64,000 nt of DNA, taken from positions 668-64,667 of the forward strand of contig JAJDWI010000013.1 in assembly GCA_022825665.1 (NCBI GenBank), read 5' to 3'. Below are positions 1 through 64,000 of the stretch, piece after piece; within the stretch, counting starts at the first letter, position 1, and every line of letters starts with the position of its first letter. A program made the translations under genes and the position numbers. Under the pieces are notes generated by a model. It saw only the letters and a list, made by a program, of their open reading frames with translations, was not told the origin of the DNA and did not search any database. The DNA is from Candidatus Poribacteria bacterium (GTDB lineage Bacteria; Poribacteria; WGA-4E; WGA-3G).

Positions 1-972
1 CCAAACACGATTCTTTTGATTAAGTAATTTATTTACAATATCACGGGCTTTCTCATTATCGATCTCTTTATTATCACCGGTTGGTCGCTTAGGTTTAGCA
101 GGATTTCCGTCAAGTTTTATTACTATGTTTTCAGGATGTTCATCATTTTTAAGTAGAAATGGACCGGCTCCACCTGAGAAACCTTTAAATTCTACTGTAA
201 GTGTATAATACCCAGGTTCCTCCCTATATTCTGTAAAATAACCTTCTGCATCTGTGTAACAGTCTGTTCCGTGAGTACCGCCACCCCCGCCAAACTCTCT
301 ACCGTTATGTCGCATAGTAAGGTCTGCTTGGATATTTGCAACAGGCGTGCCATCAGCATAGACTATCTGTGCCCGTATCTTTAGACGTTTCTTAACGGTA
401 ATTTTTACATTTTCAATGTTTGTTCCGGGTTTAAGCTGAAAGGATAAACCTCGTAAATGTGGAGGACCTTCATGTGTATAGAAAAAAGTCACATTATTTA
501 ATCTTATGGAGAGTATCTGATATTCTGACTGTAATCCTTCAAATTGAATCATATCCATACGAATTTGTTCTGCAAGTTTTTGATTGTTGGGATCCATACC
601 TTGTATGGCATTCAACTTCTTCTCAGAAACAGGATTGATATATAAATAGGGACGGATATTGGAAGTACTGAAGTCTCCTTTTGCATCAGTTTTAACCTGT
701 GCCATCTGATGTGGCATTCCTTGATGGTTCATTATATGTGGAGGAATCATAACGCCTTGAGGAAACACCATCTCTGGGTTGTCTGTAGATCGTATGGTAA
801 ATGTGAAGTTAGGCATCGGTTTGCCCTCTACGTCCACAACTTTTCCTGTCAGTCCAATAGTCTTATTGACTTCAGGTTCAACAGGATTTTCTTGAGCAAC
901 ACTCTCCGATAAGAACATAATCAATATGAATAAGATTGTTGCATGTATTTTAATCGTATCGGCAAATTTCAT
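1..972 (-). CDS. Secreted carboxypeptidase-regulatory-like (CarboxypepD_reg) repeat protein, 3'-truncated by the window edge. It is a tandem paralogue of 1006..2289.
   Basis: Not in the ORF track because there is no stop in the window. My translation of the minus strand from the ATG at 972 stays open to position 1 (MKFADTIKIHATILFILIMFLSESVAQENP...LTGKVVDVEGKPMPNFTF...IKLDGNPAKPKRP...NRVW). The N-terminus looks like a signal peptide, and the domain order matches the neighbouring gene. Confidence 0.6.
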   Translation of the reverse strand, partial: MKFADTIKIHATILFILIMFLSESVAQENPVEPEVNKTIGLTGKVVDVEGKPMPNFTFTIRSTDNPEMVFPQGVMIPPHIMNHQGMPHQMAQVKTDAKGDFSTSNIRPYLYINPVSEKKLNAIQGMDPNNQKLAEQIRMDMIQFEGLQSEYQILSIRLNNVTFFYTHEGPPHLRGLSFQLKPGTNIENVKITVKKRLKIRAQIVYADGTPVANIQADLTMRHNGREFGGGGGTHGTDCYTDAEGYFTEYREEPGYYTLTVEFKGFSGGAGPFLLKNDEHPENIVIKLDGNPAKPKRPTGDNKEIDNEKARDIVNKLLNQKNRVW

Positions 973-1005
973 TGGAGTATCTCCTTGTATTGCTTGTTAT
1001 ATGAG

Positions 1006-2289
1006 TTATTCTGAATCTTCTTCTGGCAGTGGTAAACCGATAATAAGATCTTTTTTCTCAAGGATTGCTTGTTCAGTTAATCCTGCGACAGGATTCTCGG
1101 TACGAATCCGTTGCCATTTTCCAGTTACTCCGATGAGTACAGTATATAATTTATCTATGTTCTCTTCGTTTTCAGTTGATCTATCAGTGTCAGAAATCAG
1201 ATTATTGGAATCCCAATTTGTATATGTGAATGGATCACCGTTATCCCATTTTTTATTCTCCAATTCTTCCTCTGCTGTAAATCCAATCCAATAGTTTTCT
1301 TTCCCAAATACAGCAAGTATCCACTCTTGTTCTTCTTTGTCATTGATAGCAATGAGATGGGCATTTTGAGTTTTTGCGATAGCGATAGCATCTTCTGGAG
1401 ATTGACATTGGATTTTTCTATATGCATGCCTATTAGCAGGGTTAATTGCCCACACACCTTCCCTTTGACGTTTAAAAACAGCCTGCATACGTTCAGGATC
1501 AGGTGGTATGTGTGCAGGTTGTTTTTGGATATTAGGTTTCTGAGGTTGTATTTTTTCGTCAAAGGTCAATGTCAGTCCATCCATTCTTTGACCTTGTTCA
1601 AGCAATATCTCTTTGGATTCTACGGTCTGTCCTTGATATGTTACAGAAATGGTATAATGAGCAGGTGAATCGACATAACGTGTAAATCCGCCTTTTTCAT
1701 CAAGTGTTTGAGTTCCACCGCTACTTCCTCTACCTGAGCCATTTATGCTTCGACTTTTTACCATAAGGTTCACGTTTGCATTGCTCAAAGGTGTGCCGTC
1801 AGCAGCAAGCACCTGACCACGGATTCTCATCCGAAGTCGGACGGTAAACTTAACCTTTATTTCATCTGTTTCTTCTTCAATTCCGAATGGAAATCCATCT
1901 AACCAATGAAACTGATGTCGATGGACATTGAATCTTATGCCTTGAATTTCAATTGAGCGAATTTCATAGTCTTCTTCACCTCCTAAAGACAAGTTTAATA
2001 GATTTATTGAAGGAGAGGTGATGTTTTCTATAGTGAAAGCACCTGTTGCGTCAGTATTACTCGGTTGAAGCGGTGGGAAGATTTGTTCATTCATACGCAT
2101 ATGCCGTCTACCATGTAGCAGTTTCCCTTTATATGACATTATGCTGACAACAATATCTTCCACAGGATTTCCGTTTTCGTCTACAATCTTTCCTGTAATC
2201 TTTGATGCTTGTGTCTCAAAGGATATTGCAGATAGGAATACTAAACTTACTAAGAGAACAAAATAGTGAGTAATGTGAGATTTTTTCAT
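1006..2289 (-). CDS. Secreted CarboxypepD_reg-repeat protein with a C-terminal C-type lectin-like domain
   Basis: 427-aa ORF with signal peptide MKKSHITHYFVLLVSLVFLSAISF. Beta-sandwich repeat signatures are ITGKIVDENGNPVEDIVV and IRGQVLAADGTPLSNANV. The C-terminus has a CTLD-like pattern: AHLIAINDKEEQEWI..YWIGF..KWDNGDPFTYTNW. Confidence 0.7.
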   Translation of the reverse strand: MKKSHITHYFVLLVSLVFLSAISFETQASKITGKIVDENGNPVEDIVVSIMSYKGKLLHGRRHMRMNEQIFPPLQPSNTDATGAFTIENITSPSINLLNLSLGGEEDYEIRSIEIQGIRFNVHRHQFHWLDGFPFGIEEETDEIKVKFTVRLRMRIRGQVLAADGTPLSNANVNLMVKSRSINGSGRGSSGGTQTLDEKGGFTRYVDSPAHYTISVTYQGQTVESKEILLEQGQRMDGLTLTFDEKIQPQKPNIQKQPAHIPPDPERMQAVFKRQREGVWAINPANRHAYRKIQCQSPEDAIAIAKTQNAHLIAINDKEEQEWILAVFGKENYWIGFTAEEELENKKWDNGDPFTYTNWDSNNLISDTDRSTENEENIDKLYTVLIGVTGKWQRIRTENPVAGLTEQAILEKKDLIIGLPLPEEDSE

Positions 2290-2469
2290 TGGGGTGACCT
2301 CTCAATTAAATTATGGTAAGTATATGGTGTTGAGTTAGTGTTTTAATTATACCATAGTCAAATTACTATTGACAACATCATCGTACAAAGGCATTTAATG
2401 AAATCTGTCCCTACAATGCAGACAAGACAGGTGAGAAAGTCTTGATCCTACAGCGGAGATATGTGTTTT

Positions 2470-2511
2470 GTCTGAACCGGGATTTTCAGGATTACAGGAT
2501 TACAGGATTGG
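2470..2511 (+). repeat. Solo arm of the gtctgaacc / (acaggatt)n repeat family. Related arms lie at 31271..31310 and 31391..31430.
   Basis: The sequence gtctgaaccgggattttcaggattacaggattacaggatt matches both arms of the 31271..31430 inverted-repeat element by eye. Confidence 0.6.
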
Positions 2512-2572
2512 AGTTTGGGGTATTGTAGTCCATTTCATAGGATAATAAGATATTGTGGCGTTGGTGCGGAAT

Positions 2573-2599
2573 GGCACAAACTGGAAAGTTTGTGCTACG
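2573..2599 (-). repeat. REP-like GTAG + hairpin element
   Basis: The reverse complement reads cGTAGcacaaactttccagtttgtgcc, an 8-bp stem (cacaaact/agtttgtg) directly 3' of GTAG. Confidence 0.55.
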
Positions 2600-2604
2600 A
2601 ATAT

Positions 2605-2629
2605 CGGGCGGGGAAACCCCGCCCCTACG
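2605..2629 (-). repeat. REP-like GTAG + GC-rich hairpin (class B)
   Basis: The reverse complement is cGTAGgggcggggtttccccgcccg. The same sequence occurs at 29491..29515, with close variants at 29304, 29453 and 29549. Confidence 0.7.
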
Positions 2630-2753
2630 ATATGTGCATGGGATAATTGACATAGTACAAAAGTTGGTTCCAACCTATATTACTCTATATTGAGATGTGA
2701 AAAATAAAGATGAAAACCGAAAATTCATAAAGTTTCAACTGGATTAATCAATA

Positions 2754-2782
2754 TTGACTTGAGATAGTAGATGTGATATAAT
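2754..2782 (+). promoter_or_regulatory. Candidate sigma70 promoter for argS
   Basis: TTGACT, a 17-nt spacer, then TATAAT, about 57 nt upstream of the argS ATG. Confidence 0.4.
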
Positions 2783-2838
2783 TCCTTCATTGCAATTTAT
2801 AGATAACTCATAGAAAATACAAATCTGGTTACTCAAAT

Positions 2839-4548
2839 ATGGATGGAATCAAAGAAGAAATAAATAATATCTTAGAGGGTGCGATACGCAAAGCAATCGA
2901 GATAGGTGAACTTGAAATATCTGAAGTGCCAACAATCCCGTTTTCACCAACTAAGACTCCTGAACACGGTGACTTAGCAACCCCCGTTGCATTAGGTTTA
3001 GCAAAACAAGCGAAGCTGCCACCAAAACAGATAGCAGAAACCATCAAAAAACATGTCGATTTGGATGAACACCCGATCATTCGCAATATTGAAATTGCAG
3101 GACCGGGTTTTCTTAATGTCTACTTGTCTAATGATTGGTTGTTTGAAACACTCTTACTCATAAATGAATTAAGACACAATTATGGCACTTTTGATAAAGG
3201 TAAAGGGAAACGGATACAGATTGAATTTGTCAGTGCAAATCCAACTGGTCCGCTGAATATAGTTAGTGGACGCGCAGCTGCAGTAGGTGATACCCTTGTA
3301 AATCTGTTGAACGCAGTCGGTTTTGATGCTGTCCGTGAATATTACGTCAATGATGCAGGTGGACAAGTTGAGAAACTTGGAGAATCAATAGATATTCGCT
3401 ATAGACAAGCATTAGGTGAAGAGAAGTTAGAAATCCCAGAAGGTGGGTATCAAGGGGAGTACGTGCAGGAATTTGCTGAAGCCATTGTTGATGAAAATGG
3501 AGATGACCACCTTAAACTTAGTCAAGATGAACGTATAGCATATTTCCGAGATATTGGTATTGAATATCTACTTGGACAACAAAAAGCTTCATTGGAACGT
3601 TTTAGGGTTTGTTTTGATGTCTGGTCAAGTGAAAAAGCAATCCGTGAAAGTGGTAAACCCGAAGAAATCATAGAGATGTTTCGTGAAAAGAAATACCTAT
3701 ATGAAGCGGATGGGGCAACATGGTTTCGGATGACTGATTTTGGTGACGACAAGGATTGTGTCGTAATCAGAACAAGTGGCGAATATACCTATTTCGTTCC
3801 AGATGCAGCATATCACCGTGATAAATACGACCGTGGATTTCATAAGGTTATTGATCTCTTTGGTCCAGACCATCAAGGTCATGTTTTCCGACTCAAGAAC
3901 TTTGTAAAAGCACTCGGTTTAGAGGATGATTGGTTAGAAGTTGACATTATACAGCAAGTTAACCTTGTTGACTCTGATGGCACACGATTGGATATGTCAA
4001 AACGGAGTGGACAATTCTTCACACTTGATTCACTGATTGACGAACTGGCAGATGCAGTCGGAGAACAGTTTGCTGTCGATGTAGCACGTTATTTCTTCCT
4101 CATGCGTGCGAATAATACACACTTGGATTTCAATGTTGAATTGGCTATTACACAAGCAAATGAGAATCCAGTATTCTACATACAGTACGCACATGCGCGC
4201 TGCTGTAGCATTTTTCAACAAGCAAAAGAGCAACAGATAAAGTTAAGGTCCCTTGACGATATTGATCTGGAATATCTTACTGAACCTTCTGAACATGAAC
4301 TTATTCGAAAATTGGCTGAATATCCATCAATTGTCTTGTCAAGCGCGGAGGGACGAGAAGCACATCGTATTCCACATTATCTGCATGAATTATCAGGACT
4401 GTTCCATCCATTTTACAATCAACATCGTGTCTTAGATACCGATAATATGGATAGAACACAAGCAAGACTTATCCTTATCCAAAGTGTGCAAACAGTGTTA
4501 GCAAATGGCTTGAGACTGATAGGTATTTCTGTGCCTGAATCAATGTAA
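2839..4548 (+). CDS. argS: Arginine--tRNA ligase
   Basis: 569 aa with a class I aaRS layout. It has an N-terminal Arg-tRNA-synthetase-type domain, an SANPTGPLNIVSGR HIGH-region variant, and a C-terminal DALR-type anticodon-binding region ending ..RLIGISVPESM. Confidence 0.93.
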   Translation: MDGIKEEINNILEGAIRKAIEIGELEISEVPTIPFSPTKTPEHGDLATPVALGLAKQAKLPPKQIAETIKKHVDLDEHPIIRNIEIAGPGFLNVYLSNDWLFETLLLINELRHNYGTFDKGKGKRIQIEFVSANPTGPLNIVSGRAAAVGDTLVNLLNAVGFDAVREYYVNDAGGQVEKLGESIDIRYRQALGEEKLEIPEGGYQGEYVQEFAEAIVDENGDDHLKLSQDERIAYFRDIGIEYLLGQQKASLERFRVCFDVWSSEKAIRESGKPEEIIEMFREKKYLYEADGATWFRMTDFGDDKDCVVIRTSGEYTYFVPDAAYHRDKYDRGFHKVIDLFGPDHQGHVFRLKNFVKALGLEDDWLEVDIIQQVNLVDSDGTRLDMSKRSGQFFTLDSLIDELADAVGEQFAVDVARYFFLMRANNTHLDFNVELAITQANENPVFYIQYAHARCCSIFQQAKEQQIKLRSLDDIDLEYLTEPSEHELIRKLAEYPSIVLSSAEGREAHRIPHYLHELSGLFHPFYNQHRVLDTDNMDRTQARLILIQSVQTVLANGLRLIGISVPESM

Positions 4549-4570
4549 TCTGTATTGGAGGTTTCCTTCT

Positions 4571-5923
4571 ATGGATAATAATTACAAAGAAATAGATAAG
4601 TCCTATGTTTGGCATCCACTGTTCCAGCACCAACGTTTGGAAGAAACGGACTTGATGGTTTTTAAATCAGCACACGGAACAACAGTTGTAGATGAGGATG
4701 GACGCGAATATTTAGATGCATATTCCGCTCTCTGGAATGTAAATGTTGGATACGGAAGAAAAGAAATCGCAGATGCTGTATATGCACAGATACAAGAATT
4801 ACCCTATTATCCACACTCACAAATTAATGTTCCTGCTACTGAGTTGGCTGAAAAGTTAGCGAAATGTCTCCCGGGTGATCTGAATCATGTGTATTTTTGC
4901 AACAGTGGATCTGAAGCGAATGAAACTGCAATTAAGATTGCAAGACAGTATGGTAGGCAAACCTATCCAAGTGAAAATCGCTACAAGATAATCAGTCGAT
5001 ATCGAGGATATCATGGTTTTACTTATGGAGCCATGTCTGCAACTGGACAGGTACGTAGAAAGAAAGCATTTGAACCATTAGTACCAGGCTTCCATCACGC
5101 GAGTCCTCCCTACTGCTATAGGTGTCCACTCGGTTTGGATTACAAATCGTGTAATTTGGCGTGTGTAGATGAGATTGAACGTATCATTTTATCAGAAGGT
5201 GTTGAAACTGTAATTGCCGTCATTGCTGAACCTATTATTGGGGGAGGTGGTGTAATCGTACCGTCAGACGATTATTTCCCAAAATTGCGGGAAATCTGTG
5301 ATAAATACGGGTTATTACTTATCCTTGATGAAGTCATTACCGGTTTCGGTAGGACAGGAAAGATGTTTGCCTGTGAACATTGGGATATTCAACCTGATAT
5401 TATCACACTTGCTAAAGGGTTGACAAGTGGTTATATCCCTCTCGGTGCGTGCGTTACATCCACCACCGTATTCAATACCTTTTTAGGTGAAGCAGATGAA
5501 AATAGAGAGTTTGCACAAGTCTGTACTTACGGTGGACATCCGGTAGCATGCGCCGCAGGTGTTGCTAATCTGAAAATACTACAGGAAGAACGACTCTGGG
5601 AAAACGCTGAGAAAGTTGGAACATATTTACTTGAAAAACTCAAGACCTTAGAAACTATACAAAACGTCGGTGAAGTACGTGGAAAAGGTTTAATGATAGC
5701 AGTTGAACTTATTAATACAGATAAAACACAACTCAGTACATCAGATACTAATAAAATCGTAGGACAGTTGAAAGAAAAAGGGATAATTGTTGGGAAAATT
5801 GGTCATGCTGTTGATGAACCAGAGAACATCATTTATATAGCACCCCCTCTAATTCTGACTGAAACGGAAGCAGATTTAATTTTTAATACATTACGCGAGG
5901 TACTTATCCAGTATAATTTTTAG
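4571..5923 (+). CDS. Class III PLP-dependent aminotransferase (omega-transaminase family)
   Basis: 450 aa. Motifs are NSGSEANETAIKIAR, LILDEVITGFGRTGKMFACEHW and the Schiff-base lysine context TLAKGLTSGY. Confidence 0.9.
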   Translation: MDNNYKEIDKSYVWHPLFQHQRLEETDLMVFKSAHGTTVVDEDGREYLDAYSALWNVNVGYGRKEIADAVYAQIQELPYYPHSQINVPATELAEKLAKCLPGDLNHVYFCNSGSEANETAIKIARQYGRQTYPSENRYKIISRYRGYHGFTYGAMSATGQVRRKKAFEPLVPGFHHASPPYCYRCPLGLDYKSCNLACVDEIERIILSEGVETVIAVIAEPIIGGGGVIVPSDDYFPKLREICDKYGLLLILDEVITGFGRTGKMFACEHWDIQPDIITLAKGLTSGYIPLGACVTSTTVFNTFLGEADENREFAQVCTYGGHPVACAAGVANLKILQEERLWENAEKVGTYLLEKLKTLETIQNVGEVRGKGLMIAVELINTDKTQLSTSDTNKIVGQLKEKGIIVGKIGHAVDEPENIIYIAPPLILTETEADLIFNTLREVLIQYNF

Positions 5924-6754
5924 TTGATGTTTCTTGGCAATTGGAATCTTGTCGGGATTTGTTGCGATTGCATATTGTAAGGCATTAGCACATGCACAAT
6001 TGCGTTCCTCATCAATCATTTTGGATACCATATTCTTTACAATCTGTTTTGATACTTCTACATTAGACTTTAGATTTTCCAATATCATCTCAGTTGTAAC
6101 GTTATCATGTTCAGTGTGCCAACAGTCATAATCAGTTGAACAAGCGAGGATTGCATAACACATTTCTGCTTCACGGGCAAGTTTTGCTTCCGGTGCAGCT
6201 GTCATGCCGATAATATCAAAACCGAGGTGTCTATAAACATTGGATTCTGCTTGCGTGGAGAAACCAGGACCTTCCATACAGATATATGTGCCACCATTAT
6301 GAACATGTGCACCGACTTCTTTTGCAGCATCATATATTCGACTGCTTAGGTGTGTACAAAACGGGTGTGCCATGCTAATGTGTGTAGCGATACCGTCTCC
6401 AAAAAAGGTAGAGATACGGTTCTTTGTGTGATCGTAAAGTTGATCAGGTACAACAAAATGACGGGGTTCAATTTCCTGTTTCAGGCTACCTACAGCACTA
6501 ACAGAAATAATCGTTTCTACCCCAAGAGATTTTAATGCATATATATTTGCCCGGACATTAATATCTGCAGGAAGAAGAGGATGACCGACCCCATGTCTTG
6601 GTAAAAAGACAACTTGGTGTCCTTCAAGATTTCCCTGAATAAACGCATCACTTGGTTTACCAAAAGGGGTATCAATTTCTATATTTTTTATATCTGATAA
6701 GCCTTCAATCTGATAAAAACCACTGCCACCTATTATGCCTATTTTGACATGCAT
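5891..6754 (-). CDS. mtnP: S-methyl-5'-thioadenosine phosphorylase
   Basis: 287 aa. Motifs are IGIIGGSGFY, PFGKPSD, VVFLPRHGVGH and IISVSAVGSL, typical of MTAP-type PNP/UDP phosphorylases. Its 3' end overlaps the convergent aminotransferase gene by 33 nt. Confidence 0.9.
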   Translation of the reverse strand: MHVKIGIIGGSGFYQIEGLSDIKNIEIDTPFGKPSDAFIQGNLEGHQVVFLPRHGVGHPLLPADINVRANIYALKSLGVETIISVSAVGSLKQEIEPRHFVVPDQLYDHTKNRISTFFGDGIATHISMAHPFCTHLSSRIYDAAKEVGAHVHNGGTYICMEGPGFSTQAESNVYRHLGFDIIGMTAAPEAKLAREAEMCYAILACSTDYDCWHTEHDNVTTEMILENLKSNVEVSKQIVKNMVSKMIDEERNCACANALQYAIATNPDKIPIAKKHQLKIILDKYLA

Positions 6755-6805
6755 TTATATCTATACTCCAAAGGAAAGCAATACCTATTGCGAAATTAAA
6801 TAACT

Positions 6806-7627
6806 ATGACATTGTTACAATGTGGAAATTGGATTCTTGAAGGTAAGTCCAGTTCAGCGGTCGCGACTTATATTCGGATAAAGGAATTAGATCTGATATT
6901 CGATTTGGGCAGATGTCCAATGCGTTTTATCGGAACTAACCATATATTTATATCACATTTTCATCTTGACCATTATTTTGGGTTACCGATTTATATTAGT
7001 CAACGTTGGCTTGCTGGTATGCCACCCGGTAATATTTTTGTACCGCAGAATGGACATAAACAATTGCGGAACATTCTGAACAAAATATCTTCATTAGATA
7101 GAGGTAAGGAATGGGGTTATCAACTAACACCAGTAGAGGTTGGAGATACTATCCATTTTCGTCAGAATTTAGTTGCTCATATCTTACCTGGGAATCACAG
7201 TGTACCCGCGGTTTCCTTCCTAATATGTGAAATTCGCAAAAAACTGAAGCCTGAATACCGAAATTTATCTGAAAGAGAAATCGTGGCACTCAAGCATTCG
7301 GGAGTTGAAATTACGAATGAAGTACAATTACCTTTAGTCGCATATTTAGGAGACACCCGCGGTATTTCTGTTGATTCACACCCATTGTTCAAGAAATGCA
7401 AACTATTGATATGTGAATGTACATTTATAACACCTGAACATAGAGAACGAGCAAAGAGAACGAAACATTTACATCTGGATATGATACCCACTCTCTTAGA
7501 AGAATTTGAGAGCGAACACATCGTTCTAAATCACTTTTCACGCCGTTACACTCCGGAATTTATCCGTCACGAAGTATATAAAAGGCTGCCTACCTCTGAA
7601 CATTTACGGGTTAAACTGTTATTGTAG
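6806..7627 (+). CDS. MBL-fold metallo-hydrolase (RNase Z-like)
   Basis: 273 aa with the HxHxDH motif in HIFISHFHLDHYFG. Confidence 0.75.
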   Translation: MTLLQCGNWILEGKSSSAVATYIRIKELDLIFDLGRCPMRFIGTNHIFISHFHLDHYFGLPIYISQRWLAGMPPGNIFVPQNGHKQLRNILNKISSLDRGKEWGYQLTPVEVGDTIHFRQNLVAHILPGNHSVPAVSFLICEIRKKLKPEYRNLSEREIVALKHSGVEITNEVQLPLVAYLGDTRGISVDSHPLFKKCKLLICECTFITPEHRERAKRTKHLHLDMIPTLLEEFESEHIVLNHFSRRYTPEFIRHEVYKRLPTSEHLRVKLLL

Positions 7628-7699
7628 TATATCACTGTCTGAAGGATATATTGATAGATTCGGTATTCCATCCTTATTTGACACAACCAAGAATCTATT

Positions 7700-7734
7700 C
7701 GTAGGTTGGATTGTAATACCTAACCCAACCTACG
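7700..7734. repeat. Palindromic GTAG hairpin between convergent genes (REP-like, possible bidirectional terminator)
   Basis: cGTAGgttgg-attgtaatacctaac-ccaacCTACg forms a 10-bp perfect stem. It lies between the stop at 7627 (+) and the stop at 7795 (-). Confidence 0.6.
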
Positions 7735-7794
7735 TAACACAGTTTCCATATAGTTATGACTATTTTTTTGATAGTCATATACCAACAAATTACT

Positions 7795-9198
7795 CTAATT
7801 TCCTGATTCTGGGTGTGAATTTGGATCTTGGTCAGATGTGCCAGCCTCCTGTTCTTCATAGAACATATAACCATCCTCATCTTGGTCCAATTCATATTGG
7901 CGAACGATCTGTTCGGCTTCTCGGAAATGTGGCGTATCACCTTTTGTTATGCTCATATATGCTTTGAAACCTTCATACGCAGCACGGAATTCCCGTATAG
8001 CTCGATAACAGACTGCTTGTTGATAGACACACTCATTCCGCCAAGTGGACTCAGCTGCATTTTGCAGAAGGTCTTCAAAAGCTTGAATGGCACGTTCATA
8101 TTCACCACTTTGCTGATACAGTGAACCGATCTTGTAAAGAGAATCGGCAACAGCAAATTTTTTGTGAGAAAGATCGCGAACTATAGTTTTATTTGTTTCA
8201 ATTGCATTTGGATAGTTACGTAGTTTCTCCCAGTTATTGGCTATCTGTTGGTAATTTTGAACGATTAGATCAGCCTTTCCCTGTATCCATTTTTCAGAGG
8301 GAAGCACATAACGACCAAGTTTTTCATACTCCATCGCTTTTTTGCTTTTATTCCGCTGAATCTCATCTTGAAGTCCCTTGATTTCTTTCAATAAGGCTTC
8401 AGTTTTATTTAATTCAATAATTACCTGCTTGGCTTCAAAAGTATCAGGAAACTTCTGAGCAACTGCTACATACGCACCCCAACCACCAGCATTGGTATAA
8501 TCAAATAATTCGTAGAAGTATAAGTTACCAACTTGAAGTTGGGCTTGTACTGCTTTTTCATGTTCTGGAAACTCAGAAACCATCCGTTCATAAGTTGCAA
8601 TAGCTTGGGGATAATTTTCCAAAGATTCATAAGCTTTAGCAACTTTATATAGGGATTCCCCAGCAATGCTATACGTTTCTTTGGACTGTTCAGTATCATA
8701 TAGTGCTTTATAGTTCTGATAATTTGCTAATTCAGTATCAATTAGTTGTCGGTTTCTACGAATCCGTGCAATCCCACTTTTTGCTTCATTGGCATAATAA
8801 CCAGTGGGGGCAAGTTCAATGATTGCTTGGTAATGTTCGTTAGCTTTATCCCACTCATAATGCTTTGTGTAGATTTTAGCGATTTGATGATGTGCACGTT
8901 GCGCATATTTACCATCGGAATCTTGCTGAATTATCTCAAGATATATAGACCTCGCCCTGTCGTATAGTTTACGTTGTTCGGCTATAGCTTTATCTCTCTG
9001 TTCGGGATCATCAGAATGTATTGATATTGCTTCTGCATCATCAAAGGCATTATCAGCATTCTGGATTTTCGCACTTAACGGGACGAGATTAATGCCTGTA
9101 CCACATCCAACTGTTGCTATGACCAGCACACCGAGTAGTAGAATAATCAGGTAGCTTCGATCTATTCTTAGAACGAAACTGGGTATAAAACGGGTCAT
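7795..9198 (-). CDS. TPR-repeat lipoprotein
   Basis: 467 aa. It has an N-terminal hydrophobic segment ending ..ATVGCG (lipobox-like) and multiple TPR-like Y/A/W-periodic helices. Confidence 0.7.
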   Translation of the reverse strand: MTRFIPSFVLRIDRSYLIILLLGVLVIATVGCGTGINLVPLSAKIQNADNAFDDAEAISIHSDDPEQRDKAIAEQRKLYDRARSIYLEIIQQDSDGKYAQRAHHQIAKIYTKHYEWDKANEHYQAIIELAPTGYYANEAKSGIARIRRNRQLIDTELANYQNYKALYDTEQSKETYSIAGESLYKVAKAYESLENYPQAIATYERMVSEFPEHEKAVQAQLQVGNLYFYELFDYTNAGGWGAYVAVAQKFPDTFEAKQVIIELNKTEALLKEIKGLQDEIQRNKSKKAMEYEKLGRYVLPSEKWIQGKADLIVQNYQQIANNWEKLRNYPNAIETNKTIVRDLSHKKFAVADSLYKIGSLYQQSGEYERAIQAFEDLLQNAAESTWRNECVYQQAVCYRAIREFRAAYEGFKAYMSITKGDTPHFREAEQIVRQYELDQDEDGYMFYEEQEAGTSDQDPNSHPESGN

Positions 9199-9373
9199 CG
9201 TTGTTAATCCTCCTAAGGTATAAATAATGAAAACCTTCCGGTCAGTAAATGAATTACCATAATATTTTAGTTCTACTTTTAGTATAGCAAATTTGCGAAA
9301 ATAGTCAAGAGAAAAGATATATTTATGGTATAAATTAATAATATGAATTTATTTATACTTTCAATAAAACTTA

Positions 9374-9402
9374 TTGACAAATCAGTTTAAAACCTATAAA
9401 AT
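9374..9402 (+). promoter_or_regulatory. Candidate sigma70 promoter
   Basis: TTGACA, 17 nt, then TAAAAT. The ORF-track start at 9374 is the TTG of this -35 box, which argues for the downstream ATG at 9461. Confidence 0.4.
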
Positions 9403-9460
9403 TATTTTATTCAGTAACATTAGTCAGGGAATATGCGAACATAAATATATGGAGGGGAAT

Positions 9461-10363
9461 ATGGCAAACGCAGATTATAAAATAGGGGTTGTCGGTGTTG
9501 GAAGGATGGGTGCAAATATTGCAAGACACCTCAATGACGAAGGATTTAGCGTAGTCGTTGTATATGACGTTGCAAGTGAACGTGCAGAAGAATTGGCAAC
9601 AGAACTTAGTGCAACGGCTGCTAACAAATTATCACAAGTCACCGAACTTGCAGATTACATCATCACGGTTGTAACAGATGACAATGCAATGCGTCAGATA
9701 TACTCCGATGATGCAGAAGATAGTCTGCTTAAAGGAGCATCAGGAAAAGTTTTTATCAATTGTGCTACGTTAAGTCCACAGGTTCATGTAGACATTGAAG
9801 GTCTTGCGAAAAAACATGGTGCTGAAAGTCTTGAAGGATGTATGGCAAGTAGCATTACACAAGCGCGAGAAGGCACGCTTTATCTAATGTGCGGTGGTAA
9901 GAAAGAAACATTTGATAAAGTAAAAACTATTCTGGATTCAATGAGTGTATCGTTACGCTATATCGGTGAAGCTGGTAAAGCAGCTCAGGTCAAAGCACTT
10001 GTTAACATGGTGATGAATATCAACACAGCTGGTCTTGCAGAAGGATTGGGATTAGGAGCTGCCCTTGGTTTGGATCTGGAAATGCTGCAAGAGGTATTCG
10101 CACAAACTGGTGCAAATTCACGTGTTTTAGAAACAGACGGTGAAGATATGCAGATTCGTGATCATGAATGTTATTTTTCTGCTGCACATGCTTCAAAAGA
10201 TTCAGGTATTGCTCTTGACCTTGCAGATGATGCTGGTATCTCTCTACCACTGGCACAAGCTACTAAAGACCAATATGACCGTATGATTGAACAAGGCTTA
10301 GGAGATTTAGACAAGTCCGGAATAGCAGAATTAACCTTCCCCGGACGCGGAAAAAACGCCTAA
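9461..10363 (+). CDS. NAD(P)-dependent oxidoreductase, 3-hydroxyisobutyrate/6-phosphogluconate dehydrogenase-like
   Basis: Rossmann motif IGVVGVGRMGANIA at the N-terminus. The ATG at 9461 is preceded by GGAGGGG (9451-9457). The track ORF 9374..10363 is trimmed accordingly. Confidence 0.8.
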   Translation: MANADYKIGVVGVGRMGANIARHLNDEGFSVVVVYDVASERAEELATELSATAANKLSQVTELADYIITVVTDDNAMRQIYSDDAEDSLLKGASGKVFINCATLSPQVHVDIEGLAKKHGAESLEGCMASSITQAREGTLYLMCGGKKETFDKVKTILDSMSVSLRYIGEAGKAAQVKALVNMVMNINTAGLAEGLGLGAALGLDLEMLQEVFAQTGANSRVLETDGEDMQIRDHECYFSAAHASKDSGIALDLADDAGISLPLAQATKDQYDRMIEQGLGDLDKSGIAELTFPGRGKNA

Positions 10364-10425
10364 GATTGAAATATAAGGGTATTTATGAGATTCTTGAAAT
10401 TATGAATCTCATCATAAACTGATAT

Positions 10426-11169
10426 ATGTCGGATAACGGAAACAATGAAACCCTTAAAGGGGTAATTCTTGCAGGTGGTTTAGGAACACGATTATACCCG
10501 CTTACTAAGGTTACGAGCAAACACTTATTGCCAGTTGGAAACGAACCGATGGTATTTCACACCATCAAACTTCTTACAGAAGCAGGTGTCAACGATATTC
10601 TCATTGTTACAAATCCAATTCATGTTGGCGATTTTGTCAGTGTGTTAGGTAGTGGCAAAGAATTTGGATGTGAATTCACTTATCGTGTTCAGGAAGAGGC
10701 AAAGGGAATTGCACACGCACTCGCATTAGCGGAAGGCTTCGCTGCAGGTGGATCTACCGTTGTCATGCTTGGAGATAACATTTTTGAGTCATCAATTAGA
10801 CAAGTTGTTCAGGATTTCAAAAAACAACAAAATGGTGCACGCGTTCTCCTTAAACATGTTGACGATCCTGAACGGTTCGGTGTAGCGAATTTTAATGGAA
10901 ACAAAATCGTTTCTATTGAAGAAAAGCCTGAGCATCCTAAGAGTAATTTCGCAGTAGTCGGAGTCTATATATACGATTCATCAGTTTTTGAGATTATAAG
11001 AACAATTGAACCTTCACAACGCGGTGAATATGAAATAACTTCTGTCAACAATGTATATATTGCGCGCGGGCAACTGAGTTATACGATATTACAAGGTGAA
11101 TGGGTGGATGCTGGCACTATTGATTCACTTGCAGAAGCACACAGGATAATTCTAAATCGGAAGGAGTAG
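10426..11169 (+). CDS. Sugar-phosphate nucleotidyltransferase (glucose-1-phosphate thymidylyl/uridylyltransferase-like)
   Basis: 247 aa with N-terminal GVILAGGLGTRLYPLTK, the signature of the NTP_transferase family. Confidence 0.85.
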   Translation: MSDNGNNETLKGVILAGGLGTRLYPLTKVTSKHLLPVGNEPMVFHTIKLLTEAGVNDILIVTNPIHVGDFVSVLGSGKEFGCEFTYRVQEEAKGIAHALALAEGFAAGGSTVVMLGDNIFESSIRQVVQDFKKQQNGARVLLKHVDDPERFGVANFNGNKIVSIEEKPEHPKSNFAVVGVYIYDSSVFEIIRTIEPSQRGEYEITSVNNVYIARGQLSYTILQGEWVDAGTIDSLAEAHRIILNRKE

Positions 11170-11171
11170 CA

Positions 11172-12395
11172 TTGAACGCTACACAAAAACCATATTTATC
11201 GATTATAGTTCCAGTTTATAATGAGGAGGAAAATGTCCGCCCACTGTATGAGAAAATTCGTTCTGTATGTGAATCAATAGGCAAATCATACGAAGTTCTG
11301 TTTGTTGATGATGGGAGTCAAGATAAAACCTTTGATGTACTTTCAGAAATACGAGAATATTCGCCTAATTTATCTGTAATTAGATTTCAAGAGAATAAAG
11401 GTCAAACTTCCGCTATGGCAGCCGGCTTTGAATACGCACAAGGTGAATTTATTATTAGTATGGATGGTGATTTGCAGAACGATCCAGCAGATATACCGCA
11501 ATTGCTTGAGAAACTTGATGAGGATTACGATCTTGTCTGCGGATGGCGTAAAGAACGACAGGATAAATTTTTTACAAGACGATTACCTTCCGTCATTGCA
11601 AACTGGATCATTGGAAAGGTGACCGGTGTAGATATTCATGACAACGGATGTTCATTGAAGGCATATCGTGCTGAAGTAATTAAACAAGTCCCACTATATG
11701 GAGAAATGCATCGGTTTATTCCTGCAATGTCGACTGTTGTAGGTGCGCGTATTGCTGAAATTGTCGTCAAACATCATCCTCGTCAGTTTGGAACAAGCAA
11801 ATATGGACTTGGTAGAATATGGCGAGTTTTTCTTGATATATTAGCGTTTAAGTTGATTCTTTCCGTCTTTGCACAAAAGCCTAATCATAATCGCCACCAA
11901 TCAACAGAGCATCCATTTCGTCAGCGAATAATTCCTAAATACAATGTATACCGCATCGCAGCCTACTTGAGTTTGCCTTTCTTCATAATTGGATGTATTT
12001 TTATCAATGCTGCTATTATTGCTGCTATAAGTAGTATAATCTTAGGTATTTTGCTTATAGGAATCAGTTTTATTACTGCTTGGTCACTTTCAATAGCACA
12101 ACGTGATGTTGCCGAATTAAGTCCACTTTCATCTTTTTTTATATATCGTTGTGCAAGGCGACCTATAAGAAGTTTTGGTCCTATAGGAGTGTTTGTTTCA
12201 ATATTGGGGGCTATATTAATGGTTGGCTTCCCTCACATCGGACCTATACTTATGAATACGGGTATTCTGATATTCTGTAGTGGTTTATTCGGTGAAACGA
12301 TAGCTTATGCGAATGCTAAAAGGGTTGTTGATTACAGGATTGAGATCTTTTTGGAATCAAAGAACAATGGGAATCGACTTGAAAATGTTATCTGA
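11172..12395 (+). CDS. Family 2 glycosyltransferase (polyprenol-phosphate sugar transferase-like) with a C-terminal multi-TM extension
   Basis: 407 aa. Motifs are LSIIVPVYNEEEN, VDDGSQD and MDGDLQNDP (DxD). The C-terminal roughly 140 aa are hydrophobic. The TTG start follows GGAAGGAG. Confidence 0.85.
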   Translation: MNATQKPYLSIIVPVYNEEENVRPLYEKIRSVCESIGKSYEVLFVDDGSQDKTFDVLSEIREYSPNLSVIRFQENKGQTSAMAAGFEYAQGEFIISMDGDLQNDPADIPQLLEKLDEDYDLVCGWRKERQDKFFTRRLPSVIANWIIGKVTGVDIHDNGCSLKAYRAEVIKQVPLYGEMHRFIPAMSTVVGARIAEIVVKHHPRQFGTSKYGLGRIWRVFLDILAFKLILSVFAQKPNHNRHQSTEHPFRQRIIPKYNVYRIAAYLSLPFFIIGCIFINAAIIAAISSIILGILLIGISFITAWSLSIAQRDVAELSPLSSFFIYRCARRPIRSFGPIGVFVSILGAILMVGFPHIGPILMNTGILIFCSGLFGETIAYANAKRVVDYRIEIFLESKNNGNRLENVI

Positions 12396-13515
12396 AAAAT
12401 GGAGAACCGAATTTCCGGTCTCTAAATCCTATGTTTATATGAACCATGCTGGTGTTGCGCCCCTGTCTCGTCGAGTTATGAATGCAATGAAAAGTTTCGT
12501 AGAGGATGCTACTATGAATGGTGCTGTAAACGTAGAATCTTGGGTGGATACTGCAGAAATATGTCGGTCACTTGCAGCCAACTTAATCAATTCTGATCCT
12601 ACCGAGATAGCATTCATGAAGAACACTTCGCAAGGTATACTGATCGCAGCGAACGGTATTGATTGGAAAAAAGGGGATAATGTTGTCACTACTTCTGTTG
12701 AATTTCCTGCAAATGTCTATCCATGGTGGAGTCTGAGAGAACGATACGGTGTGGAAACCCGTATGGTAACTGAAAAGGACGGTAGGATCGATCTTGATGA
12801 TATAATTGATGCCATCAATGAACGGACACGAGTTATCACAATTAGTCATGTGGAATTTGCATCTGGTTTTAGAAACGACATTAAAACTATTGGAGAGATA
12901 TGTAAAAAGCGTGATATATGGTTTGTAGTTGACGCAATTCAGAGTCTTGGCGTGATAGAAGTTGATGTCCAGTCTTGCCATGTTGATATTCTCGCAGCAG
13001 ACGGACACAAATGGCTGCTGGCACCTGAGGGTGCAGCGATTTTTTATTGTAATCGTGAAAAACTAGATAAACTTATAAACACAAACATTGGGTGGGCAAG
13101 TGTTGTAAACCCACGTGATTTTCTTAGTTACGATATAACACAAAAACCGGACGCTACACGTTTTGAAGAAGGTTCATATAATACTGTCGGTCTATACGGA
13201 CTCAAGGCTGCGATTGAGTTGTTACTTGAAATTGGTATTTCTGAGATAGAAAACAACGTTCTTGCACTTACTGCAACTTTAATTACTGGTTTGAAATCTA
13301 AAGGTTATAAAGTAATTACACCTAACGACGATTTTGATCGTGCTGGAATTGTGGTTTTTGAAAGTGAAAAATACTCTCCGACTGAACTATACGAACTCCT
13401 TTTTGACCATAACATTATTACTGCGGAACGGGGGAGTGGTCTTAGAGTCTCACCCCATTTTTACAACACTGAAGCTGAAATAAGCCGTTTACTTGATGTC
13501 CTACCTGATGTATAA
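12367..13515 (+). CDS. Class V aminotransferase / cysteine desulfurase-like PLP enzyme
   Basis: Motifs are YMNHAGVAP, FVVDAIQSLG and ADGHKWLLAPEG (PLP lysine context). The start is uncertain (ATG at 12367 or 12385), and the track start 12307 overlaps the upstream gene. Confidence 0.82.
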   Translation: MGIDLKMLSEKWRTEFPVSKSYVYMNHAGVAPLSRRVMNAMKSFVEDATMNGAVNVESWVDTAEICRSLAANLINSDPTEIAFMKNTSQGILIAANGIDWKKGDNVVTTSVEFPANVYPWWSLRERYGVETRMVTEKDGRIDLDDIIDAINERTRVITISHVEFASGFRNDIKTIGEICKKRDIWFVVDAIQSLGVIEVDVQSCHVDILAADGHKWLLAPEGAAIFYCNREKLDKLINTNIGWASVVNPRDFLSYDITQKPDATRFEEGSYNTVGLYGLKAAIELLLEIGISEIENNVLALTATLITGLKSKGYKVITPNDDFDRAGIVVFESEKYSPTELYELLFDHNIITAERGSGLRVSPHFYNTEAEISRLLDVLPDV

Positions 13516-13559
13516 ACAGGTTATATTATTACAGCAAGTTACCCATAGGAAACAAATAA

Positions 13560-14996
13560 TTGACTATTCACAAAAAAGATCACTACTCACATTTTAGATT
13601 GAAATCCGTTCTTTGTTTTGTTCTGACTGTTCTATTATTTTACACAAGTTGTTCACTTCCAGGTGGTAACCAAAATACGAATCGTATCCGTTTTACCATC
13701 CAAAATACACTTAATATTGAGTGCAAAAGTATCCCAATTGTGTTGACTTTAGACCAGCTACAAAAGGTTAGTGCAGACTTTTCATTGAATGCATATTCCG
13801 TTGTTACAGGTAAATCTCCTCAAGAAGCGATGATTCCTGCACAAGCAGATGATTTGGACTATGACGGTGTGCGTGACCAGTTAGTTTTTCTCATAGACCT
13901 TAAAAAAGAAGAAACAAAAGAGTTCTCTATTCTTTATGACCCGAATGTAAAAGCAACATTTACACTTGATGTAAACAAACTTACTCGGGCTGGAATTTTC
14001 CCTGAACTAAATGCATTCGCTGCAATCGAATCAGACCTGATCGCATATCTCCTAAAACCGAATGGGTCTATTATTGCTTATGGCAAAAAACGTCAAGAAC
14101 TATTCAGCGTTAATAGTATGTTCCAGGGTGAATTAGATATGGAACGGCAGCTTTCACAAGAGTTTAGACTCCATTTTGATCGTAACGGAATTGCTCTAAC
14201 ACAAAACCTAAATGCACTTGATATAGATAGTGGGGACAGTGATAACCGATGGATAATAAGTGATCTGGAAAATCAGGAGAATTACTTTATCCGAAAGGAA
14301 GAAGAACAGCTTTATCTTTACAAATCAATTGGTATATCACTGAATGATCTCCTTGATGCGGAAAACACAACTATGGTTAGATTAACTTCTAATAAAGGCT
14401 TGATCGGTTGTGGTGGATATGCACTATGGAATAACGAGAAAAGGGAGTTAATTCCGATTTCAAATGAAGGTGATTATGTGCGAATTCTTGCTAATGGTGC
14501 TATACGGTCAATTGTTCAAAGGATTCTACCAAGTTGGAACATCAACGGTGATACATATCATTTAACCTCAACTACATACATTTATGGTGGGAATCAATGG
14601 ATTGAACGGCATATCAATGTTGATAAGGAATTACCACAGGGCTACACTATCGCTGTAGGAATTCCAAAGATTGGTGATTCTTATGATGTTGACGATGAAC
14701 AGAATCTAATGTGGAGTTGGGGAACAGATCCAGCAGATGCATATCCTCTTGGCGTTGCATTAACCTATTCGGAAACACAGACAGACAGTCAAATTGATAC
14801 AGACCCGAATATGTTGTCAGTTGTCTTGCATCCCGATGAAGAAGGACAGATAAAATATCGCACTTTAGCCATTTGGGAAGGGGGCATTAAGGGGATACAA
14901 ACGGAATCAGGATTCATACAACATCTTAATATCATGACGACGAAAATGTCAAATCCACCTATAATAAAGTTTCTACCGAAAGATGATAAGAAATAA
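13560..14996 (+). CDS. Hypothetical lipoprotein
   Basis: 478-aa ORF with signal/lipobox-like ..LLFYTSC. I recognise no catalytic motif. Confidence 0.5.
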   Translation: MTIHKKDHYSHFRLKSVLCFVLTVLLFYTSCSLPGGNQNTNRIRFTIQNTLNIECKSIPIVLTLDQLQKVSADFSLNAYSVVTGKSPQEAMIPAQADDLDYDGVRDQLVFLIDLKKEETKEFSILYDPNVKATFTLDVNKLTRAGIFPELNAFAAIESDLIAYLLKPNGSIIAYGKKRQELFSVNSMFQGELDMERQLSQEFRLHFDRNGIALTQNLNALDIDSGDSDNRWIISDLENQENYFIRKEEEQLYLYKSIGISLNDLLDAENTTMVRLTSNKGLIGCGGYALWNNEKRELIPISNEGDYVRILANGAIRSIVQRILPSWNINGDTYHLTSTTYIYGGNQWIERHINVDKELPQGYTIAVGIPKIGDSYDVDDEQNLMWSWGTDPADAYPLGVALTYSETQTDSQIDTDPNMLSVVLHPDEEGQIKYRTLAIWEGGIKGIQTESGFIQHLNIMTTKMSNPPIIKFLPKDDKK

Positions 14997-15026
14997 GTAT
15001 TACTTGTTTACATAGATGGAGAAAAG

Positions 15027-15629
15027 ATGCTCATTAAGGAAGAATATCTACAACTCATATCTTCACAGCGAACAGATGAAGTCGTGATAACCACGATGGG
15101 AATGGCAGTACCATGGGCAGAAATATCGACCCATCCACTTGACTTTGCGTCTGTTGGGAGTGCAATGGGACACGCTGCAGACTTAGCATTGGGTATTGCC
15201 CTTGCAAAACCAGATAAAAAAATAATAGTTTTTAATGGTGATGGTAGCATGTTGATGTGTTTAGGAACACTTGCCACGATTACTGGTTTGAGTGAACCAC
15301 CGTCCAATTTCCTTCTCTTTGTATGTGATAACGGAACGTATGAAGTTACAGGCAACCAACCAGTTCCGCGTAATCCTGATTTTAATTGGACGACAATTGC
15401 AATGGGTACTGGTTTTCAGCAGGTTCACGAGTATGATGATATTGAAACACTGGAAACTGATTTACCAAGCATCCTAAAAAAACCGGGACCTACATTTGTG
15501 AATCTACTAACAGAACAAGCAAACGAACCTCCACCGGACAGGTGGGGTGGTTTCCAATACCCGTATTTGCAAGAATCACTTGCAGCATCAGCACACAAGT
15601 TACGAAAGGAACTCGCAAGTAGTATGTAG
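15027..15629 (+). CDS. Thiamine-diphosphate-binding protein, beta-subunit-like (sulfopyruvate/phosphonopyruvate decarboxylase beta type)
   Basis: 200 aa with TPP motif GDGSMLMCLGTLATI ... CDNGTYEVTG. Only the C-terminal TPP-binding module is present. Confidence 0.65.
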   Translation: MLIKEEYLQLISSQRTDEVVITTMGMAVPWAEISTHPLDFASVGSAMGHAADLALGIALAKPDKKIIVFNGDGSMLMCLGTLATITGLSEPPSNFLLFVCDNGTYEVTGNQPVPRNPDFNWTTIAMGTGFQQVHEYDDIETLETDLPSILKKPGPTFVNLLTEQANEPPPDRWGGFQYPYLQESLAASAHKLRKELASSM

Positions 15630-15667
15630 ACTTTGTTCTGACATAAACTTATTAAGAAAAAACACTT

Positions 15668-16567
15668 ATGGAACAAACAAAATTAGAAACCCGACGAATG
15701 GGACGGACTGAAATGCGTCCAAATTCATTGGCATTGGGTGCTGCATGGATCTGGAGTAAAGGAGATGATGAAGTTATCTCTGGAATCAGGCGCGCTATTG
15801 AACTCGGTATGAATTATATTGACTCTTATCCAGGTCATTCTGAGCATCTGTGGGGTGAAGCACTGTCCGGAGGTTTGAGAGAAAAGATCTACCTCCAAGC
15901 AAAAGTTGGCACACATCCTGAACGGAGAAAGGATTTCACCGCTGATGGCACACGTTGGAGTGTGACCAATAGTCTTAAAGATTTTCGCACAGACTATTTG
16001 GACGCAGTATTGATTCATGACCCGTTAGACATGGAAAGTGTTTTAGATAAAGGTCAGGCGTTGGATACGTTACTTGAAATGAAAGATGAAGGTCTCATCC
16101 GAAATATCGGTGCGGGGGTGCGTTCCCATGAATTTCACAAACAATTGATTGAAACTGGTCATATTGATATAATACTCACTTTCTTAGACTATACACTATT
16201 ATCTCAAACTGTAACAGAAACGACTTTACCCTTGGCGCGTCAACATGATGTTGGTATTATTCTTGCGAGTCCATTAGGTATGGGAAGCCTGACTGGAGCA
16301 GAGCCAAACATAGATGAGGAACGTAGACGTAATCCTAATTCAGAACCAAAAGCGCATGCAATGTGGAAATGGTGTCAGGAACATAATGTAAATATCCGTC
16401 ATTTAGCATTGCAATTTTGTCTCGCTGCCCCGATTGATGGCGTTGTAATGTTCGGTCCCGCTGACAAAGCACAAGTTGAAGACGGATATGAAGCTGCTAC
16501 ATCTGAAATATCGGAAGAAATATGGGAAGCATTTGAGGCAGAATTTGGAATCAATCGTGGAATGTAA
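15668..16567 (+). CDS. Aldo/keto reductase
   Basis: 299 aa with AKR-type motifs YIDSYPGHSE, LIHDP and ASPLGMG. Confidence 0.88.
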   Translation: MEQTKLETRRMGRTEMRPNSLALGAAWIWSKGDDEVISGIRRAIELGMNYIDSYPGHSEHLWGEALSGGLREKIYLQAKVGTHPERRKDFTADGTRWSVTNSLKDFRTDYLDAVLIHDPLDMESVLDKGQALDTLLEMKDEGLIRNIGAGVRSHEFHKQLIETGHIDIILTFLDYTLLSQTVTETTLPLARQHDVGIILASPLGMGSLTGAEPNIDEERRRNPNSEPKAHAMWKWCQEHNVNIRHLALQFCLAAPIDGVVMFGPADKAQVEDGYEAATSEISEEIWEAFEAEFGINRGM

Positions 16568-16819
16568 ACAAAATTATTGTTAGATACTATTACAATTTTC
16601 TTGCATTAAATAATCAAAAATGTTATAATTCTTCAGAATTCAATACTGTGATATGTATTTTTTCATGCAATCACGAAAATAAAACACAATTTCGGTATAG
16701 CTAGCAAGCCGAAATATTCAAATATTAGTTTTTATGTTGCTCAATTTGGTATTTTAGGAAGCGCGCTTCTTACCTAATATAAGCAAATTTAGCATACTGA
16801 ATAAGGAGATCTCTTAACT

Positions 16820-17560
16820 ATGAAAAAATTGGCAATTCTTCTTACAATTGCTTGTCTGATCATCGCACCAACTGCATTTGCACAGGACTGGCAACCGGCT
16901 GGTGACCAATGGATTGAAAAATGGTGGGCACTTGATTTAGTTATTAATACAGGTGGTTTCGCGGCATCTGCCGAACGTGACTACCTTTCTGATGGTACTA
17001 ATGGGGAACTCACAAATGTGAATGCCTCTACCCGCTACGGTGCTGGACTCTCCGGACAAATGGCTGTACACCTTCCTCCAAACAATGGTGGGGTACTTGG
17101 TTGGTCTGTAGTTTCACTGCAGTTAGATAGTACAAACAACATGTATAAGAGTCATGGTATCGCTGATAATGCACCTGGAATGTATAGGGACAATATAACT
17201 TGGCACGGAATTATTCTCATCTTGTCTCCTGATGATAGGACAACAACGATGTATCCCGCCCATGATGACCATGCTGAGATTTGGCTCAACGGTGAAAAGG
17301 TATACAACAATCCAAACTGGACTGGTGGTGCTCAAGTAGCAACCCAACCCACCGAAATTGACCTGATTCAAGGTGAAAACTTCCTACACTTCAAATGCGG
17401 TGAAGGTGGTGGTGGAGATTATGTCAATCTTCGTCTTGATGAAGCTGATGAAGACCTTCAGATTGCACCTACACTTGATGGTCAGTTCCTGAATGTTTTG
17501 ACACCTGTTGAACCTCAAGGTAAAGTTACAACTACTTGGGCTGATATTAAACGTAGATAA
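16820..17560 (+). CDS. Secreted protein with a PA14-like domain
   Basis: Signal peptide MKKLAILLTIACLIIAPTAFA. DDHAEIWLNGEKVYNN ... GENFLHFKCGEGGGGDYVNLRLD resembles the PA14 pattern. An AAGGAG RBS lies upstream. Confidence 0.5.
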   Translation: MKKLAILLTIACLIIAPTAFAQDWQPAGDQWIEKWWALDLVINTGGFAASAERDYLSDGTNGELTNVNASTRYGAGLSGQMAVHLPPNNGGVLGWSVVSLQLDSTNNMYKSHGIADNAPGMYRDNITWHGIILILSPDDRTTTMYPAHDDHAEIWLNGEKVYNNPNWTGGAQVATQPTEIDLIQGENFLHFKCGEGGGGDYVNLRLDEADEDLQIAPTLDGQFLNVLTPVEPQGKVTTTWADIKRR

Positions 17561-17582
17561 ACAATTTATAGATCATCTAACA

Positions 17583-17616
17583 AAAAACCCGTAATCTCAA
17601 CAGATACGGGTTTTTT
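17583..17616 (+). terminator. Rho-independent terminator
   Basis: aaaaacccgta-atctcaacaga-tacgggttttt followed by a T run, 23 nt after the stop at 17560. Confidence 0.8.
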
Positions 17617-17656
17617 GTTATTTATAGTGAAAACTAAAAATAAGTGCACACTTCAC

Positions 17657-17684
17657 GGTAGATGCGGTTTCCTAACCGCATCTA
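17657..17684 (+). repeat. REP-like GTAG + hairpin (class A, ..gcggtttcctaaccgc..)
   Basis: gGTAGatgcggtttcctaaccgcatcta. Related copies lie at 46770..46795, 31485..31501, and split at 46806/46989. Confidence 0.65.
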
Positions 17685-17701
17685 TTAGGCAGATTAAACA
17701 C

Positions 17702-17728
17702 AAGTTTGGTTAGGAAACCGAACTTACC
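17702..17728 (-). repeat. Degenerate class A REP-like hairpin
   Basis: The reverse complement ggtaagttcggtttcctaaccaaactt is similar to 46770..46795. Confidence 0.5.
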
Positions 17729-17743
17729 AAATTGTAAATGTAA

Positions 17744-17813
17744 GAGGCGCAATGAATTGCGCGACTACGAACGCATTTTTTGTTGATGAGAAGTTATTAT
17801 TTAGAAATGGTAT
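17744..17813 (-). repeat. 70-nt interspersed unit (ataccatttctaaataataacttctcatcaacaaaaaatgcgttcGTAGtcgcgcaattcattgcgcctc), inverted copy
   Basis: The reverse complement aligns with 29373..29442, 29580..29649 and 31565..31634. Confidence 0.75.
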
Positions 17814-17858
17814 TATTTATAGTGAAACCAATGAATATAGGGCAATACGAAATTAGTA

Positions 17859-19529
17859 TTATTCTGACTCCGTAATTTTCAGAATCTGATTTACCTCAAC
17901 ACCTTCTAATTTTTGTATATTACCAGATTGCCACATAACTGTAACACTCTCTACTTTTTCAACATCCATCACACCGAATAACAGCCTGATATCACTTCCT
18001 GACGCATAACTTGATCCACTCTTTACTTCGGCAATCTGTGTTATTCCACCAGCATTTATTTTTACCTTTGACCCGATACCGTCTCGATTGCTTTTCTTCC
18101 CAATAAGTTTGATTCCTAACCAGTTATTTCGGTTTCCTCCCTCATTTTTCAATAATACCGCCTGCTGGTTTGAATTCATGACAACAATATCAATATCCCC
18201 ATCGTTGTCATAGTCTGCTGATGCGGCTGCTCTACCGACAAGTTCCTCAGAAAAGTAAGTGCCAGAGGTTTTTGACACCTCTACAAATGTACCATCACCG
18301 TTGTTGTGAAAAAGTTGATCTCTTTGAGCATAAGTTTCATAATCTGTCAATTTCTCAATTACTGCTTGTGGATGTCCATTTGCACTGAAAAGATCGATAT
18401 GACCGTCGTTATCATAGTCAATAAAAAGTGGACTAAAACCGACTAACGGTAATGTCGGTTGTTGTAATTGACTTTCCACAGTCGCATCAGAAAAGTAGAA
18501 TCCACCAGAATTTTGTAGTTTATAGAGTGTTGCTTTCTCCGAATTAGCAACAATGATGTCAAACATACCGTCATGGTTGTAATCCCCATAGTCTACCCCC
18601 ATAGACCCTTCTGCAACCCCATTCTCATCATATCCAGTACCGAGAAACAGACTTTCTTCAGAAAATGTCCCATCACCATTGTTATGATATAGAAAATTGC
18701 GACTGGTATCGTTTGCCACAAAAATATCTGGATATCTGTCATTATCGTAGTCAAGAGCCACAGCAGCCATACCGCGTCCTTCACTTGGATTTACCAAACC
18801 TGCTTCCTCCGCAACATTTGTAAATGTTCCATCTCCATTATTCCTGTAGAGTACATCCGGTGTTCCTTCATAACTTCGTGGATGTCCATACCCGACAATC
18901 CCCTTATAAGTCGTCACTGGCATTGACAGATTATAGATGAGATAATTCACTACGAATATATCCAAATCTCCATCTATATCATAGTCCAAGAATACAGCTG
19001 CAATACTCCAAAGCTCATTATCAATTCCTGCGATCTTTGTGATGTTGGTAAATGTCCCATCACCGTTGTTTCGGTATAAGTTATCTTGACCAAAGTTAGC
19101 AACATATAGGTCAGCATCACCGTCATTATCAATGTCACCAGCAGATGCAGCCATACCGTAACCTGTATCTCCACAACCTGCAGCACCAGTAACATCACTA
19201 AAACGTCCGTTTCCTTCATTTCGATAAAGCACATTTTTTGCAGTTTCTTGAATTTTCTTCTTTGAGACACCTTCCATAGGAACAACTCCGCTGTTTACAA
19301 GGTACAGGTCAACGTTGCTATCTCCGTTATAATCAAAAAAGACAGCCCCAGAACCCATTGTCTCAATAATATGCTTATGTTCGGTCTTACCGTTATTATG
19401 TTTGAAGTCTATACCAACATCTTTAGTTACATCAATGTATAGGGGTAATTGTTGGGCAGCAGCTAATCTGATAAACAGTGTGAAAAGTGTTAGGTATATA
19501 AGTATAGATTTTGATTTATATGATTTCAT
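17859..19529 (-). CDS. CRTAC1-family protein (FG-GAP/VCBS repeats + ASPIC/UnbV domain)
   Basis: 556 aa with a signal peptide. It has many D-x-D/N-x-DG-x-x-D FG-GAP repeats (DYDNDGDIDIVV and others). The C-terminal NNWLGIKLIG..SNRDGIGSKV...GSSYASGSD is the UnbV_ASPIC signature. Confidence 0.85.
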   Translation of the reverse strand: MKSYKSKSILIYLTLFTLFIRLAAAQQLPLYIDVTKDVGIDFKHNNGKTEHKHIIETMGSGAVFFDYNGDSNVDLYLVNSGVVPMEGVSKKKIQETAKNVLYRNEGNGRFSDVTGAAGCGDTGYGMAASAGDIDNDGDADLYVANFGQDNLYRNNGDGTFTNITKIAGIDNELWSIAAVFLDYDIDGDLDIFVVNYLIYNLSMPVTTYKGIVGYGHPRSYEGTPDVLYRNNGDGTFTNVAEEAGLVNPSEGRGMAAVALDYDNDRYPDIFVANDTSRNFLYHNNGDGTFSEESLFLGTGYDENGVAEGSMGVDYGDYNHDGMFDIIVANSEKATLYKLQNSGGFYFSDATVESQLQQPTLPLVGFSPLFIDYDNDGHIDLFSANGHPQAVIEKLTDYETYAQRDQLFHNNGDGTFVEVSKTSGTYFSEELVGRAAASADYDNDGDIDIVVMNSNQQAVLLKNEGGNRNNWLGIKLIGKKSNRDGIGSKVKINAGGITQIAEVKSGSSYASGSDIRLLFGVMDVEKVESVTVMWQSGNIQKLEGVEVNQILKITESE

Positions 19530-19540
19530 TGAAGGAAGGA

Positions 19541-20419
19541 TTAATCTTTATCTGATTTATCTACTGATTTTGCTACTCGGAAACCGACAAAGGATGTTTT
19601 CAGTGAAGGATATAAATAAAAACGAAAAGTTGTACTACAACGTGCAAGTTTGTCAATCCAAGAACCACCTCTGAGGATACGCCAACTTCCGACATCAGGA
19701 CCTTTTGGATTTCTATTTGGACTGTGAGTATAGTATACATCACTGTACCAATCTGCTGTCCATTCCCAAACGTTACCTGCCATATCCATCGCACCGAAAA
19801 AACTCTTTCCCTTTGGATAACTACCAACGGGAGCGATCATGTTATCATAACCATCATTTTGCTCTGATGTATTGGCATGTGGAAGCATGGAATTACCCCA
19901 GGGCCATATCCTATCTGAATAACCACGTGCTGCCTTTTCCCACTCCGCTTCTGTTGGTAGACGCATTCCTTTCCATTCAGCATAAGCCTTCGCATCGTAC
20001 CACGAGACACCGACAACTGGATGATCCGGTAATTTTGTTGCACGTTCAGGCCAGTTCCCTATATGCGTCCCTATATGCGGAAGATGTGAGAAGTTCTCCG
20101 GGGTGTGTTGATTTTCTTCAGTGACATTCTTAGAATTCTTCTTTTGCAAATTGATCCAAAATTCATAATATTCCGCATTTGTTACTTCATACTTACTAAT
20201 ATAGAATGCATCAATAAAAACTTTGTGTGCAGGTTTTTCATCCTCAGCACGGCTTGTACTACCCATTGTAAATGTTCCTGCCTGAATTAGTATCATCATA
20301 TTCTCTCTTTCTTCTGCGGAAACATCGATTGAAACCACTAAAAAATAAAAGAATATAAGAATAACCGCTGAAAATCGTCTAATATTCAAAGAAATTAGTT
20401 CCTGTTGTGCTAAATTCAA
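19541..20419 (-). CDS. Formylglycine-generating enzyme family protein (SUMF1/EgtB-like)
   Basis: 292 aa. Motifs are RLPTEAEWEKAARG, GNVWEWTADW and RILRGGSW. Confidence 0.85.
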   Translation of the reverse strand: MNLAQQELISLNIRRFSAVILIFFYFLVVSIDVSAEERENMMILIQAGTFTMGSTSRAEDEKPAHKVFIDAFYISKYEVTNAEYYEFWINLQKKNSKNVTEENQHTPENFSHLPHIGTHIGNWPERATKLPDHPVVGVSWYDAKAYAEWKGMRLPTEAEWEKAARGYSDRIWPWGNSMLPHANTSEQNDGYDNMIAPVGSYPKGKSFFGAMDMAGNVWEWTADWYSDVYYTHSPNRNPKGPDVGSWRILRGGSWIDKLARCSTTFRFYLYPSLKTSFVGFRVAKSVDKSDKD

Positions 20420-20422
20420 AAT

Positions 20423-21619
20423 CTATTTTTGGGTCTTTTTTTGTTGTGATAAGAAATGCTCATAAGCTTGATAATGTTGATCACCAAGTTTGTGATTACC
20501 AATACTTTTATAAAGTTTGGAAAGGTTCAGATGGTAGTACGGCTGTTCTTCATTCAATTCAACTGCTTTTCGAAAAACTGAAATTGCATTCTGTACGTCT
20601 CCCAGCATTGCGTAGACACTACCGAGAGTGTTATAAAATCGATCTTGTGTTGGTAATAATTGAATAGCTTTCTGGGCAGGTTCCAGTGCTAATTTTGGAT
20701 ATCTGATATTGATAAAGGCTTGACTGAGTCCATGATAATAACTGGCTATTGCACCCACAGGTGCATTTTGTGCATTGCCGATTTCTATACATTTTTGAAA
20801 GACCGGTATCACTCTTTTATACTTTTTTTGACGCATCATCACACCTGCTAAACCTGTCCATCCATCAAGATTATTTGGATCCACACGTGTTAGACGGGTA
20901 AAACGTTCATAATCCGCAGCCTCTTTCTGAAGACGTTGATATATCTGCATCTCTTCTCTGCTTTTATCTCTATTGCCAATACGTTGGTAGGCTGTACCAA
21001 GTCCAAAGTGAGGATCAGCAAAATCTGGTGGACCAAACTGTATAGCTTTATTAAAAAAGTCTATAGCTTCTGGATAGGATTTTAAGTTTAGGTGTGCATT
21101 TCCAAGTTCATAATAATTTCCTGCTGCGTTAGGTTTTAATACAATGGCTTTATTCAATACATCAACTGCATCTGTATACTGACGAAGTTTGACATAGACC
21201 TTTCCAAGCACCTCATGTGCTCGTGCATGTTGAGGAGATAAAGAAATGACGGATTTGAGCGGTTCAACGGCATCCTCCCACTGATTTAGCTTGAAATACA
21301 CGATTGCCAAAGAATACAATACTTCAATATTATCTGGTTTCAAAGCTAAAGATCGGTTATATACCTCAACCGCCTTATTCCAAGACGAATCTGACGCATA
21401 CGACATCCCTAAATAGTGCAGGATTTCATAACGATTTGGATCAATAGCAAGTGCAGATTCAAATGCTTTTATAGTTGCTTGATTATCACCTTGAAAAAGA
21501 TATAGAAATCCTTGTTCTACATGTTTCACATAGTCTGCATGATCATCATTTTCCGCAGAAAGTGCAGATATTGAGAAACATAGAAGAAGTATTGCCAAAA
21601 TGAGTAGACTATTTCGCAT
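20423..21619 (-). CDS. TPR-repeat protein (secreted)
   Basis: 398 aa with a signal peptide and about ten canonical TPR units (..A..Y..AL...P....A...LG..Y). Confidence 0.8.
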   Translation of the reverse strand: MRNSLLILAILLLCFSISALSAENDDHADYVKHVEQGFLYLFQGDNQATIKAFESALAIDPNRYEILHYLGMSYASDSSWNKAVEVYNRSLALKPDNIEVLYSLAIVYFKLNQWEDAVEPLKSVISLSPQHARAHEVLGKVYVKLRQYTDAVDVLNKAIVLKPNAAGNYYELGNAHLNLKSYPEAIDFFNKAIQFGPPDFADPHFGLGTAYQRIGNRDKSREEMQIYQRLQKEAADYERFTRLTRVDPNNLDGWTGLAGVMMRQKKYKRVIPVFQKCIEIGNAQNAPVGAIASYYHGLSQAFINIRYPKLALEPAQKAIQLLPTQDRFYNTLGSVYAMLGDVQNAISVFRKAVELNEEQPYYHLNLSKLYKSIGNHKLGDQHYQAYEHFLSQQKKTQK

Positions 21620-21738
21620 CCGAGTGTCCTTGTAAATGCCTTTTACTGTATATCAAAAGGTAAATCTTATATGTTAGATAATATCTGAATTATAAAAAAA
21701 AATCAATCAGATTCTTTTTGGATATGCTTCAAAAGGGG

Positions 21739-21767
21739 TTGACTTTGGAATGAGTTTGTAGTATAAA
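21739..21767 (+). promoter_or_regulatory. Candidate sigma70 promoter
   Basis: TTGACT, 17 nt, then TATAAA, 28 nt upstream of the GTG start at 21795, which has an AGGAGG RBS. Confidence 0.35.
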
Positions 21768-21794
21768 ATAACCATTGCAATCAGGAGGAATATT

Positions 21795-22742
21795 GTGAAA
21801 CTTGTTTCTTTCAAAAATCCTAATAATGAAGATGTCAAATTAGGTGCGTTAATCAGTAATGATAGGATCATTGAATTTACATTACCTGTTTCTGATATGA
21901 TTCAGTTTTTTGAACAAGATTGTATTCAGCAAGCACAAACCACTTTAGATACAATTCAACAACAACTCAATAACGGTGAAAACATTTCTAATGAAGTATT
22001 CTCACTATCTGATGTTCAACTATTGGCACCATTTCCACGTCCAGCAAGTTTGCGTGATTTCGGTGTATTTAAAATCCACATGGATGCTGCTTCACGTATT
22101 ACAGGCAAGGAAATATCACCAGAATGGTTTAAACTCCCAAATTACTATCGGGGTAGCACAAGTCCCGCATCTATAGCAGGACACGAAGCGGTTGTTACGT
22201 GGCCAAACTATACTGAAAAACTTGATTTTGAGCTTGAATGGGGTGTTTATATAGGTAAAACTGGTAAGAATATATCTATAGAAGAAGCACCTGATTATAT
22301 TGCAGGCTATACTATCTATAACGACATCAGTGCTCGCGATATTCAATTCCGGCACATGTCCCTATCACTCGGTCCTGCAAAAGGCAAGGATTTTGACAAC
22401 AGTAATATCATGGGTCCGTGTCTTGTTACACCAGATGAAATTGGGGATCCATACAATCTGAAAATGACAGCGCGAGTCAATGGAGAAACATGGTCAGAGG
22501 GGAATACTTCCGATATGTATTACTCTTTCGCTGAAATGATTTCTTTTGTTTCACAGTCAGAAACGCTATTTCCAGGTGAATTTTTGGGATCAGGAACTGT
22601 AGGAAGAGGATGTGGTTGGGAACTTGACAGATGGATTCAACCTGGAGATGTCATAGAACTTGAGGTCGAAAACATAGGTGTTTTAAGAAATGAGATTGGC
22701 GAACCAGAAGAAAACCCAGCTGCTTGGAAGGAAAAAGTATAA
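21795..22742 (+). CDS. Fumarylacetoacetate hydrolase family protein
   Basis: 315 aa with FAH-family C-terminal patterns (DFELEWGVYIGK, YTIYNDISARD, GTVG). Confidence 0.85.
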   Translation: MKLVSFKNPNNEDVKLGALISNDRIIEFTLPVSDMIQFFEQDCIQQAQTTLDTIQQQLNNGENISNEVFSLSDVQLLAPFPRPASLRDFGVFKIHMDAASRITGKEISPEWFKLPNYYRGSTSPASIAGHEAVVTWPNYTEKLDFELEWGVYIGKTGKNISIEEAPDYIAGYTIYNDISARDIQFRHMSLSLGPAKGKDFDNSNIMGPCLVTPDEIGDPYNLKMTARVNGETWSEGNTSDMYYSFAEMISFVSQSETLFPGEFLGSGTVGRGCGWELDRWIQPGDVIELEVENIGVLRNEIGEPEENPAAWKEKV

Positions 22743-22744
22743 TT

Positions 22745-23494
22745 GTGCGACTCAATGGTAAGGTAGCAATCATCACAGGTGCTGCTTCTGGAATTGGCAA
22801 AGCCACTGCCATTCTCTTTGCAGAGCACGGCGCGAAAATCGTTGTTGCAGATATAAATGAGGATGGTGGAAAGGAGACTGTTGCAGATATTCAAGATGAA
22901 GGAAATGATGCAATTTTTGTGAAAACTGATGTGACAGTCAAATCAGACACAGAACAGATGGTTGAACAGACTATCGCTTCGTATGGAAAACTGGATATTC
23001 TCTTAAACAGTGCTGGGATTGCGATGCGATTACCTGTAGCAGAACTTTCAGAAGAGGATTGGCATCGTTGTTTAGATGTTAACCTGACAGGAGTTTTTCT
23101 TTCTTCAAAGGCAGCTATACCAGCAATGCAGAATAATGGTTGTGGTTCAATCATCAATATGTCCTCTATCTATGGAATTGTCGGTGCTGATGTTCGGGCT
23201 GCCTATGTTGCTTCCAAAGGTGCTGTTACCAACCTGACACGAGGTATGGCACTTGATTATGCATCAGACAATATACGTGTTAACTGCATCTGTCCAGGTT
23301 TTGTAGAAACACCATTAGTCGCTGGCGTTGTCAAAACACCTGAAGAATATCAGAAACTTGCTGACAAACACCCCTTACGAAGACTGGCAAAACCTGAAGA
23401 AATTGCTTATGGGGCATTATACCTTGCCTCGGAGGAATCTTCCTTTGTTACAGGCATTGCCTTGCCGATTGATGGTGGTTATACAGCAGGATAA
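22745..23494 (+). CDS. SDR-family oxidoreductase (FabG-like)
   Basis: Motifs are GKVAIITGAASGIGKA and NSAG, plus the catalytic Y-x3-K in YVASKGAV. The GTG at 22745 follows GGAAGGA. The track start, a TTG at 22724, overlaps the upstream gene. Confidence 0.9.
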   Translation: MRLNGKVAIITGAASGIGKATAILFAEHGAKIVVADINEDGGKETVADIQDEGNDAIFVKTDVTVKSDTEQMVEQTIASYGKLDILLNSAGIAMRLPVAELSEEDWHRCLDVNLTGVFLSSKAAIPAMQNNGCGSIINMSSIYGIVGADVRAAYVASKGAVTNLTRGMALDYASDNIRVNCICPGFVETPLVAGVVKTPEEYQKLADKHPLRRLAKPEEIAYGALYLASEESSFVTGIALPIDGGYTAG

Positions 23495-23547
23495 GAACAA
23501 ATTCAGCATAAGTGATGACACACTACATTCAACCTTTCATATAACCT

Positions 23548-26223
23548 ATGCGCAGAATTTCTATTTACACCTTCCTATTATTGCTCATCAACAGTGCCTA
23601 TCTATTCAGCTTTGGTGAACCAACCCTATTTTACATATCAAACGTTTTATTCCACTTAGCACTCGGTATAATCCTAATAATCCCATTCAGTGTCTATATC
23701 TACCAAAAATTCAGAAACATATCATATCTTGGATGGATTAGTATTGTTAGTTTAACACTCGGAATAGTCAGTGGTGGTTATCTCATGGTAGTCGGAGCAA
23801 CCACTCCATATCGTTGGCTATTAATAACACACATCGTCACAATTAGCATTGGTAGTATTCTCTTTTGCTTTCACTTGTTGAGAGACAGTACCAATCTTTC
23901 ACCCAGATTCAGAAGAACTATACTTGTTATTTTGATTGGTGTTTTGTTTTTTCCGATTGGAGCAAAGCTATCCCAACATTTTTTTCCGAACAAAGACTAT
24001 CTCGTCGTAAACCCAGCATTACCACCTGCAAGTATGTATGATGAAGGGGGTGGATCAACCGGACATTTTTTCCCTGCATCCGTTGAAACGGAAACAGGCA
24101 ACCTGATTCCAACTGACTTCTTTCTCACATCAGAAACCTGTGCATCAAAGGGATGCCATCCTGATATCTACAAGCAGTGGAACGAATCAGCACATCATTT
24201 TTCGTCATTCAATAACCAATGGTATCGTAAGTCAATCGTCTATATGCAGGAAGTTAATGGTATTCAACCGTCAAAATGGTGTGGTGGATGCCATGATCCT
24301 GCAATTCTACTCAACGGCGTCATGGATAAGCCGATAAGAGAAAACCTTCATACACCTGCAGCTCAAGCAGGCTTAGCTTGTACAGCATGCCACTCAATAG
24401 AACGCGTCAAAGATACGATGGGTAACAGCGGATATGTAATAAAATATCCCCCTCTCCATGATATAGCATCAAGCGACAATCGTATCATCCGCAGTCTGCA
24501 CAACTATCTCATACGTCTTGATCCTGAGCCACATCGCAAAAGCTTCTTAAAACCATTTCATCGTGAGAACACTGCTGAATTCTGTTCAACCTGTCATAAA
24601 GTTCATTTAGATTTTCCTGTGAATAATTTCAAATGGGTGCGCGGTTTCAATGATTATGATCAGTGGCAAAAAAGCGGGGTTTCACATCAAGGTGCACTCT
24701 CCTTCTACTATCCCGATAAGCCCAAGAAATGTGTTGATTGCCACATGCCGTTAGTTGACTCCAAGGATGCAGGAAACATAAACGGTAAAGTACATAGTCA
24801 CCGTTTTCCTGCTGCAAACACCGCCCTCCCCTATGTTAATCAACATCAGGAACAACTTCAAACCGTTGTTGACTTTCTACAAAATGATGTTATTACATTA
24901 GATCTATTTGCAAATGGTGTTCCAATCCCAAAAGATGGTGTTGAAATCAAACGTGGAGATGACCCGCTAATTGAGGTCGTGGTTCGCACACGTGGTGTTG
25001 GTCATCAATTCCCCGCTGGAACAATTGATGCTTTTGATATCTGGCTCGAGGTGAAAGCTACAGATGAGAACGGAAAGATTGTGTTTTGGAATGGAAGAAT
25101 AGATGCACCGGATGGAAATGGTCCTGTTGATCCGAGTGCCCATTTCTATCGTGCTTATATGTTGGATGAACACGGAAACTTGATAAATAAACGTAATGCT
25201 TGGGCAATGCGAACCGTCCTATATTCGCGCACCATTCCACCCGGTGCAGCTGATACAGTTCGGTATCGGTTAGAAATTCCTGAAGATTGTGGAGATACAC
25301 TCAATTTAGAAGTGAAACTTAACTATCGTAAATTCAACTGGTGGCATACACAGTGGGCTTATGCTGGTGTTCGCGATCCAGAGGATACTGACTATAAAGT
25401 CGATAAAGGTTACGATGATGGAAAGTGGGTCTGGACTGGAGACACATCGGATGTGGCAGGAAAAATAAAGGAAATTCCAAACCTACCAATTACTGTAATG
25501 GCAGATACCAATGCAACACTCCGTGTCGTACCTGCTTCACAGAATATCAAGATACAAAATACAGATGAAGTAAATGACCGTGAACGTTGGAACGATTACG
25601 GCATAGGACAGCTATTACAAGGAGATCTCAGAAAAGCAATAAGAGCATTTAGAGAAGTAACAAAAATAGAACCAGAATACTTAGATGGGTGGGTGAATAT
25701 AGCACGATGTCACATCAAAGAAGGTGATATGCAGAATGCGGAAAAAATGCTTGATAGGGCGTTTAAAATTCAGGAAACGTTACCACCTAATAACCCGCAT
25801 CGCGCAAAAGTTCACTACTTTTACGCGATAGTTCAAGAGTCTTACGGTAACTATGATATAGCAATACAACATCTTCAACATGCAGTTTCCCAATTCCCAC
25901 GTGATACACGAGTTCTCAATGAATTGGGACGTATTCATTATCTGAAACGGGAATATGAGACGGCTTTGGGGCACTTCCAGAACACACTTCAAGTGGATCC
26001 GGAAGATTTGGATGCACATTACAATATGATGCTGTGTTATAGCGGACTGAAAAATTCAGCTATGGCTGCTAAATCACGAAAACTTTACTTACGGTTTAAA
26101 GCGGATGAATCAGTTGATGCCATAACGGGTATTACTCGTCGCGCGGATCCTCATGCTAACCGTGAAAGACAAGCAATCCATGAACACATCAACAGTTATT
26201 ATTCTGAAACGGAAAATGAATAA
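23548..26223 (+). CDS. Membrane-anchored multihaem c-type cytochrome fused to C-terminal TPR repeats
   Basis: 891 aa with about 5 N-terminal TM helices. CxxCH motifs are CGGCH, CTACH, CSTCH and CVDCH, plus a C-x4-CH (CASKGCH). The C-terminal 200 aa are TPR-like. Confidence 0.75.
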   Translation: MRRISIYTFLLLLINSAYLFSFGEPTLFYISNVLFHLALGIILIIPFSVYIYQKFRNISYLGWISIVSLTLGIVSGGYLMVVGATTPYRWLLITHIVTISIGSILFCFHLLRDSTNLSPRFRRTILVILIGVLFFPIGAKLSQHFFPNKDYLVVNPALPPASMYDEGGGSTGHFFPASVETETGNLIPTDFFLTSETCASKGCHPDIYKQWNESAHHFSSFNNQWYRKSIVYMQEVNGIQPSKWCGGCHDPAILLNGVMDKPIRENLHTPAAQAGLACTACHSIERVKDTMGNSGYVIKYPPLHDIASSDNRIIRSLHNYLIRLDPEPHRKSFLKPFHRENTAEFCSTCHKVHLDFPVNNFKWVRGFNDYDQWQKSGVSHQGALSFYYPDKPKKCVDCHMPLVDSKDAGNINGKVHSHRFPAANTALPYVNQHQEQLQTVVDFLQNDVITLDLFANGVPIPKDGVEIKRGDDPLIEVVVRTRGVGHQFPAGTIDAFDIWLEVKATDENGKIVFWNGRIDAPDGNGPVDPSAHFYRAYMLDEHGNLINKRNAWAMRTVLYSRTIPPGAADTVRYRLEIPEDCGDTLNLEVKLNYRKFNWWHTQWAYAGVRDPEDTDYKVDKGYDDGKWVWTGDTSDVAGKIKEIPNLPITVMADTNATLRVVPASQNIKIQNTDEVNDRERWNDYGIGQLLQGDLRKAIRAFREVTKIEPEYLDGWVNIARCHIKEGDMQNAEKMLDRAFKIQETLPPNNPHRAKVHYFYAIVQESYGNYDIAIQHLQHAVSQFPRDTRVLNELGRIHYLKREYETALGHFQNTLQVDPEDLDAHYNMMLCYSGLKNSAMAAKSRKLYLRFKADESVDAITGITRRADPHANRERQAIHEHINSYYSETENE

Positions 26224-26528
26224 CGTTTTGATGCAATTAAAACGGTAACATAGTTGAAATCGTATGAGTTGGATACATTATATTTAGCCCCATATTTTAC
26301 ATTTATCAACAGAAGATTCTTAAATCTAAGCAAACCTGATCGTTTGCTAAACCCAATCTTCATGCTTGACCTCATATTGTATAGATGATACCATTTATAT
26401 GCATAAAGGGCAGCATGTAATGTCACCAGTTGATATTGTAACTAAGATATGTCACGCTTCAGTCTTTATGTTCACATACCGCATAAAACATAACCTTTAA
26501 TTTTACCACCGTATAATAGGAGAATGAC

Positions 26529-27290
26529 ATGTCAAAAAGAATTTACGAGGGACTGAGTGTCCTCATTATACTCATCATCGGTGGAGCTATATTCTTGGTC
26601 ATCAAAGACCAAGCAGAAATCAGGGAATTGAAAAGACAGTTAGCTGAAGACGAACAAGGACATTCCCATGCGGATGGTACTTTCCACCACGGACCGTCTG
26701 ACGAAGACGAGTCATCTACTGATGTGTCTAATGATGATGTGCGTCCTGCAAAAATAGCAAAATCGGGTGATGTGTCGAAGATAAGCCCCGATCCTGTGTC
26801 GAAAGAAGAAGCACGCAAGCCGAAACTGAAAAAGTTGTATACCGGTCCTTTGACGTTTCACGAGGAATTGCTGAAAACGAATCCTGTGAAAGCCCTTCGT
26901 TTGCAACAAGAGGAACGTGGACATTGGAGCGCGGCATGGATTCCGCCGTTCCCGCCCGATGACACAGAAGCGCAAGAATTCGCAAGGGTGGTGTATCTGC
27001 GGAAATACTATATTCAGACCTATGGCGACCTGTTAGAAACTCCTGAATATGAAAAGGAGACAAAGGCATTCTATAAGGCTCTCGCTATTTCTAAGCAAAT
27101 GTTTGATACTATTATGTCATATCCGTATGGTGCACGTAAATTTGATTTAATGAAACTCAGATGGCCCTCATTGAGTGATACGGTTAGTGTTAGCTACAGC
27201 GACGGCACCGTAGACCCTAATCCATCAGAATATTTTGGTGATCCAGAAGTGCGAGCATTCGCGAAACAGGCGGGTACGTGGGCTTACTAA
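26529..27290 (+). CDS. Hypothetical membrane-anchored protein
   Basis: 253 aa with a single N-terminal TM (LSVLIILIIGGAIFLVI), followed by an acidic, His-rich linker. A GGAG RBS lies upstream. Confidence 0.5.
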   Translation: MSKRIYEGLSVLIILIIGGAIFLVIKDQAEIRELKRQLAEDEQGHSHADGTFHHGPSDEDESSTDVSNDDVRPAKIAKSGDVSKISPDPVSKEEARKPKLKKLYTGPLTFHEELLKTNPVKALRLQQEERGHWSAAWIPPFPPDDTEAQEFARVVYLRKYYIQTYGDLLETPEYEKETKAFYKALAISKQMFDTIMSYPYGARKFDLMKLRWPSLSDTVSVSYSDGTVDPNPSEYFGDPEVRAFAKQAGTWAY

Positions 27291-27666
27291 TTAAGAAGGT
27301 TTTTTGATGTTTGTTAGAAATACTGCGTTATGTGTGATTATATTTTGTCTTACGTTGCCTATCGTAGGTGTGCCTTTAGCACACAAAGTGAAGAACTCCC
27401 ATTAAAAGAATATGAGGATAACCGAGATTACGCGTATGTCCAAGATGAGAAATGGGAGACCTGTCATAGTCAGGCAAAACTTGCATTTCTAATCCACGGT
27501 TTAGCACGGATTGCACTCATGAAACTTAATAGAAACTATATTCTTGCACCAAATTACACTTGTCGTTAATATAATTCAGTCAAGACTAATATTTATTTTC
27601 AACATTTAATCACTTTACCATTAATTATTTGAATCTATTAATTCAACAGAAAATGAAAGGAAAATT

Positions 27667-28443
27667 ATGGCACGAGTACCAATTGGTTTAGAGTTATTTT
27701 CAGTACGTAACGAATTAGCAGAGGATGCACGCGGCACTATAAAAGCCGTCGCAGAGATGGGATATGAGGGTGTGGAATTCGCTGGTCCACCACAACATTC
27801 TGCAGAGGAATTGAAAGGTTACCTTGACGAATTTGGAATCGTCTGTTGTGGATGGCATACACCGTTTAATCTTGTTCAGGAAGACAAACTCGCGGAAACA
27901 ATCGAGTTTAACAAAATCCTTGAGAATAAATATATCATTGTTCCCGGTATCCCAGGTGAACTGCGTCAATCACGCGCAGATTGGTTGAAATTAGCTGATT
28001 ATTTCAATGATCTTGCAGATAAACTTGCACCACACGGCATGGTAACAGGTTATCATAATCATCACGTGGAATTCTCACCCATGGATGGAGAAATACAGTG
28101 GGACACTTTCTTCGGAAATACTAACGAGGGTGTTGTGATGCAACTGGATATGGGAAACGCTCTCAGTGGTGGTGCAGATCTCGTTGCTATTTTGGAGAAA
28201 TATCCCGGACGTTCAGGAACAGTACATCTCAAACCTTATACCATTTCAGACGACGAGTCCGAAAGACATGCCGGTTTTCGACCTATCATTGGCGAAGATA
28301 GCGTGCCTTGGTCAGACATTTTCCGTGTCTGTGAAACAACAGGTGGCACGAAATGGTATATCGTTGAATATGAAAGTGATGCTTTCCCACCATTAGAGGC
28401 TGTTGAACGCTGCCTGAAAGCATTACAAGCAATGGGTAAATAA
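27667..28443 (+). CDS. Sugar phosphate isomerase/epimerase (xylose isomerase-like TIM barrel)
   Basis: 258 aa with family-typical ..GYEGVEF.. and HNH..EF patterns. Confidence 0.8.
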   Translation: MARVPIGLELFSVRNELAEDARGTIKAVAEMGYEGVEFAGPPQHSAEELKGYLDEFGIVCCGWHTPFNLVQEDKLAETIEFNKILENKYIIVPGIPGELRQSRADWLKLADYFNDLADKLAPHGMVTGYHNHHVEFSPMDGEIQWDTFFGNTNEGVVMQLDMGNALSGGADLVAILEKYPGRSGTVHLKPYTISDDESERHAGFRPIIGEDSVPWSDIFRVCETTGGTKWYIVEYESDAFPPLEAVERCLKALQAMGK

Positions 28444-28467
28444 TAGGATTGTGATTGGAATAAATAT

Positions 28468-29229
28468 ATGAAAGCCTACTGTGTAAGTACCCTTCCATTC
28501 TCACAATTTCAAATGACTGAGTTTGTGGACTTGATCTCTCAAGCAGGAATCTCTGCTATAGAACTTGCACAAAGTCATTTTTCGGATGTGGATGCGGAAA
28601 CTATCGTTACACTTCAAGATGAGACCGGTATCCATTTCAAATCTTTACTAAGCACTGTGCAAGTTGACGCACCTGATGGACTTGATGCACTCATCTCAAT
28701 CCTTGATACTGCACAAAGGCTTTCTATTTCAACAGTCAGTATGGCAAGTGGTGGAAATGAAACCGCTACCACTCGTGAGGTTGACAAGATTATTAGTCTA
28801 CTCAAAACGGTTTGTGAAGAAGCATTGTCTCGAAGTCTTGATCTTGCTCTATATGCTCACGAAGGGAGTCTTGCATACAATCTTGAACGCACACAACAAC
28901 TCTTTGATGCAATCTCCTACGATAACTTTGGCTTTTATTATAGTGCCTATCATTTTCACCGCGCAGGAGATAATCCTGTTATCGCCTTACGAACTCTGTC
29001 AGAACGGTTATTCAGTGTGTATTTCAACTGTGGCGTTGATGCAACTACTGGCAGTGAACCTTTTTGGGCACCAGAGATGGATTTTTACGGTATCTGCAAA
29101 GAGATAAACCGTATCGGTTACAATGAGGAAATTATGTTAATCTATTTAGGATTGAAAACAGATTCTCCACAACCGATTATTGATGGAGTCATTAACGCGC
29201 GGACGAAGTTAGAATCCTATTTTGGTTGA
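28468..29229 (+). CDS. Sugar phosphate isomerase/epimerase-like TIM-barrel protein
   Basis: 253 aa with weaker family resemblance (GISAIEL.., LALYAHEGS). It follows the previous gene by 24 nt. Confidence 0.6.
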   Translation: MKAYCVSTLPFSQFQMTEFVDLISQAGISAIELAQSHFSDVDAETIVTLQDETGIHFKSLLSTVQVDAPDGLDALISILDTAQRLSISTVSMASGGNETATTREVDKIISLLKTVCEEALSRSLDLALYAHEGSLAYNLERTQQLFDAISYDNFGFYYSAYHFHRAGDNPVIALRTLSERLFSVYFNCGVDATTGSEPFWAPEMDFYGICKEINRIGYNEEIMLIYLGLKTDSPQPIIDGVINARTKLESYFG

Positions 29230-29303
29230 ATACTCCTAACTATTCTATTTTTCCTTGAGATGCAAGACAACACAATTACTAGAGTGTATCTCATAAATCA
29301 CTT

Positions 29304-29327
29304 GTAGGGGCGGGGTCTCCCCGCCCG
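29304..29327 (+). repeat. REP-like GTAG + GC hairpin (class B)
   Basis: GTAGgggcggggtctccccgcccg, with stem gggcgggg/ccccgccc. Confidence 0.7.
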
Positions 29328-29345
29328 ATTAGAGGCTCTCTTTCT

Positions 29346-29442
29346 GGGCGAGGTCCCCTCGCCCGCATGCTAATACCATTTCTAAATAATAACTTCTCAT
29401 TAACAAAAAAAGCGTTCGTAGTCGCGCAATTTATTGCGCCTC
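29346..29442 (+). repeat. 97-nt direct repeat, copy a (class B hairpin + 70-nt unit ending in GTAG-tcgcgcaat/attgcgc hairpin)
   Basis: Identical to 29553..29649 except for one base (g/a in the last hairpin). The period is 207 nt. Confidence 0.85.
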
Positions 29443-29452
29443 GGACATTCTC

Positions 29453-29477
29453 GTAGGGGCGAGGTCTCCTCGCCCGC
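29453..29477 (+). repeat. REP-like GTAG + GC hairpin (class B)
   Basis: GTAGgggcgaggtctcctcgcccgc. Confidence 0.7.
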
Positions 29478-29490
29478 AGGACATGAATAT

Positions 29491-29515
29491 CGGGCGGGGA
29501 AACCCCGCCCCTACG
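29491..29515 (-). repeat. REP-like GTAG + GC hairpin (class B), inverted
   Basis: cgggcggggaaaccccgcccCTACg, identical to 2605..2629. Confidence 0.7.
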
Positions 29516-29552
29516 AACGGGACGTGCCCAGACCCTGATAACAACCTCGTAG

Positions 29553-29649
29553 GGGCGAGGTCCCCTCGCCCGCATGCTAATACCATTTCTAAATAATAAC
29601 TTCTCATTAACAAAAAAAGCGTTCGTAGTCGCGCAATTTATTACGCCTC
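29553..29649 (+). repeat. 97-nt direct repeat, copy b
   Basis: See 29346..29442. Confidence 0.85.
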
Positions 29650-29705
29650 TTACATTTGGATTTATTAAAGTCTCAAAATGTGGTTTTATTTATTAGAATT
29701 GGTAT
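29580..29705 (+). mobile_element. MITE-like unit bounded by a 12-nt imperfect inverted repeat (ataccatttcta ... tagaattggtat)
   Basis: It starts ataccatttcta (29580) and ends tagaattggtat (29694..29705). It contains the GTAG-tcgcgcaat hairpin. A second full unit lies at 31565..31678. Confidence 0.5.
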
Positions 29706-29879
29706 TACAATGTCAGTGAATTTATGTAAGCAAAACATGGATTTTTCATTATTTTTTTAGATTATGCACGTTTTCTACACCCAAATTACGTCATTAGATT
29801 ATCTATCAAACGGAAAAATAATTGTTTCGTTAAACGAATTTAGTTCAACATCTAATGACCTAATATTTGGAGGTAAAAA

Positions 29880-31184
29880 ATGATTAACAGAATTAAACAC
29901 ACAATTGCAGTATTACTCGTTTTTAGTTTTTGTTCTCTCACTTACGCAGCACCACCCAAAGTCTCACGTTTTACACTAAGTAACGGTATCAAGGTTGTCA
30001 ATCTATATGTTGAGGATTCCACGGATGTCGTTATATTTAGTTATTTGCCACTTGGACTGGTTAGTGATGGGAAAGCGAAAACCCAGTGGTGCCATCTAAT
30101 TGAACACTTAACAATCAGAACTACAGGACCAATTGATTACCCAACAAGTAGTGCAGAAACTATGGCTGACAACATGCGTTTGGAATTTCTGGGTTCCACT
30201 GAAAATTGGATGCATGGATTGGAACTTCATACTAAATGGCTTTCTGGATTACCGTTTTCTGAGGAAAGTTTAGCAGAAGAATTGCCTAATGCATTATCCG
30301 AAATTGACATTACTGAACAGAGATTGGCAACTCATAAGTGGGCTGCTGCTGCCTGGAACCAAGTGTTTCGACACGGTGAAACTGATATATCAATGCGCGG
30401 TGATATTCAATCAGCTGAATTGGGTGATTTAGAAAAATACCGTGATCTTCATTTAGTCCAAGAAGATAGAGTGTTTTTGTGTGTCATCGGTGGACTTGAG
30501 ACTGAAACTTTGCAGCCAGCAATGGACGAGAAACTCGGTGCAATCAACATATCAGCAAAGTTTCTTCCTCCAGCAACAGCAATAGTGCCGATAAAAAAAG
30601 ACCAAACTGCTACATGGGATGTCAACGTAACACATTACATAGAAACTTACACGATACCCAACGCTGAAAATGATGACTATCCAGCATTGTATATAGCGAA
30701 CGCACTCCTGAACGTAGGGCTAATGCAAGATACCCAACTGAAGGGACTGACAGGTATGGTTGGCAGTAGTGTTGATATCGTGACACCTAAACAGACCTAT
30801 CTACAGATTAGTGCTTCAATCAAACCGGATGCAGATATAAACAAAGTGAAAATTAGAATTCGAGAATTGGTAAACCGAATGATGAAACCTGAGAACAATT
30901 TTCAGGTAGGAGAAGCTGCCCAATCCCTATCCATGCAATTCAGCTCACCACTGGATTTAGAAATGATGAAGCAATATAAACAGCAAGGTGTCTCTGAAAC
31001 CATGATGCTTGGTAATATTGGTCTCTGGTGGGGTATGCTTGAATATCGATATGGTGAGAATTTACCGCATCTGGCGAATGCATTAAATAATATCTCTGCA
31101 GAAGATGTTGCAAATGTCGTCAACAAATATTTATCTGAAAAGGATCGGACAACATTAGTTCTAATACCACGTGATGAAAAATAG
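29880..31184 (+). CDS. Secreted M16 (pitrilysin/insulinase)-like peptidase with an intact HxxEH motif
   Basis: 434 aa with a signal peptide. FTLSNGIKVVNL...YLPLG...QWCHLIEHLTIRTTG aligns with the M16 N-terminal pattern (..L.NGL.V....G..HflEH..FkGT). HLIEH is at 30093..30107. A GGAGG RBS lies upstream. Confidence 0.65.
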   Translation: MINRIKHTIAVLLVFSFCSLTYAAPPKVSRFTLSNGIKVVNLYVEDSTDVVIFSYLPLGLVSDGKAKTQWCHLIEHLTIRTTGPIDYPTSSAETMADNMRLEFLGSTENWMHGLELHTKWLSGLPFSEESLAEELPNALSEIDITEQRLATHKWAAAAWNQVFRHGETDISMRGDIQSAELGDLEKYRDLHLVQEDRVFLCVIGGLETETLQPAMDEKLGAINISAKFLPPATAIVPIKKDQTATWDVNVTHYIETYTIPNAENDDYPALYIANALLNVGLMQDTQLKGLTGMVGSSVDIVTPKQTYLQISASIKPDADINKVKIRIRELVNRMMKPENNFQVGEAAQSLSMQFSSPLDLEMMKQYKQQGVSETMMLGNIGLWWGMLEYRYGENLPHLANALNNISAEDVANVVNKYLSEKDRTTLVLIPRDEK

Positions 31185-31196
31185 CACAATATTGTT

Positions 31197-31261
31197 ATAC
31201 CATTTCTAAATAAATATGTATCATTATTTCGTAGGTCGGAGCGAGCAAAACAACCTCCGAC
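31197..31261 (+). repeat. Variant of the ataccatttctaaata unit ending in a different GTAG hairpin
   Basis: ataccatttctaaataaatatgtatcattatttcGTAGgtcggag-cgagcaaaacaac-ctccgac. Confidence 0.55.
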
Positions 31262-31270
31262 ATATATTAT

Positions 31271-31430
31271 GTCTGAACCGGGATGGACAGGATTATAGGA
31301 TTAGCAGGATAAGAGATATATATTCCAATGTTCCTTGGCAAAAGGTAGACGTTCATCCTTTACAACGGAATATATAATCACCAACTCCCAATCCTGAAAA
31401 TCCTGAAATCCTGAAAATCCTGGTTCAGAC
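31271..31430. mobile_element. MITE-like inverted-repeat element with about 40-nt arms built from gtctgaacc + (caggatt)n
   Basis: The left arm is gtctgaaccgggatggacaggattataggattagcaggat. The reverse complement of the right arm is gtctgaaccaggattttcaggatttcaggattttcaggat. The spacer is about 80 nt. A solo arm lies at 2470..2511. Confidence 0.55.
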
Positions 31431-31564
31431 AACAAGCAATTCAAACATACAAGAATCTCTAAATTGATGTCTATGGTGCGGTTTCCTAACCAATGCAGAA
31501 TACCAAGTACGTATTCTGCCATAAGACAAAAAATCTGATTTATCAAACTCACGTTACATAGATA

Positions 31565-31678
31565 ATACCATTTCTAAATAATAACTTCTCATTAACAAAA
31601 AACGCGTTCGTAGTCGCGCAATTCATTGCGCCTCTTACATTCTAATCCAGAAGGGAAATTCATCTATAGAATTGGTAT
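31565..31678 (+). mobile_element. MITE-like unit (ataccatttcta ... tagaattggtat), third direct copy of the 70-nt unit
   Basis: 31565..31634 aligns with 29373..29442. The closing inverted repeat tagaattggtat is at 31667..31678. Confidence 0.55.
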
Positions 31679-31858
31679 AATATAAAACATTGTTAGTATT
31701 CCAGAGGCATTCAATTGTCGCTTATCCATTGGGATTCAGACTTTCTAATCCGAACGTTCAATTTCATATCGGTTTAAACGGCAATTCAAATAATATTTTA
31801 CAAATTTGACAATAAAACTGAAATAAATTCAAAAAAAACCAAAAATGTAATTTTTTAC

Positions 31859-31888
31859 TTGACATTCGTTAATTGTCTATGTTATAAT
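31859..31888 (+). promoter_or_regulatory. Near-consensus extended -10 sigma70 promoter inside element copy A
   Basis: TTGACA (31859-31864), an 18-nt spacer ending in TGt, then TATAAT (31883-31888). The same arrangement is conserved in copy B. Confidence 0.6.
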
Positions 31889-31895
31889 ACATATC

Positions 31896-32421
31896 ACATA
31901 TAATCTTTAATCATGGTTAACCCAATTATGTTAACATTTTACGATACCAACATTCTTATGAAATTAGAAAAAATATACGAAATGGTAGTCAAAAAACTCG
32001 TAAATTTCCAGATGATGCAAAAGTTACCAAAATTTAATTTTTTTCTCCTGAAAAAACCGAATCTAATAACCTGTAAATCCAGACAAAGACTATACTCAGA
32101 CCGATTACACCAAAAGTTACCGTTATGTAAAAAAAGGTTACCGTACGGTAACCTTTTAAAGGTAGAAAATCCGATGAAATTTCTAATAAAAACTATTCGG
32201 CAAAAAGCAGATTTCACACATAAACAGAACCATCACCTTCAATTTTCCATACAGGAAGGTAACACAAAAAAACAGTCAATCATACAAAACCTAAACCGTC
32301 CCAAAAATGGCAAATTAAAAAATGCAAAAACACACACAAAAACCCCAGTAAACCCAGACAGGGACTGGAAAAACATCACCGTCCCAAAACCGTCCCAAAA
32401 GACGAAAACTGGGACGGTTTG
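31896..32421 (+). ncRNA. Candidate transcript of about 0.5 kb (A-rich, structured) from element copy A. No known RNA family recognised.
   Basis: It runs from the promoter above to the hairpin ccgtccca-aaagacgaaaac-tgggacgg + TTT (32390..32421). The 169-aa track ORF is not conserved as protein versus copy B. Compensatory base changes separate the copies. Confidence 0.4.
32390..32421 (+). terminator. Terminator-like hairpin at the 3' end of the candidate RNA (copy A)
   Basis: An 8-bp stem ccgtccca/tgggacgg followed by tttg. The stem is maintained by a C:G to A:T double change in copy B. Confidence 0.4.
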
Positions 32422-32541
32422 AAGGAAACAAAATTCAGAGAACTGGAAATAAAAAACGAGGTATATACTAGTATCTTACAGTGACAATTGAATGCCTCTG
32501 GATAGTAATCCAATCGTGTTGATGCATTATGGAGGAATCTA

Positions 32542-34734
32542 ATGGAGAAAGACGATGTTCAGTTGATTCATGCTGTCTTGTCTGGAGATGATGAAGCATT
32601 TGGCACATTAGTTAAAAAATACCAAAAGAGTGTTCATGCACTTGCATGGCGGAAGATTGCGGATTTTCATTATGCTGAGGAAATTACGCAAGACACCTTC
32701 ATTCAAGCATATAAGAAACTCTCAACACTAAAGGATTGTAACCAATTTGCTGGGTGGCTTTATGTCATTACAAACAATCTGTGCACTGATTGGCTCCGAA
32801 AGAAAAAACCCGCGATACAACCGATGGGGGATTCCTCAGTGAAAGAAATAGAGAAGCAAACCTATGAGCGTTATTTATTGGAAAAGCGTGAAAAAGAAGT
32901 ATCTGAACATCGTCACGAAATCGTCCAGCTATTGCTTGAAGAATTACCAGAAAGCGAACGTACTGTGGTAACTCTCTACTATCTCGGTGAAATGACAACG
33001 AAGGAAATAGGTAAGTTCATGGGGGTATCAGTTAACACAATCACAAGTCGACTCCAACGTGCACGAGAACGATTAAAAGCGTCAGGTGAACAACTTATTA
33101 ACGAAACACTGGGTGGTTGGCAGTTGCCAAATAACATATACGAGAACATCATGAAACAGATATCAGACATAAATCCGATACCATCTCCAACCGGTAAACC
33201 GTTCTTACCATGGGTTGCTTATAGTGCAGCTGCGGTTATAGTAATATTGTTGATCAGTGTAAGCAACCAGTTTCTTGCCAGATTTCAGGAACCATATAGT
33301 TTGGAAGCACAATCTGAACCGACTATTGAGATTGTTGATTCGCTTGTAGTTCTGGAAACTGACGCAAAACCATCGATGCGAAATCAAATCGGACAGGATG
33401 TTACAACAGGAAAAACCAGCAGCACGGGTTCGGATTTAAGCGAGAAGATCTCAGCACCAAATACCTCAGAAAATACTCTCAAGCTTCCTTTTGCTTATTC
33501 TGACCCTAAAGTGTCACGTTTTACTTTAAGCAATGGTATACGAGTGGTCAATCTGCATGTTGAAAACGCCAAGGATGTCGGTATTTTCAGTTATTTGCCG
33601 CTTGGATTCGTTGGTGATGCAAAAGCAAAGACACAATGGAGCAACCTAATAATGCACCTATCAATTCGATCAACAGGTCCGATTGACTATAGAACAAGTA
33701 ACGCAGAAACAATGACTGACAACATGCGTTTTGATTTCATCGGCAATACGGATACATGGACACACGGGTTGAAATTACACGCAAAATGGCTTTCTGGTTT
33801 ACCCTTTACAGCGGAAAGTCTCGCCGAGGCACGACTAAACGCTTTGGCACAAATTGAATTTGTTGAAAAGAATTTGGCGACCCATAAGTACGCAGATGCT
33901 GCGTGGCACCAAGTGGTTCAACATGGAATAAACGATATAGCGATACGAGGGAATATTCAATCTGCGCAATTGAGTGATCTACAGGAATATCGTGATCAGA
34001 ATTTGGTCCAAAAGGATGGCGTGCTTTTATGTGTAATTGGAGGAGTTGATCCCGACACACTAAAAGAGAGCATGGAAGAAGGTTTAGGTGCAATTAGTTT
34101 AACAGAGAAGAAGTTGCCCCATAAAATAGGATCAACAGAGATAACAAGAGATCAAAATGCTACTTGGGATTTAAAAGTTACCCATTACATGGAGGCATAC
34201 CCAATGCCTTCTCCTGAAGACAAAGATTATCCCTCTCTATATATTACGAGTCTACTTTTACAGGGTTCTTTATTGCAAGATGCTAAATTGAAGGAAATGG
34301 TTGGGAACATTTTCTGTAGTGTTGACCTCGGCACACCTGAACAAGGATACTTATATGTAAGTGCATCTTTAAAACCTGATACAGATATAATGGAGGTAAA
34401 AGAGCGAATAGGGCAATTGATTAAAAAGTTAAAAGAATCCTATAATCAATTACAAATATATATGATTGCAAAGTCTATATCCAAAGAACTCAGCGCACCA
34501 CCGGATTTGAACACTCTCATGCAAAATAAGCCTGAAAATGTTTCAGAGACTTATGCACTTCTTCAGGTCGGTGTATCATGGGGAATGATGGAATACAAAT
34601 ATGGGGAGTACCTTGCACAACTCGCGAGTGCATTTGCAGACGTTACTGCAGCGGATGTTTCCAGTGTGGTCAACAGATATATAACTGTAGATCAGCGAAA
34701 GACTTTAGTTCTTTCGCCGCGAGCATCAAAATAA
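32542..34734 (+). CDS. ECF sigma-70 factor fused via one TM helix to a degenerate M16-like (pseudo-peptidase) ectodomain
   Basis: 730 aa. The N-terminus has sigma region 2 (..HYAEEITQDTFIQAY..WLYVITNNLCTDWLRKKK) and region 4 HTH (ERTVVTLYYLGEMTTKEIGKFMGVSVNTITSRLQRARERLK). The TM helix is PWVAYSAAAVIVILLISV (about aa 223-240). Residues from about 320 to 730 are paralogous to 29880..31184, but HLIEH is replaced by NLIMH (33643..33657). A GGAGG RBS lies upstream. Confidence 0.8.
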   Translation: MEKDDVQLIHAVLSGDDEAFGTLVKKYQKSVHALAWRKIADFHYAEEITQDTFIQAYKKLSTLKDCNQFAGWLYVITNNLCTDWLRKKKPAIQPMGDSSVKEIEKQTYERYLLEKREKEVSEHRHEIVQLLLEELPESERTVVTLYYLGEMTTKEIGKFMGVSVNTITSRLQRARERLKASGEQLINETLGGWQLPNNIYENIMKQISDINPIPSPTGKPFLPWVAYSAAAVIVILLISVSNQFLARFQEPYSLEAQSEPTIEIVDSLVVLETDAKPSMRNQIGQDVTTGKTSSTGSDLSEKISAPNTSENTLKLPFAYSDPKVSRFTLSNGIRVVNLHVENAKDVGIFSYLPLGFVGDAKAKTQWSNLIMHLSIRSTGPIDYRTSNAETMTDNMRFDFIGNTDTWTHGLKLHAKWLSGLPFTAESLAEARLNALAQIEFVEKNLATHKYADAAWHQVVQHGINDIAIRGNIQSAQLSDLQEYRDQNLVQKDGVLLCVIGGVDPDTLKESMEEGLGAISLTEKKLPHKIGSTEITRDQNATWDLKVTHYMEAYPMPSPEDKDYPSLYITSLLLQGSLLQDAKLKEMVGNIFCSVDLGTPEQGYLYVSASLKPDTDIMEVKERIGQLIKKLKESYNQLQIYMIAKSISKELSAPPDLNTLMQNKPENVSETYALLQVGVSWGMMEYKYGEYLAQLASAFADVTAADVSSVVNRYITVDQRKTLVLSPRASK

Positions 34735-34784
34735 AAAACACGATCAGGTAGATTAGTATTTTACATACTATTATTAGCAATAAT

Positions 34785-35843
34785 CTAAGTCAGATCAGTC
34801 AGTTGTGGCATCACCTCATTCTTGAGAAGTTCCATTGAGTGTTGCCACTGCTCCTTAGGTTCCCACTCGTGTCCCATAGCGAGCAGGACACCGAAACCAC
34901 CGACTTCCTCATAGAGTTCTCGCAATCGACTCGCAACACGTTCTGGACTACCAACGATCCACAGAGTATCCAATAAATATTCTAAACATGATTCTACATC
35001 TGGGATATCCGGTTTCATCTTGAACCTCTCCCAGCCAAAAAGTCTGAACCAATAATCCCTGAAATCACGCCCCAGTGTGCCTTCAATTGCTTCTTTGCGT
35101 GCTTGCTCATCGGTATCAGCAACATAGACTTCACGTGCAATACGCCAAGTAGACCGAGATGGAGATAGACCAGTCTTCGCTGCACCTTCTTCTACGGCAT
35201 CCCAATGAGTCTTTATCACAGAAACAGGAGCAAGATTTATACTCATTGGAATCCATCCGCGTTCACCAGCAAAGATTAGTGTATCTGATTTCGCTGACGA
35301 TCCTGCCAACGCAATCGGTGGATGCGGTTTCTGATACGGTTTCATGTGAATACTTACGATGTCTGGGTGTCCTTCAGGTATTTTAAATTCCCATGAATCA
35401 CTTTTATAATGACCCGGTTCAGGGTCAGTCCAGATTTTTAGCACTGCATCGATTCCCTCACGAGTCGCCTTCCGTCTGTCAGCAGCAGCCATAAACATCT
35501 CCGCATCACTCGGAGTGGAACTTGAACCAACACCCCAATGGAAACGTCCGTGAGCAAGATGGTCTAACTGTGCAATACGATGTGCTACAACAGCAGGATT
35601 ATGAATCGGCATACATGTAATACCAGTACCAAAGACTATGTTCTCTGTCATAGCAATCGCTTTGGCAATGAAGAGATCAGGTGAAGGTATATTTTCCCAT
35701 GTAAACGTAAAATGTTCACCAATGTATGCCTCCTTATATCCCAACTTATCTAACGTCACCATCTGTTCCATGTCATCGTCCAAAGTCTTTGTTGTGTCGC
35801 TACCGGGTGGATGCAATGGCATTGTAAAAAAACCGAGTTCCAT
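34785..35843 (-). CDS. LLM-class (luciferase-like) flavin-dependent oxidoreductase
   Basis: 352 aa. MELGFFTMP..LGYKEAYIGEHF.. is typical of the bacterial luciferase-like family. Confidence 0.85.
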   Translation of the reverse strand: MELGFFTMPLHPPGSDTTKTLDDDMEQMVTLDKLGYKEAYIGEHFTFTWENIPSPDLFIAKAIAMTENIVFGTGITCMPIHNPAVVAHRIAQLDHLAHGRFHWGVGSSSTPSDAEMFMAAADRRKATREGIDAVLKIWTDPEPGHYKSDSWEFKIPEGHPDIVSIHMKPYQKPHPPIALAGSSAKSDTLIFAGERGWIPMSINLAPVSVIKTHWDAVEEGAAKTGLSPSRSTWRIAREVYVADTDEQARKEAIEGTLGRDFRDYWFRLFGWERFKMKPDIPDVESCLEYLLDTLWIVGSPERVASRLRELYEEVGGFGVLLAMGHEWEPKEQWQHSMELLKNEVMPQLTDLT

Positions 35844-36080
35844 TTATAAACTCCTTTGTGATTTTAAAGCGAGAAAATTTGTGTCAGATGCTTGTCTATG
35901 TCGTTAAACGTTGCTGTTTATGTCCATTGCTACGCGATTTATTGTGTAAGGTATGATATGTATTGAACCTTGACAGGATCAACGAAATCTGTTATTGTTT
36001 TCTACAATAATGTTTTACGAAAGGTTACCAAAAACACAGATATTATTCAAGTGTTTTACGAAGAAAGGATACACCCCATA

Positions 36081-37262
36081 ATGAATATAAAACAATATAT
36101 CTCGACTATTGTTATCCTATTGGCAGTTCTTAGTTTATCCATATTAGGATGTGAACGAATTGATCCTGTAATACCACCTGACACAACCATTCCTACACTG
36201 AAAATAGGTATTATTCAGCCAGCATATAGTTATACGACATTCAGTCAAGGTGCTGAAACTGCTCGTGTCCAAATTAATGATAATGGAGGAGTACTCAGAA
36301 TGCCGGTAGAGTTTATCAGTAGAAATAATCAACTTATGGCAGATGCCCCTTCAACGCCGGAGACAAGCATTGATGCGGCGAATGAGTTGATTGAAATGGA
36401 AAATGTCTTTGCCCTACTCGGTCCTGTTCGTTCTACTATGGCTCTTGAGGTAGGTCCAATTGCACAACAGGCACAACGACTGATGCTTCCCGGTTCCAGT
36501 GGTTCAAATGTAACAGAGTCGGGGGATTACATCTTTCTAATCACAGTACCGAATCCATTCCAAGGGAAAGTTATGGCAGCATTTGCGATGAATTCTGACG
36601 AACTCAGTGCTACCACAGCTGCTACCATCTATGAAGAGGGTGATGCATACTCGACTGATCTCGTCCATGCCTTTGAAGCAGCCTTTACGGAACTCAATGG
36701 AGAAATCTTACACAGTGGGTCTTATGCACCAGGGGAGGCTGACTTCACCACACTGATAACAGAGATTCAAAGCACTTCTCCAGATGTCATCTTCTGTCCA
36801 GGTCATCAACCGGAAGTGCCGATGTTGATTGGAAAAGCACGACAAGCAGGAATCAAAACCACATTCCTTGGTGGTAGTGCGTGGGATGATAGGGAACGAT
36901 TCCTCGGTGTCTTAGAGGATAGCACAGTATTGGATGGTAGTTATTATCCAACTAATTTTTCTGTTGCAACACAGGACGCAGATGTACAAGAGTTTGTTCA
37001 AGGTTATATGAAGTTGTATGGTGGTCCGCCCGATGGTATTGCAGCATCAGGTTATGATGCGATACGGCTCTTAGCGCGTGCGATAGAAACTGCTGGTGCG
37101 CTTGATCCTGTTGCTGTTCGTAATGCATTTGCAGAAGTCAAAGATTATAAAGGTGCTACATCAATTTCGCATTATGACGCAAATCGACATCCTGTCAAAA
37201 GTCTTACTATTCAGACAATCCGAAATGGAAAGGTTGAACATTACAAAGTTGTTGAACCGTAG
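36081..37262 (+). CDS. ABC transporter substrate-binding lipoprotein (LivJ/Peripla_BP_6-like)
   Basis: The start is trimmed to the ATG at 36081, which follows GAAAGGA. The lipobox is LSILGC. It has a type I periplasmic binding fold pattern (IGIIQP..., LLGPVRS, PDVIFCPGH). Confidence 0.8.
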   Translation: MNIKQYISTIVILLAVLSLSILGCERIDPVIPPDTTIPTLKIGIIQPAYSYTTFSQGAETARVQINDNGGVLRMPVEFISRNNQLMADAPSTPETSIDAANELIEMENVFALLGPVRSTMALEVGPIAQQAQRLMLPGSSGSNVTESGDYIFLITVPNPFQGKVMAAFAMNSDELSATTAATIYEEGDAYSTDLVHAFEAAFTELNGEILHSGSYAPGEADFTTLITEIQSTSPDVIFCPGHQPEVPMLIGKARQAGIKTTFLGGSAWDDRERFLGVLEDSTVLDGSYYPTNFSVATQDADVQEFVQGYMKLYGGPPDGIAASGYDAIRLLARAIETAGALDPVAVRNAFAEVKDYKGATSISHYDANRHPVKSLTIQTIRNGKVEHYKVVEP

Positions 37263-37302
37263 CACAGATTCTATAGGATGTATTTGTAGGAAGGAGTATC
37301 AA

Positions 37303-38343
37303 ATGGCAAAGGAATTGATTCAACTTGGTGTCGTGGGGTGTGGATGGGCAGGTTGCCGTGCTATCGAATCTGCGAATGCAACCTCCCGGCTGAAGGTTAT
37401 AGCAATTGCTGAGCGAGACGCATCCCGTCGGGAACAAGCAAGTAACGACAATGCAGTTCCACACCGTTATATCGACTATCGCGAACTCTTGGACAATGCT
37501 GATATTGATGCAGTCTATCTTGCAACATCTCCAGACGGTAGACTACAGCAAGTCTTAGATACGCTTAATGCGGGAAAACATGTATTAGTGCAAAAACCGC
37601 ATGCAATCCGTGCACATGAGATATTAGAGATGGAGATTGCAGCAAAGAAATCTGAGAAAACACTCCAATTCTGTTATTTTATGCGTCACTTCCCTCACAA
37701 CCGTCAAATTCGACGCGCTATCCAAAATGGTGCAATTGGCGACCCTTTTCACGCTCGCGTGTTCGGTAAATACAACTTCATTCCAACCCTTGACGATAAC
37801 AGTCGTTGGCTACATGTATATGGTCAAAAAGGAGGTTCCTTAGGTCAACACTATTCCCACGAACTGAACCTTACTTGGTGGTGGATGGGATGTCCGAAGC
37901 CTGAGTGGGCTTATGCCTCGAAACATGTGCTTTATCCGCAATATGAAGGACCGGAAGGTGCAGCAGAAGACTATTTCACAGGGCTTCTCGGATGTGAAGG
38001 TGGAAAAACTATACAGATTGACTGCTCACGGATGAGTCACTCCGACTCTGGTAGTGTTGTGGAACTTTACGGCACAACAGGAGCAATTACAAACGGTGGA
38101 ATATCTCGTTTCAAGGATGGCGAATTTATCCGAGAAACTATTGAAGAACCATCTGAAATTGACCATGGGGAACTCCCTGAGGATGTACCGGTATTCTTCT
38201 ACGAACTCAACCATTTCGCCATGGCAATCGCTGGAGAAGTCGACCCAGATGTTGACGTTTCCAACGCTTATACCTTCATGCAGATTTTAGATGCTCTCTA
38301 CGATAGTGCGAAACGTGGAGAGAAAGTCGACATCTCCTTGTAG
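37303..38343 (+). CDS. Gfo/Idh/MocA-family oxidoreductase
   Basis: The ATG at 37303 follows AAGGAG. The Rossmann motif is LGVVGCGWAG, with VQKP in place of the EKP motif. The track ORF start 37096 overlaps the upstream gene. Confidence 0.85.
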   Translation: MAKELIQLGVVGCGWAGCRAIESANATSRLKVIAIAERDASRREQASNDNAVPHRYIDYRELLDNADIDAVYLATSPDGRLQQVLDTLNAGKHVLVQKPHAIRAHEILEMEIAAKKSEKTLQFCYFMRHFPHNRQIRRAIQNGAIGDPFHARVFGKYNFIPTLDDNSRWLHVYGQKGGSLGQHYSHELNLTWWWMGCPKPEWAYASKHVLYPQYEGPEGAAEDYFTGLLGCEGGKTIQIDCSRMSHSDSGSVVELYGTTGAITNGGISRFKDGEFIRETIEEPSEIDHGELPEDVPVFFYELNHFAMAIAGEVDPDVDVSNAYTFMQILDALYDSAKRGEKVDISL

Positions 38344-38398
38344 ACGCAATTTAGCATCGCACTTATTTTATTCAAAAGGATCTATTAGAGTTTTGTAA

Positions 38399-39265
38399 TC
38401 ATTGAGGAGATGAATTAGGCAAAGATGTAATTGGAAAAATGCCGTTCTGCAGAAGATCGTCATGGATTATCCTATAGCATTTATCCAAAAATTTGATTGT
38501 TTGGTTATAAACATTCTGGCAAAAAGTAATCATTTCAGTCTCGGCAGGATCTGTGTTGGTGTGAAAGAAAGAATTTCGGAAATACAATTTGGTGACTGCC
38601 GGAGAACCTGTTAAGGCAATTGAAGATGAGGAAATCATCACGCCATCTATATCATCATGTACCAACTGATGTCTAATTTCCCTCGCGATATTGAATGTGG
38701 AACCCTTTTTATCAGGTTTCCCGTTCTGATCTATCGCGTGAAAGACGCGTAAATGGCGAATCAAATTTCCATTCGGAAATTTGTTGTCCAATGCTTTACG
38801 AATATAAGATGGTCGATCATCCGAAGGTTTTAAATCGTAAACGATGTTAATGATTTTCGCAATACAGTCCTCTAAACTAACGAGATTTGAAAAGAAACCG
38901 CCCAAAACAATGAAAACAACCAACGCGGAGTTTTCAGGCAACATGTCAGAGTTGTTGTTCAACAAGTTGATTTCAACATGGAAATCGTTGTCTGTAAAGT
39001 TGACAAAAGACTTTGATACAAATGACCATTCTAATTCTGCTGGAGAAACAACTTGGAGTCCCAAATAAAAATCGGATTCCATGTTTTGAATTGCGTTAAA
39101 GTAAAACTTTGCCGCGTTGATTCGTTGTCTGGTTATTCGAACAAGTTCTATAATGCTTAATTCAGCCTCTTGAGCAGCTACCTCTACCAAGTCCTGCGTT
39201 TTCCGGTTTGTAGCAAGTTCATCAATTTTCTGAAGGAGACTGGCTTCATACGTTAAGTTTACCAT
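38399..39265 (-). CDS. HEPN-like protein (candidate RNase effector or partner of the STAND protein)
   Basis: 288 aa, largely helical. The candidate HEPN motif R198-x4-H203 sits in FNIAREIRHQLVHDD (38657..38674). Its start overlaps the upstream stop (gaATGgTAAac), which indicates translational coupling. Confidence 0.45.
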   Translation of the reverse strand: MVNLTYEASLLQKIDELATNRKTQDLVEVAAQEAELSIIELVRITRQRINAAKFYFNAIQNMESDFYLGLQVVSPAELEWSFVSKSFVNFTDNDFHVEINLLNNNSDMLPENSALVVFIVLGGFFSNLVSLEDCIAKIINIVYDLKPSDDRPSYIRKALDNKFPNGNLIRHLRVFHAIDQNGKPDKKGSTFNIAREIRHQLVHDDIDGVMISSSSIALTGSPAVTKLYFRNSFFHTNTDPAETEMITFCQNVYNQTIKFLDKCYRIIHDDLLQNGIFPITSLPNSSPQ

Positions 39266-42200
39266 TCTTCCCCTTCAAGAAATTCTTCATCTTCCTGGGC
39301 AAGCCATTCAATTTCCTGTTGTGTCATGTCTATCAGACTTGCAGCAAACTCTACAACAATCTGTGAATTGGTTCTATTTTGCCATGTTTTGAGGTCCTCA
39401 ATGCGTCTCACAAGATGTGATGCTGGTTTCCCGACGGTTCTCGCTGAAACCCCTGAAGAAAGTGCAACGGTGATTCCACCTTGTGCTTTTTTGTCCCCAT
39501 TGCTTTTAATGAGAACCGACTCTGCAAGAAAATAAAAGACTGCATCTGTCTCAAAACCTCTCATTAGATAGGCAGCCCCTCTCATCATTTCTAAATTTCC
39601 TGAGTTAATCCATTCCTCAAGGAGTTTCTGCATTGGCGCGTTAATTTTAATCCCATCACTGTGAGGATCATCTCCACTAATCATAGATACAAGTAATATA
39701 GGTGCTTCAAATCTAAGGAGGTTTGAGGACGTAAGAACCCAGTCTCTGACTCGTCTCAAAGCCTCCATAGCGTTCTTATCACTCCAATCAACATCCTTAA
39801 ACAAATAGTGTGGACGATGTGGTACAGCGTCAAACTTCAACAATTCTAATGGACGGTCCGAAAATGAATCGTAACGGTTAGATTCATCCTCTTTGTAAGT
39901 AATTCGTTCCTCAAAAAACTCAATAACCCATATAGGATCGTGCTTGAAAATTGCCTGAAGGGCTTTTTCAGAGTCATAATCAAGGCGTTCTAAACGAACA
40001 CAATTAAGCATCACTTGCTTGTATTTTTCCAAGTGATTTTTTGAAGAGAATTTAAGATCTTTACTTGTGATCGCGTGGATGACTTGTCTCATAACCACCG
40101 GTGATTCATCACTTGATAGTCTTACTAAAATCTTAAGAACAGTGTCTGCATCCACAACATAGAAATTCGGGAGACTTTCGGTTATATACAGTCGCAATTG
40201 CGGGTCTGACGTTTTAGACAATAGGTCTAAAATTGACAGGTCTTCTTTTCCAAAGGATGGGTCAGTTTTACTTTTCCACAAGTAACTTCTTGCAACAATA
40301 CGTTTGGCAAAGATGATGTTCTGATCTAAAAGTCGTTGAGTTGCTTCGCTTGCTTTATCTTTGTCAGAACAGCGAATACCATTGAGTAATCCAGAGGCAC
40401 AATGCGATTCCTCTGTTTGCCAAGCAATAATGTAATCTAATAGACAAACCCCATACGAATGGTCAAGTTTACCGATAGATTGAAGCAGTAATGTTGCAGT
40501 TCCAGGATTCCACCCCTTTTCTGCCCAAATACTGTCTCCAGTACTACGGTACTCCTTCCCTGTTTCAACAACCATTATACATTCTTGCATTAATTTCGAG
40601 AGTTCCGCGGGTTTGTATTTCTTGAGGTATTTTTTCAAGAACGCCTGGGTTTGCTCAAGACTTTCACTCAGATCCCAATCACGGAATTTCCCAGTGAATT
40701 GACGGTAGAATAGGTATCTTTCATAATTTTCACGTTTGTGGAATTTCTCAAGTAATTCCGTTGCCTTCTCTTTTGGAAAATCGTCTAAATACATATTTTC
40801 TGTATATCCTTGGAGACACTGATCTATTGCATTTAGAACGGTGAAATCGGTTTCTCTTGAGATTTGCTCAGCTAATATGTTGAAGAGTCGTTCCTGTTCT
40901 TTTTGTAATTGAACCTGATCCTCTTCTGCGATTCCCTGCCGAAATGGACTCTCTAAAGGATTTATCGCTCGACTAATAGATCCTATCGCCTTTGTTCTGA
41001 TGATACTATGTTGAGACTTTCTCAAACAAAACTCAATTAGGTCAATCGCCTTCGTTCTGAGTTCGATCAATTCAGGTGTATATTTCAAATGGTGCCAACC
41101 AAACTTCAAAGAACCGCCTTCGCTAAAGGTTTCACTAAAATCCAGCACAAGAAGAGTGTCAAGTGCATTGAGTAGTGCCAAACTTAGTTCAGGCTTATCC
41201 TCTGTTTTCCACACCTCAAACCCTTCAAGCACCTTGGTTTGAAATACGCTGGGTTTACTTGTATGGAAACCTGTCATCCTTTTCAACAATTCTTGCGGCG
41301 AGTCGTTATTAGGAAGTTCCAAACCTTCCATCAGCAGAAGTTTCCGAACTATTTCAAGTGTCTTTATGAATCCAGAGAGTGTATTGACTGTCTTCTGTGC
41401 TTCTTTAGCAACCTGCTGTACTACATCTTGGTGGGTCCGTGTAGATGTCCACCCTGCATATTGCTTTACATAGTCTTCTTTAGGATTATCTAAGATAATA
41501 TTGAAAATATCAGTTGCATCATCTGGACGAAAATAACTAATACCTTCCATTTGTTCCAAAATATGCTCTCTAACGGCATTATCGCCTTCCCGTACTTGGA
41601 TTTTAGTAGAAGCGACATGATCATCAAGGAGACTCCTTTGACCAACTATGTTTTCTACACGAGCCAGATTGACAATTACCTTGACAGGGTGAATTGGCAA
41701 AAATTCCTTCAAGAGAGTTTTGTGATAAAAAGACGGTCTCTTGTCATTGGACAAAAAGCATGCTTTCCGTAAAATATAGTCGCTGAGTGCATCAGGATAG
41801 ACACGTTGTTTTCGCCCAATTTGGACAAGCAAACCGTATTTTATTAGATCATCGCGATACTGCTCTATCTCATAGGGCTCCACTTTTAAGATTTCAGCCA
41901 ATTTTTCGCATATTTGGCTGTTTTCAGCTTCAATCGGCTCAATCCCACTAAACCAATCCAGCAATTTACGGTGCTGCTTTTCGGATTCTGGTAGATATTT
42001 GCTGAAAATGTCATTTAGATAAGCATCAAAGGTGAGTTCAATCCGTTTATCATGTGTAATTAAGTTGCTCAGATGAATGCCTTCCTTAAAGAGATGTATC
42101 ACCATAACGGCGATCAGCGGAGTATCTCGTCCAATCTGTGCTAACTCTGCCAATAAAGATCCGTCGGAAATATCTGTATATGTGCTGATAAATTCCTTCG

Positions 42201-43188
42201 TTTTTTCCAGAGAAATTTTTCTAATTTCAAGTTCATCAGTTGCATCATCAGGTAATGTAGTAAGAAAACAACTATCCAAAAACGCTTTGAATGGCTTCCG
42301 TGTTATAAGGACTGCTTTGGATTCACTGTATTCGGAACTATTTAGAAGTATTCTAATACCTCCAAGGTTATCAAGCCTGTCATGTGCGTTATCTACAAAA
42401 AAGATGTAGTTACGATGGGGAGGAATATCTGCAAGGGCATTTTCAAAACTGTCATCAGCCATCTGAACAAAGAGTGGCACATAATCAGTGTAGTCACGTT
42501 CAACTGTCTTTGCAAAATCAATAGCAAGTTTGGTTTTTCCAATCCCTCCACTACCGTACATTGTGAGTAGTCTTTTTTCTGGGTTTTGAACAAAGGCTTG
42601 AAATCGACTAATCTCATCCTCACGTCCGAAAGTTTCATAGTCATATCGTAAAAGGTGATGTTTATCTGCAATTTGATTTCGGAACATATCCTGCCAACAA
42701 AGGAATACAGGTAGATGAGGATCTCGGAATGAATTTAATAGGTATGGAAACTCGTCGGTCATTGAAATAAGATCTTCAGCATCCCAACAGGTTAACGTAA
42801 AGGTATACCCTCTCTCATTTTTAATGTCCTCAATTTTACGCTTGTTTCCTGCAGTAAGCAAAGTGTTAGTCATGAGAACGTAGTGGTCGCATTGCTGGGC
42901 ATCCGCTTTGTCAAGTTCCCCCTTTTGACGTTTTCCGCCCTTCATCTTTGAAATGAGTTGACTGCGGACACGCCCTTTATCCATGGTTGGATCAAAGAAT
43001 TTGTACTGGAATATCCAAGTGCCGTCCTTTTCCTTATAATATCCGTTATAGTCCGCGTCAATTCCACCATCGCGTCCTTGTGCATCGTAAACCTTTACAA
43101 AGGGGGACACCTCTTTCTTCAGAAACAAGTTGCAAAATCTGTCAAAACTTTCTTCTGATTGTATATAGTCTGATAATACTTTTTTCAT
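39259..43188 (-). CDS. Mrr-like (PD-(D/E)xK) nuclease + STAND P-loop NTPase + long helical-repeat C-terminal region (Avs-like architecture)
   Basis: 1309 aa. The N-terminal GRDGGIDADY..(16 aa)..WIFQYKFF matches the Mrr_cat D..D..QxK pattern. Walker A is YGSGGIGKTKLA (aa 211-222) and Walker B is YIFFVDNAHD (aa 261-270). About 900 C-terminal residues are helical-repeat-like. Confidence 0.7.
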   Translation of the reverse strand: MKKVLSDYIQSEESFDRFCNLFLKKEVSPFVKVYDAQGRDGGIDADYNGYYKEKDGTWIFQYKFFDPTMDKGRVRSQLISKMKGGKRQKGELDKADAQQCDHYVLMTNTLLTAGNKRKIEDIKNERGYTFTLTCWDAEDLISMTDEFPYLLNSFRDPHLPVFLCWQDMFRNQIADKHHLLRYDYETFGREDEISRFQAFVQNPEKRLLTMYGSGGIGKTKLAIDFAKTVERDYTDYVPLFVQMADDSFENALADIPPHRNYIFFVDNAHDRLDNLGGIRILLNSSEYSESKAVLITRKPFKAFLDSCFLTTLPDDATDELEIRKISLEKTKEFISTYTDISDGSLLAELAQIGRDTPLIAVMVIHLFKEGIHLSNLITHDKRIELTFDAYLNDIFSKYLPESEKQHRKLLDWFSGIEPIEAENSQICEKLAEILKVEPYEIEQYRDDLIKYGLLVQIGRKQRVYPDALSDYILRKACFLSNDKRPSFYHKTLLKEFLPIHPVKVIVNLARVENIVGQRSLLDDHVASTKIQVREGDNAVREHILEQMEGISYFRPDDATDIFNIILDNPKEDYVKQYAGWTSTRTHQDVVQQVAKEAQKTVNTLSGFIKTLEIVRKLLLMEGLELPNNDSPQELLKRMTGFHTSKPSVFQTKVLEGFEVWKTEDKPELSLALLNALDTLLVLDFSETFSEGGSLKFGWHHLKYTPELIELRTKAIDLIEFCLRKSQHSIIRTKAIGSISRAINPLESPFRQGIAEEDQVQLQKEQERLFNILAEQISRETDFTVLNAIDQCLQGYTENMYLDDFPKEKATELLEKFHKRENYERYLFYRQFTGKFRDWDLSESLEQTQAFLKKYLKKYKPAELSKLMQECIMVVETGKEYRSTGDSIWAEKGWNPGTATLLLQSIGKLDHSYGVCLLDYIIAWQTEESHCASGLLNGIRCSDKDKASEATQRLLDQNIIFAKRIVARSYLWKSKTDPSFGKEDLSILDLLSKTSDPQLRLYITESLPNFYVVDADTVLKILVRLSSDESPVVMRQVIHAITSKDLKFSSKNHLEKYKQVMLNCVRLERLDYDSEKALQAIFKHDPIWVIEFFEERITYKEDESNRYDSFSDRPLELLKFDAVPHRPHYLFKDVDWSDKNAMEALRRVRDWVLTSSNLLRFEAPILLVSMISGDDPHSDGIKINAPMQKLLEEWINSGNLEMMRGAAYLMRGFETDAVFYFLAESVLIKSNGDKKAQGGITVALSSGVSARTVGKPASHLVRRIEDLKTWQNRTNSQIVVEFAASLIDMTQQEIEWLAQEDEEFLEGEEW

Positions 43189-43356
43189 CGCATCTTACCT
43201 TCAATACCAGTGGATATTATACGGAGGAACATTTCTACTTTTGCGCAAATGGCATGTAGTGACTACAGAATTTCATATCACATATTAGCATATTTCAGGA
43301 CTGAAGTCAAATTGTATTAACTCATTCTCTAATCAAGTTTCAACATTTAAATATAT

Positions 43357-43385
43357 TTGACAAAATCATTCCTATCTGATAATCT
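43357..43385 (+). promoter_or_regulatory. Candidate sigma70 promoter for the triplicated oxidoreductase genes
   Basis: TTGACA, 17 nt, then TAATCT, about 38 nt upstream of the ATG at 43423. Confidence 0.3.
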
Positions 43386-43422
43386 AATACCAAATTTTAC
43401 ATATCCTTCTCAGGAGAATTAG

Positions 43423-44460
43423 ATGTATAAAAGTGCGATATTAGGGTGTGGTGGACGCGCCCGCGGGCATGCAAATGCCTATCGCTATGTTAAAGGTGGT
43501 AAACTCGCGGCAATATGTGATATGAATGAAGAACGTCTCAATGATTTCGGTGATAGATTTGAAATCTCTTCACGTTATACAGATTTGGATGAGATGCTTG
43601 AAAAAGAGAAACCTGATTTACTTCATATTGTGACTGCCCCAACTTTACGCGGCTCCAATCAGCGCATTAGGTATTCACTGATGAAGCAAGCATCTGATTG
43701 TGGGGTTCCTGCAGCAATTGTAGAGAAACCAATTGCTGTGGATAGCGATGACTGGAAACAAATCGCTGGGTTAGCAGCAGAAACAAAGACCAAGTTTGTT
43801 GTCAACACACAACTCAACTTCCATCCAAAAAACATTGAATTGAAGCGAGATGTAGCTGACGGTAAAATCGGTGAGATAAAGTTTATTGATGCAAGTGCAA
43901 GAAGCACCTCAGCCAATCAGGGACCTCATGTGCTTCAATTAGTTTCGTCGTATATAGACAATTCTCGACCCGTACGGGTGTTAGGTCAAATAGCAGGGAA
44001 TAAGAATTTGGACTCTGCAGAACCTTCACCGATGGACGCTGCTGCACAGGTTATATATGAAAATGGACTTCATGCTTCAGTGGCATTTGGTGAGGGTATG
44101 GGAGCTAAAGCATCTAATGCCCCAGCCAGATTTCGTCATAAACGCGTATTTGTCGTTGGGACAGAAGGTTTCGTACATTGGCGTTTTAGTAGTTGGGAAC
44201 GTTCTACACGAACTGGTGGCTACGAAGGTGGAGGACTCAACTATGGTGATCAGGATGTTCAAGCACAAGGCAATCTAACTGAAGCAGTTTATGATTGGCT
44301 TGATAATGAGAAAAATATCCATCCGACACATTTAAAGCAATCCCTTGCTGAATTTAATCTGATATTAGGTATTTATCAAAGTGGTATTACGAACCAGATA
44401 ATTGATCTTCCATTTGACCCTCCAGATGGATTAATTGATTCCCTAAAAGAAAATCTATAG
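43423..44460 (+). CDS. Gfo/Idh/MocA-like oxidoreductase, tandem paralogue 1 of 3
   Basis: 345 aa. The N-terminus is AILGCGGRARGHANAY, with an EKP motif (IVEKPIAV). A GGAG RBS lies upstream. Confidence 0.85.
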   Translation: MYKSAILGCGGRARGHANAYRYVKGGKLAAICDMNEERLNDFGDRFEISSRYTDLDEMLEKEKPDLLHIVTAPTLRGSNQRIRYSLMKQASDCGVPAAIVEKPIAVDSDDWKQIAGLAAETKTKFVVNTQLNFHPKNIELKRDVADGKIGEIKFIDASARSTSANQGPHVLQLVSSYIDNSRPVRVLGQIAGNKNLDSAEPSPMDAAAQVIYENGLHASVAFGEGMGAKASNAPARFRHKRVFVVGTEGFVHWRFSSWERSTRTGGYEGGGLNYGDQDVQAQGNLTEAVYDWLDNEKNIHPTHLKQSLAEFNLILGIYQSGITNQIIDLPFDPPDGLIDSLKENL

Positions 44461-44471
44461 GAGATAATTAC

Positions 44472-45509
44472 ATGTTTAAAAGTGCGATATTAGGATGTGG
44501 TGGACGCGCAGGCGGACACGCAAGTGCCTATCGCTTCGTAAAAAGTGGAAAACTCGCTGCAATCTGTGATATGAGCGAGGAACGTCTCAACAATTTCGGT
44601 GATAGATTTGAAATCTCTTCACGTTACACAGATTTGGATGAGATGCTTGAAAAAGAGAAACCTGATCTACTACACATTGTTACCGCACCAGTCTTACGCG
44701 GTTCCAATGAGCGTATTCGGTATTCATTGATGAAACAAGCATCTGACCACGGTGTGCCTGCGGCAATTGTAGAGAAACCGATTACTGTTGAAAGCTCAGA
44801 ATGGAAACAGATCGCTGGTTTAGCAGAAGAAACTAAAACAAAGTTTATTGTCAATACACAACTCAACTTCCATCCAAAAAATCTTGAACTTAAGCGTGAC
44901 GTTGCTGATGGTAAGATTGGTGAGATTAAGTTTATTGATGCAAGTGCAAGAAGCACACCTGTAGACCAAGGACCACATGTGCTCCAATTAGTTTCATCCT
45001 ATATAGATAATTCTCGTCCGGTAAGGGTGTTAGGTCAAATTTCTGGAAGAGATCATTTGGAATCTGCCCAACCATCACCAATGCATGCTGCTGCACATGT
45101 GATGTACGAAAATGGGCTTCACGTATCTGTTGCATTTGGTCAGGGGGTCGGTACAATGGCATCTGATGATCAGGGAATATATTGCCACAAACGTGTATTT
45201 GTCGTTGGAACGGAGGGATTTGTACATTGGCGTTTTAGTAGTTGGGAACGCGCTACACGAGCTGGTGGCTACGAAGGTGGACCACTTAACTATGGTGAGC
45301 AGGATGTTGAAGCACAAGGAAACCTAACAGAAGCAGCCTTTGCATGGCTTGATGATGAAAACAAACAACATCCGACACATCTTAAGCAATCCCTTGCTGA
45401 GTTTAATCTGCTATTAGGAATCTATCAAAGCGGTATTACGAACCAGATAATTGATCTTCCATTTGATCCACCGGACGGTTTAATGGATTCACTCAGAGCA
45501 AAGTTGTAA
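44472..45509 (+). CDS. Gfo/Idh/MocA-like oxidoreductase, tandem paralogue 2 of 3
   Basis: 345 aa, collinear with and highly similar to 43423..44460. The intergenic gap is 11 nt and contains GGAG. Confidence 0.85.
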   Translation: MFKSAILGCGGRAGGHASAYRFVKSGKLAAICDMSEERLNNFGDRFEISSRYTDLDEMLEKEKPDLLHIVTAPVLRGSNERIRYSLMKQASDHGVPAAIVEKPITVESSEWKQIAGLAEETKTKFIVNTQLNFHPKNLELKRDVADGKIGEIKFIDASARSTPVDQGPHVLQLVSSYIDNSRPVRVLGQISGRDHLESAQPSPMHAAAHVMYENGLHVSVAFGQGVGTMASDDQGIYCHKRVFVVGTEGFVHWRFSSWERATRAGGYEGGPLNYGEQDVEAQGNLTEAAFAWLDDENKQHPTHLKQSLAEFNLLLGIYQSGITNQIIDLPFDPPDGLMDSLRAKL

Positions 45510-45540
45510 TTAAAAGATGATATTTCCACAAGATTGTCTT

Positions 45541-45571
45541 AGCGGTAGCAGCGGTTTTCGCCACTACCGCT
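45541..45571 (+). repeat. Hairpin (agcggtag..ctaccgct) between paralogues 2 and 3
   Basis: An 8-bp perfect stem containing GGTAG. It could be a REP-like element or a weak terminator. Confidence 0.35.
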
Positions 45572-45639
45572 AATTATTATCCTCCGTGAATATACACATG
45601 AGTGTTTCGCGGATTAACAAAGTTTAAGGAGGAATAACC

Positions 45640-46677
45640 ATGTATAAGAGTGCATTTTTAGGTTGTGGGGGTCGTGCGCGGGCACATGCAAGCGCATATA
45701 GATTTGTTAAAGGCGGTAAAATTGGTGCAATCTGTGATATGAACGAAGATTTACTCAATAAGTTTGGCGATGACTTTGATGTATCTTCGCGTTACACAGA
45801 TTTAGATGAAATGCTTGAAAAAGAGAAACCCGATCTTCTCCACATTGTCACTGCGCCAGTATTGCGTGGGACAAATACTCGTATCCGTTATCCATTGATG
45901 AAGCAAGCATCTGACCACGGTGTGCCAGCGGCGATTGTTGAAAAACCGATTGCTGTTGAAAGTGAAGACTGGAAGGAGATTGCTGGATTGGCGGAAGAAA
46001 CAAATACGAAGTTTATTGTCAATACACAACTCAACTTCCATCCAAAAAACCTTGAACTTAAGCAAGATGTAGCAGACGGTAAAATTGGTGAGATCAAATT
46101 CATTGATGCAAGTGCACGTAGCACACCAGTTGATCAAGCACCTCATGTATTGCAGCTGGTATCGTCTTATATTGATAACTCCCGTCCTACCCGTGTGTTA
46201 GGTCAAATATCTGGTAAGGAACAATTAGATTCAGCCCAACCATCTCCAATGCACGCTGCTGCTCAAGCAATATATGATAACGGATTACATGTTTCACTCG
46301 CTTTTGGAACAGGTATGGGAACTTTAGCATCAGAGTCTGGAGGAACAGTAACACATAAACGCGTTTTTGTTGTAGGTACAAAAGGCTTCGTACACTGGCG
46401 GTTTAGTAGTTGGGAACGTTCCACACATGAAAGTGGTTATGAGGGCGGTCCACTAAACTATGGTGAACAGGATATCCAAGCACAAGGCAACCTTACTGAA
46501 GCAGCCTTTGATTGGCTTGATGATGAAAACAATGTTCATCCAACACACCTAAAGCAATCTCTTGCAGAGTTTAATCTACTTTTAGGAATATACTATAGTG
46601 GTATAACCAATCAGATCATTGACCTGCCTTTTGATCCACCTGATGGATTGATGGATTCTCTCAGAGAGAAATTGTAA
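45640..46677 (+). CDS. Gfo/Idh/MocA-like oxidoreductase, tandem paralogue 3 of 3
   Basis: 345 aa, collinear with the two upstream copies. An AAGGAGG RBS lies upstream. Confidence 0.85.
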   Translation: MYKSAFLGCGGRARAHASAYRFVKGGKIGAICDMNEDLLNKFGDDFDVSSRYTDLDEMLEKEKPDLLHIVTAPVLRGTNTRIRYPLMKQASDHGVPAAIVEKPIAVESEDWKEIAGLAEETNTKFIVNTQLNFHPKNLELKQDVADGKIGEIKFIDASARSTPVDQAPHVLQLVSSYIDNSRPTRVLGQISGKEQLDSAQPSPMHAAAQAIYDNGLHVSLAFGTGMGTLASESGGTVTHKRVFVVGTKGFVHWRFSSWERSTHESGYEGGPLNYGEQDIQAQGNLTEAAFDWLDDENNVHPTHLKQSLAEFNLLLGIYYSGITNQIIDLPFDPPDGLMDSLREKL

Positions 46678-46693
46678 TCTGATAAATTAATAT

Positions 46694-46718
46694 GGAGGTA
46701 GGCATGAGGTCTACCTCC
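46694..46718 (+). terminator. Hairpin after the paralogue array (weak terminator or REP-like)
   Basis: ggaggtag-gcatgaggt-ctacctcc, an 8-bp stem with no clear T tract. Confidence 0.3.
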
Positions 46719-46769
46719 ACTATATCTGTTCCTACATTATGGTAAAATTCGTAATTCCTTGGACACTTT

Positions 46770-46795
46770 GGTAGGTTCGGTTTCCTAACCGAACC
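46770..46795 (+). repeat. REP-like GTAG + hairpin (class A)
   Basis: gGTAGgttcggtttcctaaccgaacc. Confidence 0.65.
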
Positions 46796-46862
46796 TGTGT
46801 AAAGAGTGCGGTTAGATGAAGATTAATTTATTCTTTCGGTAATATTAATCTCCCCAAAACTT

Positions 46863-46897
46863 GTAGGCGCGCTTTGTAAGCGCGCTGGACTTCAATA
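46863..46897 (+). repeat. REP-like GTAG + hairpin (class D), direct copy 1
   Basis: GTAGgcgcgctttgtaagcgcgctggacttcaata, identical to 46922..46956. Confidence 0.75.
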
Positions 46898-46921
46898 ATA
46901 AACAGGACTTACGCAAAAGTG

Positions 46922-46956
46922 GTAGGCGCGCTTTGTAAGCGCGCTGGACTTCAATA
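46922..46956 (+). repeat. REP-like GTAG + hairpin (class D), direct copy 2
   Basis: Identical 35-mer, 59 nt downstream of copy 1. Confidence 0.75.
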
Positions 46957-47041
46957 GTAAATTACCGAATTTATTTCTTAATCTTCATGAAACCGCACCT
47001 ACCAAGGAGTGTGAACATATTTTTGGATTTCACTATAAGTG

Positions 47042-47956
47042 TTAATTACCAGTAGATTTTAAATATTCTGCTATTTGACGTTCAAGTCTTTTTGCTTCAT
47101 TTCTATCTGGTTGTTGAGGTCTAATCTGAATGTCATTTTCTATATCAAGCGGTTTGAAGAGGAAAACACTTTCAACTCTGTCATTCTCAGCAAAAGTAAA
47201 TTGAATGCCACGTTTCCAAAACCAATGTATAACTCTATCTCCATTGTTGTCAATTTCTTCTGCCCTACCAAATTCATTTTCAAGTTTCTCAAAATTTGTC
47301 CCTATTCCATTCCCACCAGCAGTTTTGGCTTTATTTGGACGTGTTAAATATATCATTTCAACAAGATGAATACCATCAACAAAACCGGCTAATCCAAGAT
47401 CAGGATTCCAAAATGTAAATATTCCATTCCTTTTAGGTGGTTCATCTGGTTCTCCATGTATTTCCTCTACCTTTTTAAAAGGATCTCCTAACTTAACACC
47501 GAATGCTCCTTTTCCCGGTACAATAAGGTTTAGAGGCGGGTCGGGTGTGTTATCAACAATAACTTCTGGTGGGTCTGGTACAATGAACTCCTTGTTAGTT
47601 ATTCTCTTCACACGTTTTGTGGATTTTCCGATTCCATCACTCACATAGACAGTGACTCTGACGGATTCGATTTCATCTTCCGGTGCTGTCCATTTTACAT
47701 TTGTTCCAGTAGTCGTGTTTAGTTTACCTGCATCTACTTCCCATGTATAACTCAACGGGTCACCGTCTTTGTCAAAAGCGACCACACTGAAATCGAGGAC
47801 ATCCCCTGGATTGAATTCAGTTGGAACAATAAAACTGTCAACTGTCGGTAAATTATTCGTTGGTTCAGCGTCTTCATCGTCCGATCCACAGCCAACAATA
47901 GACAAGGTAAGTAAGCACACCATTACAAGGTAAAAATGACAAAAATGGTTTTTCAT
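47042..47956 (-). CDS. Lipoprotein with a PKD/Ig-like domain
   Basis: 304 aa with lipobox LSIVGC. FDKDGDPLSYTWEVDAG...VKWTAP is a PKD/Ig-like pattern. Confidence 0.6.
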   Translation of the reverse strand: MKNHFCHFYLVMVCLLTLSIVGCGSDDEDAEPTNNLPTVDSFIVPTEFNPGDVLDFSVVAFDKDGDPLSYTWEVDAGKLNTTTGTNVKWTAPEDEIESVRVTVYVSDGIGKSTKRVKRITNKEFIVPDPPEVIVDNTPDPPLNLIVPGKGAFGVKLGDPFKKVEEIHGEPDEPPKRNGIFTFWNPDLGLAGFVDGIHLVEMIYLTRPNKAKTAGGNGIGTNFEKLENEFGRAEEIDNNGDRVIHWFWKRGIQFTFAENDRVESVFLFKPLDIENDIQIRPQQPDRNEAKRLERQIAEYLKSTGN

Positions 47957-47966
47957 CTGCTTCTCC

Positions 47967-48923
47967 TTAAAAATCAGTTGTATCTTCTGTTTTTAAAACT
48001 ACATAACTACGATACCGTTCTGGGTGAATATCTCCGGATTCCACTGCACTTTGAATACCGCAGTCAGTTTCTTTTACATGTGCACAATCGTTGTATTTAC
48101 ATGTTCCGAGGAATGGTTCCATTTCTGGGAAGTAGAGTTCGAGATTTTCTGTATCAACTCCCCATAATCCGACTTCTCGGATACCCGGTGTGTCTGCAAC
48201 TTCTCCATCAATATCAAGTTTAAACAATTCTACAAGTGTCGTTGTATGTCTGCCTTTTTGTGTTTTTTCACCTACCTCACCAATTCTTAATTCGAGGTTT
48301 GGTTGTATAGCATTCAAAACACTTGATTTCCCAACACCGGATGGACCAACTATTACACTGAATTTATTTTTTAATACGTTTTTTAGTTTATCAATGCTAT
48401 TAGGATCTTCAATGCTTGTAAACAAAACTTCATACCCGAGTTTCTCATAGGTTTCAAATGTGGAAGTGAGTTGTTGGCGTTGTTCTGAATCCACTAAATC
48501 CATCTTATTCAGGCAAATAACTGCAGCCATATCACCGGCTTCTGCTAAAATGAGAAATCTATCTAAAGTCCGAAAGTTAAGTGGTGGCATCTGGGTTGAG
48601 ACGACTGCTACGACTTGATGTGCATTAGCCACAATTATTTGCTCAATATCCTCATGTTTTCCTGCATATTTCCGAGAGAATTTTGTTTGGCGCGGAAGTA
48701 TATCCTCAATTACTCCTTCTTCTTGGTCAATCTGAGAGAATATAACTTGATCACCAACAGCGACAGGGTCAGCATATAACCTACGACCAGTTTCGGATTG
48801 TCGTTTCCTTTTTAAAGTGCCGCGTAAAGTGCATCGCAAAACAAGTTCACCGTATTGAACATCGTAAAATCCAGTACGTGCTCGGATGACTCTGCCTTGT
48901 TCACGAGTAAGAATAAACGTCAC
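47967..48923 (-). CDS. rsgA: Ribosome small-subunit-dependent GTPase A
   Basis: 318 aa with circularly permuted GTPase motifs (LNKMDL before GPSGVGKSS) and a C-terminal zinc knuckle, CKYNDCAHVKETDC. Confidence 0.9.
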   Translation of the reverse strand: MTFILTREQGRVIRARTGFYDVQYGELVLRCTLRGTLKRKRQSETGRRLYADPVAVGDQVIFSQIDQEEGVIEDILPRQTKFSRKYAGKHEDIEQIIVANAHQVVAVVSTQMPPLNFRTLDRFLILAEAGDMAAVICLNKMDLVDSEQRQQLTSTFETYEKLGYEVLFTSIEDPNSIDKLKNVLKNKFSVIVGPSGVGKSSVLNAIQPNLELRIGEVGEKTQKGRHTTTLVELFKLDIDGEVADTPGIREVGLWGVDTENLELYFPEMEPFLGTCKYNDCAHVKETDCGIQSAVESGDIHPERYRSYVVLKTEDTTDF

Positions 48924-48998
48924 CTCCCAATATTGTGTTTACGAAATAATATTTTTATAATAGATGCATCTATAATTGTGGCAAGTTGTTCTTTATTA

Positions 48999-49766
48999 TC
49001 AAATATAACTTTTCATTGTCACCAGAGCAGTTTCTGCGTCATGATGAAAGTTATCAAATTTACATTCACAAGAGATACGACCATCGTACCCTGCATTTTT
49101 TAATGCTGTAAAGAAATCTGTGAAATCAAAATCATCATTTCCTGGATATGAGCGTTTAACAGGCTCGGCAATATGGACATGTGTTAGCCATTCTGCGGCA
49201 TCAACAATGTTCTGCAATGGTTCATTCTCTTGCCAAATATGGTATAGATCAGCCAACACCTTGATACCTTTTCTGTTGACCCGTTTTGCCATCGCGAGTC
49301 CATCAGCAACAGTGCGTATTATGTTTCCTTCTTTTATACAAATTGGTTCAATAACGATTGTGATTTCGTGTGCTTCTGCATGGTCAGCTGCCATATCAAG
49401 AAATTCTGCTATCTGTGTTAATGCTCGCTCCTCAGAATATCCTTCTTCCAGATTTCGAGATTTGCTGCTGCCATATACAATAATTTCTCCACCAATTTCG
49501 TTTGCCCTACGACATGCCGTTTCCACATATCGCGACAAACGAGATGCATCCACTGCCTCTCCAACAACCCGTAAGTCTCCAGGAATAAATCCGGCATAAG
49601 CCTCAGGTTTAAGAGGAGCATCAGCAACGCGTTCTCTAATTTTCTGAAAATCATCTTCACTTGCTTCTGGCATGAGTGCGTTTCTCACACCTAACTCAAT
49701 GTAGTCGTATCCAATCTCCGCAAGACGATTGACATTATCTAAACTTGTACATATTCCAAACCGCAT
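48999..49766 (-). CDS. Sugar phosphate isomerase/epimerase (xylose isomerase-like TIM barrel)
   Basis: 255 aa. MRFGICTS..IGYDYIELGV.. is typical of the family. Confidence 0.8.
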   Translation of the reverse strand: MRFGICTSLDNVNRLAEIGYDYIELGVRNALMPEASEDDFQKIRERVADAPLKPEAYAGFIPGDLRVVGEAVDASRLSRYVETACRRANEIGGEIIVYGSSKSRNLEEGYSEERALTQIAEFLDMAADHAEAHEITIVIEPICIKEGNIIRTVADGLAMAKRVNRKGIKVLADLYHIWQENEPLQNIVDAAEWLTHVHIAEPVKRSYPGNDDFDFTDFFTALKNAGYDGRISCECKFDNFHHDAETALVTMKSYI

Positions 49767-49819
49767 GCCTTACTCCTTAGTAAGAGCTCACTATATTATA
49801 TAATGTAACTTCTCCAGTT

Positions 49820-50623
49820 TTATTTCCCAAAACGTCGTTTCCGATGACTATAATCTCGAATCGCGCGCAAAAAGTCAATCTTTCTAAATGAGGGCCAATA
49901 GGTATCACAAAAATAGAATTCAGAGTAAACACTCTGCCACAACAGAAAACCGGATAGACGGACTTCACCACTTGTCCTGATAATTAATTCTGGGTCAGGA
50001 AGATTTGAGGTATATAGATATGGTGCTATTTTATCAACACTTAATTCTTCAGCGATTTGATTAGCATCTTTCCCATTTTTTATTTCGGCTGTCAAGTGTC
50101 CTTTAAATGCTTCAATTATTTCTTCGCGTCCACCATAGGCAACAGCTACGTTTAGAATAAAATTGTCATAGTGTTTCGTTGCTTCTTCTGCTTGCCGAAT
50201 TGCCTCCTGAAGACTTTGTGGTAAGCGGTCAATCTGTCCCATTGCACGAACCTTTATCTGATTAGCGTGAAGTCCTTCAATAGTGACTAATTCCCGCATT
50301 TTTCTTTCAATTAAACCTAAGATTCCTTCAACTTCAGCATCTGCACGCTTGAAGTTATCAAGAGAAAAAATCCAAATAGAGAAGATTTCGACTCCCAGTT
50401 CGTCGCACCAATGGAGAACTTCTTCCAGTTTATCAGCACCTTCATAGTGTCCTTTAATTACATTGTCTAACCCACTTGCTTTGGCATAACGACGGTTTCC
50501 ATCAAGAATCACACCAATGTGACGAGGAATTTTCCACGTACCTGCCTCTGCTTCAAGTCGTTTTTGATACGCTCTATAAAACTTTTTTTCAGTTTGATGT
50601 TTAAGAAATCTAAACGGATTCAT
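49820..50623 (-). CDS. uppS: Isoprenyl transferase (undecaprenyl-diphosphate synthase family)
   Basis: 267 aa. HIGVILDGNRRYAK and the FSLDNFKR..E and RTSGEVRLSGFLLWQ motifs are those of cis-prenyltransferases. Confidence 0.9.
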   Translation of the reverse strand: MNPFRFLKHQTEKKFYRAYQKRLEAEAGTWKIPRHIGVILDGNRRYAKASGLDNVIKGHYEGADKLEEVLHWCDELGVEIFSIWIFSLDNFKRADAEVEGILGLIERKMRELVTIEGLHANQIKVRAMGQIDRLPQSLQEAIRQAEEATKHYDNFILNVAVAYGGREEIIEAFKGHLTAEIKNGKDANQIAEELSVDKIAPYLYTSNLPDPELIIRTSGEVRLSGFLLWQSVYSEFYFCDTYWPSFRKIDFLRAIRDYSHRKRRFGK

Positions 50624-50801
50624 GCGGTACTCTATTGTAGTTCAGAATAGTCAACGTCAATATACAACATCAATTGAATTATACCATAAATACTCTGTAA
50701 AGCAAAAGAGAAAGTAATGGTTCCCAGAGGCATTTCATTGTCACTGTAAGAAATTGGAATAGACCTCGTTTTGTCTTCAAATTTTCTGGGTTTGTTTCCT
50801 T

Positions 50802-51327
50802 CAAACCGTACCAGTTTTCGTTTTTTGGTACGGTTTTGGTACGGTGGTGTTATCCCAGTCCCTGCCTAAGTTTAATAAGGTTTTTATGTGGGTTTTTTCA
50901 TTTTTTTATTTGGCATTTTTGGTACGGTTTGGGTTTTGTATGATTTTCTGTTTTTTCGTGTTACCTTCCTGTATGGAAAATTGGAGATGATGGTTCTGTT
51001 TATGTGTGTAATCTGCTTTTTGCCGAATAGTTTTTCTTATATATTTTATCGGATTTTCTACCTTTAAAAGGTTACCGTACGGTAACCTTTTTTTACATAA
51101 CGGTATCTTTTGGTGTAATCGGTCTGAGTATAGTGCCTGTCTGAGTTTATCGGTGATTTTAATCGGTTTTTTCATGAGAAAAAAATTTAATTTTGGTATC
51201 TTTTGCATCATCTGGAAAAATACCAGTTTTTTGACTACCATTTGGTATATTTTTTCTAAATTCATAAGAATGTTGGAATGGTAAAATGTTAACATATTTG
51301 GGTTACCCGTAGTCAAAAATTTTATGT
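50802..51327 (-). ncRNA. Candidate transcript of about 0.5 kb from element copy B
   Basis: The promoter is at 51335..51364 (minus strand). The hairpin is ccgtacca..tggtacgg (50806..50833) + TTT. The 152-aa track ORF ends earlier than in copy A, and most differences from copy A change the amino acid. Confidence 0.4.
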
Positions 51328-51334
51328 AATACAT

Positions 51335-51364
51335 ATTATAACATAGATAAATAACCAATGTCAA
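51335..51364 (-). promoter_or_regulatory. Near-consensus extended -10 sigma70 promoter inside element copy B
   Basis: On the minus strand: TTGACA, 18 nt ending in TGt, then TATAAT. Confidence 0.6.
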
Positions 51365-51504
51365 ATAAATAATTACATTTATGCTATTAAATTCAATTTA
51401 TTAGTAGTTTAGGTTTACAGAAGGCAAGTAAGTGTGATAGAAAATAGCAATAATTATGATTATAATCTTTTGATCTGTCTGAATCACAGAAGACACAGAA
51501 AAAC

Positions 51505-53349
51505 CTAAGGTGTTTCAATGGAGTTTTCTTCAGAAACCTCAGTATATCCTTTTGGTAATGGTTTTCCTGCTACGAGAGAGGACTTTAGAGGACGTACATG
51601 TCTACAACTTCCACGGTGTGTGAATCCCGGACAGTCGCATGTTATATCTGCACCTATTACTTCTAATGTGTAAAATTTGCCTTTTTGTGAGGAACTTTCA
51701 GCATGGTAGACGGTTCGTTTCGGTCCGGTGAGAACATTTGCTAAAACACGAATTGCTTCTTCCGAATAGGGTCGGAGTTGTTTACGGGTTGCCTCTTGTA
51801 GATGGGATGCGTTCTCTTCAATGTAGGCATTTCCCGCGTTCTGAAGTACTTCTTGGATATTATCCTCTTTAAGTTCGGTTGTTTTGACAGAAAGTGCATT
51901 CATCATACGTTTGAGTTCGCTGAGAACATCTAATTTAATCGCTGCCTCACCGCCAGGTACCAATATTGAACCTTCAACGATAGAATCCATCAATGCTGCT
52001 TTCGTTTCCAATACTGTTTTGACAAACGAGTCTATTGTACCGTTAGCGATCATATAGGTGACATTGACTGTACCAGTTTGTCCTATACGATATGCGCGAT
52101 CCTCCGCCTGCCAATGATTAGCGGGTACCCAATCTAAATCATTAAAAACAACTTGTCGTGCAGCAGTAAGATTTATACCTACTCCTGCGATATGCATATT
52201 TGCCACGAAGATTCTGATACTATCATCATTTTGAAAACGATCAACTCTGTCCTGTCTGCGATGTGAAGGAACTGCACCAGATACATAAACTGCTCTTTCT
52301 TTGAAATGCTGCTGGAAACGTTGCATGGTGTTGAGAAACGATGTGAACACAATTACCTTTTCTCCCTGTTCCAAGGCATTCTCTACAAATTTAACGGTGT
52401 GGCGGCATTTAGAAAATGCAATTGCTCTTCGGACTTGGGTTATCCTACCCATACCAGTTCCTAAATCAGTTGTGTCAATTGACTCGTTGAAATCTTCACG
52501 TTCATCTATTGATAATCCAAGTGATTCAGGTAATCCAGCAATAGCATCAGGAGAATCAAATTTAGATATGAAATCTTGGACTAAATGGTTGTATCGTTGG
52601 ATTAAGAAAGGATGTAGTTCAACATCCATCCATGTTCGCACTTTAGGTGGGAGGTCTAATACTTCATCTTTTGTGCGACGTAACATTACCCCGTGTAATT
52701 GCACAGTTAATTCTTCAATATTGCTTGCACCATCTGCCACTAATCCGAAATCTCCCTGATACGCTTCACAATAACGTTTGGCAAAACTAAGGAAACTCTT
52801 TCCGAGGGGATGTTCCAAAATCTGTAGAAGTGGAAATAGGTCGCGAGGACGATTTGTCATCGGTGTGCCTGTAAGCGCATGGACAACAGGTTCCTCAGTA
52901 ATCTCTTTAACCAATTTTGATGCGTTTTTGCTTCGCTGACTTTGGTAGTTTTTTAGGTAATGTGCTTCGTCAAAAACCACACCTTTCCAGTCAAACTCAA
53001 GGAGTTGGTTAAGGTTCTTTCCAAGGATTTCATAGTTGATAATAATCCACTCTTGGAAATCTGTTTTGGGTAGAGGTGTGGGTCCAACGATAGCAATCTC
53101 AGCATTTGGAAGGACGATTTCAATTTCGCGTGCCCAGTTACGTTTGATTGATGCAGGACAGATTACGAGGTAAGGACCAACAGGTTCAGCCTCAACCATT
53201 GCGATGATGGATTGACGAGTTTTGCCCAAACCCATATCGTCTGCAAGGAGTGCACGACGACGACCCAACAAGAAAGCAACACCCTCAACTTGGTGTGAAA
53301 ATAAACTCTGTGCAATTTCTTCAGCACGTTCTATCCCTGAGTGCTGCAT
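51505..53349 (-). CDS. SNF2-family helicase with a C-terminal SWIM-type zinc finger
   Basis: 614 aa. Motifs are LADDMGLGKT (motif I), VFDEAHYLKN (DEAH box) and helicase-C motifs (QAEDRAYRIGQ). The C-terminal CDCPGFTHRGSCRH follows the SWIM pattern CxC..CxH. Confidence 0.85.
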   Translation of the reverse strand: MQHSGIERAEEIAQSLFSHQVEGVAFLLGRRRALLADDMGLGKTRQSIIAMVEAEPVGPYLVICPASIKRNWAREIEIVLPNAEIAIVGPTPLPKTDFQEWIIINYEILGKNLNQLLEFDWKGVVFDEAHYLKNYQSQRSKNASKLVKEITEEPVVHALTGTPMTNRPRDLFPLLQILEHPLGKSFLSFAKRYCEAYQGDFGLVADGASNIEELTVQLHGVMLRRTKDEVLDLPPKVRTWMDVELHPFLIQRYNHLVQDFISKFDSPDAIAGLPESLGLSIDEREDFNESIDTTDLGTGMGRITQVRRAIAFSKCRHTVKFVENALEQGEKVIVFTSFLNTMQRFQQHFKERAVYVSGAVPSHRRQDRVDRFQNDDSIRIFVANMHIAGVGINLTAARQVVFNDLDWVPANHWQAEDRAYRIGQTGTVNVTYMIANGTIDSFVKTVLETKAALMDSIVEGSILVPGGEAAIKLDVLSELKRMMNALSVKTTELKEDNIQEVLQNAGNAYIEENASHLQEATRKQLRPYSEEAIRVLANVLTGPKRTVYHAESSSQKGKFYTLEVIGADITCDCPGFTHRGSCRHVRPLKSSLVAGKPLPKGYTEVSEENSIETP

Positions 53350-53358
53350 GGAATTTCC

Positions 53359-54327
53359 TTATCTATCAACGAGCCAGAAATCACCCTTACTGACAATACT
53401 GAGCTGTTTTAACATCACTGCCCCCGGAAAATTCGGTGCCATGCCAATGCCCATAGCAAAGATTTGTCCATTTCCTTTTGCATGTTCACCTACAATTTTT
53501 AAGTCAGGAGTTGTAATACTCGTCGGTATACCGTCGCTAAATAGGACGACAATTGTCGGAGATGATTTTGCTATTTCTGTCAACGTTGTGAGCATATCGT
53601 GTTCATTAACATCTGTCCGTATCTGTGTTTTTATGTTTGCTAAATATGTTGAAGCATTTTCTACTGTCTTTTCCATCACAGAAACAAAAGTTTTGTTATA
53701 GACGACCAGTTCTGCACTAAAAGCAACGATGTTGAAACTATCGTGTGGCTCAAGGAAAGTCAGTGAATCTCGCATAAGGTCTATTATCTTTTTATATTTA
53801 TAATCAGGTAAATCTTGCAAACTGGATGATAAGTCGATGCAGTAAATTATACGTTGAGGTCCCTCTTGTGTTTCAATAAATTTCACCAAACGACTCTTAA
53901 AACGTTCTGGTGTTTTGGGTTTTTTCTTAATAGGTTGTTCAACACCTCTACGTATCGGTGCGGGTCCTTTAAATTCAATATTAGTTGGACCGGGTGCTAC
54001 ACTTTCATTCAAATTTACTTTCTCAAAAGGTCTGAACTCAGTCGGTTCAGCAGCAGAAACAACACCGTGTCGTGATGTGGGTTGGTTGCTGGTAAGTATT
54101 TTCAGATTAGGTTGATTTGTGCTGCGTGTAGTTTCTTTACGTATTTGTTGACGTTTGGGTGGAGTAATCCGTTTGGTTTTTGGTTTTTCCACTGTTGTGA
54201 AGATTGCATCCATGCTATCTGCGCGATGGCTTGGAATAACGTTAAACCAGTAGAAGAAACCGATTACACCTACTATGAGGTGTAAAACAACTGAAATGAG
54301 CATTGCTGCACTTGATCTATATTTCAT
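53359..54327 (-). CDS. Membrane-anchored von Willebrand factor A (vWA) domain protein
   Basis: 322 aa with an N-terminal TM (AAMLISVVLHLIVGVIGFFYWF) and a basic, Pro-rich linker. The MIDAS-like DxSxS is in IIYCIDLSSS, and VVLFSDGIPT is also present. Confidence 0.7.
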   Translation of the reverse strand: MKYRSSAAMLISVVLHLIVGVIGFFYWFNVIPSHRADSMDAIFTTVEKPKTKRITPPKRQQIRKETTRSTNQPNLKILTSNQPTSRHGVVSAAEPTEFRPFEKVNLNESVAPGPTNIEFKGPAPIRRGVEQPIKKKPKTPERFKSRLVKFIETQEGPQRIIYCIDLSSSLQDLPDYKYKKIIDLMRDSLTFLEPHDSFNIVAFSAELVVYNKTFVSVMEKTVENASTYLANIKTQIRTDVNEHDMLTTLTEIAKSSPTIVVLFSDGIPTSITTPDLKIVGEHAKGNGQIFAMGIGMAPNFPGAVMLKQLSIVSKGDFWLVDR

Positions 54328-54360
54328 GGTAAACCTTGCTGTTCAAACATTTAATGAATG

Positions 54361-54543
54361 TCAAAAGTCAAAATTAGATAGTGTATCATAACCGCGTTCC
54401 TTAAAAAAATCCGTAAATTCAGAGGTAGTTGAGGGAAATTCAACCTCTATCTCATCCTCAAGTTTTTGTAATATTTTGTTGCCAATTAAATTAGATGCTT
54501 CTCCTCTTAGTGCTTTTTCATACCATGCATCAAGTTCATTCAA
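54361..54543 (-). CDS. Small acidic hypothetical protein (60 aa)
   Basis: The only support is a TTG-start ORF filling the gap between the REase and vWA genes. There is no RBS. Confidence 0.25.
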   Translation of the reverse strand: MNELDAWYEKALRGEASNLIGNKILQKLEDEIEVEFPSTTSEFTDFFKERGYDTLSNFDF

Positions 54544-54555
54544 AGTTATTACGCT

Positions 54556-55419
54556 CTAAATTCTACCAGCACTCCCAAATTGTTTTAGGACAGATACAAG
54601 AACATCCTTTTCTGATTCCTTACAAACAATAATTATACGATCAGCAGAAATTGCGCTACTTATATCCTCAATTACTTTGTGTGTTAGTGAAATGTGCTTA
54701 ATTTGAATTGCCACCCCAAAATTCGCCCACATATCAAGTCCTCTGTCGGCTGCATTTGTAACACCTACTCTGAAAACTTTAGCTTCTTGATATGTTTCGG
54801 TTGTTTCTTCTGACAACCCCAAAACTTTCTCAGCGAAATCAGAAAATTCAGATAAAATTGTATAGTTGATATTATTAATTCTCACTCCGATTTCAACCTC
54901 TAAAACTTCCAACAGTGTGGAAAATAGAGCGTAAACCACGATTTCATAAATCTTGTCAATACTACGTGAAAGTCCAGAATTTCGCGTAAATTTCTTAATA
55001 AAATCGTTTAAAACAAAAGACTCTATACCTGCCTGTGAAACATAAGATAATCCCGCAGACATTTGAGATAGTCGATTCTTATTCTTAAAGGCATCATAAA
55101 TATATGCTTCTACAGCACCATTGCTGCTTCTGTTGATTCTTCCTAATTGCACTAAAACTGTTGGCGGTGTAGCGTTGGATTCAAATAGGTTGTCTTGGAA
55201 TCTAGAACTTGACGTAGAAATGTTACCAACAAACCTTTGTGAAATCTCATCTCGCCATTTTCGTGATGATGTTCGATAGGTTTCCAAATCTTCCAGATTA
55301 ATGTCACTATGTATTCTATCTCTATGAAGAATTTCAGCAATTTGTATAGGTTTATAAAAATGGACCCTTGCCTTATTAATTACAGTATCAAGTTGTTTTT
55401 TAGCAGTCGCATTATCCAT
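54556..55419 (-). CDS. Putative type II restriction endonuclease (partner of the adjacent C5-MTase)
   Basis: 287 aa, 23 nt downstream of the methyltransferase on the same strand. I cannot assign the family from sequence alone, so the call rests on context. Confidence 0.5.
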   Translation of the reverse strand: MDNATAKKQLDTVINKARVHFYKPIQIAEILHRDRIHSDINLEDLETYRTSSRKWRDEISQRFVGNISTSSSRFQDNLFESNATPPTVLVQLGRINRSSNGAVEAYIYDAFKNKNRLSQMSAGLSYVSQAGIESFVLNDFIKKFTRNSGLSRSIDKIYEIVVYALFSTLLEVLEVEIGVRINNINYTILSEFSDFAEKVLGLSEETTETYQEAKVFRVGVTNAADRGLDMWANFGVAIQIKHISLTHKVIEDISSAISADRIIIVCKESEKDVLVSVLKQFGSAGRI

Positions 55420-55442
55420 TAAGCAAATACATTGATTCTGTT

Positions 55443-56396
55443 TTAAAAAAGAGACAATTGTTCCCCACGCAGTAACATTGGTTTTCGTTGATGCAAGGCT
55501 GCTAACATTTTTCTTGCAATGGCATCAACTACAGGAATAGCAACACTATTCCCTATTTGTTTTCGAAATTGTGTAAAATTTCCTAATATTTTGAAATCTT
55601 CAGGGAAACCCTGCAAACGCAGCATTTCTCTACGAGAAAGTCGTCTAACACCATTCACTAACAGATAGTTATATGATGCCCCTGCTCTTAATGCACATGA
55701 ATAGGGCAATACTGAAATATTACCTCCCTTGTTTTCATGCCAAATAGATGGATAAAAGGGTTCTCCTTTACATTTCTCACGTCGTGCTTCACGAATCCGT
55801 GCTGATGCATATAGACTTGGATCAATATTATTATCATGTTCAAGTATCTCTGACAATGATTTATACACACCCGTACCAATTGGAAAATCAAACGCTATCG
55901 GTTCACGAAACCCCACGATGAAAGTGCGTTCCCGTTTTTGTGGCAATCCGAAGTCTAACGCATTCAGAACTTTATGGTAAGTGACATAACCCAATTTTGA
56001 TAAACTTTCTTGTATAATTGCAAAAGTTCTCCGTTTATCATGGGTGAGCAACTGCTTTACGTTTTCAAGGAGGAATGCACTTGGTTGCTTATGATTCAAA
56101 ATCCGGGCAATGTCAAAAAACAAGGTTCCGCGTGTATCTGCAAAGCCCTGTTTATCTCCAATTATACTGAAAGGTTGGCAGGGAAAACCCGCTAATAGAA
56201 TATCATGATCTGGCACATCAATTTCGTCAATTTCGGTAATATCACCATCAGGGGTTTCACCAAAATTGTGTGCATAAGTTTTTTGTGCGTGTTTATCCCA
56301 TTCGGAACTATAAACACATGTTCCGCCTAACTTTTCAAATGGAATTCTAATTCCACCTATTCCAGCAAAAAGATCAATAAACCTAAAGTTTTCCAT
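55443..56396 (-). CDS. DNA (cytosine-5)-methyltransferase
   Basis: Motif I is FIDLFAGIGG, IV is GFPCQPFS, VI is ENV, VIII is QKRER and X is QIGNSV. The start is probably MENFRFIDLF (ATG at 56396). The track start, a GTG at 56468, has no RBS. Confidence 0.9.
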   Translation of the reverse strand: MENFRFIDLFAGIGGIRIPFEKLGGTCVYSSEWDKHAQKTYAHNFGETPDGDITEIDEIDVPDHDILLAGFPCQPFSIIGDKQGFADTRGTLFFDIARILNHKQPSAFLLENVKQLLTHDKRRTFAIIQESLSKLGYVTYHKVLNALDFGLPQKRERTFIVGFREPIAFDFPIGTGVYKSLSEILEHDNNIDPSLYASARIREARREKCKGEPFYPSIWHENKGGNISVLPYSCALRAGASYNYLLVNGVRRLSRREMLRLQGFPEDFKILGNFTQFRKQIGNSVAIPVVDAIARKMLAALHQRKPMLLRGEQLSLF

Positions 56397-56477
56397 TAAG
56401 TTTAGGGTATAACATCCTTTATTGAAATTGTTAACATCTGTAAATGCTGTACAGCACAGTAAATTCACATCATTTTT

Positions 56478-57935
56478 CTAATTCCATCTCTCCACAACAA
56501 CCTTCTTCTGTGTAAAGAAATCAACTGCATCCCAACTCTGTCCGTGTAAATCACCGAAAAAACTATCTTTCCAACCGCTAAACGGGAAGAATGCCATCGG
56601 GGCGGCAACACCGATGTTTATACCGATGTTTCCTATCTGTGCTTCATAACGGAACTTACGCGCTGATGCACCACTGCGCGTAAATAAGCAAGCCATATTT
56701 CCATAACTACCACTATTGATAAGGTTAATCGCATCGTCAATTGTCTGGACATGGATAAGACCTAATACAGGACCAAAGATTTCTGTTTTAGCAATTTCAC
56801 CTTGTGGGTCTATATTACTGAGAACAGTGGGACGTATAAAGTTTCCGTTTTCACACCCATTGATTTTCGGATAACGTCCATCAACGAGGACGCGCGCACC
56901 TGCTTCTATCCCAGTCTGAATTACACCCTCAATACGTTCACGACTTTCCTGTGTGATGACAGGACCCATTTGGACATTATCATCCAAACCATTGCCCACA
57001 ATCCTATCGGTGGCAGTATCGCTGATTGCTTGTGGAAACCAGTTTTGTGCCCCGCCCACAGCAAATGCAAGAGACGCAGCAAGACACCGCTGACCTGCAC
57101 AACCAAATGCACTATCTGCTGTAGCGTTGACAGTGAACTGTGGATCGGCATCAGGCAGAACTATTAGAGGATTCTTTGCACCACCTTGGCATTGAACTCT
57201 TTTCCCATGTGCTGCAGCTTTTGCATAAATTGCTTTTGCAGTAGCAGTTGAACCGACAAAACTGATAGCACGGATTTCAGGATGTTCCAAGATAGCATTC
57301 ACTGTCTCTTGTCCACCGTTAACAAGGTTAACAACGCCTTCAGGTAAACCCGTTTGTTCCAGTAATTGAAAAATCTTTTGCATGGTAAGGGGCACTTTTT
57401 CGGATGGCTTGACGATGTATGTATTTCCACAAGCGATTGCGTAAGGTAGAAACCAGAAAGTAATCATCCCTGGAAAATTGAAAGGTGCGATGACAGCACA
57501 TACACCGACTGGTTGACGAATCATAAACTCATCTATGCCGGTAGCAATGTCTTCTAAATTAGTACCTTGCATAAGTGTAGGAATACCACACGCGACCTCC
57601 ACATTTTCTATAGCACGTCGCATTTCACCTTTTGCTTCAGCAACCGTTTTGCCACACTCCATCGTGATGGTTTGGGCAATATCGTCAATATTTTCCTCAA
57701 GTAGATCTTTCAATTTGAAGAGATATTGCACGCGTTGGACTGGAGGGGTGCGTCTCCATTCATCATAAGCATTTGAAGCTGCAGCTGCAGCTTGATTTAC
57801 CTCTTCTATGGGTGAAAGCGGTACTTGTGTTAAGACATCGCCTGTAGCAGGATTTGTTACATCAAGTACTTCGGATGCTTCAGATTGTTGCCATGAGTTG
57901 TTAATGTAATTCAGAATAGGTGTCTGTAGATTCAT
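56478..57935 (-). CDS. mmsA: CoA-acylating methylmalonate-semialdehyde dehydrogenase-like aldehyde dehydrogenase
   Basis: 485 aa of the ALDH superfamily. The catalytic Cys context is [10 protein letters not shown], with EIFGPV and [12 protein letters not shown] typical of MMSDH. Confidence 0.8.
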
Positions 57936-58001
57936 ATAACAGTGCCTTATTTCGTCATGCTTTATGAAAAGAATTAGACCGGAAATTTTAGTCTACTTGT
58001 A

Positions 58002-59426
58002 TTAGTTTTTCTTAGCAAAAAGTTCAAGGACTTTCAGTTGTTCCATAGCAGCCCTAACTTGAGGATCATGCATTATTTCATCCTTGATGTTTTTCGTTTC
58101 CAGTGCAATAACGTATTTGACGCCAATATCGCTAAGGATGATTTGCTCATCAGTGAGTGAATCAGTCAATTGTCTATACGACCGTAACAGTTTTGAAGCT
58201 TGACGGTCTTCACGCGGCGCGTGTTCAGCAACAAAGAGCTTTTCTAAGACATCATCGCCGTTTTCTTCAACAAAGGATTTAATTTTCTGATGACCTCTCA
58301 ATTTTACTTGCATTTGTACTTCAGAACGACTAAAATACGCTGTTTCAACATCAGGTATGATACCGATTTCGTCGATATTAATATCATTGGGTGTATAATA
58401 ATGTGCCACAGTTAGTTTTACCGCAGCCTTTGAATCGTTAAGAGAGAATACCTTCTGCACAGAAGCTTTGCCGAATGTTTGACTTCCCATGACAAGTCCT
58501 CTACTGTGGTCTTTTATTGCACCAGCAACGATTTCCGATGCACTTGCACTACCACCGTTGACCAATACAATCAGAGGTAGTTTCTCTCTTGCAGGACCCA
58601 CAGCCTTAAAGGGTTCAATTTCACCCCCTTTACCCTTGCTATAAACAACGAGTTGTCCGGGTTCAAGAAAGTCACTTGATATATCTACTGCAGAACCGAG
58701 TAACCCACCGGGATTAAAACGTAGATCAAGGATGATACCACGGATATTGTGTTGATTGAATTCCTCTAAAGCATTGTCTACATCGTTGGCAGTTGTTTGA
58801 AGAAAAGTATTGATTTTTATATAACCTATATTATCTCCAATTATTTCTTTTTCAACGCTTGGTATACGTATGACTTCACGCGTAATGGTAACTTCTATAG
58901 GACGACTGACCTTTGGACGATTTAAGGTAACTGAGACAGATGTACCGGGTTCACCTCGTAGCAGTTCAACAGCATCATCTAAGGACATAACCGCAGTTGA
59001 TTCTCCGTCAATTAGGCTGATAACATCGCCGCTCTGCACACCGGCATTGGCTGCAGGATTACCTTTGAATGGGGTGATAACGGTAATCCCTTCATCACGT
59101 ATTCCGACGGTCATACCAACACCACCGTAATTCCCTTGGTTCTGTGTGCGAAATGCAATATAATCTGGTATAAATTGACTATAAGGATCCAAAGTACGAA
59201 GCATGCCCTTGATTGCACCTTCCATCAGTTCTTTTTTATCTGGATCATCAATGTGTTCTTGTTCAATAATCGCTAATATCTCAGAAAATAGTGCGATGTT
59301 TTCTAATAATATATTTTGATCAGTATCAGTGTCTTCAGCGAAGACCTCACTGAATGGTGGTATCATGTAGGTGAGAAGTGTAATCACCATGATCCATATC
59401 AGATATTTTTTCATTTTTGACTCCAT
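58002..59426 (-). CDS. S41-family carboxy-terminal processing peptidase with a PDZ domain
   Basis: 474 aa with a signal anchor, a PDZ-like GVQSGDVISLIDG, and the S41 motifs NGGSASASEIVAGA and GKASVQ. Confidence 0.85.
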   Translation of the reverse strand: MESKMKKYLIWIMVITLLTYMIPPFSEVFAEDTDTDQNILLENIALFSEILAIIEQEHIDDPDKKELMEGAIKGMLRTLDPYSQFIPDYIAFRTQNQGNYGGVGMTVGIRDEGITVITPFKGNPAANAGVQSGDVISLIDGESTAVMSLDDAVELLRGEPGTSVSVTLNRPKVSRPIEVTITREVIRIPSVEKEIIGDNIGYIKINTFLQTTANDVDNALEEFNQHNIRGIILDLRFNPGGLLGSAVDISSDFLEPGQLVVYSKGKGGEIEPFKAVGPAREKLPLIVLVNGGSASASEIVAGAIKDHSRGLVMGSQTFGKASVQKVFSLNDSKAAVKLTVAHYYTPNDINIDEIGIIPDVETAYFSRSEVQMQVKLRGHQKIKSFVEENGDDVLEKLFVAEHAPREDRQASKLLRSYRQLTDSLTDEQIILSDIGVKYVIALETKNIKDEIMHDPQVRAAMEQLKVLELFAKKN

Positions 59427-59459
59427 TTAAATGTATAGTAAAAAGTAATGATCCCAATA

Positions 59460-59951
59460 TCAACCCAATTTAGCAAAAAGTGTACGTAACCTTTTATTTA
59501 ATGTGATGTAAATTGCGGCAAAGATAGCGATAGCAGCAAAAACCAGATCAAACCAATGCATTCTCTCTTTCATAAGTTCCCACTTTGAACTACCAGAATA
59601 TTGAGTCTCTGCCATATATGTAGCTGCTTCTTCTGATAGAAGTGGTTCATTTGCGATTAATTGTTCTGTAATTTGTGTTATTGCATTCCACCTAACATCA
59701 AGATATTTACCGACAAAGATTCCCATAATTGCAAACAACGCAGCTCCGACAGAGACCATTATCCAATGTCTTGTTTCATGTGGATCAATGGCACGGGAAC
59801 AAGTTATAAGCATTCCGATACCTGCAAACACTCCAATTCCGACAGCAACAAACCCCCAATTGCTGCCTGTCCACTGAATTATTTTTGCCCAGAGAATGCC
59901 GCCGAGGACAGCACCAATAAGCCCTCCAAAAGGGGCAATTATTAATTTCAT
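59460..59951 (-). CDS. Hypothetical integral membrane protein
   Basis: 163 aa with about 4 predicted TM helices. Its start overlaps the gatA stop by 4 nt. Confidence 0.55.
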
Positions 59952-61426
59952 TTGTCATTCACGTTAGATATTTGAGGTTTCAGTAAGTGGTGTTCTGTAT
60001 TTTTTTCATAAGTGTATGCGACGCGAAATAATGCTTCTTCATTGAATGGTGCTGCTAATAATTGTAAACCAACAGGTAGACCACTCTTAACTAAACCACA
60101 AGGAATAGAGATCCCTGGTAAACCAGCATGACTTGCAGGCGTTGTCATCACATCACAGAGATACATCTGCAATGGGTCTGCAGTTCGTTCACCAATTTTA
60201 AATGCAGGTGTCGGGGATGTAGGTGTTGCGATTACATCAACTTTCTCAAATGCTGCATCAAAATCAGACTTTATTAGTGTGCGTGCCTTTTGTGCTTTCC
60301 GATAATATGCATCTTGGTATCCTGCACTAAGTGCAAATGTTCCAAGCATAATACGTCTTTTTACCTCTTCCCCAAAACCTTCACTACGTGTCTTTTTATA
60401 CATATTTATCAAGTCTTCGGGTTCTTCTGTCCGATATCCATAACGCACACCATCATATCTTGCAAGGTTCGCACTTGCTTCCGCTGGTGCGATGATATAA
60501 TATGTAGCAATAGCATAATCAGTATGTGGAAGCGAAATCTCTTCAATAGATGCCCCCAGAGATTCCAATTTAGCAATAGCATCCTGTACCTTATCTGCCA
60601 CCTCAGCGTCTAAACCTTCTGTAAAGTACTCTTCTGGCACACCTATTTTCATCCCTTGTATATCGTCAATCAGACTCTGAGTAAAATCTGGAACGGGAAC
60701 ATCAACCGATGTGGAGTCCATTTCATCTTTTCCACAGAGTGCATTGAGAACCAATGCACAATCGGTCACGTCTTTCGTAAACGGACCGATCTGGTCAAGT
60801 GAAGATGCAAAGGCGATAAGTCCATATCGTGAAATTCTCCCGTAAGTCGGTTTCATTCCGACAACACCGCACAGTGCAGCAGGTTGTCGTATTGAACCGC
60901 CAGTGTCTGATCCTAACGAGCAGATTGCCGTATCCGCTGCCACAACTGCTGCTGAACCACCACTGGACCCGCCGGGAATGGTATCCAAATCCCATGGATT
61001 ATGCGTTATCTGGTATGCAGAGTTTTCGGTGGATGACCCCATCGCAAATTCGTCCATATTTGTTTTGCCTACCATGACTACACCTTGTTTGTATAACTTT
61101 GTCATGATAGTCGCATCGTAAGGAGGGACGAAGTTGCTGAGTATTTTTGAGGCACACGTTGTCCGCACACCTTTGGTGCATATTACATCTTTTATTGCGA
61201 TAGGAATACCAGCAAGTGGAGGCATATCATCGCCATTTTGAAATCCGACATCTGCTGCGTTTGCTTGCTCCAACGCAATCTCTTTCGTCAATGTCAGATA
61301 TCCTTTGACCTGTGTTTCCACCTCCTCAATTCGCTCATATACTGATTCGGTTAGTTCAACTGCAGTGATTTCGCGTGCTTTGAGTTTATCGTGTAGTTCG
61401 TGTGCCGTGAGTTGGTATAGCGACAT
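59948..61426 (-). CDS. gatA: Asp-tRNA(Asn)/Glu-tRNA(Gln) amidotransferase subunit A
   Basis: 492 aa with the amidase signature [13 protein letters not shown]...[12 protein letters not shown]. Confidence 0.93.
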
Positions 61427-61439
61427 TCAGTTCTGCTCC

Positions 61440-61736
61440 TTAATCGGTATCAATTACTCTGGGCACTCCGAAATACCCTTCTTCTGCCTCTGGTGCATTG
61501 GCGAGAACTTGATCGCGAGGCAACGATGTTTTGACTATATCGGGTTTTGTGATGTTTTGGAGAGGATGGATATGTGATGTTGGATGAACGTCATCTGTTT
61601 CCAATTCATTCAACTTCCCGATATAGTCTAAGATTCGGGAAAGTTGTTCCGTAAAATCCTTTGTTTCTTCCTCATTGAATTCAAGACGCGCCAAGTTTGC
61701 AACATGGCTAACGTCTTCTGTTGTAATAGTTGCCAT
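61440..61736 (-). CDS. gatC: Asp-tRNA(Asn)/Glu-tRNA(Gln) amidotransferase subunit C
   Basis: 98 aa. VSHVANLARLEFNEEE... is typical of GatC. It lies immediately upstream of gatA. Confidence 0.9.
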   Translation of the reverse strand: MATITTEDVSHVANLARLEFNEEETKDFTEQLSRILDYIGKLNELETDDVHPTSHIHPLQNITKPDIVKTSLPRDQVLANAPEAEEGYFGVPRVIDTD

Positions 61737-61799
61737 TTACTTATAGAACCTTTCTCTTATTTACACTATGATTTACAAGATGTTCCGAACAAAGTAAAA

Positions 61800-63953
61800 T
61801 TAAACTGTTTGCAATGGTGCTATTGCAGCAGCAAATTGTTTAGAGCCAGCACGATCAAAACGAACTGTCACAAATGCATTCAAACCGGATCCGCTTAGTT
61901 TCGTTACTTTACCTCGTCCGAAACTTGGATGATGTACAATCTGATTTATTTTATATTCTATAACTTCTGCCTCTTGAACGTAACTAACTTCTGGTTGTGA
62001 AAACGCCGAGTTGTAACGATCTACATGCTTGATGAGATGCGGTTCAATTTCCTCAATGAAACGCGACGGAACCCTATACTCCGTACCACCCCATGTTCTG
62101 CGTGCCTTCGCATGCAACAGAAATAGTTGTTCCTCAGCACGCGTAATGCCAACATAGCACAATCTGCGTTCCTCTTCTACAGCTTCTTCAGAATCGATAG
62201 AACGTTGATGTGGCATATATCCTTCTTCCATACCGACAATAAAAACAAATGGAAATTCTAAACCTTTTGCACTATGTATAGTCATCATCGTCACAACATT
62301 GGTATCATCCGTATCGTCTGTTTCCATCATGTCAATATCCGCAATAAGTGCAACATTCTGTAAATAATCAGCAAGAGTCGGTTCTTCTGCAACCAGTTCA
62401 TATTCGTAGACAGCATTCCTAAGTTCTTCTATATTCTCAACCCGATTCTGTGCTTCTATTGAACGTTGTGCTTTGAAGTTTTCAAGGTAACCTGTCGTCT
62501 CTAATACATGATCAAGCGCATCAGCAGGTAGGTCACTTCCGTCAAACTTTTCGAATATTTTAGCAAAACGACGAATTTTCCCTTTGATACCTTTGTTAAT
62601 CGTGTCAATTTCTTCAACGCGATCAATAGCCTCAATCAGCGGTATTTCTTCACTCTCTGCAAAATTCATCAGTCGCTCAAGTGATGTTGCCCCGATGCCA
62701 CGAGTCGGCACGTTGATTATACGTCTTAGACTTAACGAATCAAACGGATTGCACATGACACGTAAGTATGCAATCAAATCCTTAATTTCCATACGGTCAT
62801 AAAAACCGAGTCCACCAACAATCTGATACGGTATATTTGCAGAACGGAGTGCTTCTTCAAAAATACGGGATTGCGCATTTGTCCGATAAAAGATTGCAAA
62901 GTCCTTAAAATCAACGCCTTCTGCGTTCCAATCCTCTATCTTTGTTCCTACAAAACCTGCTTCATCACGTTCATCAATTGCTTCATAACAGGTTATAAGT
63001 TCACCCGCATCATTTTCTGTCCAGAGTTTTTTCTCTTTGCGTTTCTTATTGTTTTGAACAACACTCCATGCTGCATCTAAGATGTTTTGTGTTGAACGGT
63101 AGTTCTGTTCTAAACGGAGGACACGTGTATTCGCGTAGTGGTGTTCAAAATCTATTATGTTATGGATGTCCGCCCCTCGAAATCCGTATATTGACTGGTC
63201 ATCATCACCAACGACACATACATTCTTTTGATCACCAGCCAAAAACCGCACTAAATTGTATTGGCAACGGTTCGTGTCCTGATACTCATCCACAAGAATA
63301 TGTGTGAACTTCTCTTGATAGTATTCAAGAATATCTGGATATTTCCGAAAGAGTTGGACAGTAAAGTTAAGCAAATCATCGAAATCTAAAGCATTATTTT
63401 TACGAAGTGTATTCTGATATTCGGGATAAACCTTTGACACAATCTTTTCATAGAAACCGTCTGCTGTGTCTGCGTAAGTATCGGGATTTATTGAGTTGTT
63501 TTTTGCTTTACTAATCAGATCGTGGATAGACCGAGGGTTGTACTGTTTGTCATCCAACCCAAAATTTCTGAGTATTTCTTTAACAACTGTAACTTGTTCT
63601 CCCTTATCATATATTGTAAAGTTTCGTGTAAAGCCATCTATTTGCTCAATATCTCGACGTAGAATGCGGGAACACGTGGCGTGGAAAGTTGCTACCCACA
63701 GATTTTTACTCTCTCCTTCTCCAACGAGTAAATCTAACCGTTCCTTCATCTCGTTTGCTGCTTTGTTTGTGAATGTCACTGCAAGGATACGGAAGGGAGA
63801 GACTCGGTGATGTTTGATGAGGTAAGCAATGCGATGGGTTATCACGCGCGTTTTGCCGCTACCCGCTCCAGATAGGATAAGGAGTGGTCCTTCGGTATGT
63901 TGGACGGCTTCACGTTGCACATCGTTCAAGGGACTTAATAGATTATCTGACAA
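61800..63953 (-). CDS. pcrA: ATP-dependent DNA helicase, UvrD/PcrA family
   Basis: 717 aa. Motifs are ILSGAGSGKT (motif I), LVDEYQDTN (motif II), YRS.Q.I, and IHSAKGLEF and VGITRA (motifs V/VI). Confidence 0.9.
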   Translation of the reverse strand: MSDNLLSPLNDVQREAVQHTEGPLLILSGAGSGKTRVITHRIAYLIKHHRVSPFRILAVTFTNKAANEMKERLDLLVGEGESKNLWVATFHATCSRILRRDIEQIDGFTRNFTIYDKGEQVTVVKEILRNFGLDDKQYNPRSIHDLISKAKNNSINPDTYADTADGFYEKIVSKVYPEYQNTLRKNNALDFDDLLNFTVQLFRKYPDILEYYQEKFTHILVDEYQDTNRCQYNLVRFLAGDQKNVCVVGDDDQSIYGFRGADIHNIIDFEHHYANTRVLRLEQNYRSTQNILDAAWSVVQNNKKRKEKKLWTENDAGELITCYEAIDERDEAGFVGTKIEDWNAEGVDFKDFAIFYRTNAQSRIFEEALRSANIPYQIVGGLGFYDRMEIKDLIAYLRVMCNPFDSLSLRRIINVPTRGIGATSLERLMNFAESEEIPLIEAIDRVEEIDTINKGIKGKIRRFAKIFEKFDGSDLPADALDHVLETTGYLENFKAQRSIEAQNRVENIEELRNAVYEYELVAEEPTLADYLQNVALIADIDMMETDDTDDTNVVTMMTIHSAKGLEFPFVFIVGMEEGYMPHQRSIDSEEAVEEERRLCYVGITRAEEQLFLLHAKARRTWGGTEYRVPSRFIEEIEPHLIKHVDRYNSAFSQPEVSYVQEAEVIEYKINQIVHHPSFGRGKVTKLSGSGLNAFVTVRFDRAGSKQFAAAIAPLQTV

Positions 63954-64000
63954 AGAACACCTCCGCTGGTGTGGAATGATAATATCGCTTAAAGTATACG

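Follow-up and report, generated by a model that had tools for sequence, protein, structure and literature searches.

The 64,000-nucleotide stretch of DNA analysed here (the window), from a member of the sponge-symbiont Candidatus Poribacteria, encodes a membrane-tethered ECF sigma factor. The evidence supports a single polypeptide with its N-terminus inside and its C-terminus outside the cell, bearing an M16-type pseudo-peptidase domain on the extracytoplasmic side, as proposed in a preliminary description made from the sequence alone. The gene lies downstream of one for an exported paralogue with an intact zinc motif. The fused protein belongs to a very large family in which a conserved chassis carries swappable ectodomains, a context that the preliminary description lacked and within which its interpretation is partly supported. 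Together, the data suggest that one half of a peptidase has the role of an external sensor in gene regulation.

Gene layout and architecture of the fused protein

Both open reading frames occur exactly as first described, and each is preceded 7-8 nt upstream by a GGAGG Shine-Dalgarno sequence (29880-31184 and 32542-34734). The following features were assigned:

29880..31184, + strand: unfused M16B-type subunit gene, 434 aa, exported, HLIEH present
32542..34734, + strand: sigma::M16 fusion gene, 730 aa, membrane-tethered ECF sigma plus M16B pseudo-peptidase (Pfam, NCBIfam, BLASTP, AlphaFold2, structural matches)
32608..33078, + strand: ECF sigma core, sigma2 at aa 23-89 and sigma4 at aa 126-179 (Pfam, NCBIfam, AlphaFold2)
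33133..33168, + strand: conserved cytoplasmic tail helix NIYENIMKQISD, aa 198-209, between sigma4 and the membrane
33205..33279, + strand: single TM helix, aa 222-246
33280..33411, + strand: extracytoplasmic juxtamembrane motif RFQxPYSxEAxSEPTIEIVD...KP..RNQ.G, aa 247-290
33394..33504, + strand: Ser/Thr-rich variable tether, aa 285-321
33505..34731, + strand: M16B-type pseudo-peptidase ectodomain, aa 322-730

The sigma-70 regions 2 and 4 noticed earlier were recovered by Pfam as Sigma70_r2 (aa 23-89, 1.3e-12) and Sigma70_r4_2 (aa 126-178, 1.8e-16), along with Sigma70_ECF, and TIGR02937 (sigma70-ECF) scored 101 bits against a cut-off of 42.9. AlphaFold2, run on a 77-sequence alignment, modelled the sigma core at pLDDT 85-97, and its top structural matches are SigW, AlgU and sigmaE (29-31% identity). 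The one TM helix and the Ser/Thr-rich linker of the preliminary description are also present: the lone hydrophobic segment spans aa 222-240 (Kyte-Doolittle 2.29), with the AlphaFold2 membrane helix at aa 225-246/247, and Ser plus Thr make up 35% of aa 285-321 versus 14.5% of the whole protein.

The tail helix was modelled at pLDDT ~82 and is kept as 'nLteNImrei' across 114 chassis representatives. The juxtamembrane motif, predicted to be disordered (pLDDT <50), is likewise kept across 114 representatives, regardless of the ectodomain. A Pfam search detected no anti-sigma domain in the fused protein, the stretch between sigma4 and the TM helix included. The tail helix may be a minimal inhibitory or anti-sigma-like element, and the juxtamembrane segment is a candidate for site-1 cleavage or recognition.

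The pseudo-peptidase and its intact paralogue

The collinearity of about 410 residues reported between the two proteins was reproduced by BLASTP, which aligned aa 26-434 of the secreted protein with aa 322-730 of the fused one over 409 positions and 0 gaps (228 identical, 56%, E=1e-164), a similarity that places their paralogy far beyond chance. Assignment to M16 held for one of the two Pfam profiles: Peptidase_M16_C (PF05193) matched both proteins (2.2e-9 and 1.1e-7), and the N-terminal profile PF00675 matched neither at Pfam thresholds. The M16 call for the N-terminal half therefore draws on the phmmer/HMM alignment to PDB 5euf, in which HxxEH is in register, on profile matches to MPP-beta, TTHA1264, PA0372 and Sph2681, and on a fold search. 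The ectodomain was modelled mostly at pLDDT 75-94, and Foldseek matched it to PDB entries with E-values of 1e-19 to 1e-15 and target-normalised TM-scores of 0.72-0.75, the matches being M16B subunits (5euf, 3eoq/7v4y, 3ami/3amj, 4nnz, 3hdi), MPP and bc1 core proteins. The export and active-site positions of the two proteins are:

29880-29951: signal peptide of the unfused protein, aa 1-24
30093-30107: HLIEH of the unfused protein, aa 72-76
30279-30281: downstream Glu of the unfused protein, E134
30300-30302: distal Glu of the unfused protein, E141
33643-33657: NLIMH of the fused protein, aa 368-372
33829-33831: A430 of the fused protein
33850-33852: Q437 of the fused protein

The loss of one zinc ligand and of the catalytic Glu, described before from HLIEH and NLIMH, extends to the 'ExxxxxxE' element of M16 (E134 to A430, and the distal zinc ligand E141 to Q437), leaving the window's fused copy devoid of the catalytic Glu, one His and both downstream Glu. 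The same division holds across genomes. Unfused homologues, named 'insulinase family protein [Candidatus Poribacteria bacterium]' at source, retain H[LI][IV]EH and E141 in 111/111 cases and E134 in 110/111, agreeing with the earlier view of the neighbour as a catalytically intact exported paralogue; the protein is presumed from these motifs to be a catalytically competent exported subunit. In each of the 11 sigma-fused copies the catalytic Glu is replaced, by N in ten and by M in one, and nine carry E141 to Q. Motif decay varies by lineage (HLINH, found in 7/11, HLINY, HLVNH, NLIMH, and HLVNY in P0001), which fits a non-catalytic role that preserves the fold. The dN/dS values of the dead domain (0.25 for the window versus L001, 0.12 for L003 versus L006), alongside 0.15 for the live paralogue and 0.09-0.25 over all parts of the genes, indicate that purifying selection still acts on it.

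In this clade the M16 'R/Y pair', by which the active site of the partner is normally completed, is not conserved as such: K288 never varies, the +7 position does, and so the classic supporting-subunit signature is missing. In a quick NJ tree the fused domains form two clades interleaved with unfused ones, a pattern that might reflect either two separate fusions or a single one combined with gene conversion.

Occurrence, gene order and interchangeable ectodomains

A survey showed that the domain combination, which the preliminary description did not recognise, is not unique to the window. It is widespread among Candidatus Poribacteria MAGs, and NCBI lists it under the name 'sigma-70 family RNA polymerase sigma factor'. 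The fusion is uninterrupted in at least 10 independent assemblies, as a continuous ORF of 711-735 aa in L001, L003, L004, L005, L006, L008/L009 and clusters P0246-P0270; the L001 protein is 92% identical over aa 1-730, and five 730-aa members from different contigs fall within the window protein's own 90% cluster. The L006 orthologue has a frameshifted C-terminus. An origin of the fusion by frameshift or assembly error, raised earlier as a concern, is effectively refuted by the continuous ORF in independent assemblies.

In five of the six loci with both sides visible (the window, L003, L004, L006 and L008/L009) the unfused gene immediately precedes the fused one; the exception is L005, where the fused gene has no adjoining unfused copy. 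Outside the window lineage the two are 56-165 bp apart. Two unfused homologues picked blind to context, P0171 and P0252, both have a fused neighbour, and the module usually starts with a ~200-aa membrane protein before the pair. An unrelated ECF sigma, joined by ~4 TM helices to an intact M16-like domain, occurs in other metagenomes (P0026, P0117, P0121).

The N-terminal 300 aa (sigma, TM helix and juxtamembrane motif) form a chassis conserved in ~1,650 protein clusters, every named one from Poribacteria, which bears at least 22 unrelated ectodomains, including WD40, LRR, Kelch and redoxin. Only one Cys, C81, is conserved in it. At the corresponding locus of a close relative, L002, the chassis DNA is 87.6% identical to that of the window, the ectodomain is WD40, and no M16-like gene was found in 17 kb; DNA homology stops at 33483, close to the domain-swap breakpoint, and protein homology after 'ENTLKL'. 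No adjoining unfused paralogue accompanies the redoxin, trypsin+TPR or Sortilin-like chassis paralogues, and among these the unfused-paralogue neighbour appears specific to the M16 type. Since the chassis also serves ectodomains that lack a peptidase partner, switching in general cannot depend on the M16 neighbour.

The gene order at five of six loci, the 111/111 versus 0/11 split of the catalytic motif and the joint loss of both M16 copies at L002 give real support to the proposal that live and dead copies work together, and a heterodimer of the ectodomain with the unfused protein would be a plausible form of that cooperation.

Putative promoter block and intergenic spacer

The non-coding features of the locus are:

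29752..29800, + strand: ECF-like promoter block TTTTTTTAGATTATGCACGTTTTC-N-AAATTACGTC, core 29765-29791, 94 nt 5' of the ATG of the unfused M16-like gene
31185..32541, no strand: AT-rich, repeat-laden spacer, 1357 bp
31270-31431: 41-nt inverted repeat within the spacer
31538-31641: dispersed repeat copy of 104 nt within the spacer
31700-31722 / 32480-32502: 23-nt inverted repeats enclosing an 803-bp stretch of the spacer
31859..31888, + strand: perfect sigma-70 consensus promoter TTGACA-18-TATAAT, with TG, inside the insert and directed towards the sigma gene

The promoter block occurs once in the 64-kb window, against 0 expected, and is found on the + strand before the first module gene in L002, L003, L005, L006, L007 and L008/L009, as well as before an unlinked sigma::Sortilin-like paralogue in L014. 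The block is a putative ECF promoter. Its 19-nt gap between CAC and CGTC exceeds the spacing found in promoters of the SigW or sigmaE type.

By comparison with L003/L004, native intergenic sequence resumes directly after 32502. The insert is shared by L001 from 31774 on (92% identity), the L001 contig stopping within the repeat. The spacer gave no significant Rfam match, and a 169-aa ORF at 31913-32422 no Pfam match. The sigma-70 promoter at 31859-31888 is the sole 12/12 match in the region, and the window's sigma gene may be transcribed from it.

Comparison with known systems

Partial parallels exist among sensory systems of other bacteria. The BlaR1 sensor of BlaR1/MecR1 systems is a catalytically crippled paralogue of the enzyme class that it induces, and in RsgI/SigI systems paralogous RsgI anti-sigma factors display varied extracellular sensor modules on a common TM scaffold and signal by proteolysis. 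In both, the DNA-directed component is a separate protein, whereas here the sigma factor is on the same chain. SigW/RsiW and sigmaE/RseA are activated by site-1 and then site-2 proteolysis. M16B enzymes are two-subunit clamshells, often composed of one active and one inactive subunit.

Fused C-terminal extensions, described earlier as confined to a few ECF groups, are reported in 19 of 157 (PMC7826278) and so are not very rare. Of proteins with this general layout, only IutY of Pseudomonas putida (ECF243) has been characterised experimentally; it is a hybrid of sigma and anti-sigma, which regulated intramembrane proteolysis activates and which Prc and RseP set free (PMC5411451; PMC8999054). 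In IutY, as in the fusion, a single chain starts with the ECF sigma, crosses the membrane once and ends in a regulatory part outside the cytoplasm. However, IutY combines a FecI-type sigma with a FecR-type anti-sigma domain and its signal comes from a TonB-dependent receptor, while the present protein has no FecR or other anti-sigma domain, a SigW/sigmaE-like sigma, and an M16B pseudo-subunit co-encoded with a live paralogue. Proteolytic release of a sigma fused to a membrane-spanning regulator is reported for IutY and for SCO4117 of ECF52 (PMC8999054; PMC5411451).

ECF52/ECF53 (e.g. SCO4117) and ECF57 also have long C-terminal extensions, that of ECF52 comprising a TM helix, a Pro-rich spacer and an extracytoplasmic binding domain (PMC8999054; PMC7826278). 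WD40-type repeats occur in ECF57 (formerly ECF01-Gob, Planctomycetes) and also in the L002 orthologue of the locus. Yet ECF52/53 contain a zinc-finger anti-sigma element that the fusion lacks, and ECF57 is described as having two conserved Cys that link sigma2 and sigma4 (PMC8999054), against the single C81 of the chassis. Compared by their descriptions, these groups are not reported to include an M16 domain or so wide a variety of ectodomains on one conserved chassis.

Active/inactive M16B heterodimers are encoded by adjoining genes in TTHA1264/1265, Sph2681/2682, AlbE/F and MPP alpha/beta (PMC12731061), systems that are also among the ectodomain's top structural matches. Such pairs (Sph2681/Sph2682, TTHA1264/TTHA1265, PA0371/PA0372, AlbF/AlbE) and MPP alpha/beta resemble the poribacterial one in their two-domain fold, in the presence of HxxEH...E in one subunit and its absence from the other, and in gene adjacency (PMC12731061). 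They differ in that both subunits are soluble and highly diverged and the inactive one provides an R/Y pair or Gly-rich loop; here the subunits are 56-75% identical, the inactive one is the ectodomain of a sigma factor, and the R/Y pair is not conserved. The spacing from HxxEH to the distal Glu is 69 residues here versus 75-80 in those enzymes.

Proposed mechanism and alternative explanations

The best explanation, to which we give an even chance, is a one-component ECF sigma freed by proteolysis that senses through a hybrid active/inactive M16B clamshell. The tethered dead subunit would pair with the exported live subunit at the outer face of the membrane, and peptide capture, or opening and closing of the chamber, would alter the exposure of the juxtamembrane segment or tether to a site-1 protease. 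A site-2 protease would then cut within the membrane, and the freed sigma domain would bind RNA polymerase, read the conserved promoter block and induce the live peptidase and, in most genomes, also itself; in the window, the 1.36-kb repeat insertion with its perfect sigma-70 promoter parts the sigma gene from that block. Since no site-1 or site-2 protease is linked to the system, release is proposed by analogy. Counted against this model are the lack of a recognisable anti-sigma domain between sigma4 and the TM helix, the unpaired gene at L005, the missing R/Y signature, the interleaved NJ tree, the chassis proteins whose ectodomains have no peptidase partner, the 1357-bp gap in the window with possible transcription of the sigma gene from the inserted sigma-70 promoter, and the long spacing of the putative ECF promoter.

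The dead domain might instead, though this seems unlikely, be a stand-alone receptor, monomeric or homodimeric, for the substrate peptide of the live enzyme. It would be a natural substrate trap (catalytic Glu to Asn, both His mostly kept), no heterodimer would form, and the live gene would be just a regulon member that removes the inducer, which suits the promoter block before that gene, as expected of a target. In most fused copies both His do survive and the catalytic Glu alone is replaced (HLINH in 7/11), which resembles the E-to-Q substrate-trapping MPP mutants among the structural matches (1hr7/1hr8); L005 manages without an adjoining unfused gene, and homodimeric M16B enzymes such as BH2405 are known (PMC12731061). 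However, the distal zinc ligand is gone in 9/11 copies and the window lineage has lost a His as well (NLIMH), arguing that the pseudo-site is not maintained as a binding site, and the tight conserved adjacency and joint loss at L002 suit a physical partnership at least equally. The live neighbour could also be the site-1 protease itself, docked on the dead subunit and cutting the tether or juxtamembrane motif to start sigma release, in a way comparable to MPP, whose inactive subunit holds the extended presequence that is cut. The pair is co-encoded, the tether runs straight into the N-terminus of the dead subunit, and MPP-type enzymes cut extended N-terminal segments of folded proteins (PMC12731061). 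This arrangement is nevertheless improbable: the juxtamembrane motif is kept in partnerless chassis paralogues, making a common protease from elsewhere simpler, L005 has no adjoining live copy, and, if the sigma induces the live gene, the circuit would consist of positive feedback alone, and no input is apparent.

Activity without release, with RNA polymerase recruited at the membrane in the manner of ToxR or CadC and the ectodomain acting through oligomerisation or conformation, is decidedly improbable, given that regulated intramembrane proteolysis activates the closest characterised sigmas (SigW, sigmaE, AlgU) as well as IutY, the only fused and membrane-spanning case characterised, and that no sigma factor is known to function while anchored in the membrane. 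It would agree with the failure to detect an anti-sigma domain, with a cytoplasmic tail of only ~40 aa, and with the regulation by protein interaction or conformational change proposed for WD40-bearing ECF57 (PMC8999054). That the gene is an assembly or frameshift chimera, or a decaying pseudogene, is hardly credible: the frameshifted C-terminus in L006, and the extra motif decay and upstream repeat insertion of the window lineage, stand against continuous ORFs of 727-735 aa in many independent assemblies, dN/dS of 0.09-0.25 in all parts and a strong Shine-Dalgarno sequence on both genes.

Architecture of the fused sigma factor

Both ORFs of the preliminary description were recovered. Together with the DNA around them they form the following locus:

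29765-29791, conserved block, a putative promoter
29880-31184 (+), unfused gene, encoding a 434-aa exported M16B-type protein
31185-32541, repeat-containing spacer of 1357 bp
32542-34734 (+), fused gene, encoding a 730-aa ECF sigma factor with an M16B-like ectodomain

The 730-aa protein matches the Pfam profiles of sigma-70 regions 2 and 4 and the Pfam ECF model within its first 180 residues, followed by a single hydrophobic helix (aa 222-246) and a Ser/Thr-rich linker (Ser plus Thr, 35%), an order of parts that agrees with the preliminary description. ECF (group IV) factors are recognised by having only sigma2 and sigma4 domains, in a core of ~180-190 aa, and the sigma part of the fused protein (Pfam matches PF04542, PF08281/PF04545 and PF07638) belongs to this group. 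NCBIfam TIGR02937 was matched with 101 bits (cut-off, 42.9); the nearest equivalogs were SigW, RpoE and SigM, the best of them, SigW, scoring 119 bits, below its own cut-off of 209. The AlphaFold2 model of the sigma part matches SigW, AlgU and sigmaE (E 1e-8 to 1e-7), factors whose anti-sigmas are removed by an intramembrane proteolysis route. Neither FecR nor any other anti-sigma Pfam domain was found in the fused protein, zf-HC2 included; sigma4 and the transmembrane (TM) helix lie only ~40 aa apart, and aa 184-221 contain no Cys or His. Since the sigma domain is necessarily cytoplasmic and the paralogue of the ectodomain has a signal peptide, the ectodomain is expected to be located outside the cell membrane (C-out topology).

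Active and inactive M16 domains

Residues 322-730 of the fused protein are collinear, without gaps, with aa 26-434 of the secreted protein (56% identity, E=1e-164), and the motifs HLIEH (unfused, 30093-30107) and NLIMH (fused, 33643-33657) are positioned exactly as first reported. The M16 assignment itself held in one of its two profiles: PF05193 was matched in both proteins, but PF00675, the profile of the N-terminal catalytic domain, was matched in neither, even at E<=1. The N-terminal half is thus divergent and is recognised through PDB profile and phmmer alignments and through its fold; because PF00675 is unmatched, its M16 identity rests on these alignments, the AlphaFold2 model and the fold matches. 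This half aligns in register to PDB 5euf, MPP-beta, TTHA1264, PA0372 and Sph2681, and the family profile matches 14 PDB M16 sequences. The ectodomain model (pLDDT mostly 75-94) has the two-domain alpha/beta M16 fold of ~400-450 aa by which M16B subunits are assigned; its best PDB matches by Foldseek are M16B subunits, aligned from end to end (E 2.5e-19). For 5euf, 3eoq, 3ami, 4nnz and 3hdi the alignments span 430-450 columns, and the TM-scores, normalised to the target, are 0.72-0.75.

The unfused protein has H72, E75, H76, E134 and E141. These residues make up HxxEH and, further along the chain, ExxxxxxE, which includes the distal Glu that binds zinc; all align in register to 5euf and MPP-beta, and by them the protein is of the active M16B type. 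The fused domain has N368, M371, H372, A430 and Q437 at the same positions and lacks the active-type set: beyond the changes in the NLIMH motif, both Glu of ExxxxxxE are missing, E134 being replaced by Ala and the distal zinc ligand E141 by Gln. Judged by these residues, the sigma-fused domain is a pseudo-peptidase.

The same division was seen in a residue census that covered the two window proteins and the top 120 homologues of the unfused one. All 111 unfused proteins retain H[LI][IV]EH and E141, and 110 of them E134, while the catalytic Glu is retained in none of the 11 fused domains (Asn in 10, Met in the window); Gln occupies the distal Glu position in 9/11 and Ala that of E134 in 8/11. 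Further decay of the motif differs by lineage (HLINH, HLINY, HLVNH, NLIMH, and HLVNY in the homologue P0001). The low dN/dS values indicate that the dead domain is maintained. When the window is compared with L001, a closely related contig, dN/dS rises from 0.09 in the sigma core to 0.16 over the tail, TM helix and juxtamembrane part and to 0.25 in the M16-like domain; for loci L003 and L006 the fused M16-like domain gives 0.12 and the unfused paralogue 0.15.

The R/Y pair (or Gly-rich loop) of a supporting M16B subunit was not found: by HMM alignment to 5euf, the R/Y position maps to K288/F(+7), and the Lys at position 288 is invariant in both fused and unfused classes. In the census the +7 position holds F/Y in 11/11 fused domains vs 49/111 unfused ones. 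It is variable across the wider clade, with His in P0001, and R/Y asymmetry was dropped as a supporting-subunit signature. In a quick NJ tree the fused domains form two clades interleaved with unfused proteins rather than one, a pattern that could reflect gene conversion or independent fusions. About one sixth of the unfused homologues listed are ~684 aa long (P0160, P0164, P0174 and others; L003:5877-7934), with a C-terminal extension of ~250 aa that has no Pfam match.

Recurrence and synteny of the gene pair

A frameshift or assembly error, raised in the preliminary description as a possible origin of the fusion, is contradicted by the recurrence of the uninterrupted ORF in independent assemblies, and the fusion is real. 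The fused ORF is intact at 92% identity in L001 (MAG contig JAJEAG010000014) and is also present in Tara, other ENA assemblies and an NCBI MAG (L003-L006, L008/L009). Many protein clusters of 727-735 aa combine the sigma and M16 Pfam domains, and the cluster of the window protein itself has five 730-aa members from different contigs. Database names are generic; NCBI labels the orthologue MCY3740787.1 'sigma-70 family RNA polymerase sigma factor'. The L006 orthologue (L006:6471-8606) has a frameshifted C-terminus, being 711 aa long and diverging after ~aa 666, the result of a sequencing error or else of decay of this copy.

The fused gene is immediately preceded by an unfused one in the window and in L003, L004, L006 and L008/L009, with a gap of 56-165 bp except in the window lineage; two of the paired loci were found through P0171 and P0252, unfused homologues picked blind to context. 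The exception is L005, in which the fused gene has no adjacent unfused gene. The module usually begins with a conserved membrane protein of ~200-210 aa, rich in Gly/Ser/Ile repeats (GxxSxG-like) and with no Pfam match, which could be a further partner or even a substrate. It is absent from the window by tblastn and was located at:

L003:5203-5805
L004:4929-5540
L005:5225-5836
L008:4298-4930

A sigma factor and this M16 clade have been joined more than once, since a separate fusion occurs in P0026, P0117 and P0121, proteins from other metagenomes. In these an unrelated ECF sigma (25% identity) is linked by about four TM helices to an M16-like domain that belongs to the same clade and has an intact HxxEH...E. 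The gene stands alone between hemE and tig-clpP-clpX (P0026 at L010:2952-5618 and L011:1684-4350). Another protein, P0144, has a multi-TM part and an M16-like domain and no sigma.

A shared chassis with exchangeable ectodomains

The N-terminal ~300 residues of the fused protein, here called the chassis, recur with many other C-terminal parts:

32542-33411, chassis; shared with proteins P0002-P0150 and P0326-P0445

An exhaustive search with the full 730-aa protein recovered 402 representatives at E<1e-30. In about 125 of the 150 best, similarity is confined to residues 1-~305, at 45-62% identity, and lengths range over 400-1377 aa. Beyond the shared part, these proteins sort into at least 22 unrelated clusters, with WD40, Sortilin/BNR-like, LRR, Kelch, Reg_prop, CarboxypepD_reg, redoxin/AhpC, trypsin+TPR, laminin-G and Big_5 among the ectodomains. 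Residues 1-320 alone retrieved 1,656 clusters at E<=1e-40, of which all the named ones belong to Candidatus Poribacteria. The chassis is conserved in sigma2 and sigma4, in a helix on the cytoplasmic side ('nLteNImrei', pLDDT ~82 when modelled from a deep alignment), in 'KP..PW' directly before the TM helix and in an extracytoplasmic motif, RFQxPYSxxAxSExT[IV]EIvD...KP..RNQ.G, predicted to be disordered; conservation stops at about residue 290. In three other chassis paralogues that were inspected, both the 200-aa gene and a neighbouring unfused copy of the ectodomain are missing, so the paired arrangement is particular to the M16 type.

Exchange of the ectodomain is seen at the locus itself. 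L002 (JAJECK010000035) has the same flanking genes as the window, and the first 314 residues of its sigma protein are 87.6% identical in DNA (L002:7971-9935 vs window 32528-33483). Homology ends at nt 33483 of the window, inside the Ser/Thr-rich tether, and the remainder of the L002 protein is a WD40 propeller; an M16-like gene was not found in the 17 kb of L002. At this locus the M16 type is the usual one, and the chassis of the window resembles the WD40 protein of L002 more closely than it does those of other M16-type orthologues (77% aa). From these two observations the swap looks recent, with the unfused gene lost along with the fused domain.

Putative regulatory DNA and the intergenic spacer

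The window has a single copy of the block TTTTTTcAGATTATGCAC[GC]TTTT-N-AAATTACGTC, placed 94 nt ahead of the unfused gene, against a chance expectation of none. It also precedes the first module gene in L002, L003, L005, L006, L007 and L008/L009, as well as, in L014, a sigma::Sortilin-like paralogue that is not linked to the module. In form the block is similar to a two-part ECF promoter, with a GCAC/T-rich element and then CGTC, at a long spacing. We infer that this putative promoter is the likely target of the sigma family itself.

In the window and L001 the two genes are separated by 1357 bp of repeats in place of the 56-165 bp seen elsewhere. In this spacer, which may be a MITE-like mobile element, a dispersed repeat of 104 nt is accompanied by an 803-bp stretch with perfect inverted repeats of 20-23 nt at its ends. 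Within the 803-bp stretch and at its ends are:

31700-31722 / 32480-32502, inverted repeats
31859-31888, perfect 12/12 sigma-70 consensus promoter (TTGACA-18-TATAAT), facing the sigma gene
31913-32422, Lys-rich 169-aa ORF
~32133-32158, perfect palindrome AAAAGGTTACCGTACGGTAACCTTTT

The 169-aa ORF has no family match and is probably not a gene. An Rfam scan of 29200-32600 gave only sub-threshold chance matches. The ~104-nt intergenic repeat is dispersed in the window in four copies, and the L001 contig ends in one; repeat sites were noted at 29296-29660, 31538-31641 and 17784-17813(-). GC-rich palindromic units (GTAGGGGCGAGGTCTCCTCGCCCG) are clustered at 29296-29574, where they create a spurious minus-strand ORF of 94 aa.

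Relation to known systems and a proposed mechanism

ECF sigma factors with a fused, membrane-spanning C-terminal regulatory extension are already known as a general kind. Extensions occur in 19 of 157 ECF groups (PMC7826278); those that span the membrane are mostly known from sequence, with IutY alone characterised experimentally (PMC8999054, PMC5411451), and the groups described are ECF243 (IutY), ECF52/53 and ECF57 (PMC8999054). The fused protein lacks the defining features of ECF243 and ECF52/53. IutY-type hybrids have a FecI-type sigma followed by a FecR-type anti-sigma domain, whereas the fused protein has no FecR; ECF52/53 carry a zinc-finger (ZAS) element before the TM helix, which it lacks. 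For ECF57 (ECF01-Gob), judged by the criteria of that review rather than by group HMMs, the picture is mixed: this group has a WD40-type extension and two conserved Cys in sigma2/sigma4; a WD40 domain is present in the L002 orthologue, but the window protein has M16 in its place, and only C81 is conserved at >=90% in the chassis. The literature search found no paper on a sigma::M16 fusion or on Poribacterial ECF sigmas. Distinctive here are the pseudo-peptidase sensor with a live paralogue in cis, the ectodomain swap at one locus and the unusually large plug-and-play family.

The case is unusually clear in that the sensor is a recognisable dead enzyme whose live paralogue and candidate target promoter are encoded alongside; with these and the ectodomain-swap variants, a signal, a partner and an output can be proposed from sequence. 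The sequence data show how the protein is built, on what grounds its topology is assigned, that dead and live copies are paired in sequence and gene order, and that the family is modular. In the proposed mechanism, the tethered dead subunit and the exported live subunit would form an M16B clamshell, as active/inactive M16B pairs from adjacent genes do (PMC12731061). The state of the chamber would control cleavage at the conserved juxtamembrane segment or the tether, and intramembrane cleavage, by which IutY is freed (PMC8999054, PMC5411451), would then release the sigma, which would read the conserved block and induce the live peptidase.

For the predicted 1:1 closed-chamber complex, the evidence is the conserved gene adjacency. 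The main weaknesses of the mechanism are the R/Y pair, which is not conserved, L005, where the neighbouring gene is missing, and the want of a recognisable anti-sigma domain; moreover, the chassis has to be capable of switching when no peptidase partner is present. A bolder reading, which we consider rather unlikely, is that the ectodomain supplies the non-catalytic half to a split peptidase and that the hybrid M16B chamber, as it assembles or closes, is itself the signal-processing step; it could trap a host- or community-derived peptide, or cut the sigma's own tether. On that reading no earlier sigma factor would be gated directly by a peptidase chamber. Should the pairing hold, coupling such a chamber to transcription would be a new job for a pseudo-peptidase. 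The chassis family suggests more broadly how an uncultivated sponge-symbiont phylum links many and varied extracellular binding domains to gene expression. Poribacteria would own a plug-and-play sigma chassis; as it comprises ~1,650 clusters with 22 or more kinds of ectodomain, many of the 'eukaryote-like' repeat domains in these symbionts (WD40, LRR, Kelch, Sortilin/BNR-like) may be sigma-tethered transcriptional sensors.

Other genes in the window

The segment 38344-43422 holds two minus-strand ORFs, of 288 aa (38399-39265) and 1309 aa (39259-43188), with no Pfam, NCBIfam or PADLOC match. It looks like an insertion of ~5 kb relative to L001, since the flanking Gfo/Idh/MocA genes are adjacent there. 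Three tandem 345-aa Gfo/Idh/MocA oxidoreductase paralogues follow at 43423-46677, and four are present in L001. The 891-aa protein encoded at 23548-26223 has multihaem cytochrome domains (Cytochrome_C554, MtrC-like) and, at its C-terminus, TPR repeats.

Follow-up and report, generated by a model that had tools for sequence, protein, structure and literature searches.

Two overlapping genes in the genome of a Poribacteria sponge symbiont raise the question of whether they form a single functional module and, if so, of what kind. One encodes a very large protein with a nuclease-like N-terminus and a P-loop NTPase, and the other a small HEPN-like protein. The window, that is, the whole stretch of 64,000 nucleotides that was analysed, contains both open reading frames at the positions listed in table 1. 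A preliminary description of this DNA had proposed an Avs-like defence sensor, translationally coupled to a HEPN-like second gene. We consider the pair to be a two-gene NLR-like conflict module of the STAND class, most likely anti-phage, with a separate HEPN effector (probability about 0.6), in which a DNase and an RNase would presumably act together in defence.

Table 1. Features of the two-gene module, in window coordinates
Feature	Position	Strand	Basis
Candidate promoter TTGACT-17 nt-TAATAT with upstream TG	43282..43310	-	Consensus scan; about 95 nt before the large gene
Large gene, 1309 aa	39259..43188	-	ORF; predicted restriction-endonuclease-fold nuclease, STAND NTPase and long C-terminal region
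N-terminal restriction-endonuclease-fold domain, aa 1-160	42709..43188	-	Residue conservation and PADLOC Aga_REase-TIR match
Proposed catalytic residues D40, D44, Q61, K63	43000-43071	-	Conservation across related domains
STAND NTPase module, aa 185-520	41629..42636	-	Motifs, nSTAND_NTPase5 matches, PDB profile search, Foldseek
Walker A GSGGIGKT (aa 212)	42532-42555	-	Motif
Walker B IFFVDNAHD (aa 262)	42379-42405	-	Motif
Sensor-1-like TRKP (R297)	42292-42303	-	Motif; R297 invariant
GxP-like DTPL (P357)	42115-42126	-	Motif; P357 nearly invariant
Winged-helix region with RVYPDALSDYIL	41770-41805	-	P465 and D466 nearly invariant
C-terminal region, aa 521-1309, presumed ligand sensor	39262..41628	-	Homology extends over the full region in the family
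HEAT_2-like stretch, aa 986-1041	40066-40233	-	Sub-threshold match, E = 6.5e-4
Motif FFEERITY (R1095), invariant	39895-39918	-	Conservation in 36 members
Start/stop overlap ATGGTAA, 7 nt	39259..39265	-	Joins the two genes, probably for translational coupling
Small gene, 288 aa	38399..39265	-	ORF; Cthe_2314-like HEPN protein, predicted RNase
FFSNLVSLED (N127, D133)	38867-38896	-	D133 invariant across four lineages
Rx4H motif RHQLVH (R198, H203)	38657-38674	-	Invariant in 42 homologues

The overlap between the start of the small gene and the stop of the large one, noted earlier, was read directly at the junction, gaagaATGGTAAac, where a purine-rich GAAGGGGAAG stretch stands just ahead of it. An overlap is kept in all 20 other Poribacteria species, in a 7-nt, 4-nt (ATGA) or 1-nt (TAGTG) form. 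Comparison of 20 Poribacteria upstream regions showed several positions of the candidate promoter block to be conserved at a level of 85% or more; for the whole region, the consensus scan for promoters and terminators did no better than chance. The genes flanking the pair do have metabolic functions (GFO/IDH/MocA oxidoreductases, a periplasmic binding protein and a luciferase-like monooxygenase), but the "isolated islet" that they were thought to enclose is not one, because the same chromosomal site is occupied in every Poribacteria genome examined. The pair was present in 20 of the 20 Poribacteria species genomes found, its genes always overlapping and always at one chromosomal site between sugar-oxidoreductase genes, and an inserted mobile islet is ruled out by synteny across these 20 species. 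No known defence genes were seen beside the pair at the Poribacteria loci examined. The Poribacteria locus is lineage-fixed and syntenic, neither an isolated islet nor a defence island. A WD40-trypsin gene has joined the locus in five Poribacteria species.

About 200 close homologues of the large protein were found (1300-1310 aa, 72-80% identity), and its wider family comprised 575 cluster representatives at E<=1e-10, most of which aligned end to end at 22-30% identity. The two nuclease-type motifs start at aa 38 (GRDGGIDADY) and aa 58 (WIFQYKFF), and in 120 close homologues D40, D44, Q61 and K63, together with the Walker A lysine K218, D266 and R297, were invariant or nearly so. The N-terminus had been read as PD-(D/E)xK and Mrr_cat-like. 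Its restriction-endonuclease-type motif stands, since D44, Q61 and K63 do not vary, and D40 hardly does, among 26 N-terminal domains at 25-35% identity; the canonical Mrr_cat label does not, the Pfam profile (PF04471) having matched only 4 of the 26 related domains (best E=4e-4) and not the N-terminal domain of the window. The PADLOC models Aga_REase-TIR and PDC-M58A were better matches for this domain family, and the former aligned with aa 11-140 of the window protein at E=3.6e-3 and with relatives at values down to 3.8e-12. Judged from these profiles and conserved residues, the domain appears to belong to a divergent restriction-endonuclease-fold clade rather than to canonical Mrr_cat. In a model of aa 1-520 the predicted order is helix 12-22, strands 31-34, 43-51 and 54-63, helix 71-83 and strand 102-107, with pLDDT <50 at aa 1-43; D44 and Q61/K63 fall on adjacent predicted strands of this low-confidence model, and the order fits a PD-(D/E)xK core. 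Among relatives the N-terminal module is swapped for caspase, EAD10, TIR-like or LmuA-like modules, and the restriction-endonuclease type was found in only 38 of 113 full-length distant representatives. Such swapping of N-terminal modules is typical of defence STANDs.

The STAND P-loop module marked by GSGGIGKT and IFFVDNAHD was substantiated at the level of the family. Both the Walker A and the Walker B motif of a P-loop NTPase are in place in the large protein, and across 36 family members at about 22% identity G215, G217, K218 and R297 were invariant and D266, P357, P465 and D466 nearly so. We take TRKP, DTPL and P465-D466 to be sensor-1, GxP and winged-helix elements, by the motifs of NB-ARC proteins. 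Considering that 34 of the 36 aligned members matched nSTAND_NTPase5 (Pfam PF25199, "Novel STAND NTPase 5"; best E=4.8e-10), the NTPase seems to fall in the Pfam nSTAND5 group, and variable N-terminal effector modules are typical of such STANDs; the window protein and the Poribacteria clade, however, fall short of this model alone. NB-ARC and NACHT were each matched by 6 of 36 aligned end-to-end homologues (E down to 1e-88), and the homologue P0246 reached 30.8 bits on a curated STAND profile with a cut-off of 34. The large protein of the window gave only sub-threshold matches to AAA_16, NPHP3_N, ATPase_2 and nSTAND6, and in single-sequence scans of Pfam, NCBIfam and PADLOC neither window protein passed any curated threshold; the precomputed labels of the Poribacteria clade of the large protein were AAA_16, ATPase_2 and HEAT_2.

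Searched against the PDB, the NTPase profile of the family found 2fna, PH0952, NB-ARC, Avs4 and plant NLRs, with similarity beyond the P-loop, and the alignments to 2fna, Roq1 and Sr35 ran on through the helical and winged-helix part. When the full Poribacteria alignment served as the profile for PDB sequences, the only similarity was to the P-loop of an NB-ARC protein. The model of aa 1-520 had a pLDDT of 54 because the alignment was shallow, and it was used just for the order of secondary structure and as supportive evidence. Its top Foldseek match was EcAvs4 (PDB 8dgf, E=5e-9, 599 columns), which we count as no more than supportive since the N-terminal model is of low confidence, and the secondary-structure order of the NTPase part of this model (pLDDT 54) fits STAND elements. 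The proposed succession of nuclease, STAND NTPase and C-terminal region is borne out, and, on evidence from the family, so is the close coupling of the two genes. As for the C-terminal region, of the "about 900 residues of helical repeats" announced earlier, a long region of about 790 residues was recovered, and repeats are hinted at by the one sub-threshold HEAT_2 match and by the precomputed HEAT_2 label of many homologues of the large protein. Within it the 36 members all have R1095, and nearly all of them R711, and there is an acidic tail, EEFLEGEEW.

The HEPN-like nature ascribed to the second gene gained support from its invariant residues and from one of its counterparts. R198-x4-H203 is invariant in 42 homologues of the small protein, and among partners drawn from four lineages, at 13-17% identity to the window protein, only D133, R198 and H203 are invariant and N199 nearly so; the RNxxxH-type site of the partners reads RHxxxH in the window protein. 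The profile HEPN_Cthe2314 (PF18730) was matched by 19 of the 42 homologues (best E=2.6e-4). Against its cut-off of 27.1 bits the window protein scored 14.3, and the positional counterpart at locus L005 passed with 28.8. This L005 counterpart aligned with the Poribacteria profile over 217 columns with weak statistics (E=2.3e-3, probability 12%) and resembled the partner at locus L034 by BLASTP (E = 1e-6). The AF2 model of the small protein (pLDDT 81, pTM 0.82) consists largely of helices, plus a single short hairpin. Foldseek searches of it against the PDB and viral structures (BFVD) returned no HEPN structure (best E about 0.1), only generic long-helix bundles, and the small-protein profile had no match among PDB sequences.

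The pairing recurs in distant bacteria. Co-occurrence of the two genes among homologues, which the preliminary description had wished to see checked, extends from the 20 of 20 Poribacteria species to three further lineages, Spirulina among them, in which a coupled RNxxxH partner lies downstream of REase-STAND relatives; the Spirulina pair overlaps as ATGA. In the small number of contexts sampled outside Poribacteria, the partner was found in 4/4 sampled REase-nSTAND5 lineages and was not found after five other relatives with readable downstream DNA. The same check for defence-gene neighbours failed at the Poribacteria loci and succeeded for remoter relatives without a partner, which adjoin Gabija-like genes, type I Cas genes and AbiEii. 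With tblastn, the large protein had no match in phages and the L005 partner none in plasmids; the large protein found three weak relatives in plasmids, all without a partner. A metagenome scan for loci returned 3, and an alignment-based word search 10 proteins. Literature searches for a STAND and HEPN two-gene system yielded no match (the supplements of the 2026 STAND census lay outside the search), nor did they yield a description of nSTAND5 or of a partner gene for it, so that no published description of the pairing was found.

The evolution of the pair is of the conflict type. The Mantel correlation between the two proteins was 0.16, versus 0.82-0.90 between flanking genes, and segments inside the large gene were also phylogenetically discordant. 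The small gene falls into at least 9 deep allele groups. Values of dN/dS were 0.17 and 0.24 for the pair versus 0.05-0.11 for the flanks, and both genes are under purifying selection. In Poribacteria, the module keeps to a single site while recombination reshuffles its parts between lineages; defence genes do not usually combine fixed synteny with purifying selection. Two independent IS insertions and one nonsense mutation have disrupted the small gene in 3 of 20 species, and the module may therefore be able to function in its absence; the large gene is intact in 21 of 21 genomes. A role of the small gene as antitoxin is rejected, because the three species in which it is disrupted keep an intact large gene.

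Among known systems, Avs4 resembles the module in its domain order: a Mrr-like nuclease carrying a D...QxK-type site comes first, a STAND NTPase follows, and a large sensor forms the C-terminus. The large protein displays the fusion of an N-terminal Mrr-like nuclease to a STAND NTPase by which Avs4 is recognized. Avs4 was also among the top sequence-profile matches of the NTPase region (E = 2.2e-6), although archaeal ATPase_2 and plant NLRs match this region at least as well. The window protein had no match with the PADLOC Avs4 model (PDLC02169) at E<=1, and of the 36 aligned family members only 2 matched it, weakly (E=0.0049); we therefore regard the large protein as Avs-like in design and not as a member of Avs4. 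Moreover, no similarity to the sensor of Avs4, which recognizes the phage portal protein, was detected in the C-terminal region, and the locus here is fixed and syntenic instead of lying in a variable island. Avs4 is described as a single gene, while the large protein here has a conserved coupled partner. That such a second gene departs from a canonical single-gene Avs layout needs some qualification, since multi-gene Avs types were reportedly listed already in the original AVAST classification. Avs2-trypsin-MBL, described in a 2026 preprint (bioRxiv 10.64898/2026.08.25.746987) as a system in which ligand-driven STAND oligomerisation turns on a coupled protease and nuclease, likewise shows that a STAND system can have several effector activities. 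Its effectors are trypsin and a metallo-beta-lactamase-fold nuclease rather than a REase-fold domain and a HEPN protein, and its STAND clade and sensor differ from those of the module here.

Kaur et al. 2021 (PMC8195603) predicted a two-gene nSTAND2 conflict system with GT4 or HEPN effectors, the HEPN RNase being a usual one. In that system each of the two genes encodes a STAND protein and HEPN is fused to an inactive STAND, whereas the HEPN protein here stands alone (about 280 aa) beside a single STAND protein with intact NTP-binding motifs. With the Cthe_2314-like HEPN family (PF18730) the small protein has in common the Rx4-6H motif and, by its model, a largely helical make-up; the 2013 HEPN census (Anantharaman et al., PMC3710099) gave "None detected" for the architectures and operons of this family, in contrast to the relatives here, which are tied to a REase-STAND gene. 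In the study of Lee et al. 2026 (PMC13581612), Mrr was among the search seeds and a defence-type effector domain suffices to call a STAND clade defence-associated, and STAND clades without an immune role lie scattered among immune ones.

If the pair is a conflict module, the C-terminal region would bind a foreign protein or another danger signal, upon which the NTPase would switch state and the large protein oligomerise. The oligomer would bring the nuclease domains together, leading to cleavage of DNA, and the same assembly might recruit or pair the HEPN partner, leading to cleavage of RNA, so that the infected cell would be shut down. A bolder version, which we put forward tentatively and hold to be possible rather than probable, is that REase-nSTAND5 with a Cthe_2314-type HEPN constitutes a distinct, undescribed two-component immune system in which the STAND oligomer activates an RNase in trans, and that in Poribacteria it has become a permanent single-site locus whose sensor, nuclease and RNase alleles are kept diverse and reassorted by recombination, like the polymorphic NLR loci of plants and animals.

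The same data can be read in other ways. The HEPN protein could be a toxic RNase that the STAND protein restrains or, upon a signal, sets free, with only a minor or regulatory role for the nuclease-like N-terminus. HEPN proteins often serve as the toxin in two-gene modules such as HEPN/MNT; the start/stop overlap would set the ratio of the two proteins, and damage confined to the small gene by two independent IS insertions and a nonsense mutation, with the large gene intact throughout, is what a costly toxin would be expected to show. We nevertheless consider this unlikely, because the family-wide invariance of D44, Q61 and K63 argues for a probably active nuclease effector, known antitoxins are far smaller than a 1309-aa STAND protein, the presumed controller lies upstream of the toxin gene, and no addiction-type mobile context was seen in Poribacteria. 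A cellular role outside defence, for example as a STAND-type regulator or in nucleic-acid quality control, retained for its benefit to the cell or to life in the sponge, would agree with the fixed position in 20 of 20 species, the metabolic flanks, the purifying selection on both genes, the lack of known defence neighbours at the Poribacteria loci and the interspersed non-immune STAND clades (PMC13581612). But no DNA-binding output domain was found, and there are two nuclease-type active sites instead; caspase, TIR-like and EAD10 modules replace the nuclease in relatives; the phylogenies are mosaic and discordant, unlike those of the flanking housekeeping genes; three species do without an intact small gene; and the WD40-trypsin gene that joined the locus in five species is typical of conflict systems. 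This role, too, strikes us as improbable.

The small protein could also be a non-enzymatic helical adaptor or co-sensor that aids ligand binding or assembly, its Rx4H motif being a leftover or a coincidence. The low score of the window protein on HEPN_Cthe2314, the generic long-helix bundles returned by Foldseek, and the fast evolution and deep allele groups that a binding surface might show all fit such a role. However, three invariant residues and a nearly invariant N199 at 13-17% identity form the pattern of a catalytic site and not of a binding surface, and the L005 partner passes the curated cut-off of the HEPN family, so we hold an adaptor to be very unlikely.

Read as a conflict module with a separate HEPN effector, the pair would give the orphan Cthe_2314 HEPN family, for which the 2013 census had neither architectures nor operons, a partner and a testable role. 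It would also be a new arrangement among bacterial NLR-like receptors, in which the sensor carries the main effector as a fusion and another nuclease-type effector is encoded separately and coupled in translation. Fixed at one site in an uncultivated phylum of sponge symbionts and yet mosaic, the module offers a natural case in which the upkeep and diversification of immune genes without mobile islands could be followed. By their conservation, D44/K63, K218 and R198/H203 are the obvious targets for mutation.

The two overlapping ORFs that the preliminary description had singled out were found in the window, and its four quoted motifs lie in the large protein at aa 38, 58, 212 and 262. In profile searches of Pfam, NCBIfam and PADLOC, neither of the two proteins passed a curated threshold when searched singly. 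The large protein gave sub-threshold matches to AAA_16 (E = 3.5e-4), HEAT_2 (6.5e-4), NPHP3_N and ATPase_2 and, over aa 11-140, a weak PADLOC match to an Argonaute-associated REase; the small protein matched HEPN_Cthe2314 at E = 0.043. Therefore, the earlier domain calls were tested via relatives. About 200 close cluster representatives were found for each protein, and all of those with a source-named organism belonged to the candidate phylum Candidatus Poribacteria. Among these close relatives the large protein was very uniform (72-80% identity, 1300-1310 aa), and D40, D44, Q61, K63, the Walker A motif, D266 and R297 were nearly invariant in 120 homologues. For the wider family, an exhaustive search with aa 1-1200 returned 1183 cluster representatives at E <= 1e-3; tightening the limit to E <= 1e-10 left 575. 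Most of them were 1250-1310 aa long and aligned nearly end to end at 22-30% identity, which argues that nuclease, NTPase and C-terminal region form a single old, coherent architecture.

The large protein had been called an Avs-like sensor, with the remark that Avs4-type members carry Mrr-like nucleases. In design the module does resemble Avs4, but the family fails the Avs4 model: only 2 of 36 aligned members matched it (E = 0.0049), and no PADLOC model spans the family at full length. Mrr_cat was matched weakly by 4 of 26 N-terminal domain members, and PADLOC Aga_REase-TIR and PDC-M58A matched better. Since D44, Q61 and K63 are moreover invariant in N-terminal domains at 25-35% identity, the domain appears to represent a divergent restriction-endonuclease-fold clade of Mrr-like type. 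An REase-type N-terminus was present in only 38 of the 113 full-length distant representatives; in other relatives it was replaced by caspase, EAD10, TIR-like or LmuA-like modules. Swapping of the N-terminal module is typical of defence STANDs.

STAND-type matches were sub-threshold for the window protein singly; in the family, PF25199 (nSTAND5) was matched by 34 of the 36 aligned members, AAA_16 by 31, and NB-ARC and NACHT by 6 each. Judged from these profiles, the large protein belongs with the nSTAND5-type STANDs of Pfam. G215, G217, K218, R297 and R1095 were invariant in the 36 members, and R189, G212, D266, P357, P465, D466, N507 and R711 nearly so. Outside the NTPase module, R1095, in the motif FFEERITY, is the one residue that stays invariant at about 22% identity. 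Against the PDB, the profile of the NTPase region matched STAND structures beyond the P-loop, including the archaeal ATPase_2 protein 2fna (2.4e-7), the PH0952 sensor, an NB-ARC protein, Avs4 (8dgf, 2.2e-6), Roq1, NRC1 and Sr35. A low-confidence AF2 model of aa 1-520 (pLDDT 54) had EcAvs4 as its best Foldseek match (E = 5e-9, 599 columns). Cdc6/Orc1, plant NLRs, NLRP9, Apaf-1 and MalT ranked next; because the TM-scores were low, the match to EcAvs4 is taken as supportive only.

Scanning one genome per species, we found the large gene in 20 Poribacteria species, at one locus in each, and found no close relative of it outside the phylum. The small gene followed directly in all 20 species, and the neighbourhood was constant, with a GFO paralogue array upstream and a GFO gene, a binding protein and a luciferase-like gene downstream. 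Thus, the coupling recurs throughout, but the pair, described earlier as an isolated islet, occupies the same site in 20/20 species and is not an inserted one. Start and stop overlap in every species, as ATGGTAA, ATGGTAG or ATGGTGA (7 nt), ATGA (4 nt) or TAGTG (1 nt), and a candidate sigma-70-like block upstream of the pair is conserved in these species. In the window the junction reads gaagaATGGTAAac, and the ATG of the small gene sits 7 nt within the large gene, preceded by the purine-rich GAAGGGGAAG. Conservation is high in the acidic tail of the large protein, EEFLEGEEW; the codons of this tail contain both the RBS-like GAAGGGGAAG and the small-gene ATG, which makes the stretch dual-coding. 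W or WE(E) is also the C-terminal end of distant large-protein relatives.

Outside Poribacteria, a coupled gene for a 250-280-aa RNxxxH protein followed the REase-nSTAND5 gene in three further lineages, and all of these partnered large proteins had the REase-type N-terminus. No partner was found in five other relatives with readable downstream DNA, which either had no REase-type N-terminus or belonged to an nSTAND3-type branch. Three of these remote partner-less relatives adjoin defence-type genes: one a Gabija-like OLD-TOPRIM ATPase/UvrD helicase pair on a conjugative element that carries TraG and TraM genes, the second type I Cas genes and the third AbiEii. In the subfamily of the large-protein relative P0250, the next gene begins 3 nt past the HEPN-like partner and encodes a cysteine-rich protein with several CxxC pairs and no significant Pfam match, which points to a three-gene form of the module.

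The small protein was far more diverse among close relatives (50-82% identity) than the large one, and N127, D133, R198 and H203 were nearly invariant in 120 homologues. Its AF2 model was confident (pLDDT 81, pTM 0.82) and, apart from a single short hairpin, mainly helical; Foldseek with this model gave no significant match among PDB or viral structures. HEPN_Cthe2314 was matched by 19 of 42 homologues (best E = 2.6e-4), and HEPN_Apea or pEK499_p136 by a few. The positional counterpart after P0246, the closest distant relative of the large protein (locus L005), scored 28.8 bits on HEPN_Cthe2314 against a cut-off of 27.1. This counterpart aligned with the Poribacteria small-protein profile over 217 columns with weak statistics, and was directly related to the partner at L034, of a third lineage (BLASTP E = 1e-6). 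When the partners of the four lineages were aligned jointly, only D133, R198 and H203 were invariant, with N199, I197 and S130 nearly so; the common signature is S..D ... IRNxxxH, and the window protein has H at the N199 position. This family-level evidence points to HEPN and would place the partner in the Cthe_2314 HEPN family or beside it.

Purifying selection acts on both genes, though less tightly than on their neighbours (median dN/dS 0.17 for the large and 0.24 for the small gene, versus 0.05 and 0.11 for two flanking genes). In 18 genomes (the window and 17 other species), the distance matrices of the two proteins were essentially uncorrelated (Mantel r = 0.16, p = 0.05; Spearman 0.06), and among the flanking genes, which served as control, the agreement was strong (r = 0.90, p = 0.0007; and r = 0.82). 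Agreement between the large gene and the flanks was only weak (r about 0.4), the four segments of the large gene were mutually discordant (r from -0.08 to 0.41), and the small gene split into nine or more allele groups that differ by over 35%. The discordance persisted with contigs above 1 Mb only, where the controls lose power. Our interpretation is that recombination frequently reshuffles components of the module within a stable chromosomal backbone, with the caveat that metagenome bins may be chimeric. The small gene was broken in three species; the large gene was intact in 21/21 genomes.

Features of the pair, its relatives and its surroundings
Feature	Location	Strand	Remarks
Large gene	window 39259-43188	minus	1309-aa ORF
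Small gene	window 38399-39265	minus	288-aa ORF
FFEERITY	window 39895-39918	minus	aa 1091-1098 of large protein
EEFLEGEEW	window 39262-39288	minus	aa 1301-1309 of large protein
GFO/IDH/MocA array	window 43423-46677	plus	3 head-to-tail 345-aa paralogues, upstream of pair
ECF-sigma/M16 ORF	window 32542-34734	plus	730 aa; ECF sigma regions 2 and 4 (aa 7-180), peptidase M16 inactive domain (aa 477-633)
GFO/IDH/MocA ORF	window 37096-38343	plus	415 aa as mechanically listed; overlaps end of binding-protein gene
Partner locus	L005		metagenome; 4-nt gap to large gene
Partner locus	L006		Spirulina sp. CCY15215; ATGA overlap
Partner loci	L034, L035		P0250 subfamily
Cysteine-rich protein	L034:7739-8833		364 aa
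Defence-type genes	L008:1943-5829		beside remote partner-less relative
Defence-type genes	L030:1-2052		beside remote partner-less relative
Defence-type genes	L033:8293-9024		beside remote partner-less relative
Interrupted small gene	L024:9685-10805		IS3-type element (HTH_Tnp_1 + rve)
Interrupted small gene	L025:9101-10287		IS630-type element (HTH_32 + DDE_3)
Broken small gene	L019:8906-9757		in-frame stop
777-849-aa gene	L015:9767-12130		
777-849-aa gene	L017:9713-12262		
777-849-aa gene	L023, L026, L028		equivalent ORFs

The best-supported reading, to which we give a probability of about 60%, is that the pair constitutes an NLR-like conflict module of the STAND class whose two outputs are of nuclease type. 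Sensor, switch and DNase would lie on one chain, and the translationally coupled HEPN protein would be a second effector. By analogy with characterised Avs proteins, we infer that ligand binding would lead to NTP-dependent oligomerisation, activation of the nuclease through proximity, and recruitment or pairing of the HEPN protein. It is unlikely that the genes instead form a toxin-and-controller pair, and just as unlikely that they have a non-defence cellular role; that the small protein is a non-catalytic adaptor is more doubtful still. Each of these accounts less well for the conservation of catalytic-type residues, for effector swapping in relatives, for the mosaic evolution or for the fact that the small gene is dispensable. 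Of the earlier interpretation, the domains and the coupling hold; a defence function is a prediction.

STAND systems with more than one effector activity have precedents in Avs2-trypsin-MBL (bioRxiv 10.64898/2026.08.25.746987) and in an nSTAND2 pair with a fused HEPN domain (PMC8195603). A 2013 HEPN census gave "None detected" for both architectures and operons of the Cthe_2314 family (PMC3710099). The 2026 census of prokaryotic STANDs comprises 589 clades, 198 of them defence-associated, regards the presence of a defence-type effector domain as enough evidence, and had Mrr among its search seeds (PMC13581612); the clade of the large protein is probably already within it. Our literature search found no description of an REase-STAND gene coupled to a free-standing HEPN gene.

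The pair has a G+C content of about 0.39-0.40, its flanks one of 0.41-0.45. On one side of the pair stand three tandem paralogues of GFO/IDH/MocA oxidoreductases, and on the other a single one; the flanks also encode a periplasmic binding protein and a luciferase-like monooxygenase, with an ECF-sigma/peptidase-M16 protein and the GTPase RsgA more distal. The small gene is directly followed by a further gene of the same strand in five Poribacteria species; in the two scanned (L015, L017), its product has a WD40 beta-propeller and, C-terminally, a trypsin-like peptidase that matches PADLOC RT-Protease_XI. The window lacks this gene. Within 5 kb of flank, the GFO array of other Poribacteria species had from 1 to at least 4 copies. 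The sigma (569 aa) and M16_C (685 aa) proteins are encoded by separate adjoining genes at locus L002. Since the GFO/IDH/MocA match of the 415-aa ORF begins at aa 76 and its orthologues have about 345 aa, its real start is probably the Met near 37306 (MAKELIQLGVVGCG).
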